Part shown: positions 1 to 64,000 of the stretch, piece after piece
Position numbering within the stretch: the stretch's first letter is position 1
How the letters are laid out: each line of letters begins with the position of its first letter
From: Oscillospiraceae bacterium
Lineage (GTDB): Bacteria; Bacillota; Clostridia; Oscillospirales; CAG-272
DNA: 64,000 nucleotides
Direction: 5' to 3'
Assembly (NCBI GenBank): GCA_015064155.1
Contig: SVST01000014.1
Location: 5,003 to 69,002 of the forward strand
Made by a program: the position numbers and the translations under genes
Notes under the pieces: model-generated
The model's database searches: none
What the model was told of the DNA's origin: nothing
What the model saw: the letters and a program-made list of their open reading frames with translations, nothing else

Positions 1-224
1 CCAAGTTCGGACGCAGCCATACGGTCTTTTACAGCTGTGAGAAATATCCCGAGTGCGATTTCTCTTCGTGGGATCTGCCCACTTCCGAGAAATGTCCCAC
101 GTGCGGCAAAATGCTGTTCCGCAAAAAGGGAAAGAATCTTTTGATTTGTCAGGATAAGTCGTGCGGATTTTCCAAGGAAATTGCCGAGAGCGCATCCTCC
201 GAGGACAAACGGACCAATGAGTAA
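1..224 (+). CDS. topA: DNA topoisomerase I, C-terminal fragment (5' end lies outside the window)
   Basis: Frame 3 is open from the window edge to TAA at 222-224. The translation KFGRSHTVFYSCEKYPECDFSSWDLPTSEKCPTCGKMLFRKKGKNLLICQDKSCGF has two Cys4 zinc-ribbon units typical of the bacterial Topo I C-terminus. topA-trmFO adjacency is the classical Firmicute arrangement. Confidence 0.7.
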   Translation, partial: KFGRSHTVFYSCEKYPECDFSSWDLPTSEKCPTCGKMLFRKKGKNLLICQDKSCGFSKEIAESASSEDKRTNE

Positions 225-1539
225 AACGGTTCATATTTTCGGCGCAGGGCTTGCCGGCTGTGAGGCGGCTTGGCAGGCGGCGCGCCGCGGAGCTACGGTC
301 AAGCTTTATGAAATGAAGCCCCAAAAATATACGCCTGCGCATCATGCCCCCGAATTTGCCGAGCTGGTTTGCTCCAACTCGTTGCGCTCGGACAGCACCG
401 CCAACGCGGTGGGGCTGTTAAAGGAGGAGATGCGTCGGTGCGGCTCCCTGATTATGGAAGCGGCAGACGCTACGCGCGTTCCGGCGGGCTCGGCTCTTGC
501 GGTAGACCGCGTTCTGTTTTCAAGGTATATTACCGAAAAGATCAAGGAGAATCCTTTGATCGAGGTGATCGAGCGCGAGGTCGATTCGGTAGTCGACGGA
601 GAGGTGACCGTGATCGCAACGGGACCCTTGACCTCCGAGCCGATGGCAGAGTATATTGCCAATACGCTGGGCTGTGAGGGGCTGCACTTTTTCGATGCGG
701 CGGCACCGATCGTCGATTTTTCGTCGATCAATATGGACGTTGCGTACTTTGCATCGCGTTATGATAAGGGCGATGCCGACTATATCAACTGCCCGATGGA
801 TGAGGCGCAATACCGCGCCTTTTACGAGGCACTGGTTTCTGCCGAGGAAGCCGTGCTGAAGGACTTTGACCGTGAAAGTCAGAAATCCTTGAAGGTATTT
901 GAGGGCTGTATGCCCGTTGAGGTGATGGCGCGGCGCGGATTCGATACGCTTCGCTACGGTCCGATGAAGCCGGTTGGCTTGATCGATCCCCGTGTGGGCA
1001 AGGAAGCCTATGCCGTGGTACAGCTCCGTAAGGAAAACACCGCGGGAACCATGTTCAATCTGGTCGGCTTTCAGACACATTTGACTTTTCCCGAGCAGAG
1101 AAGAGTGTTCCGTATGATTCCGGGCTTGGAAAACGCTGAGTTTTTACGCTACGGAGTGATGCACAGAAACACGTATCTCCATTCGCCCGACGTGCTGGCA
1201 CAGGATTATTCGATGCGCACGCGCCCCGAGGTCTTTTTCGCAGGGCAAATGACGGGTGTCGAGGGGTACGTAGAGTCGGCGGGAAGCGGACTTGTTGCGG
1301 GGATTAACGCGGCAAGACGCGCAAACGGAGAGGCTTCTTGTCTGTTCCCCGAGGAAACGATGCTCGGTGCGATGGCGGCATACGTCAGCCGAGGCGGTAT
1401 CGGTGCTTTTGCACCCATGAATGCAAATTTCGGGATCATTCCGCCCCTCGGATATCGCGTCAAGGGCGGTAAGACCGCGAAAAACGAAAAGCTTGCCGAG
1501 CGTGCGCTCCTGGCAATCGATGAAATAAACAAGCAATAA
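217..1539 (+). CDS. trmFO: Methylenetetrahydrofolate--tRNA-(uracil-5)-methyltransferase TrmFO (Gid)
   Basis: Lies in ORF 181..1539. The internal ATG at 217 gives MSKTVHIFGAGLAGCEAAWQAARRG (FAD Rossmann GxGxxG). Full-length GidA-small/TrmFO-like sequence including FFAGQMTGVEGYVESAGSG. Confidence 0.9.
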   Translation: MSKTVHIFGAGLAGCEAAWQAARRGATVKLYEMKPQKYTPAHHAPEFAELVCSNSLRSDSTANAVGLLKEEMRRCGSLIMEAADATRVPAGSALAVDRVLFSRYITEKIKENPLIEVIEREVDSVVDGEVTVIATGPLTSEPMAEYIANTLGCEGLHFFDAAAPIVDFSSINMDVAYFASRYDKGDADYINCPMDEAQYRAFYEALVSAEEAVLKDFDRESQKSLKVFEGCMPVEVMARRGFDTLRYGPMKPVGLIDPRVGKEAYAVVQLRKENTAGTMFNLVGFQTHLTFPEQRRVFRMIPGLENAEFLRYGVMHRNTYLHSPDVLAQDYSMRTRPEVFFAGQMTGVEGYVESAGSGLVAGINAARRANGEASCLFPEETMLGAMAAYVSRGGIGAFAPMNANFGIIPPLGYRVKGGKTAKNEKLAERALLAIDEINKQ

Positions 1540-1564
1540 ATCAGACCGAAAAGAGGTCCATAAG

Positions 1565-2623
1565 ATGAAAATAATCGTTGATGTAATGGGAGGCGATAAG
1601 GCTCCCGAGGAAACCGTTAAGGGTGCGATTGCCGCATACCGCGAGCTTGCTGCGTCCGATATCTCGTTCGTATGGGTGGGAAACCGCGCAGATATTGCGC
1701 GAATTGCCGAGGACGAGTCCTTTGATATGTCACAGGTTGAACTTGTACATACCGAAACCGTGATCACGATGGAGGATAATCCCATGGTGGTAACGCGCGC
1801 CAAGCAGGATTCGTCCATGTCGGTGGGGCTGCGTTTGCTTGCCGATGGCAAGGGCGATGCCTTTGTCAGCACGGGAAACACGGGTGCTTTGTTCACGGGT
1901 GCTACCTTGATCGTTCGTAAGGTAAAGGGAATCCAACGTGCCGGAATCGGTACGGTGCTTCCGTGCGTCAATCCCGTGTTGCTCATGGACAGCGGTGCCA
2001 ACGTAACCGTAACCGAGGAAAATTTAGAGCAGTTCGGTGTGATCGGAAGCGCGTATATGCGCAAGATGTTTGGGATCAAGTTGCCTCGCGTGGGGCTTCT
2101 CAACAACGGAACCGAGGAACACAAGGGAACCGAGCTGCAGCAGGCGGCTTATCGGCGGCTCCAAGAAAACGGTGATTTGAACTTCGTTGGAAATATTGAG
2201 GGAAGCGCATTGCCGTTTGATCATTGCGACGTGGTGGTGACCGACGGATTCACCGGAAACATCCTCCTCAAAAGCATGGAGGGTGTTGGAAAAATGATCC
2301 TTGGCAAGATCAAGGGGGTCTTTTATACCAATGCGTTGACGAAGCTTGCGGCATTGTTGGTGAAGCCACACGTCAAGCAAATGAAGAAAGAATTGGATCC
2401 CAACGAGCGCGGCGGCGCACCGATTTTGGGCATTTCCAAGCCGGTCATCAAGGCGCATGGCTCGTCGGATGCAAAGGCATTCAAGAATGCCATCCGTCAG
2501 GCGGCAGAATACGCAACCTCGGGTGCGATCGAGGAGATTGCAACGGCTGCCGAAGCGTATGCCGCACGAAAAAAAGCCGCACGGAATGCCAAAGGGGAGC
2601 AATCTGCGCAGTCGGCACAGTAA
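1565..2623 (+). CDS. plsX: Phosphate acyltransferase PlsX
   Basis: The MKIIVDVMGGDKAP start is the PlsX signature, as are VSTGNTGA and GFTGNILLK. An AAGAGG SD lies upstream. Confidence 0.9.
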   Translation: MKIIVDVMGGDKAPEETVKGAIAAYRELAASDISFVWVGNRADIARIAEDESFDMSQVELVHTETVITMEDNPMVVTRAKQDSSMSVGLRLLADGKGDAFVSTGNTGALFTGATLIVRKVKGIQRAGIGTVLPCVNPVLLMDSGANVTVTEENLEQFGVIGSAYMRKMFGIKLPRVGLLNNGTEEHKGTELQQAAYRRLQENGDLNFVGNIEGSALPFDHCDVVVTDGFTGNILLKSMEGVGKMILGKIKGVFYTNALTKLAALLVKPHVKQMKKELDPNERGGAPILGISKPVIKAHGSSDAKAFKNAIRQAAEYATSGAIEEIATAAEAYAARKKAARNAKGEQSAQSAQ

Positions 2624-2658
2624 GAAGGAAACCAGAAGTACGAAAGAGAGAATTTGAC

Positions 2659-3378
2659 ATGGCATTGTCATTGGATATTTTGCAGGAACGGATCGGCTAC
2701 CGATTCAAAAATGAAGCTCTGTTGCTTCGCGCCGTAACGCATTCCTCGTATGCCAACGAAACGGGAAATCCCAGACATCATCTGCTTTGCAACGAAAGAC
2801 TGGAATTTTTGGGAGATTCGGTGCTGTCTTTGATTACAAGTGACTTTTTGTATCGGCAGTTTTCCGAGCTTCCCGAGGGGGATCTGACACGGACACGGGC
2901 GGCGCTTGTGCGCGAGGAGGCATTGGCTTCCTATGCACGCAAGATCGGCTTGGGAGAGTTTTTGCTTTTGGGAAAGGGAGAACGTAACAGCGGCGGTGCC
3001 GACAAGGATGCGGTGATCGCCGATGCGTTTGAGGCAATTCTTGCCGCGATCTATCTGGATGCCGGCGGAGTGAACGGTCTTGATGCCGTGGTAGCCTTCC
3101 TCCTGCCGTTTTTAGAGGAGGCGGCAAAGCAAATGGCAGACCGTCTTTGCGGCTATCACGACGATTATAAATCAAGACTTCAGGAGTTTGTGCAAAAGGA
3201 CGGCGGAGAGTTGGAATACCGTATCGTTGGAGAGAGTGGCCCCGATCATAATAAGACGTTTTGGGTGGAGGTTTATTTGGATTCCAACCGAATCGGCATC
3301 GGCAGCGGTCATTCCAAAAAGAATGCCGAGCAAGCGGCGGCGCATGATGCGATGAAGCTGTTTGCACTCAAGGGCTGA
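2659..3378 (+). CDS. rnc: Ribonuclease III
   Basis: ATG at 2659 inside ORF 2224..3378. Carries the NERLEFLGDSVL RNase III signature and a C-terminal dsRBD (GPDHNKTF...GSGHSKKNAEQAAA). Confidence 0.9.
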   Translation: MALSLDILQERIGYRFKNEALLLRAVTHSSYANETGNPRHHLLCNERLEFLGDSVLSLITSDFLYRQFSELPEGDLTRTRAALVREEALASYARKIGLGEFLLLGKGERNSGGADKDAVIADAFEAILAAIYLDAGGVNGLDAVVAFLLPFLEEAAKQMADRLCGYHDDYKSRLQEFVQKDGGELEYRIVGESGPDHNKTFWVEVYLDSNRIGIGSGHSKKNAEQAAAHDAMKLFALKG

Positions 3379-3379
3379 A

Positions 3380-4411
3380 ATGGCGCATTTCAATATTCCG
3401 ATTTTCATCCCGCACATGGGGTGTCCCAATCAATGCGTGTTTTGCAATCAACGCTCGATTTCGGGTTGTACGTCCTTTCGAAAAGAGGACGTCAAGCCCA
3501 AAATCGAAGCAGCGTTACAAACCATAAAACGGGGAAGTGACGTAGAAATTGCTTTCTTTGGCGGTTCGTTTACCGGCATCGACCGCGATTTGATGATCGA
3601 CCTTTTGGAATGTGCCGAGGGGTACGTTCGAAGAGGGGCAGTTTCCTCCATTCGTCTTTCTACCCGTCCCGATTACGTTTCCAAAGAGATTTTGGAGATT
3701 TTGTCGCGCTATTCGGTTCGCGTGATCGAGCTTGGATTGCAAAGCATGGATGACGGTGTGCTGATGGCTTCCAAACGGGGGCATACAGCAAGGCAAGCCA
3801 AAGAGGCGTGCCGTATGGTGCGCGCGGCAGGCTTTTCCTTGGTGGGGCAGATGATGATCGGACTTCCCGGGGCGGATTTGGAAACCGAATTGGAAACGGC
3901 GCACGAAATCGTTCGTTTGGGCGCAGACTATGCGCGCATTTATCCAACCGTGGTCTTTTACGGTACTCCCTTGCATGAGATGGCAAGGAACGGGGAATAC
4001 GAGCCGCTATCGCTTCGGGATGCGGTCGCGCGTTCTGCGGCGGTGTTGCGCGTGTTTTGGAAAAACGGGGTACCTTGTATCCGCATCGGTCTTTGCGCGG
4101 GAGAGGATTTCTCCTCTGACGATAAGGTTTATGCGGGACCGAACCATGCGGCACTGGGAGAGATGGTTTGGAACGAGCTTTATTATGAAAAACTGACGGC
4201 GCGTCTGTCGCAAGGCGGATTTTTGGGGCACGAGATTGATTTGCATTTGCCCCAAAACGAGATTTCAAAATATGTCGGACAGCGTCGCACCAATATCGAA
4301 AGACTTTTGCGGGAAACCGACACCCGCGTTCGAAAAATTGTCGGAGAGAAGAATTTGGACGAGCCGATGCCGTGTGCGGTATCGAAGGGTCCGCGTGAGG
4401 AGGAAGAATAA
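3380..4411 (+). CDS. Radical SAM protein (ELP3-like family, function unassigned)
   Basis: ATG at 3380. IPHMGCPNQCVFCNQ is a CxxxCxxC radical-SAM cluster motif. The gene sits in the conserved rnc-radical SAM-smc position. Confidence 0.75.
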   Translation: MAHFNIPIFIPHMGCPNQCVFCNQRSISGCTSFRKEDVKPKIEAALQTIKRGSDVEIAFFGGSFTGIDRDLMIDLLECAEGYVRRGAVSSIRLSTRPDYVSKEILEILSRYSVRVIELGLQSMDDGVLMASKRGHTARQAKEACRMVRAAGFSLVGQMMIGLPGADLETELETAHEIVRLGADYARIYPTVVFYGTPLHEMARNGEYEPLSLRDAVARSAAVLRVFWKNGVPCIRIGLCAGEDFSSDDKVYAGPNHAALGEMVWNELYYEKLTARLSQGGFLGHEIDLHLPQNEISKYVGQRRTNIERLLRETDTRVRKIVGEKNLDEPMPCAVSKGPREEEE

Positions 4412-4413
4412 CC

Positions 4414-7400
4414 GTGTATCTGAAGTCGTTGGAATTACAAGGCTTTAAATCGTTCCCCGATAAAACCAAGCTGGTATTTGAAACCGAGGTTCCCGTTGCG
4501 GTAATGGGCGTGGATCCCGAGGTACATGCCGCACAGGGCGTTACGGTGATCGTTGGTCCGAACGGATCGGGAAAATCGAATATTGCCGATGCGATGCGTT
4601 GGGTATTGGGAGAAATTTCATCCAAAAGTCTGCGCGGTTCCAAAATGGAGGACGTTATTTTCGGCGGAGCCGACAGCCGACGTCCCATGGGATATGCGGA
4701 GGTTTCGGTTACCTTTGACAACCGCGGGGAGTTTGCAAAGCTGGATTGTCCTTATGATGAGGTGACCGTTACCCGTCGGTACTACCGCGCCGGTGACAGT
4801 GAATACTTTATCAACCGTAAGGGCGTGCGCCTCAAGGACATTTACGAGCTGTTTATGAATACGGGTATCGGTCGTGACGGATATTCGATTATCGGGCAGG
4901 GTCGTATTGCCGAGATGGTGTCACGAAAGAGCGAAGAACGAAGAAGTGCGTTCGAGGATGCTTCGGGCATTGCGAAATACCGCTATAAAAAGAACGAGGC
5001 GGAGCGCAAGCTCAAGGATACCGAGGACAACATGGCGCGCGCAAACGATATTTTCGTCGAGGTGAGCTCGCGTGTCGGTCCCTTGCAAAAGGAAGCCGAG
5101 AAGGCAAAGCGTGCCATTGAATTGATGGACAGCAAAAAACGTGCCGACGTCAGCCTTTGGCTCTACGATACCGAAAAGCTCAGAGGAGAATTGCGTGCTG
5201 CCGAGGAGGCAATGAATCATGCATCCTTTGACCTTGCCAATGCGGAGGATGGAATACAGTCGCTGAACGTGCAGAACGAGCGTTTGTTCGAGGCAGCGCA
5301 GGGAAGTAAGCAGGAGTCGGAGGCATTGCTCACCAAAATTCGGGAGCAAACCGAGATCTGCCACCGCTTGGAGAGCGAGTATCGCGTGGCGGAAAATACC
5401 GTTTCTCATGCGAAAGATTTGATTGCCGCAACGCAAGGCTCTGTAAACGGCACGCAAAAATCGATTGCCGATGAAATCGAGGCGGGTACAAAGCACGCAC
5501 AGAAGATCGGAGAACTGGAAGCCCTCAAAGATGGCTTGACAGAGGAGCAGAGCTTGCTCATGGGTGAGCAAAGGTTGCTCAACGAAAAGGATCGCGATCT
5601 GGAGGCTGCCGTTGCCAAAGCACTTGAAGATATCCGTGCCTTGGAGAATGAAGCGGTTGACGTAAAGGTTCGTATTTCGGTGTTGGAAAATGCCAAAAAT
5701 ACCGATACCGATAAAAACAGCTCGGCACTTACCGAGCTGGAAGGGTATCGCCGTGTATCCGAGGATCTGCAGGCGCAGTGCGGACAAAAAAAGCACACGG
5801 TTGCCGATTACGATGCACAGATTACCGAGCTTGACCGAGAGGTTGCTTCCTTGGAGCAAGAGGTATCCCGGGCGGCGGAAACCGTTAAAAATGCGAATGC
5901 ACGTCAGAATGGCGAGAGCCTGCGGTGTGATTCGATCCGCCAAAGAATTGCAACCTTCCGTCAGATGGAGGAGCAGTTTGAGGGATATTCTCATGCCATT
6001 CGTTACGTGATGAAGCGTTATGAGGAGGGGAGAATCACCGATGCCCACGGAGCTCCCGCGGGAACCGTGTACGGACCTTTATCCAAGGTGATTTCGGTTG
6101 AGGACCGTTTCCTGACCGCCATCGAAATTGCACTCGGCAATAATCTGCAAAGCATTGTGGTTGAGGATGAATCTACCGCAAAGGCTTGTATGTTTGCTTT
6201 GAAAAAGGCTGAGGCGGGGCGGGCAACCTTTTACCCCCTGACCTCTATGCGTCCCTCAATGGCAACCAAGGAAATGCAGGATGCTGCCGGATTTGCGGGC
6301 TACGTCGGTGTGGCAGACACGCTGGTGTCGTCCGACCGAAAGTTTACCAACGTGCTGTCCTCCTTGCTTGGAAGAACGCTGGTGTTTGAGAACATCGATA
6401 CGGCAACCGTGATGGCAAAGGCAACGGGGTACCGTGTCCGCGTCGTAACGCTGGACGGTCAGCAGATCAATGCGGGCGGTTCGTTTACGGGCGGTTCGGT
6501 TCGAACCGGTAGCGGTATTTTGTCACGTGCGGGCGAGATCAAACGCCTGGAGGAAGAGCTTGGCACGAAGATGGCGGCTCTTGCAGAACTGGAAAAAGAA
6601 ACGCGCGTGCTTGGACAAAAGCTGGAGGAGCTGGAAAATCGAAAGTATTCACTTGAGGATCGCCGTGAGGTTCTTTCGATGCTTCGAAACAGCGAGCAGG
6701 CACAGCTCGAGCAGCTTCAGGCAAAGCTGGATGCCAACAACACGCTGCTGGAAAAATTAAAAGCCGATATGCGCGGTTACGAGCAGGCAAAGCTTCGTTA
6801 CGAGGAAGACATCGTTTCGCTTGCAACCGAAGAAAAGCAGCTGTTACATCGCATTCGCGAGCTGACCGATTACAGAAACGAGAAGAACGGAGAACGCGGC
6901 GACGTAATTTTGCACCGTGATGAGGTTTCGGCACGGTTGACCGAGCTTCAAATCCGGATCAGTGAAACCGAAAAGGATATCGAAACGGCAACGCTTCTCA
7001 AAAACGGAACCGAGGAGCGTTTGGAAAAGCTGAACGGTGAGCTTTTGATGCTTTCGGGTCGAATCAATACGCAAAACGAGCAGATTCGTCTGACCGAAAT
7101 TGCGATGGAGGCAAATCGCGCAGCGTATGCTTCGGGGAGCGAAGAGCTGGAACGCTTGAATACCAAGCGCAGTGCGGTGGAAAACGATAATTTTGCCTTT
7201 GAAAAGAAGCTGAACGATCTGCGTGCAAAATTGCAGGATCGGATGAATCAAAAGGAATTGATCTTCCGTGAGTATACCAAGTGTGAGGCAAAGCTTGCGA
7301 GCCTGCGCGATACGCAGGATAAGCTTTCTACCAAGCTTTGGGATGATTACGAGCTGACGCGCAGTGATGCCGTTGCGCTTGGATATCCTCCCGTTACCAA

Positions 7401-8097
7401 GGAAAACCGCAGTGAGATGCTGGCATTGCAGACCGAGTGTCGCAATAAATTGCGCGTGATGGGCTCGGTTGATTTGGATGCGGTGAACAAATACGAAGAG
7501 GTGAAGGCACGTTACGATTACCTCAACGGACAGTTGACCGATCTGGAAAAGGCTCGCAAGGAGCTCAACGGAATTATCGAGCAGCTGGAAAGTGAAATGA
7601 AGACCTCTTTCGTGGATTCCTTTAACAAGATCAACGAAAACTTCGGACGGGTATTTTCAGAGCTGTTTGGCGGCGGTTCTGCCGAGCTGTCGCTTTCCGA
7701 TCCCGAAAATGTTCTTGAAAGCGGTATTGAGATCAAAGCCGCACCTCCCGGAAAGATCATCAAAAATCTGATGCAGCTCTCGGGCGGTGAGCAAGCCTTT
7801 ATCGGCGTTGCGCTGTTCTTTGCCATTTTGCAGGTCAATCCCACGCCGTTCTGTATTCTGGACGAGATCGAAGCGGCATTGGACGAGGTCAACGTAGAGC
7901 GTTTGGCGCAGTACATCAAGCGATATTCGCACGGAACCCAGTTTATTATGATTACGCACCGTCGCGGAACGATGGCGGCAGCAGACCGTTTGTACGGAGT
8001 TACCATGCCCGAGCACGGTATTTCGAAGGTGCTGATGCTGGACGTTAATGATATTTCCAAGAAGGAAGGAGAAGACTGGAATGGGATTTTTGGATAA
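4414..8097 (+). CDS. smc: Chromosome segregation protein SMC
   Basis: GTG start 7 nt after a GAGGAGGAAG SD. N-terminal Walker A GPNGSGKSN, long coiled coils, a hinge, and C-terminal LSGGEQAF plus Walker B ILDEIEAALD. 1227 aa. Confidence 0.95.
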   Translation: MYLKSLELQGFKSFPDKTKLVFETEVPVAVMGVDPEVHAAQGVTVIVGPNGSGKSNIADAMRWVLGEISSKSLRGSKMEDVIFGGADSRRPMGYAEVSVTFDNRGEFAKLDCPYDEVTVTRRYYRAGDSEYFINRKGVRLKDIYELFMNTGIGRDGYSIIGQGRIAEMVSRKSEERRSAFEDASGIAKYRYKKNEAERKLKDTEDNMARANDIFVEVSSRVGPLQKEAEKAKRAIELMDSKKRADVSLWLYDTEKLRGELRAAEEAMNHASFDLANAEDGIQSLNVQNERLFEAAQGSKQESEALLTKIREQTEICHRLESEYRVAENTVSHAKDLIAATQGSVNGTQKSIADEIEAGTKHAQKIGELEALKDGLTEEQSLLMGEQRLLNEKDRDLEAAVAKALEDIRALENEAVDVKVRISVLENAKNTDTDKNSSALTELEGYRRVSEDLQAQCGQKKHTVADYDAQITELDREVASLEQEVSRAAETVKNANARQNGESLRCDSIRQRIATFRQMEEQFEGYSHAIRYVMKRYEEGRITDAHGAPAGTVYGPLSKVISVEDRFLTAIEIALGNNLQSIVVEDESTAKACMFALKKAEAGRATFYPLTSMRPSMATKEMQDAAGFAGYVGVADTLVSSDRKFTNVLSSLLGRTLVFENIDTATVMAKATGYRVRVVTLDGQQINAGGSFTGGSVRTGSGILSRAGEIKRLEEELGTKMAALAELEKETRVLGQKLEELENRKYSLEDRREVLSMLRNSEQAQLEQLQAKLDANNTLLEKLKADMRGYEQAKLRYEEDIVSLATEEKQLLHRIRELTDYRNEKNGERGDVILHRDEVSARLTELQIRISETEKDIETATLLKNGTEERLEKLNGELLMLSGRINTQNEQIRLTEIAMEANRAAYASGSEELERLNTKRSAVENDNFAFEKKLNDLRAKLQDRMNQKELIFREYTKCEAKLASLRDTQDKLSTKLWDDYELTRSDAVALGYPPVTKENRSEMLALQTECRNKLRVMGSVDLDAVNKYEEVKARYDYLNGQLTDLEKARKELNGIIEQLESEMKTSFVDSFNKINENFGRVFSELFGGGSAELSLSDPENVLESGIEIKAAPPGKIIKNLMQLSGGEQAFIGVALFFAILQVNPTPFCILDEIEAALDEVNVERLAQYIKRYSHGTQFIMITHRRGTMAAADRLYGVTMPEHGISKVLMLDVNDISKKEGEDWNGIFG

Positions 8098-9241
8098 GCT
8101 GTTCGGAAAAAAGACGGCCGAGCAGGAAATCGGTCAAGCCGCAGAGAAGGCTGCACCGGAACCGATTGAAGAAGGAATTGAAGAACCCGTTGAGGAAGCG
8201 GTTGAGGCACCCGTTGAGGAAGCGGTTGAGGCACCCGTCGAGGAAGCGGTTGAGGCACCCGTCGAGGAAACGGTTGAGGCACCCGTTGAAGAAACGGTTG
8301 AGGTGCCTTCCCCCGAAACCAAACTGAAAGAGAAAAAATCATTTTGGAGCCGCGTAAAGGACGGTCTTTCCAAGACGAAGAACGCGTTGTTCGGTCAGAT
8401 CGACGACCTTCTCAAGAACTTTGTCAAGGTAGACGAGGATCTGTTGGAGGAGCTGGAGGAAATTTTGATTTGTGCGGACGTGGGAATCAATGCGACCGAG
8501 CAGATCATTGACGAATTGCGTGAGCAGATCAAGGACGGACGGCTTAAGGAAAAGGAGCAGGTGACCGAGGCTCTTCGGAATATTTTGGAGGGGATGATCG
8601 GTGCGGGCGAGCCGTTGAATCTGTCTACCTCTCCCAGTGTCGTTTTGGTCATCGGTGTCAACGGTGTTGGAAAGACTACCTCGATCGGTAAGATTTCCAA
8701 TCAGCTTCGCAAAGACGGCAAAAAGGTGGTTGTTGCAGCGGCAGATACCTTCCGTGCAGCAGCGATCGATCAGCTTGCCGTATGGTGTGAGCGCGCAAAG
8801 GTCGATCTGATCCGTCAGAATGAGGGCAGTGACCCTGCAGCGGTGGTATATGATGCTTGCCATGCGGCTAAAAATAAGAATGCAGACGTTTTGATTATCG
8901 ATACGGCGGGACGTCTTCACAACAAGACCAACCTGATGAATGAATTGGCAAAGATCAACCGCGTGATCGAGCGCGAATTGCCCGATGCGGCGCGCGAAAA
9001 TTTGTTGGTGCTGGACGCTACCACGGGACAAAATGCCATCATTCAGGCAAAGGAATTCAAAAATGCGGCGGCACTTACCGGCTTGATCTTGAACAAAATG
9101 GATGGAACGGCAAAGGGCGGCATCGTGATTTCGATCCGTCAGGAATTGAACATTCCCGTCAAATTCATCGGTGTTGGAGAAAAGCTGGACGATATGCAGG
9201 AATTTGATCAAAAGGAGTTTGTACGCGCACTGTTTGAGTGA
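8081..9241 (+). CDS. ftsY: Signal recognition particle receptor FtsY
   Basis: ATG at 8081 (MGFLDKLFGKK). Acidic repeat N-domain followed by an SRP GTPase domain (GVNGVGKTTSIGK, DTAGRL, LNKMDGTAKGG). Confidence 0.9.
   Translation: MGFLDKLFGKKTAEQEIGQAAEKAAPEPIEEGIEEPVEEAVEAPVEEAVEAPVEEAVEAPVEETVEAPVEETVEVPSPETKLKEKKSFWSRVKDGLSKTKNALFGQIDDLLKNFVKVDEDLLEELEEILICADVGINATEQIIDELREQIKDGRLKEKEQVTEALRNILEGMIGAGEPLNLSTSPSVVLVIGVNGVGKTTSIGKISNQLRKDGKKVVVAAADTFRAAAIDQLAVWCERAKVDLIRQNEGSDPAAVVYDACHAAKNKNADVLIIDTAGRLHNKTNLMNELAKINRVIERELPDAARENLLVLDATTGQNAIIQAKEFKNAAALTGLILNKMDGTAKGGIVISIRQELNIPVKFIGVGEKLDDMQEFDQKEFVRALFE
8189..8308 (+). repeat. Five tandem 24-bp in-frame repeats encoding (V/E)EEAVEAP in the FtsY acidic domain
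   Basis: gttgaggaagcggttgaggcaccc is repeated head-to-tail 5 times with a few third-position or conservative changes. Confidence 0.85.
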
Positions 9242-9260
9242 GGCGTATCCGAGGAACGAC

Positions 9261-9878
9261 ATGAAACTTGTTTTGGCTTCCAGAAACCGCAAAAAGATCC
9301 ATGAATTGAGGACGTTGCTTTCCAAATTCTTTGATCAGCCCGAAATTTTATCGTTGGATGACGTGGGAATCACCGAGGAAATTGAGGAAAACGGAACCAC
9401 CTTTGAAGAGAACGCTCTGATCAAGGCGCGCGCAGCGGCGGTTTCGGGATATATTGCGGTGGGTGATGACTCGGGCTTGACGGTGGACGCGCTTGGAGGT
9501 GATCCCGGGATTTATTCGGCTCGTTACGCGGCGCGTTGCCACTTTGCGGGCGACCACGATGACGAGGGGAATAATCAAGCACTTCTGCAAAATATGAAGG
9601 GCTTGCCAGAGGAGCAACGCGGCGGCGCATTCGTTTGCTGTATTGCCTGCGTGTTGCCCGACGGACGCGAAATGACGGTTCGCGGGGAGGCGCGCGGCAG
9701 AATTTTGGAGTCCTATGCCGGAAACGGTGGATTCGGGTACGATCCCTTATTCTATTATGAGCCGCTTCAAAAGACCTTTGCGGAATTGACCTTTGAAGAA
9801 AAAAATGAGGTTTCGCATCGTGGCAGAGCCATTGCCGCATTTGCGGAAAAATTGAAAGAAGCTATTGGTGACGTATGA
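9261..9878 (+). CDS. rdgB: Non-canonical purine NTP pyrophosphatase (RdgB/HAM1 family)
   Basis: ATG at 9261. MKLVLASRNRKKIHEL start, and the FGYDPLF and EKNEVSHRGRA motifs of the Ham1 family. Confidence 0.85.
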   Translation: MKLVLASRNRKKIHELRTLLSKFFDQPEILSLDDVGITEEIEENGTTFEENALIKARAAAVSGYIAVGDDSGLTVDALGGDPGIYSARYAARCHFAGDHDDEGNNQALLQNMKGLPEEQRGGAFVCCIACVLPDGREMTVRGEARGRILESYAGNGGFGYDPLFYYEPLQKTFAELTFEEKNEVSHRGRAIAAFAEKLKEAIGDV

Positions 9879-10366
9879 AATTTTCAGACTATTATCTTGC
9901 CCCCGCATCACGGGTTATCGCAAGCTTTCTCGGAATCCTATCGGGGCTCACCGTCGGTTTATTTACCACGTGGCAATACGGGGTGTTGGCAGGCGGAGTG
10001 ATTGCAATCGTTGCGTCCGTTTTGATTCCGTGGAAGGTCTGGCGCGAGGAAAAGCCCTATAATTTGTTGAAAGAAAAAATCAAGGGCCCCTTTTTGATCG
10101 ACAAGCGGGTACGCTTTTCAATCAAGGGCGGCAGTGTGGGCGGCTACTTTATTTTGACCGACGAAAGTATGATCTTTTTGTCGGTGGAGGATGGCGAGCA
10201 TCGCCTGGAGTTTTCCAAAAACGACGTGGAGTCGGTTGTGCTGGGAAACGACATGACGGTGAAGGTCTACCTCAATGACAAGCAATTCGTTCGTATGATG
10301 TCCAATATGGTGGAAGAAATCGGGGAAATTTTGCGCCGCAACGGTTGGCGCGTTCGTTCCGAGTAA
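9875..10366 (+). CDS. Hypothetical membrane protein (two N-terminal TM helices plus a small cytoplasmic beta-rich domain)
   Basis: The start overlaps the rdgB stop (ATGA). Two hydrophobic segments (VIASFLGILSGLTVGLF, GVLAGGVIAIVASVLI). No recognisable catalytic motif. Confidence 0.5.
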   Translation: MKFSDYYLAPASRVIASFLGILSGLTVGLFTTWQYGVLAGGVIAIVASVLIPWKVWREEKPYNLLKEKIKGPFLIDKRVRFSIKGGSVGGYFILTDESMIFLSVEDGEHRLEFSKNDVESVVLGNDMTVKVYLNDKQFVRMMSNMVEEIGEILRRNGWRVRSE

Positions 10367-10402
10367 ACGCTTCCCGAAAGATCAAACAGAAAGAGAAAAA
10401 CA

Positions 10403-10699
10403 ATGATAACATCAAAACAAAGAGCCTATTTGCGCGGACTTGCAAACGAGCTACCCGCGATCATGCAGATCGGAAAGGGCGGCTTGAACGAGAATATGCT
10501 CAAGACCTTTTCGGATGCACTTGAGGCAAAGGAGCTGATTAAGCTTCACGTTCTGGAAAACAGTGGGTATTCTCCAAAGGAGGCATTGTCGGCACTTGCC
10601 GAGGCACTGGGTGCCGAGCCGATTGCCGCAACGGGAAAGAAGATCGTTTTGTACCGTGCCTCCGAAAAGAAACCCGTGATCGATCTTAGCGGTATATGA
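10403..10699 (+). CDS. yhbY: YhbY-like CRM-domain RNA-binding protein (ribosome assembly)
   Basis: 98 aa. LTSKQRAYLRGLAN...IMQIGKGGL...ELIKL pattern of YhbY/CRS1. Lies upstream of nadD as in other Firmicutes. Confidence 0.8.
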   Translation: MITSKQRAYLRGLANELPAIMQIGKGGLNENMLKTFSDALEAKELIKLHVLENSGYSPKEALSALAEALGAEPIAATGKKIVLYRASEKKPVIDLSGI

Positions 10700-11298
10700 C
10701 GCGGATCGGTATTTTCGGCGGAACCTTTTCACCGCCGCACAACGGACATCTGCAGGCGGCAAAGCTGTTTATGGAGCAGATGTGGTTGGATTTTTTATAC
10801 GTGATTCCTACGGCACTACCTCCCCATAAGGAGATGGATGTTGCCGTTTCGGCAGAACACCGTCTTGCCATGTGTCAACTGGCATTTTCGGGTATGGAGG
10901 GCGTTTACGTCAGCGATTTGGAGATCCGTCGCGGCGGACGCAGCTATACGGTGGACACGCTGCGCGAGCTTTCGGGGGAGGATCGCAGGCTGTTTCTCTT
11001 GTGCGGAACCGACATGGTGCTGACGCTTGATCAGTGGCGCGCTCCCGAGGAGATTTTCAAGCTTTGTTATCCCGTCTATATCCGCCGCGATAAGGATGCG
11101 TCGTTGGATCTGCCGTTGATCCAAAAAATTGCCGCATATCGCGAAAAATACGGAAAAGTGGTTCGAAAAATCGTCACCGAGCCGATTGAGCTTTCCTCCA
11201 GTGACGTCAGACGCGCCATTGAGGGTGGAGAGGACATTTCGGGCTTGGTTCCGCCGTCGGTGAAAAAATACATTACAGACAATCATTTGTACGTTTGA
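10696..11298 (+). CDS. nadD: Nicotinate-nucleotide adenylyltransferase
   Basis: IGIFGGTFSPPHNGH (the (H/T)xGH nucleotidyltransferase motif). ATGA overlap with yhbY. Confidence 0.9.
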   Translation: MTRIGIFGGTFSPPHNGHLQAAKLFMEQMWLDFLYVIPTALPPHKEMDVAVSAEHRLAMCQLAFSGMEGVYVSDLEIRRGGRSYTVDTLRELSGEDRRLFLLCGTDMVLTLDQWRAPEEIFKLCYPVYIRRDKDASLDLPLIQKIAAYREKYGKVVRKIVTEPIELSSSDVRRAIEGGEDISGLVPPSVKKYITDNHLYV

Positions 11299-11319
11299 AT
11301 CGAAACGGGGTGAAGCATA

Positions 11320-11961
11320 ATGAAAGAGATCAACGAAGCAATGCTGGCATCGTTGCGTGAACGTGTTCTGCCAAGCATGTCGGCAAAGCGGTTCCGTCAT
11401 ACGGTGGCAGTGGAGGATATGGCGGCGCGACTTGCGTCGCTGTACTGTCCCGAGCATACCAATCGGCTTCGCGCTGCAGCGTTGCTGCACGATTTGACCA
11501 AGGAACTGTCGCTTGACGAGCAGATATCGCTTTGCGATGAGCTTGGAATTTCGGTAACAGACTTTGACCGTCTGTCACCCAAAACCCTTCATGCACGTAC
11601 GGCAGCGGCAAAGATTCTTTTGGAATATGAGGATTTTTCGGATCCCATGATTGTCGACGCGGTTCGTTGGCATACCACGGGTCGCGCGGATATGACGCTT
11701 GCCGAAAAGCTTTTGTATCTTGCCGATTATATCGATCTTTCCCGCACCTTTGAAAATTGCGTGATTCTGCGCCGTTATTTCTTCGGAGCAGACCCCGAAA
11801 AGCTGGATATAACGGGAAGAGAAGTCTTGCTTCGCGACACCTTATTGCTGTCCTTTGATATGACGATTCGCGATCTGCTTTCGGAGGGCGCGCTGATTGC
11901 GCCCGATACGGTGAACGCAAGAGATGCACTTCTTCTTGAAAAAAAGAGGACTGACGCTTGA
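11320..11961 (+). CDS. yqeK: HD-domain protein YqeK (bis(5'-nucleosyl)-tetraphosphatase family)
   Basis: RFRHTVAVEDMA ... LLHDLTKE HD motif. Conserved position after nadD. Confidence 0.8.
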   Translation: MKEINEAMLASLRERVLPSMSAKRFRHTVAVEDMAARLASLYCPEHTNRLRAAALLHDLTKELSLDEQISLCDELGISVTDFDRLSPKTLHARTAAAKILLEYEDFSDPMIVDAVRWHTTGRADMTLAEKLLYLADYIDLSRTFENCVILRRYFFGADPEKLDITGREVLLRDTLLLSFDMTIRDLLSEGALIAPDTVNARDALLLEKKRTDA

Positions 11962-12008
11962 CCGTTGACCGATCTTACTACATATTTTGATGGATAGTGA
12001 GGTCGGTT

Positions 12009-12971
12009 ATGAGAAAAAAAGATCGTATATTCCGGTTGGTAATGACATTTTTTGTGTTGAGCGTTTCGCTCACCTCTTGTCACACACCAACCTATGCCAC
12101 CGAGGATTCCTTTTCCGCGGGGCAAAGGGATTCGGGCGTGACGCGTTTTTTGGTCATGGGACGTGACGCTGCGGCGGGACTGACCGACAGTATTTTCGTG
12201 GTGACGTTGAATGATGCAACACGGCAGGCAACGGTTCTGCAGCTTCCGCGTGATACCTATGCGGAATACACGACGCGCGACTACAAAAAGCTCAACGCTG
12301 CCTTGAATACGTTGGGAGCCTCCGAAACCAAACGCTTTCTTTCGCGTGCTTTGGGGGTGCGGCTTGATTATTTTGTAACGCTTGATCTTTCCTGCGTGCG
12401 CCGCTTGGTGGACGCGGTGGGAGGCGTGGACGTGGTTTTACCGCAGGAGATGCACTATTCCGATCCCGAGCAGGGACTTGAGATCAATTTGCCGCAGGGT
12501 GCCGTGCATCTGGACGGCAAGGGAGCCGAGCAATTGGTTCGCTTTCGGTCGGGATACGTCAATGCCGATCTTGGCAGATTGGACGCGCAAAAGTTGTTTT
12601 TGCAAGCCTTTGCCAAATCCTGCAAAAAGCTGTCCGTAGGCAGTCTTTTAAAAATCACGGGAGTGGTGCTGACGCGCGTGCAAACCGATATCGATCTGCC
12701 AACAGCCATTCAAATTGCCACCAAATTGCAAACCTATGATACCGACTGCATCCCCATGGCAACGCTTTCGGGGAGCGCAATACGGGGAAACAGTGGGGCA
12801 TGGTACTACGTACTCAACAAAAAGGGTGCCTCTCTCATGATCAACGAATACTGTCTTCCCCAAAAAATATTGACAGAAACCGAGTTTGATCCCGACGGTA
12901 TCTTCGACCGCGAGGATCATCCCGATTTTCATAAACTTTATACCGCCGAGCCGACAACGGACGGCGGATAG
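12009..12971 (+). CDS. LytR-CpsA-Psr (LCP) family cell-envelope phosphotransferase
   Basis: ATG at 12009 with a GAGG SD (the GTG at 11997 is less likely). N-terminal TM segment, then LVMGRDAAAGLTDSIFVVTLN...LQLPRDTY and RFRSGY...DLGR, which are LCP motifs. Confidence 0.8.
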   Translation: MRKKDRIFRLVMTFFVLSVSLTSCHTPTYATEDSFSAGQRDSGVTRFLVMGRDAAAGLTDSIFVVTLNDATRQATVLQLPRDTYAEYTTRDYKKLNAALNTLGASETKRFLSRALGVRLDYFVTLDLSCVRRLVDAVGGVDVVLPQEMHYSDPEQGLEINLPQGAVHLDGKGAEQLVRFRSGYVNADLGRLDAQKLFLQAFAKSCKKLSVGSLLKITGVVLTRVQTDIDLPTAIQIATKLQTYDTDCIPMATLSGSAIRGNSGAWYYVLNKKGASLMINEYCLPQKILTETEFDPDGIFDREDHPDFHKLYTAEPTTDGG

Positions 12972-12988
12972 CGAATACCGAGGAAAGG

Positions 12989-13414
12989 ATGTTTCAAATG
13001 GAAGATTTGATGCAAAACTCGTTGCCTCCTCTGCAGGATGCAACACCTGAAGAGCTGGCGCACGCGATTTTTGATATTCTGGATGCCAAAAAGGGTCAGA
13101 AGATCAAGGTGCTTCGCGTGCATGACCAAACCGTGATTACCGATTATTTCGTGATCTGCACGGGTAATTCCTCCACGCAGGTCAAATCGCTTGCAGGCGA
13201 GGTCGAATACAAACTGGGACTGCGCGGAGTAGATCCGTTGCATTTTGAGGGACGCGATAACAACGGTTGGATCGTGCTGGATTACAGCTCGGTCATCGTT
13301 CACATCTTCAGCCGCGAGAACCGCGATTTTTATCAGCTTGAAAAACTTTACGGCGATGCCACCGAGATTGCTTTCGTTGGAATCGACGATCAGATTGGAG
13401 AAGAGAAACAATGA
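12989..13414 (+). CDS. rsfS: Ribosomal silencing factor RsfS (Iojap)
   Basis: TDYFVICTGNSSTQVKSLAGEVE ... WIVLDYSSVIVHIF is the RsfS core. Confidence 0.85.
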   Translation: MFQMEDLMQNSLPPLQDATPEELAHAIFDILDAKKGQKIKVLRVHDQTVITDYFVICTGNSSTQVKSLAGEVEYKLGLRGVDPLHFEGRDNNGWIVLDYSSVIVHIFSRENRDFYQLEKLYGDATEIAFVGIDDQIGEEKQ

Positions 13415-15813
13415 AGTACGATTTTAGACAGATCGAGCCGAAATGGCAACAAAAATGGGAGGAAGCCGAGGCGTTCAAGGCGCAGGATTTCTCCGAAAAG
13501 CCCAAGTACTACAACTTGGTGGAATTCCCGTATCCCAGCGGAACGGGTATGCACGTAGGACATATCAAGGCATATTCGGGTCTTGAGGTCGTTTCGCGCA
13601 AAAGACGGATGCAGGGCTATAACGTTCTGTTCCCGATCGGCTTTGACGCGTACGGTCTTCCCACCGAAAACTCCGCGATCAAAACCGGTCTTCACCCCCG
13701 TGTACTGACCGACCGCAACATCGAAAAGTTTACATCACAGCTGAAGAGAGTCGGCTTTTCGTTCGATTGGTCGCGCGTTGTGGACACCACCGAGGAAAAC
13801 TATTACCGTTGGACGCAGTGGATCTTCCTCAAAATGTTTGAAAAGGGTCTGGTGTTCCGTGATATTGCACTGGTAAACTATTGCCCGAGCTGTAAGGTCG
13901 TTTTGTCGAACGAGGATTCACAAGGCGGTAAGTGTGATATTTGTCACAGCGATATCGTGCAGAAATCCAAGGCGGTTTGGTATCTTCGCATCACCGAGTA
14001 TGCCGACAAGCTCCTTTCGGGTCTTGAAACCGTTGATTACCTGCCCAACGTCAAGCAGCAGCAGGTGAACTGGATCGGTAAATCCACGGGTGCTTTCGTG
14101 AATTTCTCGCTCAAGGAGATCGACGAAAAGCTTCGTATTTATACCACGCGCCCCGATACCTTGTTCGGTGTAACCTTTATGGTTATCGCGCCCGAGCATC
14201 CCATTATCGAGGCAAATCGCGACAAGATCCGCAACATCGATGCGTTGGATGCTTACCGCGAGGAATGTGCCAAGAAGACCGAGTTTGAGCGTACGCAGCT
14301 GGTCAAGGACAAGACCGGTGTTTGCATCGACGGTCTGACCGCGATCAATCCCGTAAGCGGCAAGGAGATTCCGATCTATATTTCCGACTACGTTATGATG
14401 GGCTACGGCACCGGTGCGATCATGGCAGTGCCTGCGCACGACGAGCGTGACTGGGAGTTTGCAACCAAGTTCGGAATCGATATTATTGAAGTCATCAAGG
14501 GCGGTGACATCTCCAAGGCGGCTTACGCAGGCGACGGCGAGATGGTTAACTCCGACTTCCTGAACGGCTACACCAACAAAAAGGATTCCATTGCACGGAT
14601 GCTGGAATACCTGGAAGAAAAGGGTGTTGGCGAAAAGGGTGTTCAGTACAAGATGAAGGACTGGGCGTTTAACCGCCAAAGATATTGGGGCGAGCCGATC
14701 CCGATCGTGCATTGCGAGCATTGCGGCATAGTTCCCGTTCCGTATGACGAGCTGCCTCTCAAGCTGCCGCCCGTACAGAATTTTGAGCCGGGTGAAGGCG
14801 GCGAGAGCCCCTTGGCAAAGCTGGATTATTTTGTAAATTGCAAGTGTCCCAAGTGCGGAAAGGATGCAAAGCGTGAAACCGATACCATGCCGCAGTGGGC
14901 AGGCTCCTCCTGGTACTTCCTGCGCTATATCGACCCCAAGAACGAGGGCGCGTTTGCCGATCCCGAAAAGCTGAAATACTGGATGCCGGTTGACTGGTAC
15001 AACGGCGGTATGGAGCACGTTACAAGACACATGATCTATTCGCGCTTCTGGCACAAGTTCTTGTACGACCTCGGGGTTGTTCCTTGCGAAGAGCCTTATG
15101 CAAAGCGTACCGCGCAGGGCTTGATTCTCGGTCCCGACGGAGAAAAGATGTCCAAGTCGCGCGGAAACGTGGTTGACCCCAACGACGTTGTGGACGTGCT
15201 GGGTGCCGACGTTCTTCGTACCTACGTGCTGTTTATGGGTGACTACGGAAGCGCGGCTCCTTGGAACGAAAGCTCGATGAAGGGCTGTAAGAGATTTTTG
15301 GAGAGAATTGCCGATCTCACCGATCTGATGCAGGGCGAGGGCGTAACCCCCAAGCTGGAAACCGCATTCCACAAAACCATCAAGAAGGTTTCCTTGGATA
15401 TTGAGGATCTGAAGTTCAATACGGCGATTGCATCGATGATGACGTTGCTCAACGATATCGCAGCGGTTGGTTCGATCACGCGTGACGAGCTGATGACCCT
15501 TGTCCGTTTGGTATGTCCGTTTGCTCCGCACTTGGCAGAGGAAATGTGGGAATATCTCGGTGGCGCAGGTCTTTGCTCGCTTGCCGCATGGCCCGAATGG
15601 GATGAAAACAAGACGGTTGACAGCACGGTAGAGGTTGCGGTGCAGGTCAACGGTAAGGTGAGAGGCACGATCGCGTTGCCCGTGAACTGTCCTAAGGAGG
15701 AGGCGATTGCCGCTGCGAAGGCAGACGAAAAGATTGCCGCCGCGATCGCGGGGAAGACGGTTGTAAAGGAAATCAGCGTTCCCAATAAGATCATCAATAT
15801 CGTGGTAAAATGA
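13411..15813 (+). CDS. leuS: Leucyl-tRNA synthetase
   Basis: 800 aa. HVGH (HIGH) and KMSKS class I motifs and the CP1 editing domain. The start overlaps the rsfS stop. Confidence 0.95.
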   Translation: MKYDFRQIEPKWQQKWEEAEAFKAQDFSEKPKYYNLVEFPYPSGTGMHVGHIKAYSGLEVVSRKRRMQGYNVLFPIGFDAYGLPTENSAIKTGLHPRVLTDRNIEKFTSQLKRVGFSFDWSRVVDTTEENYYRWTQWIFLKMFEKGLVFRDIALVNYCPSCKVVLSNEDSQGGKCDICHSDIVQKSKAVWYLRITEYADKLLSGLETVDYLPNVKQQQVNWIGKSTGAFVNFSLKEIDEKLRIYTTRPDTLFGVTFMVIAPEHPIIEANRDKIRNIDALDAYREECAKKTEFERTQLVKDKTGVCIDGLTAINPVSGKEIPIYISDYVMMGYGTGAIMAVPAHDERDWEFATKFGIDIIEVIKGGDISKAAYAGDGEMVNSDFLNGYTNKKDSIARMLEYLEEKGVGEKGVQYKMKDWAFNRQRYWGEPIPIVHCEHCGIVPVPYDELPLKLPPVQNFEPGEGGESPLAKLDYFVNCKCPKCGKDAKRETDTMPQWAGSSWYFLRYIDPKNEGAFADPEKLKYWMPVDWYNGGMEHVTRHMIYSRFWHKFLYDLGVVPCEEPYAKRTAQGLILGPDGEKMSKSRGNVVDPNDVVDVLGADVLRTYVLFMGDYGSAAPWNESSMKGCKRFLERIADLTDLMQGEGVTPKLETAFHKTIKKVSLDIEDLKFNTAIASMMTLLNDIAAVGSITRDELMTLVRLVCPFAPHLAEEMWEYLGGAGLCSLAAWPEWDENKTVDSTVEVAVQVNGKVRGTIALPVNCPKEEAIAAAKADEKIAAAIAGKTVVKEISVPNKIINIVVK

Positions 15814-15817
15814 TTTG

Positions 15818-16414
15818 ATGAAGCAAGAGATCGTAATTTGCACGCAGGACGTGGTGTTCGGGCGGATGCTGGAATTGGAATTCTCCTTTCACGGTTGCTC
15901 GGCGCAAACTGTGGGGAGCGTTCCCGTGGGGACGGTTGCCGACGTGGTGCTGCTCGATTTGGACAGTGCCGCGGCACCGCCGCCCGACAGCTACCGCAGA
16001 ATGATCGGCTTTACGCGGGGAAGAGCCTTGTCGGAGGACCGTACCCGTCGTCAATGCGCGATGATTTTGCACCGTCCTTTTGAGGTGCGGCTTTTGCTCC
16101 GCGAGGTGTTGGGAGAGGACGAGGAAGGGCAGGCTCCCGACTCGTTGCCCCTGCCGAGCTTTTCATCCACGGGCGGAAAGCTTTTGCTTGGCGGACGGGA
16201 ATTGTCACTCTCTCCGACCGAGGAAAGAATTTTGCGCTATCTCTTGGCGCACAGAGGCGAGGCGGTTTCGCGCAGTACGCTCTCGGAGCTGATCGGTGCC
16301 TCGTCCGCAAACAAAACCGACGTCTATATCTGCTACCTGCGCCGTGAGATCGCCAAGATCACACCCGTGAATCTGATCGTCACCGTGCGCGGTAAGGGAT
16401 ATATGGTAGAATAA
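15818..16414 (+). CDS. OmpR/PhoB-type winged-helix regulator with a degenerate receiver-like N-domain
   Basis: The C-terminus LSPTEERILRYLLAHRGEAVSRSTLSELI...DVYICYLRREI...IVTVRGKGYMV is a Trans_reg_C domain. The N-domain keeps VVLLDLD but lacks the N-terminal acidic DD pair. No kinase gene is nearby. Confidence 0.65.
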   Translation: MKQEIVICTQDVVFGRMLELEFSFHGCSAQTVGSVPVGTVADVVLLDLDSAAAPPPDSYRRMIGFTRGRALSEDRTRRQCAMILHRPFEVRLLLREVLGEDEEGQAPDSLPLPSFSSTGGKLLLGGRELSLSPTEERILRYLLAHRGEAVSRSTLSELIGASSANKTDVYICYLRREIAKITPVNLIVTVRGKGYMVE

Positions 16415-16416
16415 TT

Positions 16417-16460
16417 AAAAAACGAGAAAATTCATTTTTTTGAATATTTCTCGTTTTTTT
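16417..16460. terminator. Intrinsic terminator (A-tract / hairpin / T-tract, potentially bidirectional)
   Basis: aaaaaacgagaaaattca-ttttt-tgaatatttctcgttttttt sits immediately after the regulator stop. Confidence 0.7.
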
Positions 16461-16461
16461 A

Positions 16462-16490
16462 TTGACATTTGATAATTGGAGTGCTATAAT
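16462..16490 (+). promoter_or_regulatory. Sigma-70 type promoter
   Basis: TTGACA (16462-67), 17 nt spacer, TATAAT (16485-90). About 150-nt leader before the ATG at 16643. Confidence 0.6.
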
Positions 16491-16642
16491 CAAATTGCCA
16501 TAAAACATATTGGATTTTGTAAAGAGCAGGGAAGATGCTTGAAAGGAGGTTAATTGATTCTTATTTTGTAACTTTTGCAAAACAATGTGGATTGTGGAGC
16601 TGGCTATGAATAAAAAAACAGTATTAGTTAGGAGAAAGAAAA

Positions 16643-17284
16643 ATGGCAAAAATGAAAAAATTTATTGTGTTGAACATTATTTCCGCAGTTTGTATTGCAA
16701 TCACGTTTCTTTTGTTGCTGACAACGCCGATTAGTTACGTGGAAAAAGAAACAGAAATGCCTGTCCATGCCATAAACGAGGTTTCGTATAAGGATTACAT
16801 TGGAAATGTGAAAGAACTCTCTGAGCCGTTGCAAACGACTGCGGATGCCATTGCTAAGATGAATAATGGATCGGCAGGATTCTTTTGGACGATTGCACCA
16901 ATGAGTTGTTGGATTGGTTTTTTGTTTGCTATTATAGCACTTCTTGAAGGAATTGCAGGTTTGATTATTTCGGTTGTTGGGATTTTCGTTGGACTTGCGG
17001 GATTGAAGAGCAAGAAACTGCAATCGGAAGCAAATGCCGACAAATCGGGACTTGGTTTTGTCACAAAGCTTGTAGGCTCTTTCCCGGTGACGGCATATCT
17101 TTCCATTGCCCTCCCTCTGTGGTTGATGAATCTTGCGTATAATTCCAATCAGTATACTAAGGGCTTGTCGTTGTCCTTGAAATTCTCCGGTGTGAACTTT
17201 TTGGTAGTAATGATCGTGATGATTATTGTTTCCATTGTGGCTCCTATCGTGGTAAATAAACTGTTCCCCGATTCCGATAACTAA
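16643..17284 (+). CDS. Hypothetical multi-pass membrane protein (AT-rich gene)
   Basis: AGGAGA SD 7 nt upstream. Four to five hydrophobic segments. Visibly more AT-rich than the flanks (hand count about 42% GC in one 60-nt line versus about 57% in a leuS line). Confidence 0.55.
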   Translation: MAKMKKFIVLNIISAVCIAITFLLLLTTPISYVEKETEMPVHAINEVSYKDYIGNVKELSEPLQTTADAIAKMNNGSAGFFWTIAPMSCWIGFLFAIIALLEGIAGLIISVVGIFVGLAGLKSKKLQSEANADKSGLGFVTKLVGSFPVTAYLSIALPLWLMNLAYNSNQYTKGLSLSLKFSGVNFLVVMIVMIIVSIVAPIVVNKLFPDSDN

Positions 17285-17297
17285 TTGAACGAAATAA

Positions 17298-17338
17298 AGA
17301 AAGCTCCCGAAGTCAACCGACTTCGGGAGTAGCTTTTT
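17298..17338. terminator. Bidirectional intrinsic terminator between convergent genes
   Basis: aaagctcccgaagtc-aacc-gacttcgggagtagcttttt. Confidence 0.75.
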
Positions 17339-17344
17339 GCTGTC

Positions 17345-19309
17345 TTAATAGCCAAAAAGGTAATAATAGTTATGGTAAAAGCACCAACGACAGCATTCAT
17401 AGTAGTCCACGAACCATTCGTACAAGGGTGCGTCTTCCATTTTGTTGTAAAGATTGTAGAGGTCATCTTCACTCAAATTGACAATATCCCGGGTATCGGA
17501 GGGGATAGAAGGCATCGCGGCATCCTTGGTAAATACGAACGCGAGCTCGCCCGAAAATTCTTCGTCGTCACCGATCTTGATCGATTTCAGTGTGACGGTA
17601 GCCGTTTTTCCTGCCGTTTCAACGGTGCCGTTCAAGGAAACGTTGGTGAGTTCATCGTATCTGTCGGTCAAGAATTTGCTGGGGGTTACTTGGAAATTGA
17701 AGTCACCGGAGGCTTTGCTGTAGGTGTAAACGATATTGCCTAAGTTTACCGTTATATCCTCTGTTCCTGCCGTTGCAGAGAGCGTATAGGTCACTGCTTC
17801 GTCCGTGGTTGCTTTGTTTACCTCGGCGCTAAGCTTGTAAGGGACGTAGATGATTTCGTAGGTTTCCCAATCGTATGCAGGATGCGTTACCGTGAGGTTG
17901 GCGGCGAGCTTGTCGGCAGAAACCGTGAGCGCACCGTTGATGGAGGTCTTATATTCGGGATAGTCAGTGTCGGTCAGGTCACCGTCGATTCCGACGGAAA
18001 CAAGTTGGGTATTTTCCTTGTTGATGCCCAGCTTGACCGTGAAATTCACCGCGGTTTCTTCGAATAACGACTCTACCCATTGGTTCAAGGCGTCGTTCAT
18101 ATTTTCGGGAGCGTCTTCCTCAAGGTAGTCGTCGGGGAACAGTTCACTATAAGAGGGATCAAAGGTGGCGATTACCCACTCTGAATTGGGAATCACATCA
18201 GTAAACATATCGGGTGTCGAGATAATCACCGAAGCTTCAGATGCTTCGCAAGGCGCCCAAGGCACCCAAGACACCGAAGGATCGGTTGTCCAAGAGGGAG
18301 AGAGCGAGATAGGTGGCTCAACGTATGAAACGGGAATTTCTGTTGTCCAGGTGGGCTCGTAGTCGGTTGACACGTAAGGATAGTAGTCCGCAGTCCAGTA
18401 AGGCTCGTAGTCGGTTGTCCAGTAAGGATAATCGGATGTTGCGTAAGGATAGTCCGTCGTCCAGTAAGGATAATCGACCACCTCGTCGTCAAATTGAATG
18501 TACGGAATCTTTTCCAACAACTCTCCGAAGGAAAGCTCCGCGGCTTTTTTGATCAGGGCTTTCAGGGTGTCACTTGTGATGGAGTAGCTGACGGTTACAC
18601 CGTTAATTTCCTTGCCCGTGGAATCCGTTATTTTTTCCTCAGCATACGAGGGATTCAGCGTTTTCAAAAGCTCGTTGAGCTGTGCGGCGGTTTGCGCGTC
18701 TGTCTTTTCAAACGCTTCCTTGAAGGCATCCGCCAGCAGATCAAGCACCTCTTGCATTTCTTCGTCTATCTCAAGCTCGCACAGCTTTGCCAACGCACTG
18801 CCGGATAAGCCGGAGGCAAGCGTTTCGGGATTGAGCTTGAAGGCGGATTCGCTGCCGAACAGATCCTTGGCCTGCAGAACAATACCGCTTTTGTCGATCC
18901 AAGAGAGCATCGACGACACGTCACCGTCAACCGCGATATCGGCTTGGACAGCGAATTTCTTGTCCTTTTGGTTGAAATATAAGGTTGCGGAGTTGTTTTT
19001 AAAATCCTCACCCAGTGAATCTAACTTCAAAGAAATTCCAAGCGAGCCGTTATCCAACGCACCGTTGATGATTTCTTCGGCTTTTGCATCGTCGGTAAAG
19101 AACGCGGACAAACCCTGATCCATCGCCTTTTGGAGTGCGCTGTACGGATCGTTTTCCAGTTCTTTTAAGGTGATGCTTGATTTTTGCGGCTTTTTGGCAG
19201 CTTCTTCTTCGGTTGTATCGGTTGGAGTGCTGTCTTTTTCGGCGCAGCCGACGAGCGTGCCGCAAATCAACAGACACAAAATCAACAGCCAAGCAGTCAT
19301 TTTTTTCAT
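17345..19309 (-). CDS. Lipoprotein of unknown function with an aromatic DYPYWTT-type repeat block
   Basis: ATG at 19309 preceded by AAGGAGG. MKKMTAWLLILCLLICGTLVGC is a signal peptide plus lipobox (LVGC). Residues around 18340-18480 encode DYPYWTTDYPYATSDYPYWTTDYEPYWTADYYPYVSTDYEPTWTT. Confidence 0.7.
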   Translation of the reverse strand: MKKMTAWLLILCLLICGTLVGCAEKDSTPTDTTEEEAAKKPQKSSITLKELENDPYSALQKAMDQGLSAFFTDDAKAEEIINGALDNGSLGISLKLDSLGEDFKNNSATLYFNQKDKKFAVQADIAVDGDVSSMLSWIDKSGIVLQAKDLFGSESAFKLNPETLASGLSGSALAKLCELEIDEEMQEVLDLLADAFKEAFEKTDAQTAAQLNELLKTLNPSYAEEKITDSTGKEINGVTVSYSITSDTLKALIKKAAELSFGELLEKIPYIQFDDEVVDYPYWTTDYPYATSDYPYWTTDYEPYWTADYYPYVSTDYEPTWTTEIPVSYVEPPISLSPSWTTDPSVSWVPWAPCEASEASVIISTPDMFTDVIPNSEWVIATFDPSYSELFPDDYLEEDAPENMNDALNQWVESLFEETAVNFTVKLGINKENTQLVSVGIDGDLTDTDYPEYKTSINGALTVSADKLAANLTVTHPAYDWETYEIIYVPYKLSAEVNKATTDEAVTYTLSATAGTEDITVNLGNIVYTYSKASGDFNFQVTPSKFLTDRYDELTNVSLNGTVETAGKTATVTLKSIKIGDDEEFSGELAFVFTKDAAMPSIPSDTRDIVNLSEDDLYNLYNKMEDAPLYEWFVDYYECCRWCFYHNYYYLFGY

Positions 19310-19441
19310 GATTTTTTCCTCCTTGAAATCTATGTGTGAATGATTGGGGCAACGCATAAAAAACGTTGCTTCACGCAGCGCGCACGACCCTTTTGCAAAA
19401 AAGCAGGATAGAAAGGTGGGCTCGTGCACCTGCACACGTTC

Positions 19442-19470
19442 ATTATAGCACTTTTTAAACGCATTGTAAA
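19442..19470 (-). promoter_or_regulatory. Sigma-70 type promoter for the lipoprotein gene
   Basis: On the minus strand: TTTACA, 17 nt spacer, TATAAT. Confidence 0.5.
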
Positions 19471-19494
19471 GGCTTTATCAAAAAAATCAAGCCA

Positions 19495-19533
19495 AAAAAT
19501 CCCCAAGATCACGTTGTGCGATCTTGGGGATTG
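19495..19533 (-). terminator. Intrinsic terminator of the phosphohexomutase gene
   Basis: Minus strand: atccccaagatc-gcacaacgt-gatcttggggat followed by TTTTTT. Confidence 0.8.
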
Positions 19534-19544
19534 GGATGTCGTTA

Positions 19545-20987
19545 TCAAGCTTCCAAATCAAGCATGGTACGGAATGCCGCGATGTATCCGCGCGCCACGG
19601 CGGGGTCGGATGCCTCGGCAAAGATACGGAGCAGGGGCTCGGTTCCCGAGAATCGGCAGATCACGAAGGATTTGTCCTCAAAGTAGACCTTGCAGCCATC
19701 CTCGTAATTGACTCTGACCACGGGCTTTCCGAAGTCGGGAATCTTCTTTTCCACCATCAAGGTGTTTTGAATTTCGGGCTTGCGCTCGGCGGCAAACGCA
19801 AGGTTTGCTTCAACCAGTTCGTAGTGACCGAATTTTTCTTCCAGCTCTTGCATCATCTGCATCGGTGTTTTGCCCGTGAAGCAGACCATTTCGATAAACA
19901 GAGATGCCGCGTAGATCGAGTCTTTTCCGTGGATGTGTCCGCGAACGGTCAAGCCGCCCGAGGATTCGCCGCCAAGGACTGCGTCGTAACGGTCAATGCC
20001 CGCGGAAATATACTTGAAGCCGATCGGAACCTCGTAGCACTTTTCGCCGAAAGAAGCCGCGATTGCATCCAGCATGTGCGTGGTGGCAAGGTTGCGGATA
20101 ACGGGACCCGTCCAACGCTTGTATGCGTGCAGATAGTTGTAGAGAAGACACAGAATTTCGTTTGCATCGATGTAGCGTCCCGTTTCGTCAACGACACCCA
20201 AGCGGTCACCGTCACCGTCAAACGCGATTCCCAGATCGTAACCGCCTTCCACCACGCGGTTGCGCAGATCGGCAAGACGAATTTCAGAGGGAGCCGGTGT
20301 TCCTCCTCCGAAATACGCATCCTTGTTGTAGTTGATGATATCCACCGTGCAGCGCAGGGTTTGCAGGATAACCACCAAAGGATAGGTTCCCGAGCCGTGC
20401 ATGGGGTCGAACAAAATTCTCAAATTGCGTTTTTTAATGGCGGCACAATTCAGCTTATCCAGAATGTTGTCGATAAAATCGTTAAACGGCGCGTGCATGA
20501 TCGAAAGCAGCCCCTTTTCGGTGGCTTCTGCCTGCGACATCGTGGGAATTTCTCCGATTGCTTGCTCCGCAATCAACTGCTCCAGGCGTGCGGTGGTTTC
20601 CAGCGGTGCGTCACGACCCTCGTCAACGATCAGCTTGATTCCGTTGTAGTCTGCAGGGTTGTGGCTTGCGGTGACCTCAATGCCGTAGTGATAGTTGTGC
20701 TTTTGTACCAGGAACATTACAAGCGGGGTGGGGGTACTGCGGTTCATGATAATGACCTTCATCCCCATAGCGGCAATGACCTCCGAGATCCATTGAACCG
20801 CTGACTTGGAAAGAAAGCGACGGTCGCAGCCCACAACGATCGGTTGATCTGCCTTGTTTTCCTCTTTTGCCAAAAGACAGATTCCGTAAGCAACACGCTG
20901 AATGTTTGCTTTGATAAAATCGTCACCGATGATACCGCGCCATCCGCCGGTACCGAACGTGATTTTTTGAAGTGCGGGAGAGTTCAT
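19545..20987 (-). CDS. Alpha-D-phosphohexomutase family (phosphoglucomutase/phosphomannomutase)
   Basis: FGTGGWRG N-terminus, active-site VTASHNPADYNG, metal loop FDGDGDR, 480 aa. Confidence 0.85.
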   Translation of the reverse strand: MNSPALQKITFGTGGWRGIIGDDFIKANIQRVAYGICLLAKEENKADQPIVVGCDRRFLSKSAVQWISEVIAAMGMKVIIMNRSTPTPLVMFLVQKHNYHYGIEVTASHNPADYNGIKLIVDEGRDAPLETTARLEQLIAEQAIGEIPTMSQAEATEKGLLSIMHAPFNDFIDNILDKLNCAAIKKRNLRILFDPMHGSGTYPLVVILQTLRCTVDIINYNKDAYFGGGTPAPSEIRLADLRNRVVEGGYDLGIAFDGDGDRLGVVDETGRYIDANEILCLLYNYLHAYKRWTGPVIRNLATTHMLDAIAASFGEKCYEVPIGFKYISAGIDRYDAVLGGESSGGLTVRGHIHGKDSIYAASLFIEMVCFTGKTPMQMMQELEEKFGHYELVEANLAFAAERKPEIQNTLMVEKKIPDFGKPVVRVNYEDGCKVYFEDKSFVICRFSGTEPLLRIFAEASDPAVARGYIAAFRTMLDLEA

Positions 20988-21022
20988 AATCCAAATACTT
21001 CCTTTCTTCGAATTTCACTCTC

Positions 21023-21051
21023 ATTATACAATGTTTTTTTCGAAAAGTCAA
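21023..21051 (-). promoter_or_regulatory. Sigma-70 type promoter for the phosphohexomutase gene
   Basis: Minus strand: TTGACT, 17 nt spacer, TATAAT. Confidence 0.55.
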
Positions 21052-21136
21052 CAAGACGTTTTGCTTTTTTGCGCACGCTTTTTTAACATTATGCGCTTGA
21101 TTTTTCCCGGCGTCCCAATAAGGGAGCGTATCGAAA

Positions 21137-21497
21137 TAAAAAGCACACCACTGCTTTGTACTATAAGAGGGAGGAAAGGATGGGAAGCGATAGCCCGGGA
21201 CTCTGAACCCGAACGCGCACCCGAAAGAAAAAGCCGAACTGTAATCTGCGCGCGTTATTGGCAACCGCAGGCGGTTGCAGGGGTTCTTCGATCTCGTACC
21301 GAAACACAAAAAGCACATCACTGCTTTGTACTATAAGAGGGAGGAAAGGATGGGAAGTGATAGCCCGGGACTCTGAACCCGAACGCGCGCCCGAAAGAAA
21401 AAGCCGAACTGTAATCTGCGCGCGTTATTGGCAACCGCAGTCGGTTGCAGGGGTTCTTCGATATCGTACCGAAACACAAAAAGCACATCACTGCAAA
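21137..21497. repeat. 170-bp tandem repeat, two full copies plus a partial third that merges into the tRNA-Arg terminator
   Basis: aagcaca(c/t)cactgc recurs at 21141, 21311 and 21481. Copies 21141-21310 and 21311-21480 differ at 5 positions in my alignment. Confidence 0.9.
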
Positions 21498-21515
21498 GCA
21501 GTGATGTGCTTTTTG
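21477..21515 (-). terminator. Intrinsic terminator of tRNA-Arg (symmetrical, A-tract and T-tract on both sides)
   Basis: aaaaagcacatcactgc-aaag-cagtgatgtgcttttt. Confidence 0.8.
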
Positions 21516-21592
21516 TGGCGCGGCATGAGGGACTCGAACCCCCGACCTTTTGGTTCGTAGCCAAACACTCTATCCAGCTGAGCTAATGCCGC
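21516..21592 (-). tRNA. tRNA-Arg (anticodon ACG), CCA encoded
   Basis: The reverse complement GCGGCATTAGCTCAGCTGGATAGAGTGTTTGGCTACGAACCAAAAGGTCGGGGGTTCGAGTCCCTCATGCCGCGCCA folds as a cloverleaf. It has a 7-bp acceptor stem, anticodon loop CT-ACG-AA, T-loop TTCGAGT, and is 77 nt long. Confidence 0.95.
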
Positions 21593-21620
21593 AAGTCGGT
21601 ACGTTTTTTCGTACTTGCAT

Positions 21621-21649
21621 ATTATACTACTTTTCCCTTGGTTTGTCAA
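21621..21649 (-). promoter_or_regulatory. Consensus sigma-70 promoter driving tRNA-Arg
   Basis: Minus strand: TTGACA, 17 nt spacer, TATAAT, about 25 nt upstream of the tRNA 5' end. Confidence 0.7.
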
Positions 21650-21795
21650 CCCCTTTTTTGAAAAAATAAAAAATATTTTTCAAGCTTGGAAAAGTAAAAA
21701 AACAAAAGAAAAACGAAAATGTTTCGTAAGTAAATTCCTTGACAAGCAGAGCAGAATCGGTTATAATGTGAAAAAACGAAAAGGCTGGATGATTT

Positions 21796-22863
21796 ATGAA
21801 TACTTTTGCAAAAAACGGAAGTGAACATATTACTGCCTTGATTCACGAGGCAATCGAAAAGGGGAGCCGTACCGCAACCGTTACGGGGAACCATGAAATA
21901 GAATGGGCGGTTCGGTTGCCCTCTGATTTTACGCTGATTTTGGAGGATTGTCATCTTTGTATGGCAGACGGAGTCTATTCCAATATGTTCGTCAACGAGC
22001 ATCACGATACAGAGCTTGGTAAAACCGTTGCCGGAACCGATCGCAATATTTCGATTTTGGGCAAGGGAAGAGCGATCCTGGACGGCGGCACTTATAACGG
22101 GTTGTCCGAAAAAAATTCCCTCAAGGACGGGCTTCCCCATATCAGCAAAAACAACCTTCTGCTGTTCACCAACGTGGACGGCTTCACGGTTCGCGATATT
22201 TCCTGCCATAATCAGCGTTGGTGGGCATTGAATTTTATTTACTGCCGCAACGGATATCTGGGCAATCTTTATTTTCAGTCAAACGATCTTGCCATCGATG
22301 AAAACGGAGACGAATACCACGGACTCAAGCGCGATCGTTATACGGACGTAGTGGTGAAAAATTCCGACGGAATTGATTTGCGCCAAGGCTGCAATCACGT
22401 AACGATCGAGAATATCACCGGCTTTACCGAGGACGATACCGTTGCACTCACCAATCTCTCCGGTTGGATCGAGCAGCGTTACTGTGTGGAAGGTTTACCG
22501 TCCGATATTGCTTTTGTCACCATCAAAAACGTGACTGCATCGGCATATTGCTCCATGATCCGTCTGCTCAACCAAGGCGAGTTGAAGCTGCATGATATTT
22601 CGATCGAGGATATCTACGACACCTCTGCCGAGTGTCCGCATTTGGATCACGGCAGATATTGCGTGCGTGTGGGCGATGCGAAGCATTTGTACGGGGACCG
22701 TCATTCCACCGCGGAGGAAACCTACAATATTTCCATTAAAAATATTTTTGGACGCGGTCAGTCGGTGCTTCATTTGGCGGGTGCAATCGGAAACCTGACC
22801 ATCGAAAACGCAAAAGCCGGGGACGGCACTCCTCTCGCAGAGGATTTCAGAACGCAGCTTTGA
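21796..22863 (+). CDS. Right-handed beta-helix protein, GH28/pectate-lyase-fold-like glycoside hydrolase (no signal peptide)
   Basis: The periodic motifs NSDGIDL and GFTEDDTVAL resemble the GH28 NTDG and GDDC motifs. A TTGACA-17-TATAAT promoter lies at 21739-21767. Confidence 0.55.
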   Translation: MNTFAKNGSEHITALIHEAIEKGSRTATVTGNHEIEWAVRLPSDFTLILEDCHLCMADGVYSNMFVNEHHDTELGKTVAGTDRNISILGKGRAILDGGTYNGLSEKNSLKDGLPHISKNNLLLFTNVDGFTVRDISCHNQRWWALNFIYCRNGYLGNLYFQSNDLAIDENGDEYHGLKRDRYTDVVVKNSDGIDLRQGCNHVTIENITGFTEDDTVALTNLSGWIEQRYCVEGLPSDIAFVTIKNVTASAYCSMIRLLNQGELKLHDISIEDIYDTSAECPHLDHGRYCVRVGDAKHLYGDRHSTAEETYNISIKNIFGRGQSVLHLAGAIGNLTIENAKAGDGTPLAEDFRTQL

Positions 22864-22978
22864 TTGCGAATTCCTATAAAAAAGAGGCATTTTGCCTCTT
22901 TTTTGTATGCGATTCTCTTGACAGAAATTTGCTCGTTTGCTATAATGGAAGCAACCAACGGAAAGGAACTTTCTGAAC

Positions 22979-24331
22979 ATGAAGACAAGGCTTTGCTTTT
23001 TTGACGATTATTATATTGCGGCACGACCGGGGACGGTGCGCCGTATGTTTCGCCCCCAAAAGCTCGGGGAATTTCACGACGGAACCGATCGGCTACAGAC
23101 CTATACCTCGTTCTTTTTCGATCCACGGGTCGAAAAATACCGCTTATATTACGAAGTTCCCAAAAGGGGCACGGGGACCGAGGTCCGCGAGCTGATTTTG
23201 GCGCAAGCCGATTGTGTAGAGGATCTGATCAACCAAAAAGCCGAGCTGATTCCCGTTTCGGGTCTTGACGAAAACGGGATCCACGGTTGCTCGGTGATGT
23301 GGGATGAACGTACGGGAGAATATCTCTTGGCAGGAAATTTTCATGCGAACGACCGACAAAAGCGGCGGATGTTTACGGCGCGCTCCAAGGATGGCATTTC
23401 TTTCTTTGATATGAGATGCTTGTACGAGGACTACAGTGATACCTATAACAGTCTGTATTACAATCCGCATCTCGGAGAATACGTGATTACCATGCGCGCG
23501 GCGGTGATGGATCGGAGAATTGCGGTGATGCGCTCCAAGGATTTTTTGACGTGGAGCGACCCCGAGATGATTTTGCATCCTACGGCAGCCAATGGTGAGG
23601 GAATGCAATACTATGCCTTGGGAGTCAGCGAAACAGAGGGCGTATTTTATGGGCTTCTGTGGCGGTTTATGACCGACATCGGGCAGGCGGATTTTTCGGA
23701 TATGTGCGGCTATATGGAAAACGACTTGTATTACAGCTATGACGGCATTCATTTTTGCTCTACGGGGCTTTCTCCGGTAGCGGAGCGCCCCTTGCCGCCC
23801 GAGTACGGCTGCAGTCAGCTTTGGCTTTTGAATGCTTGCAATACACGGGACGGCAGAACCATCCTTTGCGGCGGTGCGTCCCGTATCGCGCACGGAAGCA
23901 GCTATCCAAACGACGATAAGTTTTGCAACACGGTCTTTTACGAAATTCCGAAAGACGGCTTTGTTGCTTTGGAGGGCTTTGGAAAGTCAAGTATCGTATA
24001 TACCAAGCCGATTCTGATGGAACGTGACGAGATTTTCCTCAATTACAATGCTACTCGGGGAGAGCTGTCGGTGGCAATTCTTGAGGTTGACGGAACACCG
24101 ATTGAGGGGTATGGCTTTGAGGATTGTATCCCGATGGTGGAACGCTCGGTGAATGCCCCCGTTTGTTGGCGAAAGGACGAACGGCGTGAAAGCCTCGCCG
24201 GGAAACGGGTACGGCTTGCGTTTCGCTTGAACAGCGCGCTTTTGTGGACGGTTTCCTTTGACGGAAAGCCCTATTTGAAAAAGATACAGAAGAGCTTTTT
24301 TGATGCACGTGCGGAATTTGATGCACGGTAA
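22979..24331 (+). CDS. Uncharacterised protein, probable beta-propeller plus beta-sandwich glycoside-hydrolase-like fold
   Basis: 450 aa with no signal peptide. Repeated W/Y-rich blade-like segments. Own TTGACA-17-TATAAT promoter. The fold call is pattern-based only. Confidence 0.4.
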   Translation: MKTRLCFFDDYYIAARPGTVRRMFRPQKLGEFHDGTDRLQTYTSFFFDPRVEKYRLYYEVPKRGTGTEVRELILAQADCVEDLINQKAELIPVSGLDENGIHGCSVMWDERTGEYLLAGNFHANDRQKRRMFTARSKDGISFFDMRCLYEDYSDTYNSLYYNPHLGEYVITMRAAVMDRRIAVMRSKDFLTWSDPEMILHPTAANGEGMQYYALGVSETEGVFYGLLWRFMTDIGQADFSDMCGYMENDLYYSYDGIHFCSTGLSPVAERPLPPEYGCSQLWLLNACNTRDGRTILCGGASRIAHGSSYPNDDKFCNTVFYEIPKDGFVALEGFGKSSIVYTKPILMERDEIFLNYNATRGELSVAILEVDGTPIEGYGFEDCIPMVERSVNAPVCWRKDERRESLAGKRVRLAFRLNSALLWTVSFDGKPYLKKIQKSFFDARAEFDAR

Positions 24332-24394
24332 AACAGAAGCAAGCGCGATACGTACCGATCGGTGCGTGTCGCGCTTGCCGTTTTTGTTGATTGA

Positions 24395-25300
24395 TCAGCC
24401 AAGTCTTCTTTCGTATAGTTTCATGAAGTCTTCCTCAAGAATCCCCGAAAGCTCCTCGGGGCAGGCGTATTCATCTCCAAATTCCAAATAGCCTCCAAGG
24501 ATGCCCTCGTGGTCGCTGCCTCCCATTTTGTAAAGATTTTTCTCCTCACACAGCTTTTCAAAAAACATCCGGGATTCCTCGCCGCCGCGACCTCTTTCGG
24601 GACGAAAAATGGAGTGTCTGGTTTCAAAGCCCATGACACCGAGCTCGATCAGCTTCTCTGCGTATTCTTCCTTGCCTGCTGGATGTGCAACAATCGGAAC
24701 ACCGCCCGCTTCGCGGATGATGCGAATTACATCTTCGGTGTGTATGTTCTTGGAGCTTTTTCCGGTTACCTCACGGATGTAGTCGCCAAGCCCCAGCTTG
24801 GAGGAAAAATTGGGCTTGAAAAAGACCTCCTCGTATTCCTCGGGCTGATAGATCCCCTTTTTTACCATGACCTCAAACACCTGGTTGTTGCACACGTAAT
24901 CATTGTAAGGGAATGCATCGCGTATCTCCTGCCAGGTCACGCCCTCACGCAAGGATCCGCGCTCCAAGCCCATTTTGAACATCAATTCGGAGCGAGAGGT
25001 TTGGATTGAAGGGAGATATTCCAAAAGCTTTTTCATCTTGGGATGCTCGGGATTGAAGTCAAAGCCCAGCAGATGAAAGGGTACCCCTTGGTAATAGGTG
25101 GAAAACTCGCAGCCGAGAATCGATTTCATTCCCAGCTTTCTTGCAGCTTTATTGATAAAATAGGTGCCGCTGACGGTATCGTGGTCGGTCAGAATAATGC
25201 CTCCGTGTCCCAGATCGTGAGCAATTTGCACCAACTCCTCGGGGGTATAATTTGCATCCGAAAAGCAGGAATGATTGTGACAGCTCGCAAAAATCTTCAT
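24395..25300 (-). CDS. PHP-domain metal-dependent phosphoesterase
   Basis: ATG at 25300 after an AAGGAG SD. CHNHSCFSD and ILTDHDT are PHP His/Asp motifs. Confidence 0.75.
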   Translation of the reverse strand: MKIFASCHNHSCFSDANYTPEELVQIAHDLGHGGIILTDHDTVSGTYFINKAARKLGMKSILGCEFSTYYQGVPFHLLGFDFNPEHPKMKKLLEYLPSIQTSRSELMFKMGLERGSLREGVTWQEIRDAFPYNDYVCNNQVFEVMVKKGIYQPEEYEEVFFKPNFSSKLGLGDYIREVTGKSSKNIHTEDVIRIIREAGGVPIVAHPAGKEEYAEKLIELGVMGFETRHSIFRPERGRGGEESRMFFEKLCEEKNLYKMGGSDHEGILGGYLEFGDEYACPEELSGILEEDFMKLYERRLG

Positions 25301-25395
25301 GCTTTGATCTCCTTTCAAGATTGCGTTTACCGAAATTTATTATATCAAAAAAATTCGGAAAGTCAATCCCACAACCACTTTTTTTGAAAAAACTC

Positions 25396-25424
25396 TTGCA
25401 TTTCGTCAGAAAATATGGTATACT
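25396..25424 (+). promoter_or_regulatory. Sigma-70 type promoter of the metK leader
   Basis: TTGCAT, 17 nt spacer, TATACT. Confidence 0.55.
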
Positions 25425-25437
25425 GTAATCAATAAAA

Positions 25438-25560
25438 TATATCTTATCAAGAGTAACGTAGTGACAGGCACGATGATGTTACAGCAACCTGCCGTGGGGT
25501 AAGGTGCTAATTCCTGTTAGATGAGAGCCAAAAAGCTCCCATTTTGCGGAGCTTTTTTGT
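25438..25560 (+). promoter_or_regulatory. SAM-I (S-box) riboswitch with terminator
   Basis: TCTTATCAAGAG ... GCAACC ... GGTGCTAATTCC ... TAGATGAGA matches the S-box P1/P2/P4 conserved blocks. It is followed by aaaaagctcc-cattttgc-ggagctttttt and lies directly upstream of metK. Confidence 0.85.
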
Positions 25561-25617
25561 TGCACGCAAGGGAAAAGATATGTTTTAGAATACCTTTTCG
25601 AAAGTAGGAGAAGAAAA

Positions 25618-26799
25618 ATGAGCAGAAAATTATTTACCAGTGAATCGGTGACCGAGGGACATCCCGATAAGATTTCCGATAAGATTTCCGATGCGATTCT
25701 GGACGAGATGCTTCGTCAGGATCCCATGTCGCGCGTTGCATGCGAAACTTTTTGTACCACGGGTCTTGTTTGCGTGATGGGTGAGGTTACCACCAAGGCA
25801 CAGATCGATATTCAGTCCATCGTGCGCGAAACCGTGCGCGAGATCGGTTATGACCGCGCAAAATACGGCTTTGACTGCGACAGCTGTGCCGTGATTACGT
25901 CGCTCCATGCACAGTCCCCCGATATTGCAATGGGTGTGGACAAGTCCTTGGAGGCAAAAGAGGGAACCGATACCGACGGGCTGGATACGGGTGCCGGCGA
26001 CCAGGGACTCATGTTCGGGTATGCCTGCAACGAAACCCCCGAATTGATGCCGCTTCCGATTTCGCTTTCTCATGCGTTGGCAAAGCGGTTGACCGAGGTG
26101 AGAAAGAACGGTACGCTTTCTTATCTGCGTCCCGACGGAAAAACGCAGGTGACCGTGGAATATGACGAGAACGATCAGCCCACCCGTATTGATACCATTG
26201 TTATTTCGTCCCAGCACAGTGCCGACGTCACCACCGAGCAGATTCGAACGGATCTGATTCGCGAGGTCATTCGTCCCATCGTGGCAGAGGATATGATGGA
26301 CGATGCAACTAAGATCTACATCAACCCCACGGGACGCTTCGTTGTGGGCGGTCCCGCAGGTGATACGGGTCTTACGGGAAGAAAGATCATTGTCGATACT
26401 TACGGCGGATACGCGCGTCACGGCGGCGGAGCCTTTTCGGGTAAGGACCCCACGAAGGTAGACCGTTCCGCGGCTTATGCGGCGCGTTACGTTGCAAAGA
26501 ATATTGTAAAGGCGGGACTTGCGGACAAATGCGAGGTACAATTGGCGTATGCCATCGGAGTTGCAAAGCCCGTTTCGGTGCGTGTGGATACCTTTGGAAC
26601 CTCCAAGGTTGCCGAGGCACAGATCGAAGCGGCAATCGGCGAGCTGATCGACCTGCGACCCGCCGCAATTATCAAGCGTTTTGATTTGCGCCGCCCGATC
26701 TACTGTCAGATCGCGGCATACGGACACATGGGGCGCGAGGATCTTTCCATGCCTTGGGAGGCTTGCGACCTGGTTCCCGCCTTGCAAAAGCTACTCTGA
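25618..26799 (+). CDS. metK: S-adenosylmethionine synthetase
   Basis: [44 protein letters not shown]. Confidence 0.95.
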
Positions 26800-26869
26800 T
26801 AAGCGCGTCATACGGGCGCACCGTTCCTTGTTCTTTCGCATAGGCTGAAAGAGAGAGGAGGGGCTTGCT

Positions 26870-27190
26870 TTGATTCTGCTTTGCGGCTTGATTTTGCTGT
26901 TTTCGACGTTTGGCTTTTGCTGTGCGGTGCGCATGCTGACCGATTGGATTTTTGCTTCCCGTCGGATATGCGTTGCCGTCGAAATTATGGAAAAAAAGGA
27001 CGCGGATATGCTGGATGTGCTGTTGCATGAGGCAGAATCCGCTTTCTTTCGAAAATCCTGTGTTCGCCCCGTTGTGCTGATTTCCTCCGATTTGATGAAC
27101 GGCACGCTGGGAGAGGACGGGGAGCTTTATCCCCGTTATGCGCGTATGCTGGATGCGTACGGCGCGGAGTGTTATTTGATTGATCGGTAG
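26870..27190 (+). CDS. Small hypothetical membrane-anchored protein
   Basis: TTG start 8 nt after a GAGGAGG SD. N-terminal TM segment ILLCGLILLFSTFGFCCAV. 106 aa. The end overlaps the region just before recD2. Confidence 0.45.
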   Translation: MILLCGLILLFSTFGFCCAVRMLTDWIFASRRICVAVEIMEKKDADMLDVLLHEAESAFFRKSCVRPVVLISSDLMNGTLGEDGELYPRYARMLDAYGAECYLIDR

Positions 27191-27221
27191 ATCACAATCC
27201 CAAAAAGAAAGGAGCTTGCAA

Positions 27222-29474
27222 ATGGCGGAGATGTTTGACGAAGGCTTTATGCGCGAGGCGATGGACGATACGGGCTTGTTGCAGCTATCGGGCAGCATCG
27301 AGCACGTGATCTTTTCCAATGAGGAAAACGGTTTTGCCATTTGCGACCTCGGAACCGATACCGATGATTTGATTACGATTACCGGTATTTTGCCCTATAT
27401 CGGTGAGGGGGATCAGGTAACCGTATTTGGCAGATGGGTACATAATCCGAAGTACGGACGCCAGTTTAAGGTGGAGCGCGCCGAAAAGCAACTTCCTGCC
27501 GACCGTGCGTCGATTTTGCGCTATCTTGCATCGGGCAGTATCAAGGGCATCGGACCGAAAACGGCACAGCGCATTGTGGATGAATTCGGAGATGAAGCTT
27601 TTGACGTGATCGAAAACCATCCCGATTGGCTGGCGGAAATTCACGGAATTACCCTCAAAAAAGCGCGGGCGATTTCCGAGGATTTCAAAAACAAGGCGGG
27701 TATTCGCTCGGCAATGCTGTTCTTTCGGGAATATTTCGGTGCCGCGATGACGGTTCGCATCTATAAAAAGTGGGGTGCAAACGCGGTCGATCTGGCAAAG
27801 AAAAATCCCTATCTTCTGTGCGAGGAGATCGAGGGCATCGGCTTTGAACGTGCCGACCGTATGGCGGTACAGCTGGGGCTTGATTTGCATTCGATGGAGC
27901 GTCTTTCGGGCGGTGTTCGCTATTTGCTCAGTACAAACGCGGGGCAAAACGGACACGTGTGTCTGCCGCGTGAAAAGCTTGCGGCAAGTGCCGCACGACT
28001 GTTGGACACCTCCCCCGAGCTTGTCGAGGAGGCAATTTCCGGGCTTTTGAAGGAGCAGAAGATCCGCACGGTCAATTTTGACGGAGTTCCGTTTTTGTAT
28101 GACCGATATCTTTATGAAAACGAAAAATACATTGCGCAAAAGTTGATTTTATTGGATAAGGTATGTCCCGCGATGGACACCGCCAATATCGGCTCGTTTA
28201 TCCAAAAGGAAGAGAGGGATAGCGGGGTACGGTATGCAGAGCTTCAACGGAAAGCGATCTTTGACGCGCTGGAAAACGGCGTGATGCTGCTGACGGGCGG
28301 TCCCGGAACCGGAAAAACCACTGTTGTTCGCGCGTTGCTGCATATCTTTGACAGCATGGGAATGAAGATTGCCTTGTGCGCACCGACGGGGCGCGCGGCA
28401 AAGCGGCTGTCCGAGTCTACCTCCTGCGAGGCAAAGACCATCCACCGGTTGCTGGAATACGGAGGAGAAGAGGGACAGTCGGTGCGCTTTCACCGTGATG
28501 AAAAAAATCTGCTTGACGAGAACGTCATCATCATAGACGAGGCGTCCATGGTTGATAACAATCTGATGAGCGCGCTTTTGAAGGCAGTGAAGCCGGGCGC
28601 GCGGGTCATTATCATCGGGGATTCGGATCAGCTTCCGTCGGTGGGAGCAGGAAACGTATTGCGGGATCTCTTGGAGAGCGAACGCTTTGCAACCGTACGC
28701 TTGAACGAAATTTTTCGGCAGGCGCAAAAAAGCCTGATCGTCACAAACGCGCATGCCATCAATCACGGAGAGATGCCGCGCCTTGACGTCAAGGATAACG
28801 ACTTCTTTTTCTTGCCGCGCGAAACCGACCGAGAGATCGCGCAAACCGTGGCAGATCTTTATCGGAGCCGTCTTCCGAGAACGTACGGCGAGATGGCAGT
28901 GAACGGAACGCAGGTGATTTCGCCCTCCCGAAAGGGCGAAACGGGAACAGAAAACCTGAACGTCGTTTTGCAAAACGCGCTCAATCCGCCGTGCGACGGA
29001 AAGCGCGAGCACCGATTCCGCGAAACGGTTTTTCGCGAGGGGGATCGCGTGATGCAGATTCGCAACAATTACGATTTGACGTGGACGAAGACGGACGGCA
29101 GTACGGGCACGGGGCTTTTCAACGGTGATATCGGGGTGATCGAGCGTATCAACCATGCCGCTGAAAATATGGAAATCCGCTTTGACGACCGAACCTTTGT
29201 GTATGAGTTCAATATGCTGGATGAGCTTGAAATGGCGTATGCCGTGACGGTTCATAAAAGCCAGGGCAGTGAATATCCCATCGTGATTCTCCCCATGGGG
29301 AGTGCTTCACCGATGCTGCTCTCCCGAAATTTACTGTACACGGCGGTTACACGGGCGCAAAACATGGTGATTTTGGTTGGACGCGAGGAGATCGCGAGAA
29401 CGATGGTTGAGAACAACCGTCAATCGATGCGCTATACCGGTCTTTTGTATTGGCTGGAGGATAAGACGTCGTGA
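27222..29474 (+). CDS. recD2: RecD2-type SF1B ATP-dependent DNA helicase
   Basis: ATG at 27222 after an AAAGGAG SD. Walker A GGPGTGKTT, Walker B IIIDEASMV, SVGAGNVLRD, and C-terminal AVTVHKSQGSEY. Confidence 0.85.
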   Translation: MAEMFDEGFMREAMDDTGLLQLSGSIEHVIFSNEENGFAICDLGTDTDDLITITGILPYIGEGDQVTVFGRWVHNPKYGRQFKVERAEKQLPADRASILRYLASGSIKGIGPKTAQRIVDEFGDEAFDVIENHPDWLAEIHGITLKKARAISEDFKNKAGIRSAMLFFREYFGAAMTVRIYKKWGANAVDLAKKNPYLLCEEIEGIGFERADRMAVQLGLDLHSMERLSGGVRYLLSTNAGQNGHVCLPREKLAASAARLLDTSPELVEEAISGLLKEQKIRTVNFDGVPFLYDRYLYENEKYIAQKLILLDKVCPAMDTANIGSFIQKEERDSGVRYAELQRKAIFDALENGVMLLTGGPGTGKTTVVRALLHIFDSMGMKIALCAPTGRAAKRLSESTSCEAKTIHRLLEYGGEEGQSVRFHRDEKNLLDENVIIIDEASMVDNNLMSALLKAVKPGARVIIIGDSDQLPSVGAGNVLRDLLESERFATVRLNEIFRQAQKSLIVTNAHAINHGEMPRLDVKDNDFFFLPRETDREIAQTVADLYRSRLPRTYGEMAVNGTQVISPSRKGETGTENLNVVLQNALNPPCDGKREHRFRETVFREGDRVMQIRNNYDLTWTKTDGSTGTGLFNGDIGVIERINHAAENMEIRFDDRTFVYEFNMLDELEMAYAVTVHKSQGSEYPIVILPMGSASPMLLSRNLLYTAVTRAQNMVILVGREEIARTMVENNRQSMRYTGLLYWLEDKTS

Positions 29475-30208
29475 AACGGGGACTTTGGAAGCGAATCTTA
29501 TTTCCGCCGAAATGTGCCGCATGCCGTGTGTTGATCGATTGGTACGACGGGGATTTGGGGCTTTGCGAGGACTGCATAAAAGGTTGGGAGCTTGCAAAGC
29601 GCGAACCATGCAGCATCTGCGGCGAAGCGGTCAGCCGATGCCTTTGTATGACCGAGGAAATGAAACGCGCGAAATGTGCCGATTTCAGAAAGCTGACCTA
29701 CTATTATCACGCAACGCGCGACCGCGTACAAAATCGCGTGCTGTATGCAATTAAGGAGAACCGTACGCAGGCGACGCACGATTTTTTGGCGCTTGAGCTC
29801 TTGCCGCATCTGCAGGCAGTGATCGACGGCAAGCCGAATGGGGATTTTTGCATCGTATGGTTGCCGCGAAGCCGCGAGGCTAAGAAAAAGTACGACACCG
29901 ATCAAGCCGAGCAGCTGGCGTATGCGCTTTCCCGTCTGAGTGGAATTTCTGCCGTGCGGGCACTGAAGCGCGTGGGCGGAACGGTGCAAAAGGACCTTTC
30001 TGCCAACGCACGGAGCAAAAACGCAAAGCAATCTTTCGCACTGTGCGAATCGGTTGATCTTTGCGGGAAAACCGTTATTTTGGTGGACGATTTGGTTACA
30101 ACGGGGTCGGGTATGGCAGCCGGAGCAAGGCTTTTGCGGAAAAACGGAGCCGCTTTGGTTCATTGCATTGCCGTGGCAAGTGACGATTTGAATCGGGAGC
30201 TTTCTTGA
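29471..30208 (+). CDS. comFC: ComF family protein (ComFC-like zinc finger plus phosphoribosyltransferase fold)
   Basis: N-terminal CxxC...CxxC pairs and the C-terminal PRTase motif VILVDDLVTTGS. GTGA overlap with recD2. Confidence 0.8.
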   Translation: MKRGLWKRILFPPKCAACRVLIDWYDGDLGLCEDCIKGWELAKREPCSICGEAVSRCLCMTEEMKRAKCADFRKLTYYYHATRDRVQNRVLYAIKENRTQATHDFLALELLPHLQAVIDGKPNGDFCIVWLPRSREAKKKYDTDQAEQLAYALSRLSGISAVRALKRVGGTVQKDLSANARSKNAKQSFALCESVDLCGKTVILVDDLVTTGSGMAAGARLLRKNGAALVHCIAVASDDLNRELS

Positions 30209-30324
30209 TTTTTGCTTGATCGGTTGCTTTTTGGCATAAAAATCTTCTTTTTGTCAGAAAAAGATTGATTTTTGCGAATAAATCATGTATAATGAGGGTG
30301 AAGAATGTGAAAGGAGGCTTTGTG

Positions 30325-31452
30325 ATGTCGGGAAACGGAAAAAAGACGGTCAAAAAGGGAAATAACAGCAGTGGGACAGCGAAAAACGGCGGCGCAAAGG
30401 GACTTCTTTCTCGCTTCCGCAATCTGCAATTTAACCGCAATATCGGAATTGACCTGGGAACGGCAACCGTTCTTGTGTACGTGCAGGGAAAGGGCATCGT
30501 TTTGGAGGAGCCTTCCGTGGTTGCCATCGACACCACCACCGACCGTATTTTAAAGGTTGGAACCGAGGCGCAGCAAATGCTGGGAAGAACCCCGGGTAAT
30601 ATCGTTGCCGTTCGTCCCTTGCGTGACGGCGTTATCAGCCAATACGAGGTCACGCTGAAAATGATTCAGTATTTTATCCGACGTGCTTGCGGAAATATGT
30701 TTTTTCAACCGCGCGTCATGATCTGTATTCCGTCGGGCATTACCGAGGTTGAGGAGCGCGCCGTACGCGATGCGGCACACGAGGCGGGCGCACAAAAGGT
30801 CTATTTGATCGAAGAGCCCACCGCTGCGGCAATCGGTGCAGGACTTGATATTTATGCACCGAACGGAAATATGGTGATCGATATCGGCGGCGGAACCACC
30901 GATATTGCCGTGCTTTCCTTGGGCGGTGTCGTGGTGTCCGAATCGATTAAGATCGCGGGGGATAAATTTGACGAAGCCATTATGAGCTACGTTCGTCGCA
31001 AGTACCGTGTTCTGATCGGGGAGAGAACCGCAGAGGCACTCAAAAAGCGCATTGGCGCGGTGTACGATCATCCGGAACCGAAATACGTGGAGGTTAAGGG
31101 TCGCTGTATGACGCAGGGACTTCCGAAGCTGATTACCCTCAGCTCGCGCGAGATGATAGAAGCCTTGGCAGAACCGATCAGTGCCATTTTGAATGCGATT
31201 TGTATGGTGATTGAGCGCACACCTCCCGAGCTTTTGGGCGATATTCTGCGCAACGGAATCGTGATGACGGGCGGCGGCAGTATGCTGTATGGCTTTGATC
31301 AGCTGGTGACCCGTGCCACGGGAATCAAGACCCGCGTGGCAGAGGATGCGGTATCCTGCGTTGCGATCGGAACCGGTAAATCCCTCGATCATTTGGATAT
31401 GCTGCGCGAGGGAACCATCAATCTTTCCAATGAGCGAAAGATTCGTTTGTAA
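30325..31452 (+). CDS. mreB: Rod-shape determining protein MreB/Mbl with a Lys/Gly-rich N-terminal extension
   Basis: ATG at 30325 after an AAAGGAGG SD. IGIDLGTATVLVY, EEPTAAAIGAG, DIGGGTTDIAV. Confidence 0.9.
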   Translation: MSGNGKKTVKKGNNSSGTAKNGGAKGLLSRFRNLQFNRNIGIDLGTATVLVYVQGKGIVLEEPSVVAIDTTTDRILKVGTEAQQMLGRTPGNIVAVRPLRDGVISQYEVTLKMIQYFIRRACGNMFFQPRVMICIPSGITEVEERAVRDAAHEAGAQKVYLIEEPTAAAIGAGLDIYAPNGNMVIDIGGGTTDIAVLSLGGVVVSESIKIAGDKFDEAIMSYVRRKYRVLIGERTAEALKKRIGAVYDHPEPKYVEVKGRCMTQGLPKLITLSSREMIEALAEPISAILNAICMVIERTPPELLGDILRNGIVMTGGGSMLYGFDQLVTRATGIKTRVAEDAVSCVAIGTGKSLDHLDMLREGTINLSNERKIRL

Positions 31453-31475
31453 TACCATTTACAAGAGGTATGAAC

Positions 31476-32915
31476 ATGGAATATGTAGTCAAAGGGCGGA
31501 ACCCAAGTTCGGTGTTCCGCTTTTTTGAGGAGATCAGCGCAATTCCGCGCCCCTCCTATCATGAAGCGAGCATTGCCGATTATCTTTGCGCGTTTGCAAA
31601 AACGCGCGGGCTGGAATGCTACCGCGACGAGCTTCACAACGTATTGATGAAGGCACCTGCGACCAAAGGGCAGGAGCACCGTGCCCCGATCCTTTTTCAA
31701 GGGCATACCGATATGGTATGTGAGAAAAACGGGGACGTGGAGCATGACTTTCTCAAGGATCCGTTACACTTGCGTGTAGAGGGGGATCTTCTGCGCGCAA
31801 CGGGTACCACACTGGGCGCGGACAACGGGATCGCGGTTGCCATGATGCTGGCTCTTTTGGACGGAGCCGTTGCCGAGCATCCCCCCATTGAATGTCTGTT
31901 TACCGTGTCCGAGGAAACCGGCATGGAGGGCGTTAACGGATTTGATTACAGCCGCATCACGGCATCACGGCTGGTCAATTTGGACAGCGAGCGCTTGGGG
32001 TGCGTAACGGCGGGCTGCGCGGGAGGAATCCGATCGGATCTTTCGCTTTCGTATACGGAAGAGCCCTTTGCGGGCTGTGCGATATCCTTGCGCATCGGCG
32101 GCTTGATCGGAGGACACTCGGGTGAGCATATCGACAAGGGGCGTGCCAACGCAAACAAGCTGATGGGTCGGTTGCTGAGCACCTTACTTGCCAAAACCGA
32201 TGCGCGGATTCTTTGCGTAGAGGGCGGCTCCAAGACCAATGCCATTCCGCGTGAATGCCGCGTAACGCTTGCGGTTTCGGATGTGGATGCCGCGAGCGAG
32301 ATCCTTTTGACAGAAGCCGAAAGGATTGCAAGCGAGCTTATACCCGAGGATCGCGGCTTTTGCGTGACCGTGGAGGATTGCGAGCCCGAGCCCATGATGC
32401 TCAGCCGTGCCGATACCTTACGGGTTGCCACCGTGCTGGCTTGCACGGCAAATGGGGTTCTTGCCATGAATCGGGACGTGGAGGGCTTGGTGGAATATTC
32501 CCGTAATTTGGGTGTCGTATCCACCGAGGATGGAAAAATCTCCTTTGCTTTTTCTACGCGCTCATCGATGGACAGCCGTTTGGACGCGTCGGTTGCCGAG
32601 CTTGACCTGCTGGCTCGCACGGTTGGTGCGGAAGCGGTTCATCACGGCAGATATCCGGGCTGGTCGTATGCAATCGATTCTCCTTTGCGTGAATCGTATT
32701 GCGCGGCATACCGAGAGGTGACGGGACACGAGGCACAGGTCAACGTGATCCATGCAGGCTTGGAATGCGGCGTGATTTGCTCGAAGCTGCCGCGCATGGA
32801 TGCGATTTCCATCGGACCTACGATGTTTAACATTCATTCTCCGGACGAAGCCTTGAGCCTTTCGGATACCGAAGCGTTTTGGAAGACGCTGGTGAAGCTC
32901 ATAGAAATACTGTAA
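31476..32915 (+). CDS. pepD: Aminoacyl-histidine (Xaa-His) dipeptidase PepD, M20 family
   Basis: FxxISxIPRPSYHE, GHTDMV, LGADNGIAVA, FTVSEETGMEG. The second ATG (31476) has better SD spacing than 31470. Confidence 0.85.
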   Translation: MEYVVKGRNPSSVFRFFEEISAIPRPSYHEASIADYLCAFAKTRGLECYRDELHNVLMKAPATKGQEHRAPILFQGHTDMVCEKNGDVEHDFLKDPLHLRVEGDLLRATGTTLGADNGIAVAMMLALLDGAVAEHPPIECLFTVSEETGMEGVNGFDYSRITASRLVNLDSERLGCVTAGCAGGIRSDLSLSYTEEPFAGCAISLRIGGLIGGHSGEHIDKGRANANKLMGRLLSTLLAKTDARILCVEGGSKTNAIPRECRVTLAVSDVDAASEILLTEAERIASELIPEDRGFCVTVEDCEPEPMMLSRADTLRVATVLACTANGVLAMNRDVEGLVEYSRNLGVVSTEDGKISFAFSTRSSMDSRLDASVAELDLLARTVGAEAVHHGRYPGWSYAIDSPLRESYCAAYREVTGHEAQVNVIHAGLECGVICSKLPRMDAISIGPTMFNIHSPDEALSLSDTEAFWKTLVKLIEIL

Positions 32916-33175
32916 ACAGACACAAAACGAAGCAGAGCAAGATTATGAGGAGTTCTCCTTGTAGTCTTGCTTCTCCTTTACCATTATCAAGTGAAAGCGT
33001 CTGCTGCACTGCAGGCTCGTACGTATATTGCAATTGCCGTTGTGGGAATTGCCGTGGCAGCTTTTCATTATCTGTATTTCAAAAAACGAAAAGATTACTT
33101 TGTGTGATAAGAAAAGGCTTGCACTTTCGGGGCAGCTGCATGTAATGCAGAACCCAAACACACGGAAATCATCGA

Positions 33176-33228
33176 AAAAAGAAACACCGTTTTCGTTATC
33201 AAGAAATTGATAGGAAAGCGGTGTTTTT
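33176..33228. terminator. Bidirectional intrinsic terminator
   Basis: aaaaaagaaacaccg...cggtgtttttt lies between the pepD region and the convergent AraC gene. Confidence 0.6.
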
Positions 33229-33248
33229 TGGTGGAAGGTTGGCGAATT

Positions 33249-34124
33249 TTACACGTTCGTTTTTCCCTTTGTTTGATTTGCTTCTTTCCGATACTGCGTG
33301 GGCGTGATACCGTATGCTTTTCGAAACAGAGCGTAAAAATAGGTTTCGTATTCGTATCCGACCTCTCGTGCAATTTCTCCGATCTCCATTTTCGTATAGC
33401 GAAGTAACATGCAGGCAGCCGAAAGGCGGTGTCGGTTCAAAAGCTCCGATAGGGTACAGCCGTATTCTTTGTTCAGGATGCGGCTGATCTGCTTGGGGCA
33501 GAGGAACAAAACGCGCGAAAGATCGGCAAGACGTACGGTTTCCGTATAATGCTGAGCGATGTATTGGTCGATGGTGTTGACGTGTCTGCCGTATTTTTCG
33601 GTTGTACCTACGGGCTCTGTCTGCTCGGGTGACAGGCGGGAAATCAGCTCGGAAAATAAGAGTGTCAACAGATGCGGAAGATCGGCACTACCCGTGCTGA
33701 CCGACAGCGCGCGAGCAATATGCGTGATATAAAAATGCTCGTCTTCCGACAAGGGAAGCGCAGTTTCTTTCGTCGAAAGTACCTCGGAAAGCACCTCATA
33801 CGAGCTGTTGGCTTCATGCGGCTTCTCTATGGAAAAATAGAGATAACAGCCACTGCAATCCTTGTCTGCCGTAACGTAATGATCGAGCTGCGGCGGAATG
33901 ATCAAAAGCGAATCGGTGTAGGTTCGGTTTTCGGTCAGGGTGTGGAGCGTGATCGAGCCGTGTTCTACCAAAAAAAGCTCGTAATCGTTGTGCCGGTGCA
34001 CGGTTTTGAGCTGTGCGGGCAGCGAGTTCGGCAGGTTGCTCGGCGAAAGACGAAACGAGTTTTTCCATACCGTTATTTTCAGTGAAACGACTGCACATTG
34101 AATTGAAAATCCAAGCTCTTGCAT
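33249..34124 (-). CDS. AraC/XylS family transcriptional regulator (cupin plus HTH)
   Basis: ATG at 34124 after an AAAGGAG SD. The C-terminus IAREVGYEYETYFYALFRKAYGITPTQYRK is an AraC HTH. Confidence 0.8.
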   Translation of the reverse strand: MQELGFSIQCAVVSLKITVWKNSFRLSPSNLPNSLPAQLKTVHRHNDYELFLVEHGSITLHTLTENRTYTDSLLIIPPQLDHYVTADKDCSGCYLYFSIEKPHEANSSYEVLSEVLSTKETALPLSEDEHFYITHIARALSVSTGSADLPHLLTLLFSELISRLSPEQTEPVGTTEKYGRHVNTIDQYIAQHYTETVRLADLSRVLFLCPKQISRILNKEYGCTLSELLNRHRLSAACMLLRYTKMEIGEIAREVGYEYETYFYALFRKAYGITPTQYRKEANQTKGKTNV

Positions 34125-34275
34125 GGGGGTGCTCCTTTTTGCGACGTTTTTTCTATTATACCTCATAGGTTCTCAAAAAGCAAGACGAATTATAAAAAAA
34201 GGACATTTTTTGGCGGAAATGTCTTGGTAAATGATTGACTTTTGGAGGGAGTGACTTTATAATAAGGACATCTTT

Positions 34276-34989
34276 GTGAAAAGGAGAAATTGTGCTTTGA
34301 AACGAAAAAACGATCTGTTCGACTACCTGCTGATGGCTTCCGTGGCGATTTTGATTATCGTGTTTGCGGTCTTACGCGAGCAAACGCTCTTGAAAACGCT
34401 TCCCACGCTGATTACACTGGCGGTGCAGATGTTGCTTGTAAAAGCCAATCGATACGCATTTCTATTGGGCGGCGCAAATGCGCTGCTGTACGGTATTTCT
34501 TATTGGTCGGAGGGGCTTTATTTCTCCTTGGTTTCAGCGGTGGTGATCTCGGCACCGATTCAGTTTTATTCCTTTTTCGTTTGGAGCAAAAATAAGGACC
34601 GATCGCGCCCCGAATTAAAGGTGCTTGGAATCAAGCGGCTGTTGCCCGTGCTGGCGGTCAGCCTATTGGGCTGGGTGGCTTGCTACTTCGGTCTGTCGCG
34701 ATTTTTCGCGGGACAGTCTTATCCGTTGATTGACACCTATATTTTCGCAATGTCGATTACGGTTTCGATCCTTGCCGCGCGGCAGTTTGTGGATTCGCAA
34801 TACATCAACGCTGTGTCCTCAATTCTCTCACTCATGCTTTGGATTCTTCTGACACTCAAGGATCCCGCCAACTTCAATTACGTCATCATTGCGTCCTATA
34901 ATCTGTTCCGCATTGTGCAGGCGGCGGTTACGTGGACGAAAAAATATCTGGAAAATCAAAAAACAACCGCAAAGGAGAATGGTTTATGA
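34276..34989 (+). CDS. PnuC-like (nicotinamide riboside transporter family) membrane protein; start uncertain (34276 GTG / 34297 TTG)
   Basis: About 7 TM segments. The KANRYAFLLG, YF and FFVWSKNK patterns resemble PnuC. Divergent from the AraC gene. Confidence 0.5.
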   Translation: MKRRNCALKRKNDLFDYLLMASVAILIIVFAVLREQTLLKTLPTLITLAVQMLLVKANRYAFLLGGANALLYGISYWSEGLYFSLVSAVVISAPIQFYSFFVWSKNKDRSRPELKVLGIKRLLPVLAVSLLGWVACYFGLSRFFAGQSYPLIDTYIFAMSITVSILAARQFVDSQYINAVSSILSLMLWILLTLKDPANFNYVIIASYNLFRIVQAAVTWTKKYLENQKTTAKENGL

Positions 34990-36047
34990 AGATTCGTTTG
35001 ACCCATCAGCTGCCCCCGCAAAAGGACAATCCCAGAAACAGTGAGGGAGCTTTTTTGAGAGGAAAAAACGGGGAGATTCTGTTCGCGTACAGCCGTTATC
35101 ATGGGGATAGCAGCCATGACCATGCGACTTGCAATATTGCCCTGATCGTGTCGCACGACGAGGGAGAGAGCTGGAGTGAACCGCGCCTGATCGCGCGGGC
35201 CGCCGAGTTTGGCACGGACAATATCATGAGTGTTTCCGCCGTGGAACAGAAAAACGGGGATCTTGCATTTTATTTTCTGATCAAGGAGAACGACCTGAAC
35301 GCCACGCTCGGAAGAGTGATCTCCTCGGACGGCGTAAATTGGACAAGCGAGCGCTGTATCTGCAATTGCCCCAAAGCCTACTACGTGGTAAACAATGACC
35401 GCATCGTGCGTTTGTCGGACGGCAGATTGCTTGCGCCGACAGCGTTTTGCACGAATGAGGAGATCTTTTTGCACGGCAGCCGCCACATGTCGGCAACGAT
35501 TCTGGTTTCCGAGGATGACGGTGCAAGCTTTTTCCTCTCCGAGCAGACCTTCCGCCTGCCAAATCCGGGTGACTGGGCGCGCGGCTATGAAGAGCCGGGA
35601 ATCATTGAATACAACGATCGGTTGTATTATTGGATCCGTACCTATCTCGGCAGACAGTACGAAACCGAATCGAGGGAGGGTATCAACGGCTTTTTCGATC
35701 CTCGCCCGAGCGAGTTTACCTCTCCCAATTCTCCCATGCAGATCAAGAGCTTTGACGGAGTAGCCTACGCGCTCTACAACCCCGTTCCGCGCTATGACGG
35801 CAGAGTTGAGCTCGAGGGCTCGTGGGGACGCACGCCGTTTGTGTTGCGAAAGAGCCTTGACGACGGCAAGACGTGGGGGACGTTGAACGTGATTGAGGAT
35901 GACCCCGCGCGCGGCTATTGCTATCCCGCCGTGTTCAAAACGCGCGATAACTGTCTGCTTCTCGGCTATTGCCGCGGAAATGCGGAGGATGGGAATACGC
36001 TGTGCCGTCTTGGAATTGCAAAAATAGAGATCGAATCGATTGAATGA
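34986..36047 (+). CDS. BNR/Asp-box repeat protein, sialidase-like six-bladed propeller (cytoplasmic, no signal peptide)
   Basis: ATGA overlap with the transporter gene. Asp-boxes SHDEGESW, SEDDGASF, SLDDGKTW. N-terminal RNSEGAF. Confidence 0.65.
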   Translation: MKIRLTHQLPPQKDNPRNSEGAFLRGKNGEILFAYSRYHGDSSHDHATCNIALIVSHDEGESWSEPRLIARAAEFGTDNIMSVSAVEQKNGDLAFYFLIKENDLNATLGRVISSDGVNWTSERCICNCPKAYYVVNNDRIVRLSDGRLLAPTAFCTNEEIFLHGSRHMSATILVSEDDGASFFLSEQTFRLPNPGDWARGYEEPGIIEYNDRLYYWIRTYLGRQYETESREGINGFFDPRPSEFTSPNSPMQIKSFDGVAYALYNPVPRYDGRVELEGSWGRTPFVLRKSLDDGKTWGTLNVIEDDPARGYCYPAVFKTRDNCLLLGYCRGNAEDGNTLCRLGIAKIEIESIE

Positions 36048-36069
36048 GCCGTTAAAGGTCGGCTTCAAA

Positions 36070-36118
36070 AAGGGCAGAGAAATCCGAAAAAGAAGGATTT
36101 CTCTGCCTTTCTCGTTTT
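36070..36118 (+). terminator. Intrinsic terminator
   Basis: aagggcagagaaatcc-gaaaaagaa-ggatttctctgccttt, followed by a T-rich tract. Confidence 0.7.
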
Positions 36119-36308
36119 TGCAAAAAAATGCAGGTTTAACAAACTTTTTTGTCAAAAAGTTGTTGACAAAATGCAACTTTTGTATTATAATAATTTCGTT
36201 TCATATGCCGAATGTGCGGTTTTTTTGGGATGGTTTTGCAATTTTGTGAAATTCTTGTCAATCAAACTTGCAAATTTCCCGGCACAATTCATAGGAGGAT
36301 TCATAATT

Positions 36309-37661
36309 ATGAGCATCAAAAACGAGTATTTGCTGAAAGTCATTGAAGACGTGAAGAAGCGTAACCCGGGTGAAACCGAGTTCCACCAGACCGTTACCGA
36401 GGTTTTGGAGTCCCTGGAACCCGTTGTAAACCAGCGTCCCGACATCGTGAAGGCAGGCATCATTGAAATGATGGTTGAGCCCGAGCGTATCATCAAGTTC
36501 CGTGTTCCGTGGGTAGACGATAACGGAAACGTGCAGGTAAACCGCGGCTTCCGCGTACAGTTCAACAGCGCGATCGGTCCGTACAAGGGCGGTCTCCGTT
36601 TCCATCCCTCTGTAAACGAGAGCATCATCAAGTTCCTCGGCTTCGAGCAGACCTTCAAGAACTCCCTCACGGGTCTTCCCATGGGCGGCGGTAAGGGCGG
36701 CTCCGACTTCGACCCCACCGGCAAGTCCAACGGTGAGGTTATGCGCTTCTGCCAGAGCTTTATGACCGAGCTTTCCAAGTATATCGGTGCAGATACCGAC
36801 GTTCCCGCAGGTGACATCGGTGTTGGCGCACGTGAGATCGGCTATCTGTACGGTCAGTACAAGAGATTGCGCAACGAGTTTACCGGCGTTCTGACCGGTA
36901 AGGGAAGATCCTACGGCGGTTCCTTGATCCGTCCCGAGGCAACCGGCTTTGGCGCAGTTTACTATGCAGTTGAAATGCTGAAGTCCTACGGTGAGGATAT
37001 CAAGGGCAAGACCTTTGCAATTTCCGGCTTCGGAAACGTTGCTTGGGGTACCGTTCAGAAGATCACCGAGCTTGGCGGTAAGGTTGTTACCATTTCGGGT
37101 CCCGACGGTTATATCTACGATAAGGACGGCGTAAACACGCCCGAAAAGATCAACTTTATGCTGGAGATGCGCGCATCCTGCCGCAACCGCGTACAGGATT
37201 ACGCTGATAAGTTTGGCGTTCCTTTCTTTGCAGGCAAGAAGCCTTGGGGCGAAAAGGTTGACGTAATCATGCCTTGCGCTACCCAGAACGAGGTTCAATT
37301 GGACGATGCAAAGGCAATCGTTGCAAACGGCGTGAAGTACTACGTTGAGGTTTCCAACATGCCCACCACCAACGAGGCAATCGCATTCCTCAAGCAGAGT
37401 GGTGTTGTAGTTGCTCCTTCCAAGGCAGTAAACGCAGGCGGTGTTGCCGTTTCCGGCTTGGAAATGTCCCAGAACTCCATGCGCTACAGCTGGACTGCAG
37501 AAGAGGTTGACGCAAAGCTGCACGCAATCATGAAGGGCATTTACGACAGCTCCGTTGCCGCTGCAAAGGCATACGGCATGGAGGGTGACCTGGTTGCAGG
37601 TGCGAACATCGCAGGCTTCCTCAAGGTTGCCGACGCTATGCTTGCTTACGGTGTAGTTTGA
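36309..37661 (+). CDS. gdhA: NADP-specific glutamate dehydrogenase
   Basis: ATG at 36309 after a TAGGAGG SD. GPYKGGLRFHP, LPMGGGKGGSDFDP, SGFGNVAWG. Confidence 0.95.
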   Translation: MSIKNEYLLKVIEDVKKRNPGETEFHQTVTEVLESLEPVVNQRPDIVKAGIIEMMVEPERIIKFRVPWVDDNGNVQVNRGFRVQFNSAIGPYKGGLRFHPSVNESIIKFLGFEQTFKNSLTGLPMGGGKGGSDFDPTGKSNGEVMRFCQSFMTELSKYIGADTDVPAGDIGVGAREIGYLYGQYKRLRNEFTGVLTGKGRSYGGSLIRPEATGFGAVYYAVEMLKSYGEDIKGKTFAISGFGNVAWGTVQKITELGGKVVTISGPDGYIYDKDGVNTPEKINFMLEMRASCRNRVQDYADKFGVPFFAGKKPWGEKVDVIMPCATQNEVQLDDAKAIVANGVKYYVEVSNMPTTNEAIAFLKQSGVVVAPSKAVNAGGVAVSGLEMSQNSMRYSWTAEEVDAKLHAIMKGIYDSSVAAAKAYGMEGDLVAGANIAGFLKVADAMLAYGVV

Positions 37662-37686
37662 TTTTCGGATAAGAGAGTTTGTTTAT

Positions 37687-38077
37687 GGAGGGGAGAGGGA
37701 CTTTTCGGAAAAAGTCCCTCTCCCCTCCAAACCACCCCTTACCCCAAAACCTTTACAGAAGAACGAGCGACGGACGAACCGCTAAACACGGCTCGTCCGT
37801 CGCTCGTTCTGCAAACGCTTGTGCGTTTGCAGGGTGATTACGGCATTTTCTCTTGTAGGGGAGGGAACGAAAGAAGCCTTCCCCCGAGGGGTAGCGAAGT
37901 GGCGCGAGGGCAAACTATAAAATACCACCCCCGCAAACGCGAAGCGTTTGCAAGCCCCCACCAAGGCGTGCCGTGTTTAGCGGTGCTACTTGGTGGGGGC
38001 TTTTGCGAAAGGTTTTGGGGCGAGGGGGAGGTATGGAGGGGGAGAGGGGCTTTTTCGAAAAGTCCCTCTCCCCCTCC
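37687..38077. repeat. 391-bp nested-palindrome element: two inverted half-elements of about 170 bp, each with three hairpins
   Basis: Terminal 15-bp-stem hairpins GGAGGGGAGAGGGAC/GTCCCTCTCCCCTCC lie at 37687-37728 and 38035-38077. Inner hairpins lie at 37761-37809, 37810-37831, 37933-37951 and 37953-38001. Confidence 0.85.
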
Positions 38078-38090
38078 AAATCACTTCCTC

Positions 38091-38849
38091 TTATCCAATC
38101 ACTTTCCTCAATGCACACATATCGGCAAGCAGGGGCTGTGCCGGTGTGGCAAGGTCGTCGTATTCGTAAACGCATAGGGTCGTGCAGTTTCCAAGCGTTT
38201 CGCCAACGCGGCGGAGCAGGTGGCATGACGCTCCTCCGCAAAGGAACAAAAAGGGAATCTTCAACTCCTTTTTCAACAGCGTGATCAGGCGCATGGCTTC
38301 CAGCTCTTCCTCTTGGGTGTCGGCTTTGATGACGATCTTGCAAACGTCCGCACCGCGCGCTTGTTGCCCCAAAGCAATCTCCAACACGCGATCCTCGGGG
38401 GTGTGAACGTGCGTGTGCGAGGACATGAGAACCTCCCCGCCCGCCTCGTGGATCGCATCGATCAGCGCCATCTGCTTTTTGACGGCAACCGGATCGGAGG
38501 TGAATTCATCGGGCTGTGGATCGAACAGATCTCCGATCACATCACACAGCGTCGCACCGCAACGGGCAAGCAGGGTCAGCTCTTTTGCCAATACGTCATC
38601 GCTTTTTCCCACGTTTTGCTTGCCGCGGTAGTTGGTAACGTATACGGGAAGACCGTGTGCTTTTTCAAAGAGCATACGGTAGGTTTCTTCGTTGCGGTAT
38701 TCGGGCGGAAATTGGCAAAATTGCATACCGAAGGCTTCTGCGCCAATCGCGTAGGCTTTGTCCATCAATTCGATGGTTCGTGCGGGTGTGGTTGCTTGCA
38801 CCATGGTGGTGAGCAGGGGCTTGTCATGCTTCAAAAAGGTAGGTTTCAT
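38091..38849 (-). CDS. Type I 3-dehydroquinate dehydratase-like TIM-barrel protein
   Basis: VLMSSHTHVHTPE and ADVCKIVIKA align with the AroD NHDFHKTP (catalytic His) and IPKIA (Schiff-base Lys) segments. ATGA overlap with the upstream SDR gene. Confidence 0.55.
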   Translation of the reverse strand: MKPTFLKHDKPLLTTMVQATTPARTIELMDKAYAIGAEAFGMQFCQFPPEYRNEETYRMLFEKAHGLPVYVTNYRGKQNVGKSDDVLAKELTLLARCGATLCDVIGDLFDPQPDEFTSDPVAVKKQMALIDAIHEAGGEVLMSSHTHVHTPEDRVLEIALGQQARGADVCKIVIKADTQEEELEAMRLITLLKKELKIPFLFLCGGASCHLLRRVGETLGNCTTLCVYEYDDLATPAQPLLADMCALRKVIG

Positions 38850-39616
38850 TTGTTCACACTTCTTCCCATGGCGTTTCTGCCGCCGTCGATCATAATATTT
38901 TCACCGTTGATAAATTGTCCCTTGTCGGAGATCAGGAATAAGCAAAGATCAATGATCTCCTGCGGCTCGGCAGCTCTGCCCATAGGGGTTTGCATCCGTG
39001 CCATTTCGGGACGCGTGAGAACGGGACCGGGAGATACGCAAACGCAACGGATGTTGTGCTTTGCACCGAACTGTGCGATTGATTTTGTCAAACCGTACAT
39101 GAGTCCCGCTTTGGCGGTTGCATAATCGGGATTGTAACCGCTGCCTTCTGCCCCCGTGATTGAACCGAGATTGATGACAATACCGCCCTTTTGCGTACGC
39201 ATTTGTCCCAAAACCGCATGCGCGAAATAAAAGGGACCCTTGAGGTTGACGTCCAAGCCCCAATCGTATACGTCAATCGGCACGTCGGGAAGCTCGGGGT
39301 AGAGCACTTTATCTACCTTGTGAATTCGGGTAGAGGCACCGCCTGCAAAATTTACCAGTACGTCGATGCTTCCGAATTCCGCAACCGCACGGTCACGCGC
39401 CGCACACACCGAGCTATAGTCGCGCACGTCGCAAACAACCCCGATGGCGCGCCCCCCGTCCTTTTCGTTGATCTCTGCAACCTTTTCCAAAAGAAGCGTT
39501 TCATTGACGTCACACATCACCACGTTGCCGCCAAGAGAAGCAAAATTCTGTGCGAATAACAGTCCCATGCCCGATGCCGCACCGGTGGAAATTGCTGTTT
39601 TGTTTTGAAAGTTCAT
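38846..39616 (-). CDS. Short-chain dehydrogenase/reductase (SDR)
   Basis: TGAASGMG cofactor motif, YATAK (YxxxK) catalytic motif, AAAGGAG SD. Confidence 0.85.
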   Translation of the reverse strand: MNFQNKTAISTGAASGMGLLFAQNFASLGGNVVMCDVNETLLLEKVAEINEKDGGRAIGVVCDVRDYSSVCAARDRAVAEFGSIDVLVNFAGGASTRIHKVDKVLYPELPDVPIDVYDWGLDVNLKGPFYFAHAVLGQMRTQKGGIVINLGSITGAEGSGYNPDYATAKAGLMYGLTKSIAQFGAKHNIRCVCVSPGPVLTRPEMARMQTPMGRAAEPQEIIDLCLFLISDKGQFINGENIMIDGGRNAMGRSVNK

Positions 39617-39633
39617 ACCGTTTCTCCTTTTTC

Positions 39634-40371
39634 TTACTGCTTTTTGCGACAGCCGTCGATCTGAATGTTCTGTCCCGCGATATAGCTTGCCTCATCGGAT
39701 GCAAGGAAGCAAATCAAATTGGCGTTTTCGCGCCCGCTGCCGGTTCTTCCCATAAAGGAAAGCTCCGAGGGCTGCGTGTAATCGATATCGGGCTGGTCGG
39801 AGGGCGAAACGCTCCCGGGCGAAACCGCGTTGACCAAAACGCCTTTTGCGCTGACCTCCTTTGCCAGTGCCTTGGTAAAGGCAATCAACGCCCCCTTGGT
39901 TGCCGAATATTGCGTCATTTTTGCGTTTCCGTACACGCCCGCAACCGACGCTACGTTGATGATTCTGCCGTATTCCCGGTCAAGCATCGAGGGAAGCACC
40001 GCGCGTGTGACGTAAACGGTTCCCATGACGTTGACGTCAAAATACCGTTTCCAATCGGCACTTGAAATTTCCAAAAAGGTCTTAGCACCCCGCCAGATTC
40101 CGGCGTTGTTGACGAGAATATCGATCTTACCCGTTACCTCCAGCGCGGTTGCAACGATTTGATTTACCGATTCCTCGTCACTGATGTCACATTGATAAAT
40201 CTGTACGTTGTCGGTGTACGAAGCAAGCTCGTCCTTGAGTGCGGAGAGCTTGTTAAAATCAAGATCCAGCAGAACGAGTGACGCCCCGCCGCGCGCCATT
40301 TCCAATGCCGTAGCACGTCCGATTCCAACTGCCGCACCCGTAATCAGCGCAACGCGTCCTTGTAACTTCAT
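39634..40371 (-). CDS. Short-chain dehydrogenase/reductase (SDR, FabG-like)
   Basis: TGAAVGIG, NNAG, YSATK. Confidence 0.85.
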   Translation of the reverse strand: MKLQGRVALITGAAVGIGRATALEMARGGASLVLLDLDFNKLSALKDELASYTDNVQIYQCDISDEESVNQIVATALEVTGKIDILVNNAGIWRGAKTFLEISSADWKRYFDVNVMGTVYVTRAVLPSMLDREYGRIINVASVAGVYGNAKMTQYSATKGALIAFTKALAKEVSAKGVLVNAVSPGSVSPSDQPDIDYTQPSELSFMGRTGSGRENANLICFLASDEASYIAGQNIQIDGCRKKQ

Positions 40372-40541
40372 AATTTGAACCCTCCCAAATCTTTTCTGCC
40401 TTTATGGTATCATAATTTGCGCTTTCTTGCAAGCCATAAAACGATAGAAGATTGCTCTTTCTGATACAAAAATGCTTGAAAACTTGACAAAAACAAACGA
40501 AAATGATATAATCAGAAAAAAGCAAGGGAAGAGGGATTCAA

Positions 40542-41294
40542 ATGGATTTGAAAAATATTGTGGTAACCGATCTTGTTAATGTGATTACGGTGCATTCTCC
40601 CAAGGGGCGCGTGCAACCGATGGTACAAAGAAAATACTACGGAATCTCTTTTTGTATTTCGGGGCAGATTACTTATACACAGAACGGAAAAAGCTACGTG
40701 TCCGACTGCGATCATGCCGTGATTCTGCCGCAGGGAGCAACCTATACCGTAACCGGTGATAAAACGGGAGATTTTCCCGTGATCAATTTTACTGTGCAGG
40801 AGCCTTTTTGCGATACCGTTACCGTGATTGCCGTTAAAAAGCAGGACTATCTCCTTCATTTATATGAACAGATCCGAAAGCTGTCCTTCATGCACGGAAG
40901 TCGTGCCAAGCAAATGAGCCTTTTTTACGATATGATAGACACGCTTGCAGAGGAGCGTCGTCCATACCGCTTGTTGCCCGCATTGCAATATTTGGAAAAT
41001 CACTATCAGGAGGAAACGCTTACCAACGCGCTGCTTGCCAAGGAGTGCCGTATCAGTGAGGTCTATTTCCGAAAGCTGTTTACCGGGGAGTTTGGTGTTT
41101 CCCCCAAGCAGTATATCATTGAATTACGCATGGAGCGCGCCAAACAGCTTCTTTGCGAGGGTGCGCGCGGAACGGCCGAGATTTCCGAGCTTTGCGGGTT
41201 CGCGTCCCCCTATCATTTTTGCAGACTTTTTAAGCAGCACACGGGGATGACACCCTCGGAATATCGAGCCGCCAACCAAATTCTGCATGTATAG
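40542..41294 (+). CDS. AraC/XylS family transcriptional regulator (cupin plus HTH)
   Basis: The C-terminus ISELCGFASPYHFCRLFKQHTGMTPSEYR. Divergent from the SDR/aroD-like operon. Confidence 0.8.
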   Translation: MDLKNIVVTDLVNVITVHSPKGRVQPMVQRKYYGISFCISGQITYTQNGKSYVSDCDHAVILPQGATYTVTGDKTGDFPVINFTVQEPFCDTVTVIAVKKQDYLLHLYEQIRKLSFMHGSRAKQMSLFYDMIDTLAEERRPYRLLPALQYLENHYQEETLTNALLAKECRISEVYFRKLFTGEFGVSPKQYIIELRMERAKQLLCEGARGTAEISELCGFASPYHFCRLFKQHTGMTPSEYRAANQILHV

Positions 41295-41396
41295 TTTTGC
41301 GTTTCTGTTTTGGAATTTTGTCGGTTATGAGCTACACAAAAAAGCAAAAGTGCCTTTTAAAATGCCAAAAATGGAAAAATATATTTCAAAAAGTAC

Positions 41397-41425
41397 TTGA
41401 CAAATGCCAAAAGCGGTTGTATAAT
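41397..41425 (+). promoter_or_regulatory. Consensus sigma-70 promoter of recA
   Basis: TTGACA, 17 nt spacer, TATAAT. Confidence 0.65.
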
Positions 41426-41475
41426 AGAGTCGATCAAAACAAAAAGGAGCAGGCTGCTCCGTGAAAGGACTTATT

Positions 41476-42594
41476 ATGGCAACCGCAAAGAAGGTAAAAA
41501 AGCAAGTTCCAACCGAATTGGATGAAAAGGGAAAACGCGAGGCACTGGCAACAGCCATGTCGCAGATCGAACGTGACTTCGGTGCCGGCTCGATTATGAA
41601 ACTGGGCGAAAACACCCGCATGGAGGTGCAGGCGATTCATACGGGCTCACTTTCCTTGGACTTGGCTCTCGGGATCGGCGGCGTTCCGCGCGGAAGAATC
41701 GTGGAGATCTTTGGCCCCGAATCTTCGGGTAAAACCACGGTTGCGCTGCATATTTTGGCGGAGGTACAGAAGATTGGCGGAACCGCCGCGTTTATCGACG
41801 CGGAGCACGCATTGGATCCCGTATATGCCAAAAATCTTGGAGTCAATATCAACGATCTGTTGGTTTCTCAGCCCGATTGCGGAGAGGATGCACTGGAAAT
41901 TTGCGAGGCATTGGCACGCTCCGGCGCGGTTGACGCGATCGTGGTAGACTCGGTTGCCGCCTTGGTTCCCAGACAGGAAATCGAGGGGGATATGGGACAG
42001 TCGATGGTCGGTGTGCAGGCAAGAATGATGTCGCAGGCAATGCGCAAGCTTTCGGGTGTTATTTCCAAAAGCAATTGCGTGGTGGTATTTATCAACCAGA
42101 TCCGCGAAAAGGTTGGCGTGCTGTACGGCAATCCCGAAACCACCCCCGGCGGACGTGCGCTGAAATTCTTTGCGTCGGTACGAATCGACGTTCGGAAGAC
42201 CGAACAGCTCAAGGATGGAAACGATATCTACGGAAACCACGTCAAGTGTAAGATTGTGAAGAATAAGGTAGCTCCTCCTTTCCGCGTTGCCGAGTTTGAC
42301 ATTCTGTACGGCAAGGGTATTTCGCTTTCCAGCGAGCTTTTGGACTATGCGATCAATCTGGACATCATCAAAAAAAGCGGCTCTTGGTTCTCCTATAACG
42401 GTGAGCGCATCGGACAGGGTAAGGAAAACGTACGAAAGCTGATCGAGGGCAACCCTGCTATGATGCAGGAGATTGAGGAAAAGGTACGCGCCATGAGTGA
42501 GGATGCAAATCTTGCCGGCGGAGAAGATGAATTTGAGGTAGACGACGGCGACGATGAGTTTGATCTGCGTCTTTCGGACGGTGGGGATGAATGA
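41476..42594 (+). CDS. recA: Recombinase RecA
   Basis: ATG at 41476. GPESSGKTT Walker [10 protein letters not shown], and the acidic C-terminal tail. Confidence 0.95.
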
Positions 42595-43259
42595 TCTGTT
42601 ATTCCGAAGCCTTGCAATCGAATAATCTGATTATCACGCTCCGAAGCCTACAGGCACAAAACGAGGGCTCCGAGATCGTTTTGCGAATTCTCTTGGAGTG
42701 CGGTGAAAACCGAGAGGAACGAAGATTGGTTCTCACGGCATCGCAGTATTGCGAGCTGAAGCCGCAAAAGGGCGTTCTTTCGGAGGAAGCCTTTGAGCAG
42801 TTGGAGGCGGCAGCCGAATTGTGCCGTGCCATTCGGGCAGGGGAGAGCCTTATGTCCTATGGCAGTAACACGGCAGGGATGTTGACGCAGAAGCTGTTGC
42901 GACGCGGCTTTATGCGTGCTACGGCAATCGAGGCGGCAGAATATTTAAAGCGCACGGGTGTGATCGATGAAACACGCGACCTACAGCGTGAGCTGGAGAA
43001 GTGTTTGCGCAAGCTATGGGGAGCCAAGCGGATCAATGCACATCTGTGGTCGAAGGGCTTTGATATGGATGCCATGTCGGAGCTTCCTGACTTTTTGTCC
43101 GAAATTGATTTTGAGGAAAATTGCGCAAGCTTGATCCGAAAGCATTACGGTGAGGTGCCGCGTGATCGCGAAGAGCAACGGCGCATGATTGCCTTTTTGA
43201 GCCGTTACGGATACTCGCTGGATGAAATTCGTTGTGCCATGCGCAAGCTGTCCGATTGA
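42591..43259 (+). CDS. recX: RecA regulator RecX
   Basis: Overlaps the recA stop. Helical-repeat protein in the conserved position ([22 protein letters not shown]). Confidence 0.75.
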
Positions 43260-43268
43260 ACTTTATAC

Positions 43269-43312
43269 AAAAACGGAAACGGGAGAAGCAATTCAGCTTC
43301 TCCCGTTTCCGT
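43269..43312. terminator. Bidirectional intrinsic terminator separating recX from the convergent phage-like operon
   Basis: aaaaacggaaacgggagaagc-aattca-gcttctcccgtttccgtt. Confidence 0.8.
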
Positions 43313-43316
43313 TCGT

Positions 43317-43820
43317 TCAATACAAAAGGTCGTAGTGATCCTTGACGGATTCGATCACGGATTCCGCAACGGGCTCCTCTTCGGGCTCCTCTTCGGGCTC
43401 CTCTTCGGGCTCCTTTTCAGGCTCCTTTTCAGGCTCCGTGGTGGGAGTTGTTTCCGTGGTGGTTTCTTTGCTAAGACTTTGCAGAAGTGACGTCAGCACG
43501 TCGGTATATCTTGCAAAATAGCGGTCGCTCAAGACGTCGTTTTCATCCATTACCAGCATGGCGGCAAGGTAATATTCCGCAATCGGAAGAAAAATATCCG
43601 AGAGAGGGAAATAGCCGTCAAGCTCAACCGTTACCTTCGCAAAGGCAGGTCGCGCACCTTGACCGTTTGCCATGCGATAGCGGTTGTCGGTGGCAGATTG
43701 CTCGGTACAAAAGGTCGCTAAGAGATACGTGGCGCGGTCTTCGTAGTCCGAGGTATCTCCGTTCGTTTCGGTTTCACCGAGCAATCGCAAAGCCGCTTTG
43801 TAAATGTCGCGATAGGTCAT
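43317..43820 (-). CDS. Head-tail adaptor / head-completion-like protein (P22 gp4-like N-terminus) with an acidic Thr/Pro/Glu repeat tail
   Basis: The 167-aa size and the N-terminus RDIYKAALRLLGE resemble P22 gp4 (GDLVRAALRKLGV, from memory). Last gene of the operon. The C-terminus is TTETTPTTEPEKEPEKEPEEEPEEEPEEEP. Confidence 0.45.
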   Translation of the reverse strand: MTYRDIYKAALRLLGETETNGDTSDYEDRATYLLATFCTEQSATDNRYRMANGQGARPAFAKVTVELDGYFPLSDIFLPIAEYYLAAMLVMDENDVLSDRYFARYTDVLTSLLQSLSKETTTETTPTTEPEKEPEKEPEEEPEEEPEEEPVAESVIESVKDHYDLLY

Positions 43821-43829
43821 CGGCTTGCT

Positions 43830-44660
43830 TTAGGCAATGGCGACGGAAAGCGTTACCATTTCGTTGGGGTATACGACCTTTGCACCGTACAGATGCAAGC
43901 CCTTTACGGCATCGGCAAAGCGAAGCTCGGGACGGTAAGCGTCAATTTCGGAGAGCTGCTCGGCAAATGCGATGGCGCGCTTGGTGCGGACGAGGCACTG
44001 GTGCTTGATCGAAGAATCGATTTCGGTTTTGACGATGTTGTTGGAAACGAAGATCTTACAACCCGCAATGCTGCCGATGCAGCCGGTTTCGAGAATTTCG
44101 GTGTTGTCGGAGGAAAGGTTCACCTTTGCCTTCAGAATCAGCTCGGCAACCTCGGGGCTGACCTCAATGACGATATCGTTGGGGTCCGCTACGTTGTTTA
44201 CGTGCAGCTTGGTGCGCGCACTGATCAGCGTGTTCACGATGTTGCTTTCACTTGCCGCGGAAACGTTCAGCGTAATACCCGCCTGGTCATAAAGCTTGTA
44301 TACGTATGCGTCGGCATCGTTTGCCAGCGCGTTTGCCGCATTTTTCATGGCAAGCTCCATCAAGCGGGGCGTTGCCTGAACGCGGTCAACGTCGTCGATC
44401 TGGAAGTTGAAGTACTTTGCCTGGTCGATTGCAAGCTCGCGCACGTTGTCGGAAAGCGTTTCGGGGGCACTCATGTTGACGTTTTTGGTATACTTGGATA
44501 CGCTGACGTTTCCAAGACCGCAAATTTTTACGACGTTGCCTTGTTCGCGAATATCGCCCTCAAATTCACGGTTGCAGTTTGCAACGGCGATGTACTGCTT
44601 GTCCAGCGCGCGATAAAGATTTTCGCTCCATACGGTGGGAATAAAATTGGTAATTGCCAT
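43830..44660 (-). CDS. Major capsid protein (P22-coat-like / HK97-fold family)
   Basis: The N-terminus MAITNFIPTVWSENLYRALDKQYIAVANCNREFEGDIREQGNVVKI matches the IPE(I/V)WS...NRDYEGEI...G(D/N)xVxI pattern remembered for the P22_CoatProtein family. It follows the scaffold gene. Confidence 0.7.
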   Translation of the reverse strand: MAITNFIPTVWSENLYRALDKQYIAVANCNREFEGDIREQGNVVKICGLGNVSVSKYTKNVNMSAPETLSDNVRELAIDQAKYFNFQIDDVDRVQATPRLMELAMKNAANALANDADAYVYKLYDQAGITLNVSAASESNIVNTLISARTKLHVNNVADPNDIVIEVSPEVAELILKAKVNLSSDNTEILETGCIGSIAGCKIFVSNNIVKTEIDSSIKHQCLVRTKRAIAFAEQLSEIDAYRPELRFADAVKGLHLYGAKVVYPNEMVTLSVAIA

Positions 44661-44704
44661 AGTTGTAAATATCCTTTCTTTTTATAAAATAAATTCGGGG
44701 ATCA

Positions 44705-45346
44705 TCAGTGCCACTTTTGCATGGACTGCATGATTTTTTGATAGTTTTTTCGGACCTCAGCGGGGGACATCGATCGAACCTCACCGGGAGAAAAATACTC
44801 GTTTTCCGGTGATTCAACCGATCCCGAGGACCTTTTTTGGTTGTCTGCATTGCTTTTCTCGGCAAGCATTTCGGTATAGGCTCTTTTTTTCTCTGCCAGC
44901 GCATAGGCGGCGGCAATGGGAATTCCACGGCGTACGTCCTGCCAAACGCTGTCGGGAAGTGTGGAGAACGCAGTGTCCGGATAAAGCGTGCGAAACTCCT
45001 CGCATTCCTCTGCCATGCGATTCCAATAGGTGTCCTTTTGTGCCAATTCAGCGCGCAGATGCATCAATTCACTTCGCAGCTGTTCAATTCGCTCTTGCGC
45101 AGTTGTCTCAGAATCGGCGGTAAGATCAGAATCAGAATCTTGCACGGGATCCGCAGAAATTTCCATATTTTCAGCAAAGCTCTCACAACACGTGCAAGAG
45201 GTCGCCGCATCCTTTCCTTCGTCTGAGCCGGCGAGGTCGGATGAAGGTTCTTTTTCTGCTTGCGTCGAACACGCTTCCGATATCGGATCGCCCGATTGTG
45301 CATCCGCCACAGCTTGATTGCCTGTATCCATTTTGTCATCATTCAT
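44705..45346 (-). CDS. Capsid scaffolding protein (putative)
   Basis: Sits between portal and capsid. Acidic N-terminus, a predicted coiled-coil (IEQLRSELMHLRAELAQK), and a C-terminal FSPGEVRSMSPAEVRKNYQKIMQSM scaffold-like tail. Confidence 0.55.
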   Translation of the reverse strand: MNDDKMDTGNQAVADAQSGDPISEACSTQAEKEPSSDLAGSDEGKDAATSCTCCESFAENMEISADPVQDSDSDLTADSETTAQERIEQLRSELMHLRAELAQKDTYWNRMAEECEEFRTLYPDTAFSTLPDSVWQDVRRGIPIAAAYALAEKKRAYTEMLAEKSNADNQKRSSGSVESPENEYFSPGEVRSMSPAEVRKNYQKIMQSMQKWH

Positions 45347-46883
45347 TTTTCACGGTTCCTTTCGATTGAATTTTGCAAAGCAAAGCAGATCGATCGTACA
45401 GCGTTCCCTCGGGCAACAGCTCCACGTAATCCTCCGGAGTGATTTCCTTTGCTTCCAACAGCTTATCGAGCAGAGTGACGGTTGCCGAGGGGGTATATCG
45501 GTCTACCATCGAAATTTTTGCCACTGCGCGAATCAGCTCGCTTTTCAACAGGCGGTAATCGGGACGCTCGGCATGCAAGCTGCCGTCTTTCGCCGTAATC
45601 AGATACTGTTCGGGATGACAGTAGGTACAAAGCATATCTGCCCAGATGGTTGCAAGCTGACCGATACAGCAACAAAATGCCGTGCTGACCTGCCGCAAAG
45701 CAACTTGAGATGCCTGCTGCAATGCCAGAATTGCACTGGTGTTGTTCGCCCTTTCGTCACCGAGCGCGGAATCGGTTGCACCCATCATGCTTTTGGTGTT
45801 TTCAATGACGTTGTTGATCAAGTCCAGATAACCGTCCTGCATCTGTCCCGTTCCAAGCACGGAAACGGCATCTGCCACGTTTCCGCCACCTACCGTAGCG
45901 ATTGCCTGACCAACCTCGTTCGACCAATCGGGAATACGGGACTTATCATAGATGACCTTGGAAAATGCCGTATCATACATATGCTTCATCACCATGGCGT
46001 AAGCCGTATTGATGTATTTTTGGTTGGCAATCAGGTCGCTGACGGGAGCCGTGCCGTGGAAGGATCCCTTGGTGGGCATCCAGTTAAAATAAGCGATTGG
46101 GTAGAGCCGCAGACCCGTGTGAACACGCTTCAGAAGACAGGTACGCGTTGATTTTTCAAAAACGACTTCACCGTCTTCACGGAAGAAGCGGATCAGATAG
46201 GTGGCTTTTTCAGATCCCGAAAGCTCGTGCGCCTCCATGTCAGACGACCGCGCGTCCATCGCGGAATCCCCAATGATGGAATCGATTTCTTCACGCGAAA
46301 GTCCTTGTTCTTTGGCTTCGCGTCGCAAAGAAGTCACCGTGGCACGACCTGCAATCATCACGTAATCCTGCGTTTGCAGGTCGCGCTTGTTCACGTCGGA
46401 AACGAACAGGTCTGTGTTTTCGATCAAATCGGTGTGGATTTCTCCCAAAAACGGTTGACCGTTCTTGTGAGCGCTGTCCCACCAGCAATAAAAGACGGCA
46501 TCACCCGAGATTGCCGCGTTGAGAAGCGCGTTTTGGGAAAGCGCCTTCATGTGATTGCGTTCCCAACGGTAAGCGGCATTTCGGTTGAGCATCTGAATGC
46601 CCGATTCAATCAACTCGCGCGTTGGAGTACTGCTCACAAAGGGAAGCTGCTCGTCGGCATATTGGATGGTCAGGTCACCGGACAGTACGGATCCCACCAG
46701 ATAATCGGTAATTCTGCGAACGACGTTGAAAACGGGACGCGGGAGATCTGCGTTGGTTCCGTACCATTGATCGCCGCGATAGAAGCGTTCGTTGCGCCGT
46801 ACCGTTTCATAAAGCCCGATGCGACGCTTGTATTCCTTGCCGGCTTCATAATCGCGCCAAGCCGAAGTTTGTGTTGTTTTCAT
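45339..46883 (-). CDS. Phage portal protein
   Basis: 514 aa. NERFYRGDQW near the N-terminus and MMGATDSALGDERANNTSAILALQQAS in the core. AAAGGAG SD. Confidence 0.85.
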   Translation of the reverse strand: MKTTQTSAWRDYEAGKEYKRRIGLYETVRRNERFYRGDQWYGTNADLPRPVFNVVRRITDYLVGSVLSGDLTIQYADEQLPFVSSTPTRELIESGIQMLNRNAAYRWERNHMKALSQNALLNAAISGDAVFYCWWDSAHKNGQPFLGEIHTDLIENTDLFVSDVNKRDLQTQDYVMIAGRATVTSLRREAKEQGLSREEIDSIIGDSAMDARSSDMEAHELSGSEKATYLIRFFREDGEVVFEKSTRTCLLKRVHTGLRLYPIAYFNWMPTKGSFHGTAPVSDLIANQKYINTAYAMVMKHMYDTAFSKVIYDKSRIPDWSNEVGQAIATVGGGNVADAVSVLGTGQMQDGYLDLINNVIENTKSMMGATDSALGDERANNTSAILALQQASQVALRQVSTAFCCCIGQLATIWADMLCTYCHPEQYLITAKDGSLHAERPDYRLLKSELIRAVAKISMVDRYTPSATVTLLDKLLEAKEITPEDYVELLPEGTLYDRSALLCKIQSKGTVKNE

Positions 46884-46901
46884 AAAACTCCTTTCTCGTA
46901 T

Positions 46902-48632
46902 TTAGGAATTTGCAAACAGCGCAAGCCTGTGAATGGTCGTGCGAGCCGTTCCGTTGTCGGTCAGCATGAACTTTACCATGCGAAAGCGTCCAAAGCCGAC
47001 ACGACGCTCCATGTAAAGCGGAAGACCGTTTTCGTTGGGCTTGGCGGCTGTCCAAACAAAGCTGCCGGTTTGATCCTCGTCTGCAAGCTTCATTTCCAGT
47101 GTCGTGCCGTAACACGCGGCAACCAGCGAAAACCGCAAGGCGCGCTTGACAAGATCCGGCGAATCAAAGTCCAATACGTCGCTTTTGAAGGATGCCTGGA
47201 TCGGGACGCCGTTGTCGGTCATTTGTGAATCCTCAAACAAAAAGGAACGGTTGCCCTCCGCAAATCCGGAAAGCCCCTCGGACGTCAGGAAAAAGGATGG
47301 AGAAAATCCCGTAAAGGAATACCAATTTTTTTCACTGACCTGATAGACCCAAACGCGGCTTCCGTTTTTGACGTCATAAAACCAGTATTCGTCGTGAGGC
47401 GCGTCATAAAAGACGGTTGCATGCTCGGCAAAGGACTGGGTTTTCAGATCGTCAACGTCGTGCGGAATGAGTGACAATTCAAACGTGTCGGGGTCGGCAG
47501 CCTTTGAGGAAAGCAGATAGATTCCGCCGCGGTTGATGAGAACCGTTTTTCCGTCGCGTTCAACGAAGGGAAGCGGGGCGGTACAGCCGTACCCTCTCAA
47601 AACGGGGTACGAGGAAAGCGTGGTGCTCAGATAATTTCCGTCGTTGGCGTCAATCAGCGAAATTGCTTCCGCACCAAGATCGTGAAATGCGAGCAGGCGG
47701 TCATGGTTTGGAAACAGCGCGGTGATCGGATGGGTGCTGTTTCCGAGTGCCAGCATCATTTCATCGGTGAAATAGAGAGAATCGACGTTAGGATAGGCGG
47801 TTTGACACGAGGCCAGCATATGGTCGGTCACTTGCGTGCTTCCGAACAAATAGGTCGAATCGGGACCGCCGTACAAAAACAGACGTTCCATTCCCTGCAC
47901 GCGGTCGCAATAGACACGGGAGCATTTTTTGATGTCGCCCGGCATGCCTTCCAGGTATAACGTCGTCATACCGATCTCTACCCAGGAAAAGATCTTGGGC
48001 ATCGTTACCCGACGGCTACCCGAGGTGAAAACGTAATCGGTGATCTCTTTTCCGTCGGCAAGAACCGAATCCAAGGACTCTGCCGCATAGGGAAGCTCAA
48101 AAACCAGAGCACCATCAAGGTTTTTGTAAGATAGACGAATGCGCTTGGTCAAGAGATTCGGCGGTTCATGGTAATCGCCCAAACTTGTCGGCGACCAGTT
48201 TTTTCCCAACAAGGGAACGTAAGGCTCAACTGCAAAGAAGCGGGCTTCACTTTCTCGGTAACGGTAAATTTCGGTTCCGTCTAACAGATAAAGGCTTGAA
48301 CGGTAGAAGAAAAAGCAAACCTCCCCGGTTGTCGTGGAAAGCGTGAGTGTTTCTTGAGGGGGACCGTCCTTTTGGACGTAGATTTTGTTACCTGCCGCGA
48401 TGAATCGAGCAGGTTGACCGTTCAGAATGCCTTCCCAAAATCCTCGAACCACGCCGTCGAACGTATGCTGCGCTGTAAAGCCGCAACGTTTTTCCAAAGC
48501 TCCGTCGGCACGAATTCTGAAGTTTTGAAGCTCGTCGCAAGGCAGAAGATTCGACTTTTTTGCTTTTCCGATGCCGCTAAAGCCTTCAAAAATCGCTGAT
48601 TTTTCGACATACTTTGGTTTGATTGTTGGCAT
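46902..48632 (-). CDS. Unknown 577-aa structural-looking protein between terL and portal (possible beta-propeller; nozzle/tail-hub candidate)
   Basis: ATG at 48632, 7 nt after an AAAGGAG SD. Beta-rich with W/Y/F-rich repeated segments. No enzymatic motif recognised. Confidence 0.6.
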   Translation of the reverse strand: MPTIKPKYVEKSAIFEGFSGIGKAKKSNLLPCDELQNFRIRADGALEKRCGFTAQHTFDGVVRGFWEGILNGQPARFIAAGNKIYVQKDGPPQETLTLSTTTGEVCFFFYRSSLYLLDGTEIYRYRESEARFFAVEPYVPLLGKNWSPTSLGDYHEPPNLLTKRIRLSYKNLDGALVFELPYAAESLDSVLADGKEITDYVFTSGSRRVTMPKIFSWVEIGMTTLYLEGMPGDIKKCSRVYCDRVQGMERLFLYGGPDSTYLFGSTQVTDHMLASCQTAYPNVDSLYFTDEMMLALGNSTHPITALFPNHDRLLAFHDLGAEAISLIDANDGNYLSTTLSSYPVLRGYGCTAPLPFVERDGKTVLINRGGIYLLSSKAADPDTFELSLIPHDVDDLKTQSFAEHATVFYDAPHDEYWFYDVKNGSRVWVYQVSEKNWYSFTGFSPSFFLTSEGLSGFAEGNRSFLFEDSQMTDNGVPIQASFKSDVLDFDSPDLVKRALRFSLVAACYGTTLEMKLADEDQTGSFVWTAAKPNENGLPLYMERRVGFGRFRMVKFMLTDNGTARTTIHRLALFANS

Positions 48633-48704
48633 TTGTAAACTCCTTTCTTTAGATTTTTTCGACTTTGTGAGCTTCCCCTGCACAGAGCAAGGAAAAGGGA
48701 ACAC

Positions 48705-50021
48705 TCAAAAAAGTCGGTTTTGATTTTGATTGGGGAAGCGAAAGTGACAGACGGAGGATTGCGGGGCTTCGCATGCGGGGGGACGGCTCATCACCGCGTA
48801 TCGCAATGCCTCGGGTGCGTGTGTTACCGAATGCGGCTCCGATGCGGCATCCTCGGGACGGGTGGGATCACAGAGAAGTGCCGGAAGAGAGTCGATCAGC
48901 GTTTCGCAGGAGGATACGATTTTCAAGGATGGAGAACCGTCGCAAGCCGCAAGACGTTCCCGTAGCACGCGCCAGCCGGGGATACGTCGGTTATCTGCCG
49001 CGCGCATCGGCGGCATACCGACAGTGGCTTGCATGATTTCAAATCCGCTAAGCCCCGTGTCTTGCCTGCGGTTCCAAAGATCGGGGGAGGCTACCGCATA
49101 TTCCGCACCTTGTCCCTGACACAACTCGGCAACCAGCCTCGCCGCCTCGCCGAGTGTGCGGTCCGGCTGACAGATCTCACGCAGAACGAACAGAGTACCG
49201 TATTCGTCCACACCGAGCAGCAGTGCCGCCAGCATATCGAATCCGTAATCAAAAGCAACGAAACGACGCAACGAATGCGGTATCGAAGCCGTTGGGATGA
49301 CGTGCAAGTCGGGGCGAAACTCGGGGAAAAACTGTCCTTCAAAAACATCCCACCGACCGAACAGCCAAGCATCCTTCAGCTTTGGCGGAAGCGTTTCCAA
49401 TTGTCGGACGTATGCGGGATCAGCGAGAAGAAGCGTTGGGTTGTCGTAAACCTTAGCGGGAATAAAGCGGTAGTCATCGGGATTTTCATCCGGGGAGAAG
49501 TCACGGTCGATAAAGAGCCGCTTGACCCATGCATGTCCGATGCCTCCGGGGTTGCAGGTCAGATACATTCGTCGGGGGACGTCACCGACACCGCGCAGAC
49601 AGGCCTTAAAAATAGAGAACTGATATTCGCTCAGCTGCGTTGCCTCGTCGATGGCGATGATGTCGTATTCCTGCCCTTGATAGCGCAGGCAGTCCTTGCT
49701 CGACGCGCAGTACCCCAAAGAAATGGTGCTTCCGTTCGGAAAATACAAGCATTTTTCGCTTTCCCGATAGGATAAAACCGAGGGGTATTCCAACAGCAAG
49801 GGACGAACGTGATTGGCTTTCAGCTCGGCATACGAGCGACGAACCAACAAGCATCGGATTCCCTCGTAGCGCAAGCAAAGCCCCACCAGCTTTCGCCGAA
49901 GAGCCCAGGATTTTCCGCCGCCGCGTGCGCCGCCATACGCCGTATAACGGGCACGGGAATCAAAAAAATCTTGCTGCGGCTTGCTGGGCACACCCTCGAT
50001 TCGAATTTTCTTTTCGGTCAT
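48705..50021 (-). CDS. terL: Terminase large subunit
   Basis: Walker A YGGARGGGKSW, Walker B/coupling IIAIDEATQL, and a C-terminal nuclease-like half. ATGA overlap with terS. Confidence 0.9.
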   Translation of the reverse strand: MTEKKIRIEGVPSKPQQDFFDSRARYTAYGGARGGGKSWALRRKLVGLCLRYEGIRCLLVRRSYAELKANHVRPLLLEYPSVLSYRESEKCLYFPNGSTISLGYCASSKDCLRYQGQEYDIIAIDEATQLSEYQFSIFKACLRGVGDVPRRMYLTCNPGGIGHAWVKRLFIDRDFSPDENPDDYRFIPAKVYDNPTLLLADPAYVRQLETLPPKLKDAWLFGRWDVFEGQFFPEFRPDLHVIPTASIPHSLRRFVAFDYGFDMLAALLLGVDEYGTLFVLREICQPDRTLGEAARLVAELCQGQGAEYAVASPDLWNRRQDTGLSGFEIMQATVGMPPMRAADNRRIPGWRVLRERLAACDGSPSLKIVSSCETLIDSLPALLCDPTRPEDAASEPHSVTHAPEALRYAVMSRPPACEAPQSSVCHFRFPNQNQNRLF

Positions 50022-50449
50022 GAGCCATCCTCCAAAATGTCATGCTCAAAGATCAAACGGACAGCTTCCTCCTCCGCGTCGATTGCTTTTTCGCCGTAGC
50101 CGAAATGCTCCTTCAGATAAGCGTTCACGATTGTGGGAGAACGTGATGAATTGAGCGCTTCATCCTCCAAAACGGCGCACAAATAGGCGAAAAGCGCGGG
50201 ATATTGCTTTTGCAGCTCCGCAACCGCGGACGTACCGCAACCAAGCTTTCCGCAAAATCCGGCTAAGGTCGGAAGCCGCCCCTCCTTTTTGGGGTCGGCA
50301 TCGGGCGGGGGACGGCAGCTTTTCACGTATTGCTTCAGCTTTCGGGGAAGAGAACCGTCTTTTGCCGCAGAGAGCAGTGCGTTTTCACTGCCCTGCAAAG
50401 TCTTGTTCATACCAAGGGAATCACCTCCAATCTTGCTCTGTGCAGGCAT
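50018..50449 (-). CDS. terS: Terminase small subunit (start 50449 or 50410)
   Basis: HTH-like LPTLAGFCGKLGCGTSAVAEL typical of TerS. Translationally coupled to terL. Confidence 0.65.
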   Translation of the reverse strand: MPAQSKIGGDSLGMNKTLQGSENALLSAAKDGSLPRKLKQYVKSCRPPPDADPKKEGRLPTLAGFCGKLGCGTSAVAELQKQYPALFAYLCAVLEDEALNSSRSPTIVNAYLKEHFGYGEKAIDAEEEAVRLIFEHDILEDGS

Positions 50450-50574
50450 AGTTTACAGCAAAAAAACGTGCCATACCCTGACAAAGTGTGCCAAGGTGTG
50501 CCACTTTTTTGCAAAAAAGCGAAGAATGGGGGAGGTGTTTTCGCTTTTCGATTTGCCCGCCATTTCCAATTTCT

Positions 50575-50606
50575 CTTGACACCGTATTCGAAATGTGTTA
50601 TAATCA
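50575..50606 (+). promoter_or_regulatory. Sigma-70 type promoter of the histidine phosphatase gene
   Basis: TTGACA, 17 nt spacer (ccgtattcgaaatgtgt), TATAAT. Confidence 0.6.
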
Positions 50607-50634
50607 ACGGGAATTTACGAAAGTGAGGATCGAT

Positions 50635-51306
50635 ATGACTACTACCTTAATTTTTGTGCGGCACGGGCAAAGCCTTTCAAATCTGGGCGGCTATTTTACG
50701 GGAAATACCGACGTGGAGCTGACCGAGCTTGGTCATCGGCAAGCCGAGCTGACCGCCGAATATTTAGACCGCTACCGTATCGATCATATCTATTCCAGCG
50801 ATCTCTCGCGTGCCTATCAAACCGCAGAGCATACCGCCGCACGGAAACAAAAAGCAATCGTTCCCGATCAATCATTCCGTGAGATCTATGCCGGCGAATG
50901 GGAGGGAAAATCCTTTCAGTCCTTGCCGATTTTATATCCCCAAAGCTACGACGTGTGGAAGAATCGGATCTCGCGTGCGTGCCCGGACGGCGGCGAGCGC
51001 GTAACCGAGCTTTCGATGCGCGTATGGGGCGGTGTGACGCGCGTTTTGGAACGGCATCGGGGCGAAACCGTGGCAATTTTTACCCATGCCACTCCCGTGC
51101 GCACCTTGGCGTGGCGTTGGTTCGGCTTTGATATTCATACGGCGGACGAGGCAACCCTGGAGAAAGCCGATGCCCTGCCGTTTTGCTCCAATGCATCGGT
51201 GTCGGTTGTGGAATACGAGGAGGACGGCAGCTTTCGATTGATTTGCTACGGATACGACGAGCATCTTGCCGACGTTGCCACCGCGCTTCCCAAGCATTTG
51301 GTTTGA
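50635..51306 (+). CDS. Histidine phosphatase family protein (phosphoglycerate mutase / CobC-like)
   Basis: ATG at 50635. LIFVRHGQS (RHG catalytic motif), ELTELGHRQA, HATP. Confidence 0.85.
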   Translation: MTTTLIFVRHGQSLSNLGGYFTGNTDVELTELGHRQAELTAEYLDRYRIDHIYSSDLSRAYQTAEHTAARKQKAIVPDQSFREIYAGEWEGKSFQSLPILYPQSYDVWKNRISRACPDGGERVTELSMRVWGGVTRVLERHRGETVAIFTHATPVRTLAWRWFGFDIHTADEATLEKADALPFCSNASVSVVEYEEDGSFRLICYGYDEHLADVATALPKHLV

Positions 51307-51351
51307 ATAAAAAACGGGGTGGGGATCTTTCGATCTCCACCTCGTTGTTGA

Positions 51352-51885
51352 TTATTCCTCACCCTGGTGCAAAAACAGGACGTTATACTGATCGGCAATT
51401 TCGTTCCAAGTCAAAAGCCCGACGTTTCCGTCCTCATGCAATCGGTTTGCCCGTTGAAACGCTCGAACGGCTTTTTCGGTTTGCTCGTCATAGATTCCCG
51501 TCAGCTCTACCGAGCCGAGTGGCAGGTATTTTTGGTGCAGCTCCAAAAGCATGGCTTGAAGTGCCAGCACCGCAAAGCCGCGGCTGTCGGCACTCATGAC
51601 GTAGGATGTCGGTTCAAGCGGAAACGCGAGAATCGAGCGCGGCGGGGAATTGACCGAAAGCGAGCTTCTGTAATCTCTGTACAGCCGTTCCCACGTGTCA
51701 AGATCGGCATTTCCCGTTACGGGAAGCGAACGCAACCGTTGAAATTCACGCAAGGCTTCTTCTGTTCGCGTATCGAAGATTCCGTCAATGGGGGGCAGCG
51801 GGATGCTTGCTTCGTCGTAGGACAGCTGTCGCAGATAGCGTTGCAGATTGGCGGTTGCAGGTGCGTGATTGGGATGTTGATTCAT
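51352..51885 (-). CDS. Protein with two peptidoglycan-binding (PG_binding_1-like) repeats
   Basis: ATG at 51885 after an AAAGGAG SD. DGIFDTRTEEALREFQRLRSLPVTGNADLDTW and TGIYDEQTEKAVRAFQRANRLHEDGNVGLLTW. Confidence 0.7.
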   Translation of the reverse strand: MNQHPNHAPATANLQRYLRQLSYDEASIPLPPIDGIFDTRTEEALREFQRLRSLPVTGNADLDTWERLYRDYRSSLSVNSPPRSILAFPLEPTSYVMSADSRGFAVLALQAMLLELHQKYLPLGSVELTGIYDEQTEKAVRAFQRANRLHEDGNVGLLTWNEIADQYNVLFLHQGEE

Positions 51886-51906
51886 GTTGACGCTCCTTTG
51901 CATAGG

Positions 51907-53304
51907 TTATGCTCCAACCGTAAAGCCGGGATACTGACCCTCTTGCAGCGTAGACCCGATTGAAAGCTGATTGAAGAGATCGGCAATTGCCGACCAGGTA
52001 ACGGCACCTACGATTCCCGTGGGGGAAAGACCTGCGAGATTTTGAAAGGCAATGACGGCTTCCTCGGTGCGCGGTCCGAAATATCCGGTTGGGTTGACGG
52101 TTGGAATTTCGGGATAGGATGCGGCGATGAGATTCAGATATTCTTGTAAAAGGCGGACGTCCTCGGATTCGGCACCGATGCGCAAGGGGACCCCACCGAA
52201 CGGAATGGCATTTCCTTCAACGTATTCTCTGGGGATGGTGTCCACAATGCCTCGATAGGCGCGGTAGAGTGCGTTCCAGGTCACCTCTCCCACAATGCCG
52301 TCCTCGGGCAGTCCAAAGGTTCTTTGTACGGCACGCACGGCAGAGGTGGTTGACGGACCGAAGCTTCCGTCGATGGCAACGGCGGGGATGGTATCGTAAA
52401 ATTGGGAAACGTAGGTGATAAAATATTGCAGATTGAGAACGGCATTTCCCGTGTCGCCTTCGGCAAGCATACCGGGGTACTGCTGCGTCACCTCTTGCAG
52501 GGTAATTCCCTCGGAATTGAGGTCGTTAAGACGTTTTACTCCAATATAGACGTTTTGAATGTTGTACCAGGTCGCATTTCCGACGATCCCGTCGGGGGTT
52601 AGACCGAAGATTTCCTGAAAGCGTTTGACCGCAGCCGTCGTGTCGGTGCCGAAAATTCCGTCGGTGACTGCAATTTTTGGAATCGAGGGAAAGTTTGAGG
52701 AGATCCGATTCAAGCGGATTTGAACGGTGCGGACGTCGTCGTTTGCAAAGCCCTCTCGCAGGGGAACGGCGGGGGCGCTTGGAGAACCGTCCGAAAAAGG
52801 CGCATCTCTGACAAGTTCAATGTTATCTCCGTAGTAGTAGGTCAGAATTTCAAACGGGGTAAGACCGTCTTCCGCAAGTGCTACCGTGCCCCATTGCGAA
52901 AGCCCGTTGCAGGTAACCGTCGTGCCGTTGCAGTACTGTGCAAACAACGGCTCCACGTTTCCGCTGCGGCGGATGTAGTCGCCGATCAGCTCGCCTGCCA
53001 GTTCACGAATGTTGGAAAATACGTCGCGTCCGTTGACGAAAAATTGGTCGTTTGCGGTGGTAGAGGTAATGTCAAAATCGTAGCCGCGCGTGCGGTAATA
53101 TTCGGTGTAGATGCGGTTGAGCGCGAAGGACATCTGCGCATACATATTGGCACGGATTGCATTTTCGGGCCAGGTTGGGTAGACCTCGCTGGATGCGACG
53201 TTTGCAATGTAATCCAAAAAGGGAATCGTTACGTTTTCTGCGTTTTCGTTCGGCGCACCGAGATGTACGGTGATGGTTTCGGGAATAGAGGGAAGCTCTG
53301 GCAT
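51907..53304 (-). CDS. SpoIID/LytB-like domain protein with three PG_binding_1 repeats (SleC-type cortex-lytic enzyme or lysin candidate)
   Basis: The N-terminal half YIANVASSEVYPTWPENAIRANMYAQMSFALNRIY...DITSTTANDQFF follows the SpoIID pattern. Three DG(I/S)FG...FQ...L..DGIVG..TW repeats are present. Confidence 0.65.
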   Translation of the reverse strand: MPELPSIPETITVHLGAPNENAENVTIPFLDYIANVASSEVYPTWPENAIRANMYAQMSFALNRIYTEYYRTRGYDFDITSTTANDQFFVNGRDVFSNIRELAGELIGDYIRRSGNVEPLFAQYCNGTTVTCNGLSQWGTVALAEDGLTPFEILTYYYGDNIELVRDAPFSDGSPSAPAVPLREGFANDDVRTVQIRLNRISSNFPSIPKIAVTDGIFGTDTTAAVKRFQEIFGLTPDGIVGNATWYNIQNVYIGVKRLNDLNSEGITLQEVTQQYPGMLAEGDTGNAVLNLQYFITYVSQFYDTIPAVAIDGSFGPSTTSAVRAVQRTFGLPEDGIVGEVTWNALYRAYRGIVDTIPREYVEGNAIPFGGVPLRIGAESEDVRLLQEYLNLIAASYPEIPTVNPTGYFGPRTEEAVIAFQNLAGLSPTGIVGAVTWSAIADLFNQLSIGSTLQEGQYPGFTVGA

Positions 53305-53319
53305 GGCAGCTCCTTTCTT

Positions 53320-53766
53320 TTACAGATTGGGGGCGGAGGACTCAAAGAAACGCTGACCGTCCGGGGTACGGGAGTCGGTTCGTCCGTTTTCGGGTAATGG
53401 GATCAGGATTGCGGGCTGAATTGCCACGATGCCGTCAAAAATAGGGACGTTCTGATAAATTGCGTCGCTATATCCCTCTAAATGCACCTCGACGTTGTAG
53501 GTCGAAAACGGCTTTTGCGAACCGGGCTGCATGGATTCCGTGCGGTTGGGGGCAGGGAGTGACAGACGCTCTGTCCGTCCATCCGAGCCCGAAACGAGCG
53601 ATGCGATCACGTCCCCTCTCCCCGCTGTCAGATCGGGGGGATAGGAACGGATATTCACCCGCGCGCCCTCCAGTGGGATTGCACCGCGCGCTGTGCTCAC
53701 CTGAACGATCAGATATCCCTCGCCCGTGAACGGTTGCAAGGGATTGACTTGTGTTTCTTGATTCAT
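53320..53766 (-). CDS. Carboxypeptidase-regulatory-like (Ig-like beta-sandwich) domain protein
   Basis: ATG at 53766 after an AAAGGAG SD. GYLIVQVSTARGAIPLEGARVNI...SGSDGRTERLSLPAP...YNVEVHLEGY is a CarboxypepD_reg-like pattern. Confidence 0.5.
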   Translation of the reverse strand: MNQETQVNPLQPFTGEGYLIVQVSTARGAIPLEGARVNIRSYPPDLTAGRGDVIASLVSGSDGRTERLSLPAPNRTESMQPGSQKPFSTYNVEVHLEGYSDAIYQNVPIFDGIVAIQPAILIPLPENGRTDSRTPDGQRFFESSAPNL

Positions 53767-53853
53767 AAGGCAGCTCCTTTTTCGAAATCGCCGAAATTCG
53801 GCTTCTTTCAAAGGATATGTTTGCGCAAACAAAAGGTGAATCGTGCAGATATA

Positions 53854-53903
53854 AAAAAGCGAGAGAACGCGGAGGAATCTCCGATTGCGTTCTCTCGTTT
53901 TCG
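53854..53903 (-). terminator. Intrinsic terminator of the methyltransferase gene
   Basis: Minus strand: cgagagaacgc-aatcggagattcctcc-gcgttctctcg followed by a T-tract. Confidence 0.7.
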
Positions 53904-53904
53904 T

Positions 53905-55032
53905 TTATTTGAATTTCGGTTTGAAATATTGATACAGCGTGCAGGGAATCATGCCGTTATACAATTTTTTTGTTTTGTCGGCGCGTGAACCGTACAGCCG
54001 TTCAAATTGCGGATGCGAGGTGATGATATAAATCTGCCACGGTGAAAGCTCGGAGAATGCGCGTCCCATATCGCGGTAAAGCTCTTCTGCCTCTTTGGGA
54101 GTCATCAAGCGTTCTCCGTAAGGGGGATTGCATACCACCGTCCCGCGGCGGTCCTCTTTTTTGATGCGACGCACGTCGGCTTGAAAAATGTTGAGATGCT
54201 CCTCCACACCTGCACGAAGCGCGTTTTCATAGGTGACGTCCAAAATCGCATCGTCGATATCCGATGCATATACTTCATAGGCGGAGTCGGTGCGAATCTT
54301 GCTTTCGGCTTCCTCGCGTGCCGCGTCCCAGAGTGCTTTCGGAAGAGCCGCAAAATTCTCGCCCGCAAAGCTTCTGCCAAGCCCCGGTGCGCGATTGGAA
54401 AGGATCAATGCCGCTTCAATGGCAATCGTTCCCGAGCCGCACATGGGGTCCCAGAAGAGAACGTCTTCTTTCGGTCTTGCATTCAGTGCGAGAGCCGCCG
54501 CCAGCGTTTCGCGTAAGGGGGCGGGACCTGCCGCAGGACGGTAGCCTCGCTTGTGAAGCGGAATGCCCGAGGTATCCAGCATCAGTGTGACCGTGTCCTT
54601 GAATAGGAAGAATTCAATTTGATATTTCGCGCCGGTTTCTGCCAGCCAAGCAACACCGTAATGCTTGGATAACCGTTCAACAACCGCCTTTTTGATGATG
54701 CTTTGACAATCGGGAACCGAATAAAGCCGGCTTTTGATCGAGTGCCCCTTCACGGGGAAAGCATCGTATTTTCCAATCCAATCCTCCCAAGGGATCGACT
54801 TGACACCGTCAAACAGCTCGGTAAAGCTGTAGGCGGGAAATGATCCCAAGGCAATAAAAACGTGCTCGGCACAGCGAAGCCCGATGTTAGCTCGCGCAAT
54901 ATCGATCGGCTCGCCTTCAAACGTAATGCGACCGTCTATGGTTTCCAAACGCTTCAGACCCAAAGCATCAATTTCTTCCCCTAAGAGCTTTTCCAGTCCA
55001 AACAGACAGGTCGCAACCAATCGTAGTTTCAT
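53905..55032 (-). CDS. THUMP-domain class I SAM-dependent RNA methyltransferase (RlmL/YpsC-like)
   Basis: N-terminal THUMP-like half, DPMCGSGTIAIEA SAM motif, catalytic NPPYG. Confidence 0.85.
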   Translation of the reverse strand: MKLRLVATCLFGLEKLLGEEIDALGLKRLETIDGRITFEGEPIDIARANIGLRCAEHVFIALGSFPAYSFTELFDGVKSIPWEDWIGKYDAFPVKGHSIKSRLYSVPDCQSIIKKAVVERLSKHYGVAWLAETGAKYQIEFFLFKDTVTLMLDTSGIPLHKRGYRPAAGPAPLRETLAAALALNARPKEDVLFWDPMCGSGTIAIEAALILSNRAPGLGRSFAGENFAALPKALWDAAREEAESKIRTDSAYEVYASDIDDAILDVTYENALRAGVEEHLNIFQADVRRIKKEDRRGTVVCNPPYGERLMTPKEAEELYRDMGRAFSELSPWQIYIITSHPQFERLYGSRADKTKKLYNGMIPCTLYQYFKPKFK

Positions 55033-55193
55033 AAAAATCCTCTTTTTTGCTGTTTTTTCAGTTTATTATACTATTTCCAGAAAAAAATGTCAAGAAACTA
55101 TTGAAAAAAAGAAAAAAATATGCTATAATTCAAAATTGAATTTGATTTTATACGTATGCGAAGTACGTTATGGTACAGAAAGGATTATGAGCT

Positions 55194-56270
55194 ATGAACA
55201 AGATGAAGGTTGGCGTGATCGGCGCAACGGGTATGGTAGGTCAGCGTTTCCTGACCCTTTTGGAGGATCATCCTTATTTTGAGGTGACCACTCTTGCAGC
55301 ATCTGCGCGTTCTGCCGGAAAGACCTACGAGGAGGCGGTCGGCGAACGCTGGAAGATGAGCGTTCCGATGCCCGAGAAGTATAAGAAAATGGTGGTTTTG
55401 GATGCTGCAAAGATCGAAGAGGTAGGCAAGAACTGCGCCTTCGTTTTCTGCGCGGTCGATATGAAGAAGGACGAGATCCGCGCACTGGAGGAGGCATACG
55501 CCAAGGCAGAGATTCCGGTTGTATCCAATAACTCTGCGCACCGTTGGACCCCCGACGTTCCGATGGTGATTCCGGAAATCAACGACGCGCATCTTGAGGT
55601 GATCGAAGCGCAGAGAAAGCGTCTTGGAACCAAGCGCGGCTTTATTGCGGTTAAGCCCAACTGCTCGATTCAGTCCTACGTTCCGGCCCTCACGCCGTTG
55701 CTCAAGTACGGCATCAAGGAGGTCGTTGCAACCACGTATCAGGCAATTTCCGGTGCGGGGAAGACCTTCCGCGAGTGGCCCGAAATGATTGATAACGTCA
55801 TTCCGTACATTGGCGGCGAGGAAGAAAAGAGCGAGCAGGAGCCCTTGCGCGTTTGGGGTAAGGTGGAAAACGGCGAGATCGTCAAGGCTGACGCTCCCTT
55901 GATCACCACCCAGTGCATCCGTGTTCCCGTCACCGACGGACACACCGCAGCGGTTTTTGTGCGCTTTGAGAACAAGCCCACCAAGGAAGAGATTTTGGAT
56001 GCTTGGAAGAATTTCTCGGGGAAGCCTCAGGCACTCAAGCTGCCCCATGCTCCCGAGCAGTTTATCACCTATTTTGAGGAGGATAACCGTCCTCAGGCAA
56101 AGGTAGACCGTGACATCTACGGTGGTATGGGTGTAACCGTGGGACGCTTGCGCGAGGACAGCTTGTTTGATTACAAGTTTGTCGGTCTTTCCCATAATAC
56201 CCTGCGCGGTGCGGCAGGCGGAGCTGTTTTGATTGCCGAGCTGTTGTACAGAGAGGGCTATTTTAACTGA
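55194..56270 (+). CDS. asd: Aspartate-semialdehyde dehydrogenase
   Basis: VGVIGATGMVGQ, active-site PNCSIQ, LSHNTLRGAAG. Confidence 0.95.
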   Translation: MNKMKVGVIGATGMVGQRFLTLLEDHPYFEVTTLAASARSAGKTYEEAVGERWKMSVPMPEKYKKMVVLDAAKIEEVGKNCAFVFCAVDMKKDEIRALEEAYAKAEIPVVSNNSAHRWTPDVPMVIPEINDAHLEVIEAQRKRLGTKRGFIAVKPNCSIQSYVPALTPLLKYGIKEVVATTYQAISGAGKTFREWPEMIDNVIPYIGGEEEKSEQEPLRVWGKVENGEIVKADAPLITTQCIRVPVTDGHTAAVFVRFENKPTKEEILDAWKNFSGKPQALKLPHAPEQFITYFEEDNRPQAKVDRDIYGGMGVTVGRLREDSLFDYKFVGLSHNTLRGAAGGAVLIAELLYREGYFN

Positions 56271-56280
56271 TCAATTTGAG

Positions 56281-56317
56281 AAAAGCCGTTGCGGATATCA
56301 AACTGCAACGGCTTTTT
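56281..56317 (+). terminator. Intrinsic terminator of asd
   Basis: aaaagccgttgc-ggatatcaaact-gcaacggcttttt. Confidence 0.8.
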
Positions 56318-56438
56318 ATAACAATTTTGCATCATTTGCAAATCTCTTTTGCGGAATTGCCAACTTTTTGTCAAGTCTTGCATTTCGCTTGATTTCATGG
56401 TACAATGAAATCGGATCTGTTAAAAGGATTGGATTTTG

Positions 56439-57497
56439 ATGAAGAACTATTTGCATACGGGAGCCGTTCGCGAATTGCTCCTTTGGTATCAAGAGAATAA
56501 ACGCGATCTGCCGTGGCGGCGGACGCGTGACCCGTATCGGATCTGGATTTCCGAGATCATGCTCCAGCAAACTCGCGTGGAGGCTGTCAAGCCGTATTAC
56601 GCACGCTTTTTGGAGGTCTGTCCGAACGTAGAAACACTGGCAAGTATTCCCGAGGAACGCTTGATGAAGCTTTGGGAAGGATTGGGGTATTACAGTCGGG
56701 CAAGAAATCTCAAGCGCGCCGCGCAGACTGTGCTGGAAAAGCACGGAGGAAAAATGCCGACGACCTACGAGGAGCTTCGCGCGTTATCCGGAATCGGTGA
56801 CTATACCGCGGGCGCGATTGCTTCGATCGCGTATGGAATTCGTGTTCCCGCAATCGATGGAAACGTCTTGCGCGTTCTTGCACGGCTGCAAGGCTCACAC
56901 GAGGATATTCTGAATCCCAAGGTGAAGGCAAAATGGCGGGACGAGCTACGCGAGCTGATTCCGCCCGAGGCAGGCGACTTTACTCAGGCAATGATCGAGC
57001 TCGGTGCCACGGTTTGCGTACCGAACGGCGAGGCAAAATGCCACCTGTGTCCGCTTCGGGGGGATTGCGTTGCCGCAAGGGACGCCTTAACCGACGTGTT
57101 ACCCGTGCGTGCCGCCAAAAAGCCGCGTCGGATCGAAAAACGCACCGTCCTGATTATCCGTGACGGAACCCGTACCGCCCTTTGTAAACGCCCCTCCAAG
57201 GGCTTGCTTGCGGGCTTGTACGAGTTACCGAACGTTTTGGGACATCTTTCGGCACAAGAGATTCCCGCGTATCTGCGTACGATCGGCTTTGAAGCCTTAC
57301 ACGTAGAAGCGTTGGTGCCCTCCAAGCATATTTTCACGCACGTTGAGTGGCACATGATCGCATACGCGATTCGGATTACTCCCGATTTTGACGGGCAGTG
57401 CGGAATGGAGGGAATGCAGCTGATCGAAAACCGGGACCTGCATCAAAACTATGCCGTGCCGTCGGCTTTTTCGGCATATACCAAGTATCTTGTTTGA
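56439..57497 (+). CDS. mutY: A/G-specific adenine DNA glycosylase MutY
   Basis: LPWRRTRDPYRIWISEIMLQQT, HhH-GPD motif LSGIGDYTAGAI, [4Fe-4S] Cys cluster CxxxxxxCxxCxxxxxC, and a C-terminal NUDIX-like domain. Confidence 0.9.
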   Translation: MKNYLHTGAVRELLLWYQENKRDLPWRRTRDPYRIWISEIMLQQTRVEAVKPYYARFLEVCPNVETLASIPEERLMKLWEGLGYYSRARNLKRAAQTVLEKHGGKMPTTYEELRALSGIGDYTAGAIASIAYGIRVPAIDGNVLRVLARLQGSHEDILNPKVKAKWRDELRELIPPEAGDFTQAMIELGATVCVPNGEAKCHLCPLRGDCVAARDALTDVLPVRAAKKPRRIEKRTVLIIRDGTRTALCKRPSKGLLAGLYELPNVLGHLSAQEIPAYLRTIGFEALHVEALVPSKHIFTHVEWHMIAYAIRITPDFDGQCGMEGMQLIENRDLHQNYAVPSAFSAYTKYLV

Positions 57498-57586
57498 TTC
57501 TTGTCGAAATTTCTTGAATTTTGCGAAAAGCTGTGTTATAATGGCAACGTGAGAAAACGTCAGAAAGCATGAAAGGGTTGCATTCT

Positions 57587-58558
57587 ATGAAACACGTATT
57601 TATCATCAATCCGGCTGCAGGTAAGGAGAATTCCTACCGCGAGCTTCAAAAGTCATTGCGCGAATTGAAGAAACCGATCGACTACGAGCTGTATCAAACC
57701 AAAGCTCCCGGAGATGCAACGGCATATATTCGGGACTATTGCCGCCGTTATACCGAGCCGGTTCGCTTTTACGCATGCGGAGGTGACGGAACGCTCAACG
57801 AAACCGTAAACGGCGTGGTTGGATTTTCGCACGCGTCCTTGGGCTGCTATCCTTGCGGCTCGGGGAACGACTTTGTCAAATATTATGGCGGAAAGCGCTA
57901 CTTTCTGAACCTTGAAGAGCTGGTACAGGCTCCCGAGGAATACATCGATCTGATGCGCGTCGGCAACAAATACGCAATCAATGCCACTCACTTCGGCTTT
58001 GATTCGTGCGTTGCCAAAACCATGATGAACGTCCGCCGTAAAAAGCTGATCGGCGGTAAGAATGCTTATACCACGGGTGTGGTGGTAGGATTGGCAAAAG
58101 CAATGAAAAATCCTTGTAAGGTGTACGTGGACGGTGAACTTTTGAATCCGAAAGGAAGCATTCTTCTCTGTACCGTTGCAAACGGACAGTACGTGGGCGG
58201 CTCTTTCCGTTGCGCACCCCGTTCGATCGATAACGACGGAAAACTGGAGATTTGTCTGGTAAAGCCGGTTTCCCATATTACGTTTTTGAAGCTGATCGGA
58301 GATTACACCAAGGGATTGCATTTGGATAATCCCAAGTTTAAGAAGTATTTGGAATATCGCCGCGGAACGACCGTGCGCGTGGAGGCACCGGATGGGTTTA
58401 TCTATTCCTTCGACGGGGAGCTGGTCAATCAAAATCGCTTTACCGTAGAGGTGGTTTCGCGTGCGGTGCGCTTTGCGGTTCCAAAGAGTGCCTCCCCGTT
58501 ACCGGGGCTTTTGCACGTACCGTTCTATGAAGCAGCACAACCCGTCGGGAAGTCTTGA
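57587..58558 (+). CDS. Diacylglycerol/lipid kinase family protein (YegS/DagK-like)
   Basis: ATG at 57587. FIINPAAGK and ACGGDGTLNE motifs. Confidence 0.8.
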   Translation: MKHVFIINPAAGKENSYRELQKSLRELKKPIDYELYQTKAPGDATAYIRDYCRRYTEPVRFYACGGDGTLNETVNGVVGFSHASLGCYPCGSGNDFVKYYGGKRYFLNLEELVQAPEEYIDLMRVGNKYAINATHFGFDSCVAKTMMNVRRKKLIGGKNAYTTGVVVGLAKAMKNPCKVYVDGELLNPKGSILLCTVANGQYVGGSFRCAPRSIDNDGKLEICLVKPVSHITFLKLIGDYTKGLHLDNPKFKKYLEYRRGTTVRVEAPDGFIYSFDGELVNQNRFTVEVVSRAVRFAVPKSASPLPGLLHVPFYEAAQPVGKS

Positions 58559-59126
58559 TGCCGAAGACCGTTTCTTAAAGACTTGCCGGGCAGTCTGCGA
58601 AAAAACGGTCCACGAACAGGCGGCTTTTACGCGCGTGCTGTGCGAGATGGAGAGAACGCTTGAAAAAGGGCAGGCGAGAATACCGACGTCCGCTTCCTTA
58701 TTTTGTTCGAAAGACGAACGGATGGCGGTATATGCGGCGGTTTGTCGCCTTTTGTTGGCAATTGAACCGATGGCGGCGAGATTGCGCGAGGTCTGTTCTG
58801 AAACGGTTTCCCGAGAAGACTCTTTTATGGAGCTTTGCGAACAGCTTGTCAAGTGGGAGTCGTTCCCCGAAAGCTGTGACAAAATAACCGTGTACCGAAC
58901 GGCTTTCGAAAAAAGGTACGAGCAATATCTCAAAAGAAAGAACGGACAGCTTGCCTTTTGTCAAACGACGCTGTACGGCTTTTCCAAGGGAATGGAGCTT
59001 GCCGCCGATATGTCGGGGGACGGAGAGAGGTGCGATCCCCGTGCCGTTATTCGGCTGTGTGAGGATTTTCGCACCGCAATTAAAGAATATAAGAACCGTA
59101 ACGGTCAATTTGAAACCGAACCATAA
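58527..59126 (+). CDS. Hypothetical helical protein (start uncertain)
   Basis: Part of ORF 58461..59126. The first ATG (58527) overlaps the kinase 3' end by 32 nt. No motif recognised. Confidence 0.4.
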
Positions 59127-59146
59127 TTTATTTTTTGGAGGTAGCC

Positions 59147-60631
59147 ATGGCAACTTATTTGATGGCATTGGATCAGGGAACAACCAGTTCCAGATGTATT
59201 CTCTTTAACCAAAAGGGGGAGATCGCTTCCGAGGTGCATCGGGAATTTACGCAGATTTTTCCCAAGGACGGATGGGTGGAGCACGACCCGATTCAAATTT
59301 GGGAAAGCCAGGTGAGCGTTGCTTATGAGGCAATGCTTCGCGTCGGTGCTACCTACAAGGATATTTCCGCGATCGGTATTACCAATCAGCGCGAAACCGT
59401 TGTGGTTTGGGAAAAGGACACGGGCAAGCCGATCTGCAACGCAATCGTATGGCAGTGCCGCCGTACCGCGAGCGATTGTGATCGCCTCAAGGCAGAGGGC
59501 GTCGAGCCCGAGATTCGGGAGCGTACGGGTCTTTTGGTTGACCCCTATTTCTCGGCAACCAAGCTTGCGTGGATTTTGGATAACGTCGATGGTGCCAGAG
59601 CGCGCGCAGAGAAAGGCGAGCTGTTGTTCGGCACCGTTGACACTTGGCTGATTTACCGATTGACGGGCTGTAAGGTTCATGCAACCGACCCTTCGAACGC
59701 ATCCAGAACCATGCTGTTTAACATTCATACCATGCAGTGGGACGAGGAGCTGTTGAAGCTGTTTCGGATTCCCTCGTGCATGCTTCCCACGGTCATGCCG
59801 TCTTCGGGACTGTTCGGCTACACGGCACCGCACCTCTTCGGCGGAGAAATTCCGATCGCAGGTGTGGCAGGTGACCAGCAGGCGGCACTCTTCGGTCAGT
59901 GCTGCTTTGAAAAGGGCGACGTCAAGAACACCTATGGAACGGGCGCGTTTTTGCTGATGAATACGGGAGATACCCCCGTGACCTCGCAAAAAAGTCTGTT
60001 GACAACCGTCGGCTGGCAGATCGGAGATTCGGTCAATTACGTTTTGGAGGGCTCCGTGTTTATTTGCGGTGCCGTGATCCAGTGGCTGCGCGACGGCTTG
60101 GGACTTATGCAAAGCTCTTCCGATTCCGAGGAGCTTGCAAGACGCGTTCCCGACAGCGCAGGCGTTTACGTGGTTCCTGCGTTTGTCGGACTTGGCGCGC
60201 CTTATTGGGATGCTTACGCAAGAGGCACGATTCAGGGCTTGACCCGTGCCAGCAATAAGTATCACATTATTCGTGCCGCGATCGAGAGTATGGCGTATCA
60301 AACTGCCGACGTCCTGGCAATTATGCGTGAGGAAACCGGCATTGAGCTGACCTCTCTCCGTGTGGACGGCGGCGCATCCGCCAATAATCTTTTGTTGCAG
60401 TTCCAATCCGATATTTTGGGTCACACCTTGCATCGTCCGCGTTGTGTCGAGAACACCGCTTGGGGTGCTGCGGGACTGGCAGGACTTGCCGTTGGAATCT
60501 ATTCCGATCTGGATGAGTTCCGCCGTGCATGGAGAATCGACCGTGCCTTTGCGCCTTCGATCGGACAAGCGGAAAGAGAACGCTTGCTCGAGGGCTGGCA
60601 TCGGGCAGTGGAGAGAAGCTTGAGTAATTGA
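59147..60631 (+). CDS. glpK: Glycerol kinase
   Basis: ATG at 59147 after a [40 protein letters not shown]. Confidence 0.95.
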
Positions 60632-60735
60632 ATAAAATAAAAAGACAAAGGGAATCCTTGAGGCAAAAATATTGCGCCGAGGGTTCCCTTTTTTGAAAAA
60701 AAGACGAAAAACATCGGATTTCTTGGAAAGCACCC

Positions 60736-60764
60736 TTGACAAAAAGGCTTGATTGTGGTATAAT
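60736..60764 (+). promoter_or_regulatory. Consensus sigma-70 promoter of the pyr operon
   Basis: TTGACA, 17 nt spacer, TATAAT. Confidence 0.65.
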
Positions 60765-60778
60765 ACGGGGTAGAATTA

Positions 60779-60890
60779 AGATCTTTAAGTCGATACAGAG
60801 ATGTCGGGAAGATTTCATAATACGTGCCTGCGCGATTGGCGGAGGACTATATTTGTATGTGGAATCTTGTCGAAAGGCAGGATTTTTTGT
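60779..60890 (+). promoter_or_regulatory. Probable PyrR-responsive transcription attenuator (binding-loop hairpin plus terminator)
   Basis: The hairpin AGATCTT...ACAGAGA...AAGATTT (60779-60815) contains a CAGAGA core like the PyrR binding loop. The terminator AATCTTGTC-GAAA-GGCAGGATT plus TTTTTT lies at 60863-60888, directly upstream of pyrR. Confidence 0.55.
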
Positions 60891-60908
60891 ATTTTTGGAG
60901 GGATTCCG

Positions 60909-61457
60909 ATGAAGCCGAAAGCACAAATTATGGATGCCACGGCGGTGTCCCGCGCAATGGCGCGTATCACGCACGAGATCATCGAGCGCAATCGAGGAGT
61001 AGGCGAGATATGTCTGTTGGGCGTCAAGCGTCGAGGTGTGCCGTTGGCGGAGATGTTGGCGCAGAACATCGAACGCTTTGAGGGAGTGCGGGTTCCGGTG
61101 GGAACCTTGGATATCACCAAGCACAGGGACGACTTAACCGAAGAGGAAAAAAGCGAAACCGTGGCAGAATGTCACTTTCCGTGCGATATACGCGATAAAA
61201 CCGTGATTATCGTGGATGACGTGATGTATACGGGCAGAACGGCGCGTGCAGCACTTGAGGCAGTGTTCAGCTTTGCAAGACCGCAGGCAGTACAGCTTGC
61301 CGTGTTGGTTGACCGCGGACACAGAGAGCTTCCCATGCGTGCCGATTACGTCGGCAAGAACGTGCCAACGTCACATTCGGAAACCGTGAACGTGCGGTTG
61401 GATGAGATCGATCGCGAAACGGGTGTGTATATTTGCGATCTTGAAAAATTGATCTGA
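60909..61457 (+). CDS. pyrR: Bifunctional pyrimidine operon regulator / uracil phosphoribosyltransferase PyrR
   Basis: ATG at 60909. LLGVKRRGVPLA and the PRTase motif VIIVDDVMYTGRT. Confidence 0.9.
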   Translation: MKPKAQIMDATAVSRAMARITHEIIERNRGVGEICLLGVKRRGVPLAEMLAQNIERFEGVRVPVGTLDITKHRDDLTEEEKSETVAECHFPCDIRDKTVIIVDDVMYTGRTARAALEAVFSFARPQAVQLAVLVDRGHRELPMRADYVGKNVPTSHSETVNVRLDEIDRETGVYICDLEKLI

Positions 61458-61471
61458 AGGGAGTAGCCGAA

Positions 61472-62677
61472 ATGAAACCTACGCAACAGGTGACGATGAA
61501 AAAACAAACCGAGGTTCAGTCTTGCGCAAAGGCTTTTTTCGCGATTCACCCCGAGCTTTCCATGAATTTGGAAGAATATACCGTTTTTCCCGGCTTTTGC
61601 GACGTGCATGTGCATTTTCGCCAGCCGGGCTTTTCTTATAAGGAAACCATCGCAACCGGCTCTTACGCGGCGGCGCGGGGCGGCTATACGGCGGCTTGCA
61701 CCATGCCCAACCTGAATCCCGTGCCCGATTCCGCGGCACATTTGCAGGAGCAGATTGAGATTATCAAAAAGGATGCAGTGATCGGTGTCTATCCGTATGC
61801 ATCGATTACGGTCGGACAAAAGGGAGAAGAGCTTTCCGCACTGGAGGAAATGAGTGACTCGGCAATCGCGTTTTCGGATGACGGACGCGGTGTGCAAAGC
61901 GAGGATATGATGCGAACGGCAATGCTGCGCGCAAAGAAACTTGGGAAAATGATCGTGGCGCATTGCGAGGTCAACGACCTTTTGATGGGCGGATATATCC
62001 ATAAAGGGGAGTATGCCGAAAAGCACGGACACCGCGGCATCTGCTCCGAAAGTGAGTATTTGCAGATTGAGAGAGATCTGCGTCTTGCAAAGGAAACGGG
62101 CTGTGCCTACCACGTCTGCCATATTTCGGCAAAAGAAAGCGTAGAGGCAATCCGCCGCGCAAAGGCGGAGGGTGTGAACGTCACCTGCGAAACCGCACCG
62201 CATTATTTGGTGATGGACGACAGTGATTTAGAGGAGGACGGACGCTTTAAAATGAATCCCCCTCTGCGGTCAAAAGAAGATCGGGAAGCACTCGTACGGG
62301 GCATCGTTGACGGCACGATCGATATGATCGCTACCGACCACGCACCGCACTCCGCCGAGGAAAAATCCAAGGGACTTGAAAAAAGCGCATTCGGCATCGT
62401 GGGCTTGGAAACCGCATTGCCGCTGCTTTATACCAAGCTGGTAAAAACCGGTGTGATCTCCATGGAGCGCTTGACCGAGCTGTTGGTATGGAATCCGCGG
62501 GAACGCTTCGGTATTCCGCTTGGTGAGGAATTTTCGGTTTGGGATCTGAACGCCGAATTTACGGTAGACCCCAACGAGTTTGTCAGCATGGGGAAGGCAA
62601 CTCCGCTGACGGGCATGAAGCTTGTCGGCAGAAATCTTCTTACGGTATACAACGGAAAAGTCGTATATCGGCAGTAA
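61472..62677 (+). CDS. pyrC: Dihydroorotase
   Basis: DVHVHFRQPG (HxH metal site), MPN, ATDHAPH. Confidence 0.85.
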   Translation: MKPTQQVTMKKQTEVQSCAKAFFAIHPELSMNLEEYTVFPGFCDVHVHFRQPGFSYKETIATGSYAAARGGYTAACTMPNLNPVPDSAAHLQEQIEIIKKDAVIGVYPYASITVGQKGEELSALEEMSDSAIAFSDDGRGVQSEDMMRTAMLRAKKLGKMIVAHCEVNDLLMGGYIHKGEYAEKHGHRGICSESEYLQIERDLRLAKETGCAYHVCHISAKESVEAIRRAKAEGVNVTCETAPHYLVMDDSDLEEDGRFKMNPPLRSKEDREALVRGIVDGTIDMIATDHAPHSAEEKSKGLEKSAFGIVGLETALPLLYTKLVKTGVISMERLTELLVWNPRERFGIPLGEEFSVWDLNAEFTVDPNEFVSMGKATPLTGMKLVGRNLLTVYNGKVVYRQ

Positions 62678-62722
62678 CTTGTTTATAAAAATAAATCATA
62701 TAATTTTCGGGAGGCAAAGATT

Positions 62723-64000
62723 ATGGCAAAGAGAACAGATCTGAAAAAGATTCTGATCATCGGTTCGGGACCTATCGTCATCGGACAGGCGGCAGAATTT
62801 GACTATGCGGGAACCCAGGCGTGCCTGGCTCTGCGTGAGGAAGGCTACGAGGTTGTGCTGGTAAATTCCAACCCCGCAACCATTATGACCGATACAACGG
62901 TGGCGGACAAGGTGTATATGGAGCCGCTGACGCTGGAGTATATCGCAAAAATTTTGCGCTATGAACGTCCCGATGCCATTTTGCCCGGTATCGGCGGTCA
63001 AACCGGCTTGAATCTTGCGATGCAGTTGGAAAAGAAGGGCATTTTGAAGGAGTGCCGTGTAGAACTGCTTGGAACCAGCAGCGAGAGTATCGAACGCGCC
63101 GAGGACAGAGAACTCTTCAAGGAGCTTTGCCAGTCGATTGGCGAGCCCACCATTCCCTCCGAGATTACGTACGATCTGGAGGAAGCAAAGAAAGCAGCCG
63201 AGAGAATCGGTTATCCCGTTGTTTTGCGTCCCGCGTTTACGCTGGGCGGAACGGGTGGCGGCTTTGCTTACGACGAGGCGGAGCTGATCGAAATCGGAAG
63301 AAATGCATTCAAGCTTTCGCCCGTGCATCAGGTTCTCATTGAGAAGAGCGTAAAGGGCTATAAGGAAATCGAATTTGAGGTTATGCGCGACTCCAATGAC
63401 CATGCCATTACCATCTGCGGTATGGAAAACGTCGATCCCGTCGGTGTTCATACCGGTGACTCGATCGTAGTAGCACCCATCCTCTCCCTCAACGATCACG
63501 ACCTGAAAATGCTTAACGACAGTGCCATCAAGATCATTAAGGAGTTGAAGATCGAGGGTGGATGTAACGTACAGTTTGCACTGAATCCCGAAAGCTCCGA
63601 ATATTATCTCATTGAGGTAAACCCTCGTGTGTCGCGTTCTTCTGCACTTGCATCCAAGGCAAGCGGTTATCCGATCGCGCGCGTTACCGCAAAGATCGCT
63701 GTCGGTATGGCGCTTGAGGAGATTCCCGTAGCGGGCGGAACTGCAGCAATGGAGCCGAACCTTGATTATATCGTTGCCAAATTCCCGCGCTTCCCGTTCG
63801 ATAAGTTCACCTCCGCGCCCAACACGCTCGGTACGCAGATGAAGGCAACGGGTGAGGTTATGGGCATCGGTTCGACCCTGGACGAGTGCTTCCTGAAATC
63901 GGTTCGTTCGTTGGAAACCGGTGTTTGCCATCTCTACCACGCAAAGTTTGACTCCATGACGAGCGAGCAGCTGGTCGAGTATATCAAGATTTCAAAGGAC
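62723..64000 (+). CDS. carB: Carbamoyl-phosphate synthase large subunit (5' part, runs off the window)
   Basis: ATG at 62723 after a GGGAGG SD. The frame is open to the window end. [26 protein letters not shown] and the ATP-grasp motifs. Not in the ORF track because there is no stop codon in the window. Confidence 0.9.

Follow-up and report, generated by a model that had tools for sequence, protein, structure and literature searches.

Potential bacterial triplex motifs have been known since the work on the BoxC/PIT/TMECO element of Escherichia coli, for which the source is reportedly Hoyne et al. in 2000. TMECO occurs in the Proteobacteria, conforms to one consensus, shows no orientation bias, and is found more often upstream of open reading frames. 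Neither terminator activity nor an in vivo triplex was seen for it in E. coli (Holder et al. 2015, PMC4666352), and the physiological relevance of potential bacterial intrastrand triplex motifs has been described as unresolved (PMC4666352; PMC13463272). In our view the matter is unsettled because the E. coli motif lacks both a positional or orientation logic and activity in assays. Within RNA, pyrimidine-motif intrastrand triplexes can form and purine-motif triplexes cannot (PMC4666352). The palindrome between the convergent gdhA and aroD genes described here is best regarded as two facing copies of one conserved, structured gene-end module, whose first hairpin with its tail has its closest known kind in the E. 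coli BoxC/PIT/TMECO intrastrand triplex motif.

Provided in Table 1 are the features of the locus. An earlier note had placed the palindrome at positions 37687-38077; it does lie there, but the symmetric unit is slightly larger, extending from 37667 to 38096 (430 bp). The six hairpins that had been listed (A, B, C, C', B', and A') are all present at the positions given. Both outer ends start with the identical 9-mer in the same register, and the left one is kept downstream of gdhA in L075 and L085. None of the locus motifs recurs elsewhere within the window, namely the entire 64-kb stretch of DNA that was analyzed. The true start of gdhA is probably that giving 450 amino acid residues, the length at which its orthologues are called. 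Two open reading frames that cross the element (37821-38177 on the plus strand and 37915-38343 on the minus strand) have no Pfam match and were rejected as spurious, as was the gene called over the element in L001 and L003, which follows the same frame.

Table 1. Features of the gdhA/aroD intergenic region and its flanks, in window coordinates.
Feature	Position	Strand	Remarks
Promoter match, gdhA side	36163..36191		Perfect TTGACA-17-TATAAT
gdhA (glutamate dehydrogenase), left flank	36309..37661	+	Pfam ELFV_dehydrog, ELFV_dehydrog_N
Left outer end, GGATAAGAG	37667..37675	+	Same 9-mer as right end
Hairpin A	37686..37729	+	20 perfect bp; purine-rich 5' arm; TTTT/AAAA apex
Tail of A, AACCACCCCTTACCCCAAAACCTTT	37730..37754	+	Pyrimidine tract, A-run, T-run; mirror of the 3' arm of A
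Spacer, CCCCAAAACCTTT	37742..37754		Complement at 38008..38020
Hairpin B	37760..37810	+	17 perfect bp, or 22 with one mismatch
Loop of B, CTAAACA	37782..37788		Closed by CCG/CGG; loop core CCGCTAAACACGG
Hairpin C, TGCAAACGC-TTGT-GCGTTTGCA	37810..37831	+	
G-run and U-rich run after C, GGGTGATTACGGCATTTTCTCTTGTA	37832..37857	+	From sense-strand folds
Central non-duplicated region	37858..37913	.	Small imperfect hairpin, GGGGAGGG (37858-37865) / CCTTCCCC (37877-37884)
G-run and U-rich run after C', GGGGGTGGTATTTTATAGT in aroD sense	37914..37932	-	
Hairpin C', GCAAACGC-GAA-GCGTTTGC	37933..37951	-	
Hairpin B'	37952..38002	-	14-bp stem AAGCCCCCACCAAG / CTTGGTGGGGGCTT, 5x5 internal loop
Loop of B'	37974..37980	-	Apex as in B: CCG-CTAAACA-CGG
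Tail of A', ATACCTCCCCCTCGCCCCAAAACCTTT in aroD sense	38008..38033	-	
Hairpin A', imperfect	38034..38078	-	One G-T / A-C mismatch
Right outer end, GGATAAGAG in aroD sense	38088..38096	-	Includes the aroD stop codon TAA (38091-38093)
Type I 3-dehydroquinate dehydratase (aroD-like), right flank	38091..38849	-	Pfam DHquinase_I; NCBI name of identical protein P0001

The whole intergenic region has calculated folding energies of -267 kcal/mol for the plus strand and -258 kcal/mol for the minus strand, whereas those of shuffled sequences are ~-150 kcal/mol (z-scores of -16.7 and -17.0). Its G+C content is 52-57%, as compared to 33-41% for the neighboring intergenic regions. The two halves align across 168-173 nt with 76% identity and practically without indels. 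Conserved between them are hairpin A, its tail, the B loop (15 of 15 positions), and hairpin C; the stem sequences of B and B' are unrelated, and the loop is common to both, as had been noticed previously. The central region between the halves displays no conservation in the relatives compared.

The module, ~170 nt in length, comprises in order hairpin A, a C-rich tail, hairpin B, hairpin C, a G-run, and a U-run. One module lies behind gdhA and the other behind aroD, each in the sense of its gene and the two mutually inverted. The orthologous loci retain the convergent aroD/gdhA arrangement, with spacers that range in length from ~120 to 1100 nt. Where relatives have this gene pair, they carry a single module, hairpin A only, or neither. 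Modules are found on the gdhA side in L075 and L077 and on the aroD side in L082 and L084; the spacer of L073 holds hairpin A alone, that of L085 a degenerate A, and the orthologous hairpins of these last two loci are devoid of the tail. In some relatives an LRR fragment and a TIR element have been inserted into the spacer. The sequence TGGTWTTTT after hairpin C is kept in four modules, and in L082 hairpin B is followed directly by UUUAUGUUUU. Metagenome contigs break repeatedly inside the aroD/gdhA spacer; breaks at palindromes could equally be assembler artefacts.

Hairpin B is known in six versions from this locus and its orthologues, all with different stems and a conserved CUAAACA loop, the closing pairs of which are likewise fixed. 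Its 16 pairs are 87.5% paired, as compared to 31-44% for slid partners, and 12 of the 16 have changed on both sides in a compensatory manner. The covariation score is 0.758 versus 0.218 for shuffled alignments (0 of 500 shuffles). Hairpin C likewise shows a compensatory change, from G-C to U-A, in L077. The covariation of the six B versions, taken together with the conserved interspersed family of A described below, bears out the earlier contention that the halves are diverged copies of a structure-constrained element and not one simple terminator. The separate covarying B hairpin with its invariant loop may serve as a recognition site. A stem-aware search located B at the aroD/gdhA locus only; weak loop matches at other loci fall inside coding sequence, have no stems, and were rejected. 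A metagenome scan with CAAAACCTTT-N25-35-AACACGG-N15-35-GCGTTTG yielded three chance matches, although the scan likewise missed the known contigs. Nothing at the locus reaches an Rfam gathering threshold, and all matches below it are look-alikes, for example of eukaryotic miRNA precursors. A likeness between the B loop and the ssoA CS-6 element or MOBV nick sites was rejected, the match being too loose and the locus a chromosomal one with vertical inheritance.

Hairpin A with its tail is one member of an interspersed family, for which an exact-pattern scan gave 68 sites in 40 genomes of gut Oscillospiraceae/Clostridia; by our own estimate, ~0.005 sites would be expected by chance. The same scan placed hairpin A on up to 10 contigs in one MAG. 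The family in gut Clostridia is apparently undescribed so far. Its outer stem pairs vary while complementarity is kept, and the median distance from the preceding stop codon to the hairpin is 17 nt. The tail is on the gene-distal side of the hairpin in 37 cases and on the proximal side in eight. The genes upstream of the units are functionally diverse and show no clear tie to a single pathway. The T-run of the hairpin and the A-run of the tail are equal in length in 53 of 72 units. G-U and A-C mismatches each occur in ~3-4 cases, which by our own reading provides no strand signal.

The tails mirror the hairpins that they follow. In the window, a mirror alignment of the tail of A gave z = 4.1, versus 1.8 for the gene-proximal flank. 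For A' the correspondence is closer, with 23 of 25 tail positions matching the reversed hairpin (z = 7.4, 0 of 2000 shuffles; z = -0.2 for the proximal flank). Mirror tails with z of at least 5 accompany 33 of 179 hairpins, and the direct/inverted control produced none. Thirty hairpins whose stems are unrelated likewise have tails that match their own stems. In an unselected test, own flanks scored 7.97 and swapped flanks 6.58 (0 of 5000 permutations), the excess being found only with a T/A apex. When the triplex code was anchored and allowed a register freedom of ±2, own tails scored 0.654, swapped tails 0.542 (p = 5e-6), and composition-kept shuffles 0.558; outside the search pattern the corresponding values were 0.600 for own and 0.480 for swapped tails (p = 2e-4). 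The code is imperfect, in that the mean triplex concordance is only 0.65 even with register freedom, and in a rigid register own (0.348) and swapped (0.343) tails score alike. The C-runs in the 5' arms of L021 and L017 are matched in the tail by C rather than by G. Three-way changes can be followed in individual units. The arms TTCTT/AAGAA of L084 are accompanied by a tail AAGAA and the arms TTTCTTT/AAAGAAA of L043 by AAAGAAA, and in L065 and L008 the arms TTCTTTT/AAAAGAA are accompanied by AAGAAAA, in the parallel, mirror direction.

A tail that mirrors the 3' arm has the geometry of an intrastrand triplex, and these tails may fold back into the major groove of hairpin A. In the gene sense, A and its tail present a purine arm, a pyrimidine arm, and a pyrimidine third strand, in that order, which corresponds to class III; the antisense DNA strand corresponds to class I. 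The general (ITxF) definition of an intrastrand triplex motif calls for three consecutive tracts that obey the triplet rules, with a stem of 6-15 nt and at most one mismatch. By our own reading of the alignment, A' has 14 triplets with one mismatch (GGAGGGGGAGAGGG / CCCTCTCCCCCTCC / CCTCCCCCTCGCCC), and hairpin A has ~3 mismatches in 13. For the loops ITxF specifies 1-6 nt. The second loop, from hairpin to tail, has 3-5 nt, but the first has 11-15 nt if the T-run/A-run apex is not taken as part of the stem. A triplex rich in C+·G-C requires protonation of cytosine and is disfavored at neutral pH. The orientation bias fits a role in RNA, since RNA tolerates pyrimidine-motif triplexes only (PMC4666352), and the orientation of the family puts that RNA-compatible class into the mRNA. 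An alternative at this locus, according to the sense-strand folds, is Watson-Crick pairing of the tail with the G-run after C. Pairing of the tail A-run with the hairpin U-run in an H-type pseudoknot was rejected, as it would require parallel strands. In the window the antisense strand could also form a G-quadruplex (GGGG-N3-GGGG-N9-GGGG-N3-GGG), but this is not a general feature, the other units having only two G-runs.

Like BoxC/PIT/TMECO, the element combines a G/C-rich hairpin having an arm of the (GA)nGGG type with a mirror-related third tract across a 3-5-nt linker. The two also share an intergenic location, multiple copies, occasional inverted pairs, and loci that are rearranged between relatives (PMC4666352). 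Strand order sets them apart: that of TMECO is Y-R-RH (class II), whereas the element here is R-Y-H (class III) in the sense strand and RH-R-Y (class I) in the antisense strand. The TMECO pattern 5'-CCCTCNCCC-N3-6-GGGNGAGGG-N3-GGGNGAGGG-3' has no match in the window or in 85 loci. The present family resides in Clostridia, has diverse stems with co-varying tails in place of one consensus, and contains a T-run/A-run apex that is mirrored by the tail A-run. It lies in a fixed orientation just past stop codons. The family thus has what the E. coli motif lacks, namely a fixed place (~17 nt past stops) and a fixed orientation, and it adds stems that are diverse, tails that vary along with them, and conservation at orthologous loci. 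Taken together, these properties make it directly testable whether bacterial triplex motifs have any function.

With respect to function, the modules resemble two structured 3' UTRs, given that each is sense to its gene and that U-rich tracts lie near the center. We regard the chances as even that the pair serves as structured 3' UTRs which end the mRNAs of the two convergent genes and also protect and insulate these transcripts. In the sense-strand folds the U-rich runs follow the B/C part, and that after C is a candidate end for the gdhA transcript. The G-run after C could pair with the C-rich tail in a long-range helix. Read-through from either gene would fold the two modules together into a very stable hairpin with arms of ~170 bp. 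As remarked earlier, a U-tract follows neither of the terminal hairpins; the sequence there is CCAAACC after A and CCATACC after A'. No canonical terminator for gdhA was called on the plus strand, and the terminator-like calls on the minus strand are limited to the antisense of B and to C' plus GGTGGTATTT. A test of whether the units take the place of canonical terminators gave 31% versus 13%, and then 43% of 14 versus 26% of 62 (p = 0.21), values that lend the idea no support and may run counter to it. The units share with intrinsic terminators, including the bidirectional ones between convergent genes, the G+C-rich hairpin right after the stop codon and the U-rich runs later in the module. 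They differ in that the T-run/A-run of A is inside the hairpin, the T-run of the tail is 20-25 nt past the stem, and a common sequence and design recur in unrelated genes and species, which is not seen with ordinary terminators.

A bolder proposal, which we rate a long shot, is that A and its tail form a natural alternate-strand triple helix of RNA, or of nascent RNA and DNA, that would form or protect transcript 3' ends after many genes in gut Clostridia. Under this scheme the pyrimidine motif would be employed on the purine-rich basal arm, and A·A-U and G·G-C triplets on the apex A-run. The triple helices of MALAT1, the PAN ENE, and related elements, which protect 3' ends, are found in eukaryotic or viral RNAs and are built from U·A-U triples with an A-rich tail. 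The likeness to them lies in the proposal that, in the 3' region of a transcript, a 3' tract folds back to occupy the major groove of a helix upstream of it, whereas the scheme predicted here is mainly C+·G-C and U·A-U, has a pyrimidine tail, and is bacterial. If true, the triple helix would be a bacterial counterpart of the MALAT1/PAN-type 3'-end structures, and for the first time a triplex motif of bacteria would bear a clear functional signature.

There is a modest chance that the element instead acts as a non-B structure of the DNA with no role in RNA, persisting or spreading as a structural repeat that destabilizes its locus, as for BoxC/TMECO. Hairpin A would be prone to cruciform extrusion, and its 3' arm plus tail could form H-DNA from the mirror repeat or, in single-stranded antisense DNA, a class I triplex. 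Cruciform extrusion is favored by G+C-rich arms around an A/T center, which is the design of A. A mirror repeat is strand-symmetric, and the antisense strand offers a pH-independent scheme of G·G-C, A·A-T, and T·A-T triplets. The heavy rearrangement of the spacer in relatives (120-1100 nt) recalls the instability of TMECO loci; inverted pairs are known for TMECO as well, and the contig breaks in the spacer recur. The strong bias in position and orientation relative to the upstream gene (37 versus 8; 17 nt past stops) is, however, unexpected for a purely structural repeat, and TMECO has no such bias. Conservation at orthologous loci across species, with covarying stems, suggests function.

Somewhat smaller is the chance that the module contains or releases a stable small RNA derived from the 3' UTR, with A guarding the 5' end, a terminator the 3' end, and the CUAAACA loop of B and/or the C-rich tail acting as a seed for a target RNA or protein. 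Regulators derived from 3' UTRs are established for other metabolic genes. The conserved 7-nt loop on a freely varying, strongly covarying stem is consistent with such an RNA, as are the sense orientation of the module, its U-rich end, and retention of the gdhA side in three lineages. Set against this, no Rfam family scores above threshold, and B, which the stem-aware search found nowhere else, sits behind aroD or gdhA depending on the genome and is thus not bound to one gene.

The REP/BIME comparison raised in the earlier note applies in part. Like REPs, which stabilize upstream mRNA and as a class are imperfect palindromes of 20-40 nt in many copies, A is a short palindrome interspersed between genes, probably several times in a genome, frequent at gene 3' ends or between convergent genes and present in clusters of alternating orientation or inverted pairs; its closest analogue is, nonetheless, the BoxC/PIT triplex motif. 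It is very unlikely that the units are of the REP/BIME type, either maintained and spread by a RAYT (an IS200/IS605-like Y1 transposase) or serving as binding sites of a host protein, for they have no conserved head motif or REP-like 5' tetranucleotide, their stems diverge widely between copies while the design is retained, and REPs have nothing that corresponds to the mirror tail.

A MITE, or another type of non-autonomous transposable element, was also among the suggestions of the note, and we consider it equally improbable for the 430-bp unit. Its typical size, intergenic site, strong predicted RNA structure, and ~88-nt terminal inverted repeats (37667-37754 / 38009-38096, 72% identity, both from GGATAAGAG) recall Correia, RUP, and BOX, and the contig breaks at hairpin A are a hint of repetition. 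There is no target-site duplication, however, for the flanking sequences GATTTTC and AATCACT do not repeat each other. A second composite was not found in 185,579 species genomes, viral contigs, phages, or plasmids, and neither the composite nor B nor C turned up again in the window, in 68 related-genome loci, or in the viral, phage, and plasmid collections. Relatives provide no clean empty site, differing instead module by module, with single modules on one gene or the other. The part that is repeated, A plus tail, is ~60-70 nt and is oriented by the neighboring gene, and the two arms are independent gene-oriented modules. The preferred reading remains that of two structured gene ends placed face to face. 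On a practical note, the palindromic units repeatedly cause the contigs of gut MAGs to break.

The spacer separating gdhA from the gene encoding a type I dehydroquinase (aroD) is 429 nt in length. Hairpins A, B, and C lie on its gdhA side, and A', B', and C' are their inverted counterparts on the aroD side. These are exactly the hairpins, with the coordinates, described in the earlier note; the extent given there was too short, however, for the symmetry reaches further, to 37667-38096, and GGATAAGAG begins both ends of this unit. The folding energies of the two strands of the spacer are -267 and -258 kcal/mol versus ~-150 for dinucleotide shuffles (z ~-17), and its G+C content is 52-57% as compared to 33-41% in the other spacers. 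The two halves can be aligned over ~170 nt without real indels, with retention of the terminus, A, the C-rich tract just beyond A on its gene-distal side (hereafter the tail), the B loop, and C. This alignment bears out the observation that B and B' have unrelated stems and a shared loop (15/15 positions). The probable gdhA start is at 36309, ~120 nt downstream of the perfect sigma-70-type promoter match; the mechanically assigned start at 36171 is probably an over-extension because the orthologues are 450 aa.

Positions of the spacer elements and of other features in the window.
Feature	Position	Strand	Remark
tRNA gene	21519-21592	-
Hairpin 3' of the tRNA gene	21475-21517		20-bp, perfect
Palindrome	24339-24378		near-perfect, 40 nt, without spacer; GCAAGCGCGATACGTACCGA / TCGGTGCGTGTCGCGCTTGC
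SAM-I riboswitch	25441-25527	+	68 bits
Promoter match	36163-36191		TTGACA, 17 nt, TATAAT; 12/12
gdhA stop codon	37659-37661	+
Hairpin A	37686-37729		20 perfect bp
Hairpin B	37760-37810
Hairpin C	37810-37831
Hairpin C'	37933-37951
Hairpin B'	37952-38002
Hairpin A'	38034-38078
aroD stop codon	38091-38093	-
Hairpin	43272-43313		perfect, 18-bp; AACGGAAACGGGAGAAGC / GCTTCTCCCGTTTCCGTT

The window derives from an uncultured Ruminococcaceae MAG. Contigs encoding an identical aroD protein have an identical spacer as well; in two cases the contig terminates at hairpin A. At the orthologous loci (aroD identity of 70-83%) the convergent arrangement of aroD and gdhA is kept, and the spacer length ranges from ~120 to 1100 nt. 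In locus L075 of these relatives, gdhA is followed by A, the tail, B, and half of C, and aroD by A' and its tail only; in L077, A, the tail, B, and C follow gdhA, with no counterpart on the aroD side. In L082 and L084 an A-like hairpin, the tail, and B follow aroD. L073 has just hairpin A after gdhA, the hairpin after aroD being unrelated, and in L085 A is degenerate. This distribution of modules on one side or the other, or of A only, argues that the unit of conservation is a half-module (A, tail, B, C, a G-run, and a U-run), always in the sense orientation of the adjacent gene; the window merely carries one behind each of gdhA and aroD. The proposal of two diverged copies of a structure-constrained element is supported by the covariation of B around a conserved loop and by the interspersed family to which hairpin A belongs. 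Recombination between the inverted repeats A and A' could flip the B-containing segment to the side of the other gene, which would explain the occurrence of the stem sequence CCGAGCA in both the aroD-side B of L082 and the gdhA-side B of L075.

The L075 spacer also contains an element of ~210 bp that has long inverted ends (GCACCTCATCCGTCACCTACGGTGCCACCTTCTCCTCAAGGAGAAGGC ... GCCTTCTCCTTGAGGAGAAGGTGGCGGCGAAAGCCGACGGATGAGGTG; 4863-5075) and a 106-aa LRR_5 gene fragment (5289-5609), which mark the aroD/gdhA spacer as an insertion hotspot. Metagenome contigs from several studies (the ends of L001 and L003, L072, L077, and L082-L084) terminate within the spacer, often exactly at hairpin A, and palindromes of this type may systematically cause assembly breaks in gut MAGs.

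Hairpin B was detected at the aroD/gdhA locus only. Its six versions (two in the window and those of L075, L077, L082, and L084) display six different stems, and the apical CG-CTAAACA-CG is found in all but that of L077, which has TTTAACA. In a gapless alignment of the six, 87.5% of the cells are paired versus 31-44% with slid partners, and 12 of the 16 pairs have changed on both sides. Covariation of the stem among the collected copies, as suggested for examination in the earlier note, is strong, with a score of 0.758 versus 0.218 in shuffles (0/500). The window and L075 still share 72% identity at the four-fold sites of gdhA, and so the B stems change faster than the synonymous sites of this codon-biased gene. 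Matched indels in both arms allow the gdhA-side stems to be related to one another. Taken together, the covariation, the constancy of the loop, and the stem turnover indicate genuine selection on hairpin B, the loop of which is sequence-specific.

A palindrome-specific pattern for hairpin A with 24 fixed bases (chance expectation ~0.005 by our estimate) matched 68 places in 40 assemblies, nearly all of them gut Oscillospiraceae, Clostridia, or Eubacteriales MAGs from ruminants, rabbits, and humans; the richest MAG has the hairpin on up to 10 contigs. What the matches share with the window is limited to the hairpin, plus the adjacent spacer in some of them. In its context, the unit follows a stop codon and comprises a variable yet complementary outer stem, a conserved inner stem (GAGAGGGAC-TTTT-loop-AAAA-GTCCCTCTC), and the tail (for example, GCTCTCTCCCCAAAAACTTTT); the same unit is located at orthologous positions in several species. 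With ORFs of at least 100 codons serving as a proxy for genes, the tail is gene-distal in 37 cases versus 8, and the median distance from stop codon to hairpin start is 17 nt. The upstream genes are diverse, and include those for GroEL, S20, Asd, IMPDH, GDH, and transporters.

In the human gut (Hadza) MAG CAKRRH01, the hairpin lies ~30-110 nt from the contig ends in 6/10 contigs (L013, L020, L027, L031, L032, and L039). In at least L013, L027, and L031 it sits inside a longer shared sequence (...CATGCCGCACGGGCACACCATTTCTCATGCAAGAAATGGCGGAAAGTGCATTTAAGGGCTGCGCCCT...), and so belongs to a larger repeat there. In MAG JAZTZW01 and its relatives (L053 105-270, L010 7418-7601, and L059/L067), the AAAACTTTTT of the tail runs on into a hairpin made up entirely of A and T, AAAACTTTTTATAATAAAAAGTTTT, and ~60 nt further on there is another triplex-type hairpin; the units are arranged in arrays, separated by a conserved stretch, GTGTGTCATTTTTT...TATACAAA. 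A complete tail-plus-hairpin unit in a Desulfomonilaceae MAG, a Desulfobacterota bin (L056 2900-2960), suggests bin contamination or horizontal transfer. The match in Mucilaginibacter (L055 1289-1316) was rejected as a chance hit to an ordinary A-tract/T-tract terminator.

The tail has no complementarity to nearby sequence. It mirrors the 3' arm of the hairpin and is as such the parallel complement of the 5' arm, whereby G is represented by C, A by T, and the apical T-run by an A-run of equal length. In the collected sequence, 33 of 179 perfect hairpins have a flank matching the reversed hairpin with z of at least 5, and none does so in a direct/inverted control. The tails of 30 hairpins outside the search pattern, with unrelated stems, nonetheless match their own stems (for example, GGGGAAAAC with CCCTTTTCAAAAAATTTTC and GGGGGAGGGAGGCC with CCCCCTCCTACCCAAAACC). 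In an unselected test, own flanks exceeded swapped flanks in 5000/5000 permutations, with the excess limited to hairpins having a T-run/A-run apex. A rigid register gave no signal (0.348 own versus 0.343 swapped). Once own and swapped tails were allowed the same freedom of ±2, a clear but moderate signal emerged: 0.654 versus 0.542 (p = 5e-6) and 0.558 for composition-kept shuffles, and, for hairpins outside the search pattern, 0.600 versus 0.480 (p = 2e-4). Three independent changes in the A/T apex are mirrored in the tail (TTCTT/AAGAA, TTTCTTT/AAAGAAA, and TTCTTTT/AAGAAAA), the last of which fixes its parallel direction. In the window the mirror scores are z = 4.1 for A and z = 7.4 (23/25 positions) for A', and the gene-proximal flanks of both have none.

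Judged by sequence, A and its tail follow the textbook layout for an intramolecular Py*Pu-Py triplex: a purine arm, a loop, and a pyrimidine arm are succeeded by a linker of 3-5 nt and a mirror pyrimidine tract. By the scheme of Holder et al. 2015 (PMC4666352), A and its tail belong to class III when read on the gene-sense strand and to class I when read on the antisense strand. Their closest known counterpart is the BoxC/PIT/TMECO motif of E. coli and 262 proteobacterial genomes (Holder et al. 2015, PMC4666352), also described by Hoyne et al. 2000 as cited therein. TMECO forms a triplex in vitro as single-stranded DNA, is found in inverted pairs, marks unstable loci, and has neither orientation bias nor terminator or promoter activity, and its triplex is undetectable in vivo (PMC4666352). 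Hairpin A and its tail do not match the TMECO pattern. The strand order is opposite, the hosts are Clostridia rather than proteobacteria, the stems are diverse, and, unlike TMECO, the unit keeps a tight position and orientation with respect to genes. Only pyrimidine-motif triplexes are possible in RNA (PMC4666352), and given the orientation bias the RNA-compatible version therefore falls in the mRNA; it is mainly for this reason that a role at the RNA level is argued. Counting against a stable RNA triplex are the imperfect tail code, the many protonated cytosines required, and, at this locus, a predicted Watson-Crick alternative for the tail. Units of hairpin A and mirror tail were found described neither in the literature searched nor in Rfam, and according to a 2026 review the relevance of bacterial triplex motifs is still unresolved (PMC13463272). 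The triplex-type motifs of the hairpin A family are functionally oriented and open to testing, and B is a new covarying hairpin whose loop is invariant.

When three modules were folded on the sense strand, the first part of the tail paired with the G-run beyond hairpin C to give a helix around B and C, and a U-rich run comes after this helix. The consensus fold retains this helix, but it is invariant and so uninformative. In L082, B leads directly into UUUAUGUUUU. From these features the actual terminator in each 3' UTR seems to be the B/C part, A and the tail forming an upstream element. A test for replacement of canonical terminators by the units lent this idea no clear support (31% versus 13%, then 43% of 14 versus 26% of 62, p = 0.21). 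The most likely mechanism, to which we assign an even chance, is that gdhA, from its perfect consensus promoter, and the aroD operon would be transcribed towards each other, each transcript bearing a ~190-nt structured 3' UTR (A, tail, B, C, and U-run) that ends and protects it. In read-through RNA the two inverted modules would fold into an extremely stable long hairpin and thereby insulate the convergent genes.

A purely DNA-level cruciform, H-DNA, or triplex repeat, as in TMECO, we consider unlikely in view of the orientation bias. Somewhat less probable still are small RNAs derived from the 3' UTRs, for which the constant B loop would be the seed. REP/RAYT elements are highly improbable. 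So is the MITE put forward in the earlier note, which is unsupported because there was no target-site duplication or clean empty site at this locus or those of the relatives, and no second copy of the composite, B, or C among genome-collection hits, viral contigs, phages, and plasmids; the spacer motifs do not recur in the other 63 kb of the window.

Elsewhere in the window, the hairpin positioned immediately 3' of the tRNA gene is flanked by A- and T-runs and looks like an ordinary bidirectional terminator.

Follow-up and report, generated by a model that had tools for sequence, protein, structure and literature searches.

A head-and-packaging gene cassette beside recA-recX

In the 64-kb stretch of DNA that we analysed (the window), ORF calls place seven co-directional genes on the minus strand, with recA-recX as the convergent downstream neighbor and a divergently transcribed histidine phosphatase gene upstream. 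Including its promoter the cassette spans 7.2 kb, and its features are as follows.

43272..43313, strand not assigned: terminator hairpin, convergent, common to the cassette and recX
43317..43820, minus strand: gene 7, conserved small protein, about 130 aa in relatives
43830..44660, minus strand: major capsid protein (MCP), 276 aa, assigned by profile matches
44705..45346, minus strand: probable scaffolding protein, 213 aa, between portal and MCP
45339..46883, minus strand: portal, 514 aa, assigned by profile matches
46902..48632, minus strand: X, podovirus-type tail hub/nozzle by AF2 model and Foldseek, 576 aa
48705..50021, minus strand: TerL, large terminase subunit, 438 aa, Walker A motif YGGARGGGKS
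50018..50410, minus strand: probable TerS, 130 aa, directly 5' of terL with a 4-nt overlap
50438..50455, minus strand: core promoter, -10 box TAAACT (50455-50450) followed by a GCACAG element (50443-50438)
50468..50503, minus strand: hexamer array, four direct repeats in exact 10-bp phase (TGGCAC, TGGCAC, TGTCAG, TGGCAC)

The coordinates of the seven genes agree with a preliminary description of this DNA, as do the ATGA overlap of terS and terL (50018-50021), the 8-nt overlap of portal and scaffold genes (45339-45346), the TerL Walker A motif and, by annotation, the divergent histidine phosphatase gene. Its placement of the operon end at the recX terminator also held: the convergent hairpin lies 3 nt past the last stop codon, has a stem of 18-19 bp (-39.5 kcal/mol; z = -10.6) and, in the cassette transcript, has a U-run after it. 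Other details needed correction. All gaps had been put at 44 nt or less, but terL and X are 72 nt apart; AAAGGAG-type Shine-Dalgarno sequences do precede X and portal, but the MCP gene has a weaker AAAGGA; and a mild drop in GC had been reported, whereas the GC content of the cassette shows no anomaly. The first ORF had been started at 50449, an alternative ATG that abuts the conserved -10 box. We place the terS start most likely at 50410, where it follows a GGAGGTG Shine-Dalgarno sequence, suits the layout of the promoter and coincides with the NCBI call MBE6602257.1.

Profile searches bore out the earlier labels for TerL, portal and capsid. TerL matched Terminase_6N (5e-8), Terminase_3 and phrog_979 (2.6e-45); the portal matched P22_portal (2.5e-13), SU10_portal and phrog_156 (2.4e-23); and MCP matched Phage_capsid_4 and phrog_267 (1.5e-48), with no NCBIfam match at E ≤ 0.01, N4-gp56 included. 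The capsid protein has 5,796 homologues, the closest of which (72-92% identity) lie on long chromosomal contigs. TerS is a probable small terminase subunit, with a weak GP3_package match (E = 0.0039, below the Pfam cut-off). The probable scaffolding protein matched nothing in Pfam or PHROG, and is homologous over its C-terminal half to the gene in the same position of two loci, L081 and L083 (hhalign 97-98%), that form a family consisting of virome scaffold MT836592.1 and Acidaminobacterium chupaoyuni CP176394.1.

The last gene had been labeled a gp4-like adaptor, a name that no profile or structure search supports. Thirty-six members of the gene 7 family were scanned without a match to Pfam, a function-bearing PHROG or a PDB profile, the PHROG matches being confined to families with no assigned function, and comparison with the SU10_adaptor-like proteins of L081 and L083 gave an hhalign probability below 1%. 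A 36-aa Pro/Glu-rich stretch is inserted in the window copy, and the single-sequence AF2 model (pLDDT 47) was too poor to judge the fold. No match ties gene 7 to the P22 gp4 or SU10 adaptor families; it is possibly a head-completion or adaptor protein. Profile and structure searches recognised no adaptor in the cassette between the 12-fold portal and a 6-fold nozzle.

Protein X is modeled as a podovirus tail hub

The preliminary description had treated the third gene as a 577-aa protein of unknown function in an operon with no tail. The AF2 model of X is confident (pLDDT 88.9, pTM 0.85), and in a Foldseek search with it ranks 1-29 were all tail hub, nozzle or muzzle chains of podophages. The best matches were Pa223 9nwi_Y (1e-19) and P22 gp10 8u10/8eap (2e-16; 5e-16 for 8eap_D), followed by Sf6 gp8, SU10 and T7 gp12, with probability 1.00 and target-normalised TM-scores of up to 0.70. 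The sequence profile of X matched 9nwi_Y as well (E = 0.0046), and hhalign aligned X with 98.8% probability to the L083 gene that follows the SU10_adaptor-like gene. The family is large, at 661 clusters at 50% identity (E ≤ 1e-30). By its modeled fold, the beta-propeller-based nozzle of the P22 gp10 and T7 gp12 class, X is a podovirus tail hub/nozzle, so that the cassette is not head-only, as the earlier readings had framed it, but a minimal podovirus-like head plus hub.

A phased hexamer array precedes terS

Upstream of terS, four TGNNAC hexamers at 10-bp phasing are followed by 12 nt and a -10 box. The array is unique in the window (0.04 expected from shuffles) and was found nowhere else in about 1.1 Mb of related loci. 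In 51 of 59 loci the distance between its first repeat and the -10 box is exactly 48 nt. The repeat word differs by clade (TGGCAC, TGAGAC, TGGCAG and others), and the succession TAnAAT, ~5-7 nt, GCAC(A/G)G is kept across loci regardless of that word. The promoter resembles the sites 5' of terS that Ltr-type (RinA/ArpU) activators use in Gram-positive phages, and we presume that the array is the binding site of a late activator acting in trans. No activator gene is adjacent to the cassette, and the unannotated ORFs of the window have no informative domains and no recognised regulator; a conserved activator-type array and -10 box with no regulator gene beside them bear on the possibility of control in trans by the host.

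We considered and rejected a sigma-54 promoter (TGGCAC-N-TTGC): GG and GC are 11 nt apart instead of 10, and the motif belongs to an array of four phased repeats with a clade-dependent word. The repeats 5' of the L083 element are unlike the TGNNAC array.

The surroundings hold no further phage modules

Pfam annotation of the ORFs found no integrase, replication, lysis or tape-measure gene in the whole window, extending what the preliminary description had noted for the neighborhood of the operon. Outside the cassette, the genes that could be annotated have housekeeping functions or ordinary cellular domains, and several ORFs have no match. Neither the window nor the sequence beside the cassette in any locus showed genes for a holin, an endolysin, an ejection protein, a needle or plug, or a fiber or receptor-binding protein, and Pfam annotation of its recurrent flanking genes in related genomes found no integrase, replication, lysis or other tail genes. 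In agreement with the earlier inspection by eye, there are no att-like flanking direct repeats; no adjacent tRNA was found. PG_binding_1 and SpoIID-like genes at 51352-53304 were considered as lysis genes and set aside as lying outside the system, because nothing corresponding to them occurs in the flanking sequence retrieved for the 80 other loci.

The cassette is conserved, constrained and apparently inherited vertically

We compared the locus with 80 related species-level genomes, all of uncultured gut Clostridia; the capsid gene had 347 matching stretches in a one-genome-per-species collection. The preliminary description had proposed looking for the block in relatives and computing dN/dS for its orthologues, and both checks came out positive. 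The same seven genes occurred in the same order in essentially all of the 80 genomes with enough sequence, the nozzle gene sitting between terL and portal in every locus. Recurrent flanks were recX-recA, HPr kinase, PPTase, Obg, Der, pyrophosphatase and AP endonuclease. Intact copies ranged from 51/52 to 79/79 fully covered loci, except for the scaffold gene, and dN/dS (Nei-Gojobori) of 0.06-0.4 indicated purifying selection on all seven genes. TerL was intact in 60/60 fully covered loci (dN/dS 0.06-0.09), portal in 67/69 (0.08-0.13) and MCP in 79/79 (0.07-0.19); TerS was present in 61/80, the rest being truncated contigs (0.11-0.14), and gene 7 was found in 78/80 (0.16-0.27). The scaffold gene, intact in 68 of 75 fully covered loci, is the fastest-evolving of the seven, yet constrained (about 0.4).

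These results speak directly to one of three readings offered earlier, that of a functionless prophage remnant left by a recent deletion. The lack of tail-fiber, lysis, integrase and replication genes would suit decay, but seven genes intact across many species, dN/dS far below 1 and promoter spacing conserved to the nucleotide run counter to it. A complete prophage at the cassette position, an outcome the preliminary description had raised, was found in no relative. We take the remnant reading as refuted, its chance being close to negligible; the cassette most likely specifies GTA-like particles rather than being a dead prophage.

The history of the block follows that of its hosts. Block dN correlated with recA dN (rho 0.74-0.90), block dS was close to the dS of recA and recX when the same pairs of genomes were compared, and genomic context and promoter repeat word clustered by block phylogeny. 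A repeat word that changes with the host clade, a context that follows the block tree and divergence that matches recA together indicate long-term vertical inheritance rather than mobility. Among complete phages in IMG/VR and GenBank, none shares more than MCP with the cassette, and that at ≤45% identity; close IMG/VR relatives occur only on contigs of ≤10 kb.

Comparison with known systems

A recent report names GTA-like packaging of bacterial DNA as the most frequent way in which capsids mobilise DNA in the human gut, chiefly in Ruminococcaceae, Oscillospiraceae and Christensenellaceae. Genes for it are known only from Faecalibacterium; the published work identified no loci for the other groups. 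Among published systems FpGTA of Faecalibacterium prausnitzii comes closest (Borodovich et al., Nat Commun 2026, PMC12946183); its particles measure about 40 nm, have no visible tail and hold 8.4-8.9 kb of host DNA. Like the cassette, FpGTA is a chromosomal podovirus-derived head-plus-packaging operon of gut Oscillospirales; it encodes a P22-gp10-like nozzle besides TerS, TerL, portal, scaffold and MCP, and lacks integrase and replication genes. The FpGTA nozzle, RCH50846.1, has an annotation to 8eap, the PDB entry also matched by X. The two differ in size, FpGTA I having ten genes in 10.5 kb against seven in 7.2 kb, and in order: FpGTA I runs terL-portal-Prp-MCP-?-adaptor-nozzle, with terS ahead of terL and Prp/scaffold after the portal in the family order, whereas the nozzle gene here lies between terL and portal. 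The FpGTA MCP RCH50849.1 (portal RCH50851.1) is annotated as 'N4-gp56 family' and the cassette MCP matches Phage_capsid_4, which suggests, in a comparison by annotation only, that the capsid proteins belong to different sequence families. FpGTA also has a recognisable adaptor and a second locus (fiber, receptor-binding protein, holin, endolysin); neither was found here in the window and flanks, such a second locus being absent from the window and from within 10 kb of the cassette in all loci.

The L081/L083 family is related at TerL (49% identity), MCP (34%) and portal (29%), besides the homologies of scaffold C-terminus and nozzle given above. Its gene order is FpGTA-like, with the SU10_adaptor-like gene before the nozzle, unlike that of the cassette. 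In the A. chupaoyuni copy host genes interrupt the block, the stretch from TerL to the capsid gene has no called portal gene, and further structural genes follow, including XkdX. We considered MT836592.1 as FpGTA itself and rejected this, as it belongs to the Acidaminobacterium-like family.

The alphaproteobacterial GTAs (RcGTA, CcGTA) and other viriforms are likewise vertically inherited phage-derived structural clusters under purifying selection, without replication or integration modules and, presumably, with the activator encoded elsewhere. RcGTA and CcGTA are siphovirus-like with long tails. Their clusters run to about 15 kb, more than the 4-8 kb that they package, and have no sequence relation to the cassette, which is podovirus-like and small enough for possible self-packaging. 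That the 7.2-kb cassette might fit its own capsid would go against one classical GTA criterion, a head too small for the DNA that encodes the particle, unless essential genes lie elsewhere. The podovirus tail machines of P22, Sf6, T7 and SU10 share with the cassette the portal family (P22_portal, SU10_portal) and the nozzle fold, but the cassette has no tailspike or fiber, needle or plug, or ejection protein, and gene 7 matches none of the recognised adaptor families.

A second earlier reading was a capsid-forming satellite, which would make its own capsid and hub, draw activator, fibers and lysis from a co-resident helper phage and package itself preferentially. Satellites of this kind are known: cf-PICIs (Alqurainy et al. 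2023) likewise encode TerS, TerL, portal and MCP themselves and are without most tail genes. The promoter has the look of a phage late-activator (Ltr-type) target with no activator in cis, the cassette could fit an FpGTA-size capsid (8.4-8.9 kb), and virome-derived collections contain related fragments. However, cf-PICIs are mobile and carry integrase, regulator, replication module and att sites, none of which is present here, while the cassette has a tail hub. Nor was an excisionase or a tRNA target found, no integrase occurs in the recurrent flanks, all 80 fetched related genomes (80/80) carry the cassette without accompanying phage genes, and the block behaves as vertically inherited. We accordingly rate a satellite as rather improbable.

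A candidate core operon of a GTA-like viriform

The cassette is thus a chromosomal structural cluster without replication, integration or lysogeny modules, showing clade-wide conservation, the signs of vertical inheritance and purifying selection, features by which GTAs and viriforms are recognised. On this genomic evidence the locus is probably, though by no means certainly, the core operon of a domesticated, vertically inherited and putatively host-controlled, podovirus-derived GTA-like 'viriform'. Of the earlier readings it is that of a domesticated GTA-like particle locus that conservation, intactness, purifying selection and context-tracking phylogeny favor. In the mechanism we propose, a trans-encoded activator would bind the four phased TGNNAC repeats, which would stand in for a -35 element, and turn on the single operon, probably in a subpopulation of cells. 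Scaffold, MCP and portal would form a small procapsid, TerS and TerL would fill it with DNA by a headful mechanism, and the X hub/nozzle would close the portal and form a stub tail, perhaps with gene 7 as the link to the portal. Fibers or receptor-binding protein, plug and lysis functions, if any, would be encoded elsewhere in the genome. We infer that particles form, carry random host DNA and deliver it to other cells for RecA recombination.

A domesticated particle could also serve a role other than transfer, such as DNA release (for biofilm or nutrition), killing, or packaging coupled to cell cycle or sporulation. Selection and conservation imply a function without saying which, no adsorption device was found, and for FpGTA itself the authors leave DNA delivery open (PMC12946183). 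Against this, terminase, portal and nozzle are strongly constrained, as expected if DNA is packaged, retained and released via a channel, and a nozzle would be pointless in a pure storage compartment. We consider a non-transfer role unlikely.

The locus offers a concrete, widespread candidate for the gut GTA-like activities that lack known loci, and the most compact candidate GTA core described. Its promoter signature (four TGNNAC at 10-bp phasing, 12 nt, TAnAAT) could be used to find the activator and the rest of the regulon, so that both the regulation of a podovirus-type GTA and its minimal set of parts become open to direct test.

It is conceivable, but something of a long shot, that the seven genes are a complete, minimal and self-sufficient DNA-transfer system, an intermediate between GTA and virus in which the nozzle is both gate and adsorption device and the locus fits its own capsid. 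An element with neither replication gene nor integrase would then spread vertically and by transduction of the whole cassette with rescue by RecA, which could explain why one clade carries it beside recA-recX.

The cassette encodes a tail hub in addition to capsid and packaging proteins

The preliminary description of this locus was largely right as an observation, but its claim that the locus lacks a tail was wrong. The seven co-directional minus-strand ORFs (terS, terL, X, portal, scaffold, MCP and a small last gene, gene 7) were found as described, and the features of the locus and its promoter region are as follows.

43317-50449, minus strand: the seven-gene cassette
48632, minus strand: ATG start of X, with AAAGGAG ahead; product 576 aa
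50410, minus strand: most likely start of terS, with GGAGGTG ahead, in agreement with the NCBI annotation; product 130 aa
50449, minus strand: alternative terS ATG, directly adjoining the conserved -10 box
50438-50503, minus strand: region including four hexamer repeats directly upstream of terS
50576-50604, plus strand: promoter of the histidine phosphatase gene, a perfect TTGACA-17-TATAAT with TG extension

The overlaps between terS and terL (4 nt) and between portal and scaffold (8 nt) were both present, as was the Walker A motif in TerL. Gaps had been put at 44 nt or less throughout, but terL and X are separated by 72 nt; similarly, AAAGGAG-type Shine-Dalgarno sequences precede X and portal as claimed, but the MCP gene has a weaker AAAGGA. 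Profile searches agreed with the proposed identities of TerL (Terminase_6N; phrog_979, 2.6e-45), portal (P22_portal, SU10_portal; phrog_156, 2.4e-23) and MCP (Phage_capsid_4; phrog_267, 1.5e-48). TerS had GP3_package as its sole, sub-threshold match, and scaffold and gene 7 gave no annotated match in these searches.

X had been labelled as unknown. Using an alignment of 29 sequences built from homologues, we obtained a confident all-beta model of X (pLDDT 88.9, pTM 0.85), and in a Foldseek search of the PDB its matches at ranks 1-29 were all podovirus tail hub, nozzle or muzzle proteins.

Foldseek matches of the X model
Pa223: 9nwi_Y, 1e-19
P22 gp10: 8u10 and 8eap, about 2e-16
Further matches: cyanophage A4; Sf6 gp8; SU10; T7 gp12; phiCrAss001 muzzle

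Independently of the model, the sequence profile of the X family also matched 9nwi_Y, and hhalign found full-length homology (98.8%) between this family and the gene that follows an SU10_adaptor-like gene in Acidaminobacterium chupaoyuni. X is thus a podovirus tail hub/nozzle, so the cassette is not head-only: besides a capsid and a packaging motor, it encodes the central tail hub. Clustered at 50% identity, the nozzle family by itself forms 661 clusters (E <= 1e-30). On the fetched contig of one related locus, L075, no nozzle gene was detectable, with terL (3052-4350) and portal (4453-5979) lying ~100 nt apart. In another, L016 (MCP ending at 10047, recX at 10421), gene 7 is apparently missing; both loci may represent natural knock-outs or relocations.

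Gene 7 is conserved and constrained across related loci, and neither profile searches, hhalign nor a structure model gave it an identity. The adaptor role proposed for it earlier is a putative one, drawn from where the gene lies and from the expected requirement for a part that joins the portal to the nozzle. Within gene 7 of the window, a 12-nt tandem repeat (43358-43417) encodes a Pro/Glu-rich insertion of ~36 aa (EPEKEPEKEPEEEPEEEPEEEP) that is absent from 35/35 aligned homologues; a near-identical contig carries a gene 7 version of 163 aa.

The cassette is an old, vertically inherited locus under selection

Homologues of the MCP numbered 5,796, the closest of which were 72-92% identical and located on contigs of gut Clostridia MAGs up to 247 kb in length. 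Scanning a single genome for each species gave 347 matching stretches, and among the best 80 of these, which we took as loci, essentially every locus with enough sequence carried all seven genes in the same order. All-against-all clustering of flanking ORFs showed that only the seven cassette genes were common across loci. The block, whose conservation at recX had been raised as a check, was linked to recX-recA in about 20 of the 80; other recurrent flanks were HPr kinase, phosphopantetheinyl transferase, an AP-endonuclease-family protein, Obg, Der and pyrophosphatase. We counted intact genes in fully covered loci only, and calculated dN/dS by the Nei-Gojobori method in the less-saturated genome pairs, obtaining values from 0.06 to about 0.4 over the seven genes.

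Intact genes in fully covered loci, and dN/dS
terS: 51/52; 0.11-0.14
terL: 60/60; 0.06-0.09
X: 64/65; 0.18-0.20
portal: 67/69; 0.08-0.13
scaffold: 68/75; about 0.4
MCP: 79/79; 0.07-0.19
gene 7: 73/75; 0.16-0.27

The dN of the block genes correlated with that of the adjacent recA (rho 0.74-0.90), and, for the genome pairs compared, their dS was similar to the recA and recX values. When clustered by TerL, portal and MCP distances, loci grouped by chromosomal context (recX-linked, HPrK/AP-endonuclease-linked and PPTase-linked), and distant members still lay near genes of the window neighborhood (asd, metK-recD2, dagK). This lineage-tracking context and recA-like divergence indicate an old locus that has been passed on vertically and rearranged locally, rather than a mobile element or a recent remnant. 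The suggestion that the cassette is what a recent prophage deletion left behind is therefore refuted. We regard it as nearly certain that this capsid/packaging/nozzle module derives from a podovirus, is inherited vertically and is under selection.

The cassette resembles a known gene transfer agent

In GenBank phages, the MCP found matches at up to 44% identity only, most of them in siphoviruses. Its IMG/VR relatives above 50% identity were all on contigs of at most 10 kb carrying the same cassette, and full-size IMG/VR viral contigs shared the MCP only, at up to 45% identity. No complete phage with the cassette module was found in GenBank phages or IMG/VR. Of the three readings proposed, the second, a capsid-forming satellite, is unlikely, and the evidence best fits the first, a domesticated GTA-like particle.

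Among published systems, the nearest is FpGTA, the gene transfer agent of Faecalibacterium prausnitzii, which the cassette would resemble in how it works. FpGTA consists of a 10.5-kb operon, FpGTA I (RCH50844-RCH50853), and a second locus of 5.5 kb with fibre, RBP and lysis genes. The operon encodes TerS, TerL, portal, scaffold, MCP and adaptor, along with a nozzle whose annotation refers to P22 gp10; FpGTA particles are 40 nm, have no visible tail and contain 8.4-8.9 kb of host DNA (PMC12946183). GTA-like packaging was also reported in other Ruminococcaceae, Oscillospiraceae and Christensenellaceae, where the locus was not found (PMC12946183). In contrast to FpGTA, our cassette comprises seven genes in 7.2 kb, places the nozzle between terL and portal, and has no recognizable adaptor; nor was a second locus found in the 64-kb window or within 10 kb of the cassette in related loci. 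Compared by annotation, the MCP of FpGTA is named as N4-gp56 family, whereas that of the cassette has no NCBIfam match. Systems of this kind have recently been recognized, and the seven-gene form is a new one; a full-text literature search found no published description of the family. On balance we favor the view that the locus acts as a gene transfer agent, and the cassette is a promising candidate source of the orphan GTA activity of gut Clostridia.

A second related family (MT836592.1 and A. chupaoyuni CP176394.1) has an FpGTA-like order, with identities of 49% for TerL, 34% for MCP and 29% for portal. The former (1-9588), a scaffold of 9.6 kb labelled 'Bacteriophage sp.', comes from a human faecal virome. 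In the latter, from a cultured organism (1929669-1950505), pantothenate kinase and ECF-transporter genes break into the gene series, and no portal shows between TerL and scaffold; DUF722, PAS-GerE and HTH genes lie upstream, and XkdX and further structural genes downstream.

A conserved repeat array precedes terS

The four hexamers upstream of terS (TGGCAC, TGGCAC, TGTCAG and TGGCAC in the window; general form TGNNAC) are phased by exactly 10 bp. After a 12-nt spacer come a TAnAAT -10 box and GCAC(A/G)G, a conserved element that reads GCACAG in the window. This layout is rigid and occupies the same position in related loci (L002-L080), the first repeat lying exactly 48 nt from the -10 box in 51/59. 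The window has just this one array, against an expectation of 0.04, and none was found in the remainder of the roughly 1.1 Mb that the related loci span. The repeat word differs by clade (TGGCAC, TGAGAC, TGGCAG, TGGGAC or TGGTAC) and tracks the block phylogeny, which implies a putative co-evolving DNA-binding activator.

Ltr-family late activators (RinA, ArpU, LtrA-C) bind 2-4 direct repeats upstream of terS in Gram-positive phages, which encode the activator immediately upstream (PMC3753634). The cassette shares this direct-repeat architecture, but unlike these phages has no activator gene nearby among the window ORFs searched. Regulation in trans would be as expected for a domesticated element, and the promoter signature could provide a query with which to find further regulon members across whole genomes.

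The cassette lies among ordinary cellular genes

Downstream of the cassette are the convergent recX and recA, with a strong hairpin common to both sides; upstream is the histidine phosphatase gene, which is divergent, has a perfect sigma-70 promoter of its own and probably starts at ATG 50635, not GTG 50488. A domain search of the whole 64 kb bore out the absence of integrase, replication and lysis genes elsewhere in the window; nor were phage tail genes found there outside the cassette, several ORFs being without a domain match. The annotatable genes outside the cassette are housekeeping or ordinary cellular ones (trmFO/gidA, rnc, smc, ftsY, leuS, metK, recD2, comF-like, mreB, asd, mutY and others). 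The cassette has no GC anomaly, no adjoining tRNA and, as first described, no flanking direct repeats.

Several genes for DNA uptake or recombination (recD2, comF-like, recA and recX; 27180-30208 and 41461-43259) are found up to 20 kb from the cassette. As recX-recA adjoin the cassette only in one clade (about 20/80 loci), any functional link would be tentative. Just past the histidine phosphatase gene, the minus strand encodes two PG_binding_1-rich proteins (51352-51903 and 51907-53304), of which one has an N-terminus with weak SpoIID likeness, and beside them is a 170-aa ORF without known function (53320-53832); nothing comparable to these three lies close to the cassette in any of the 80 other loci. 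Finally, two low-GC patches (0.44-0.47; 16000-19500 and 21000-24400), adjoined by a GH28-like beta-helix protein and a tRNA-Arg (21516-21592), contain ORFs of 213 aa, 696 aa (minus strand) and 450 aa without domain matches, which may be surface or glycan genes gained by horizontal transfer.
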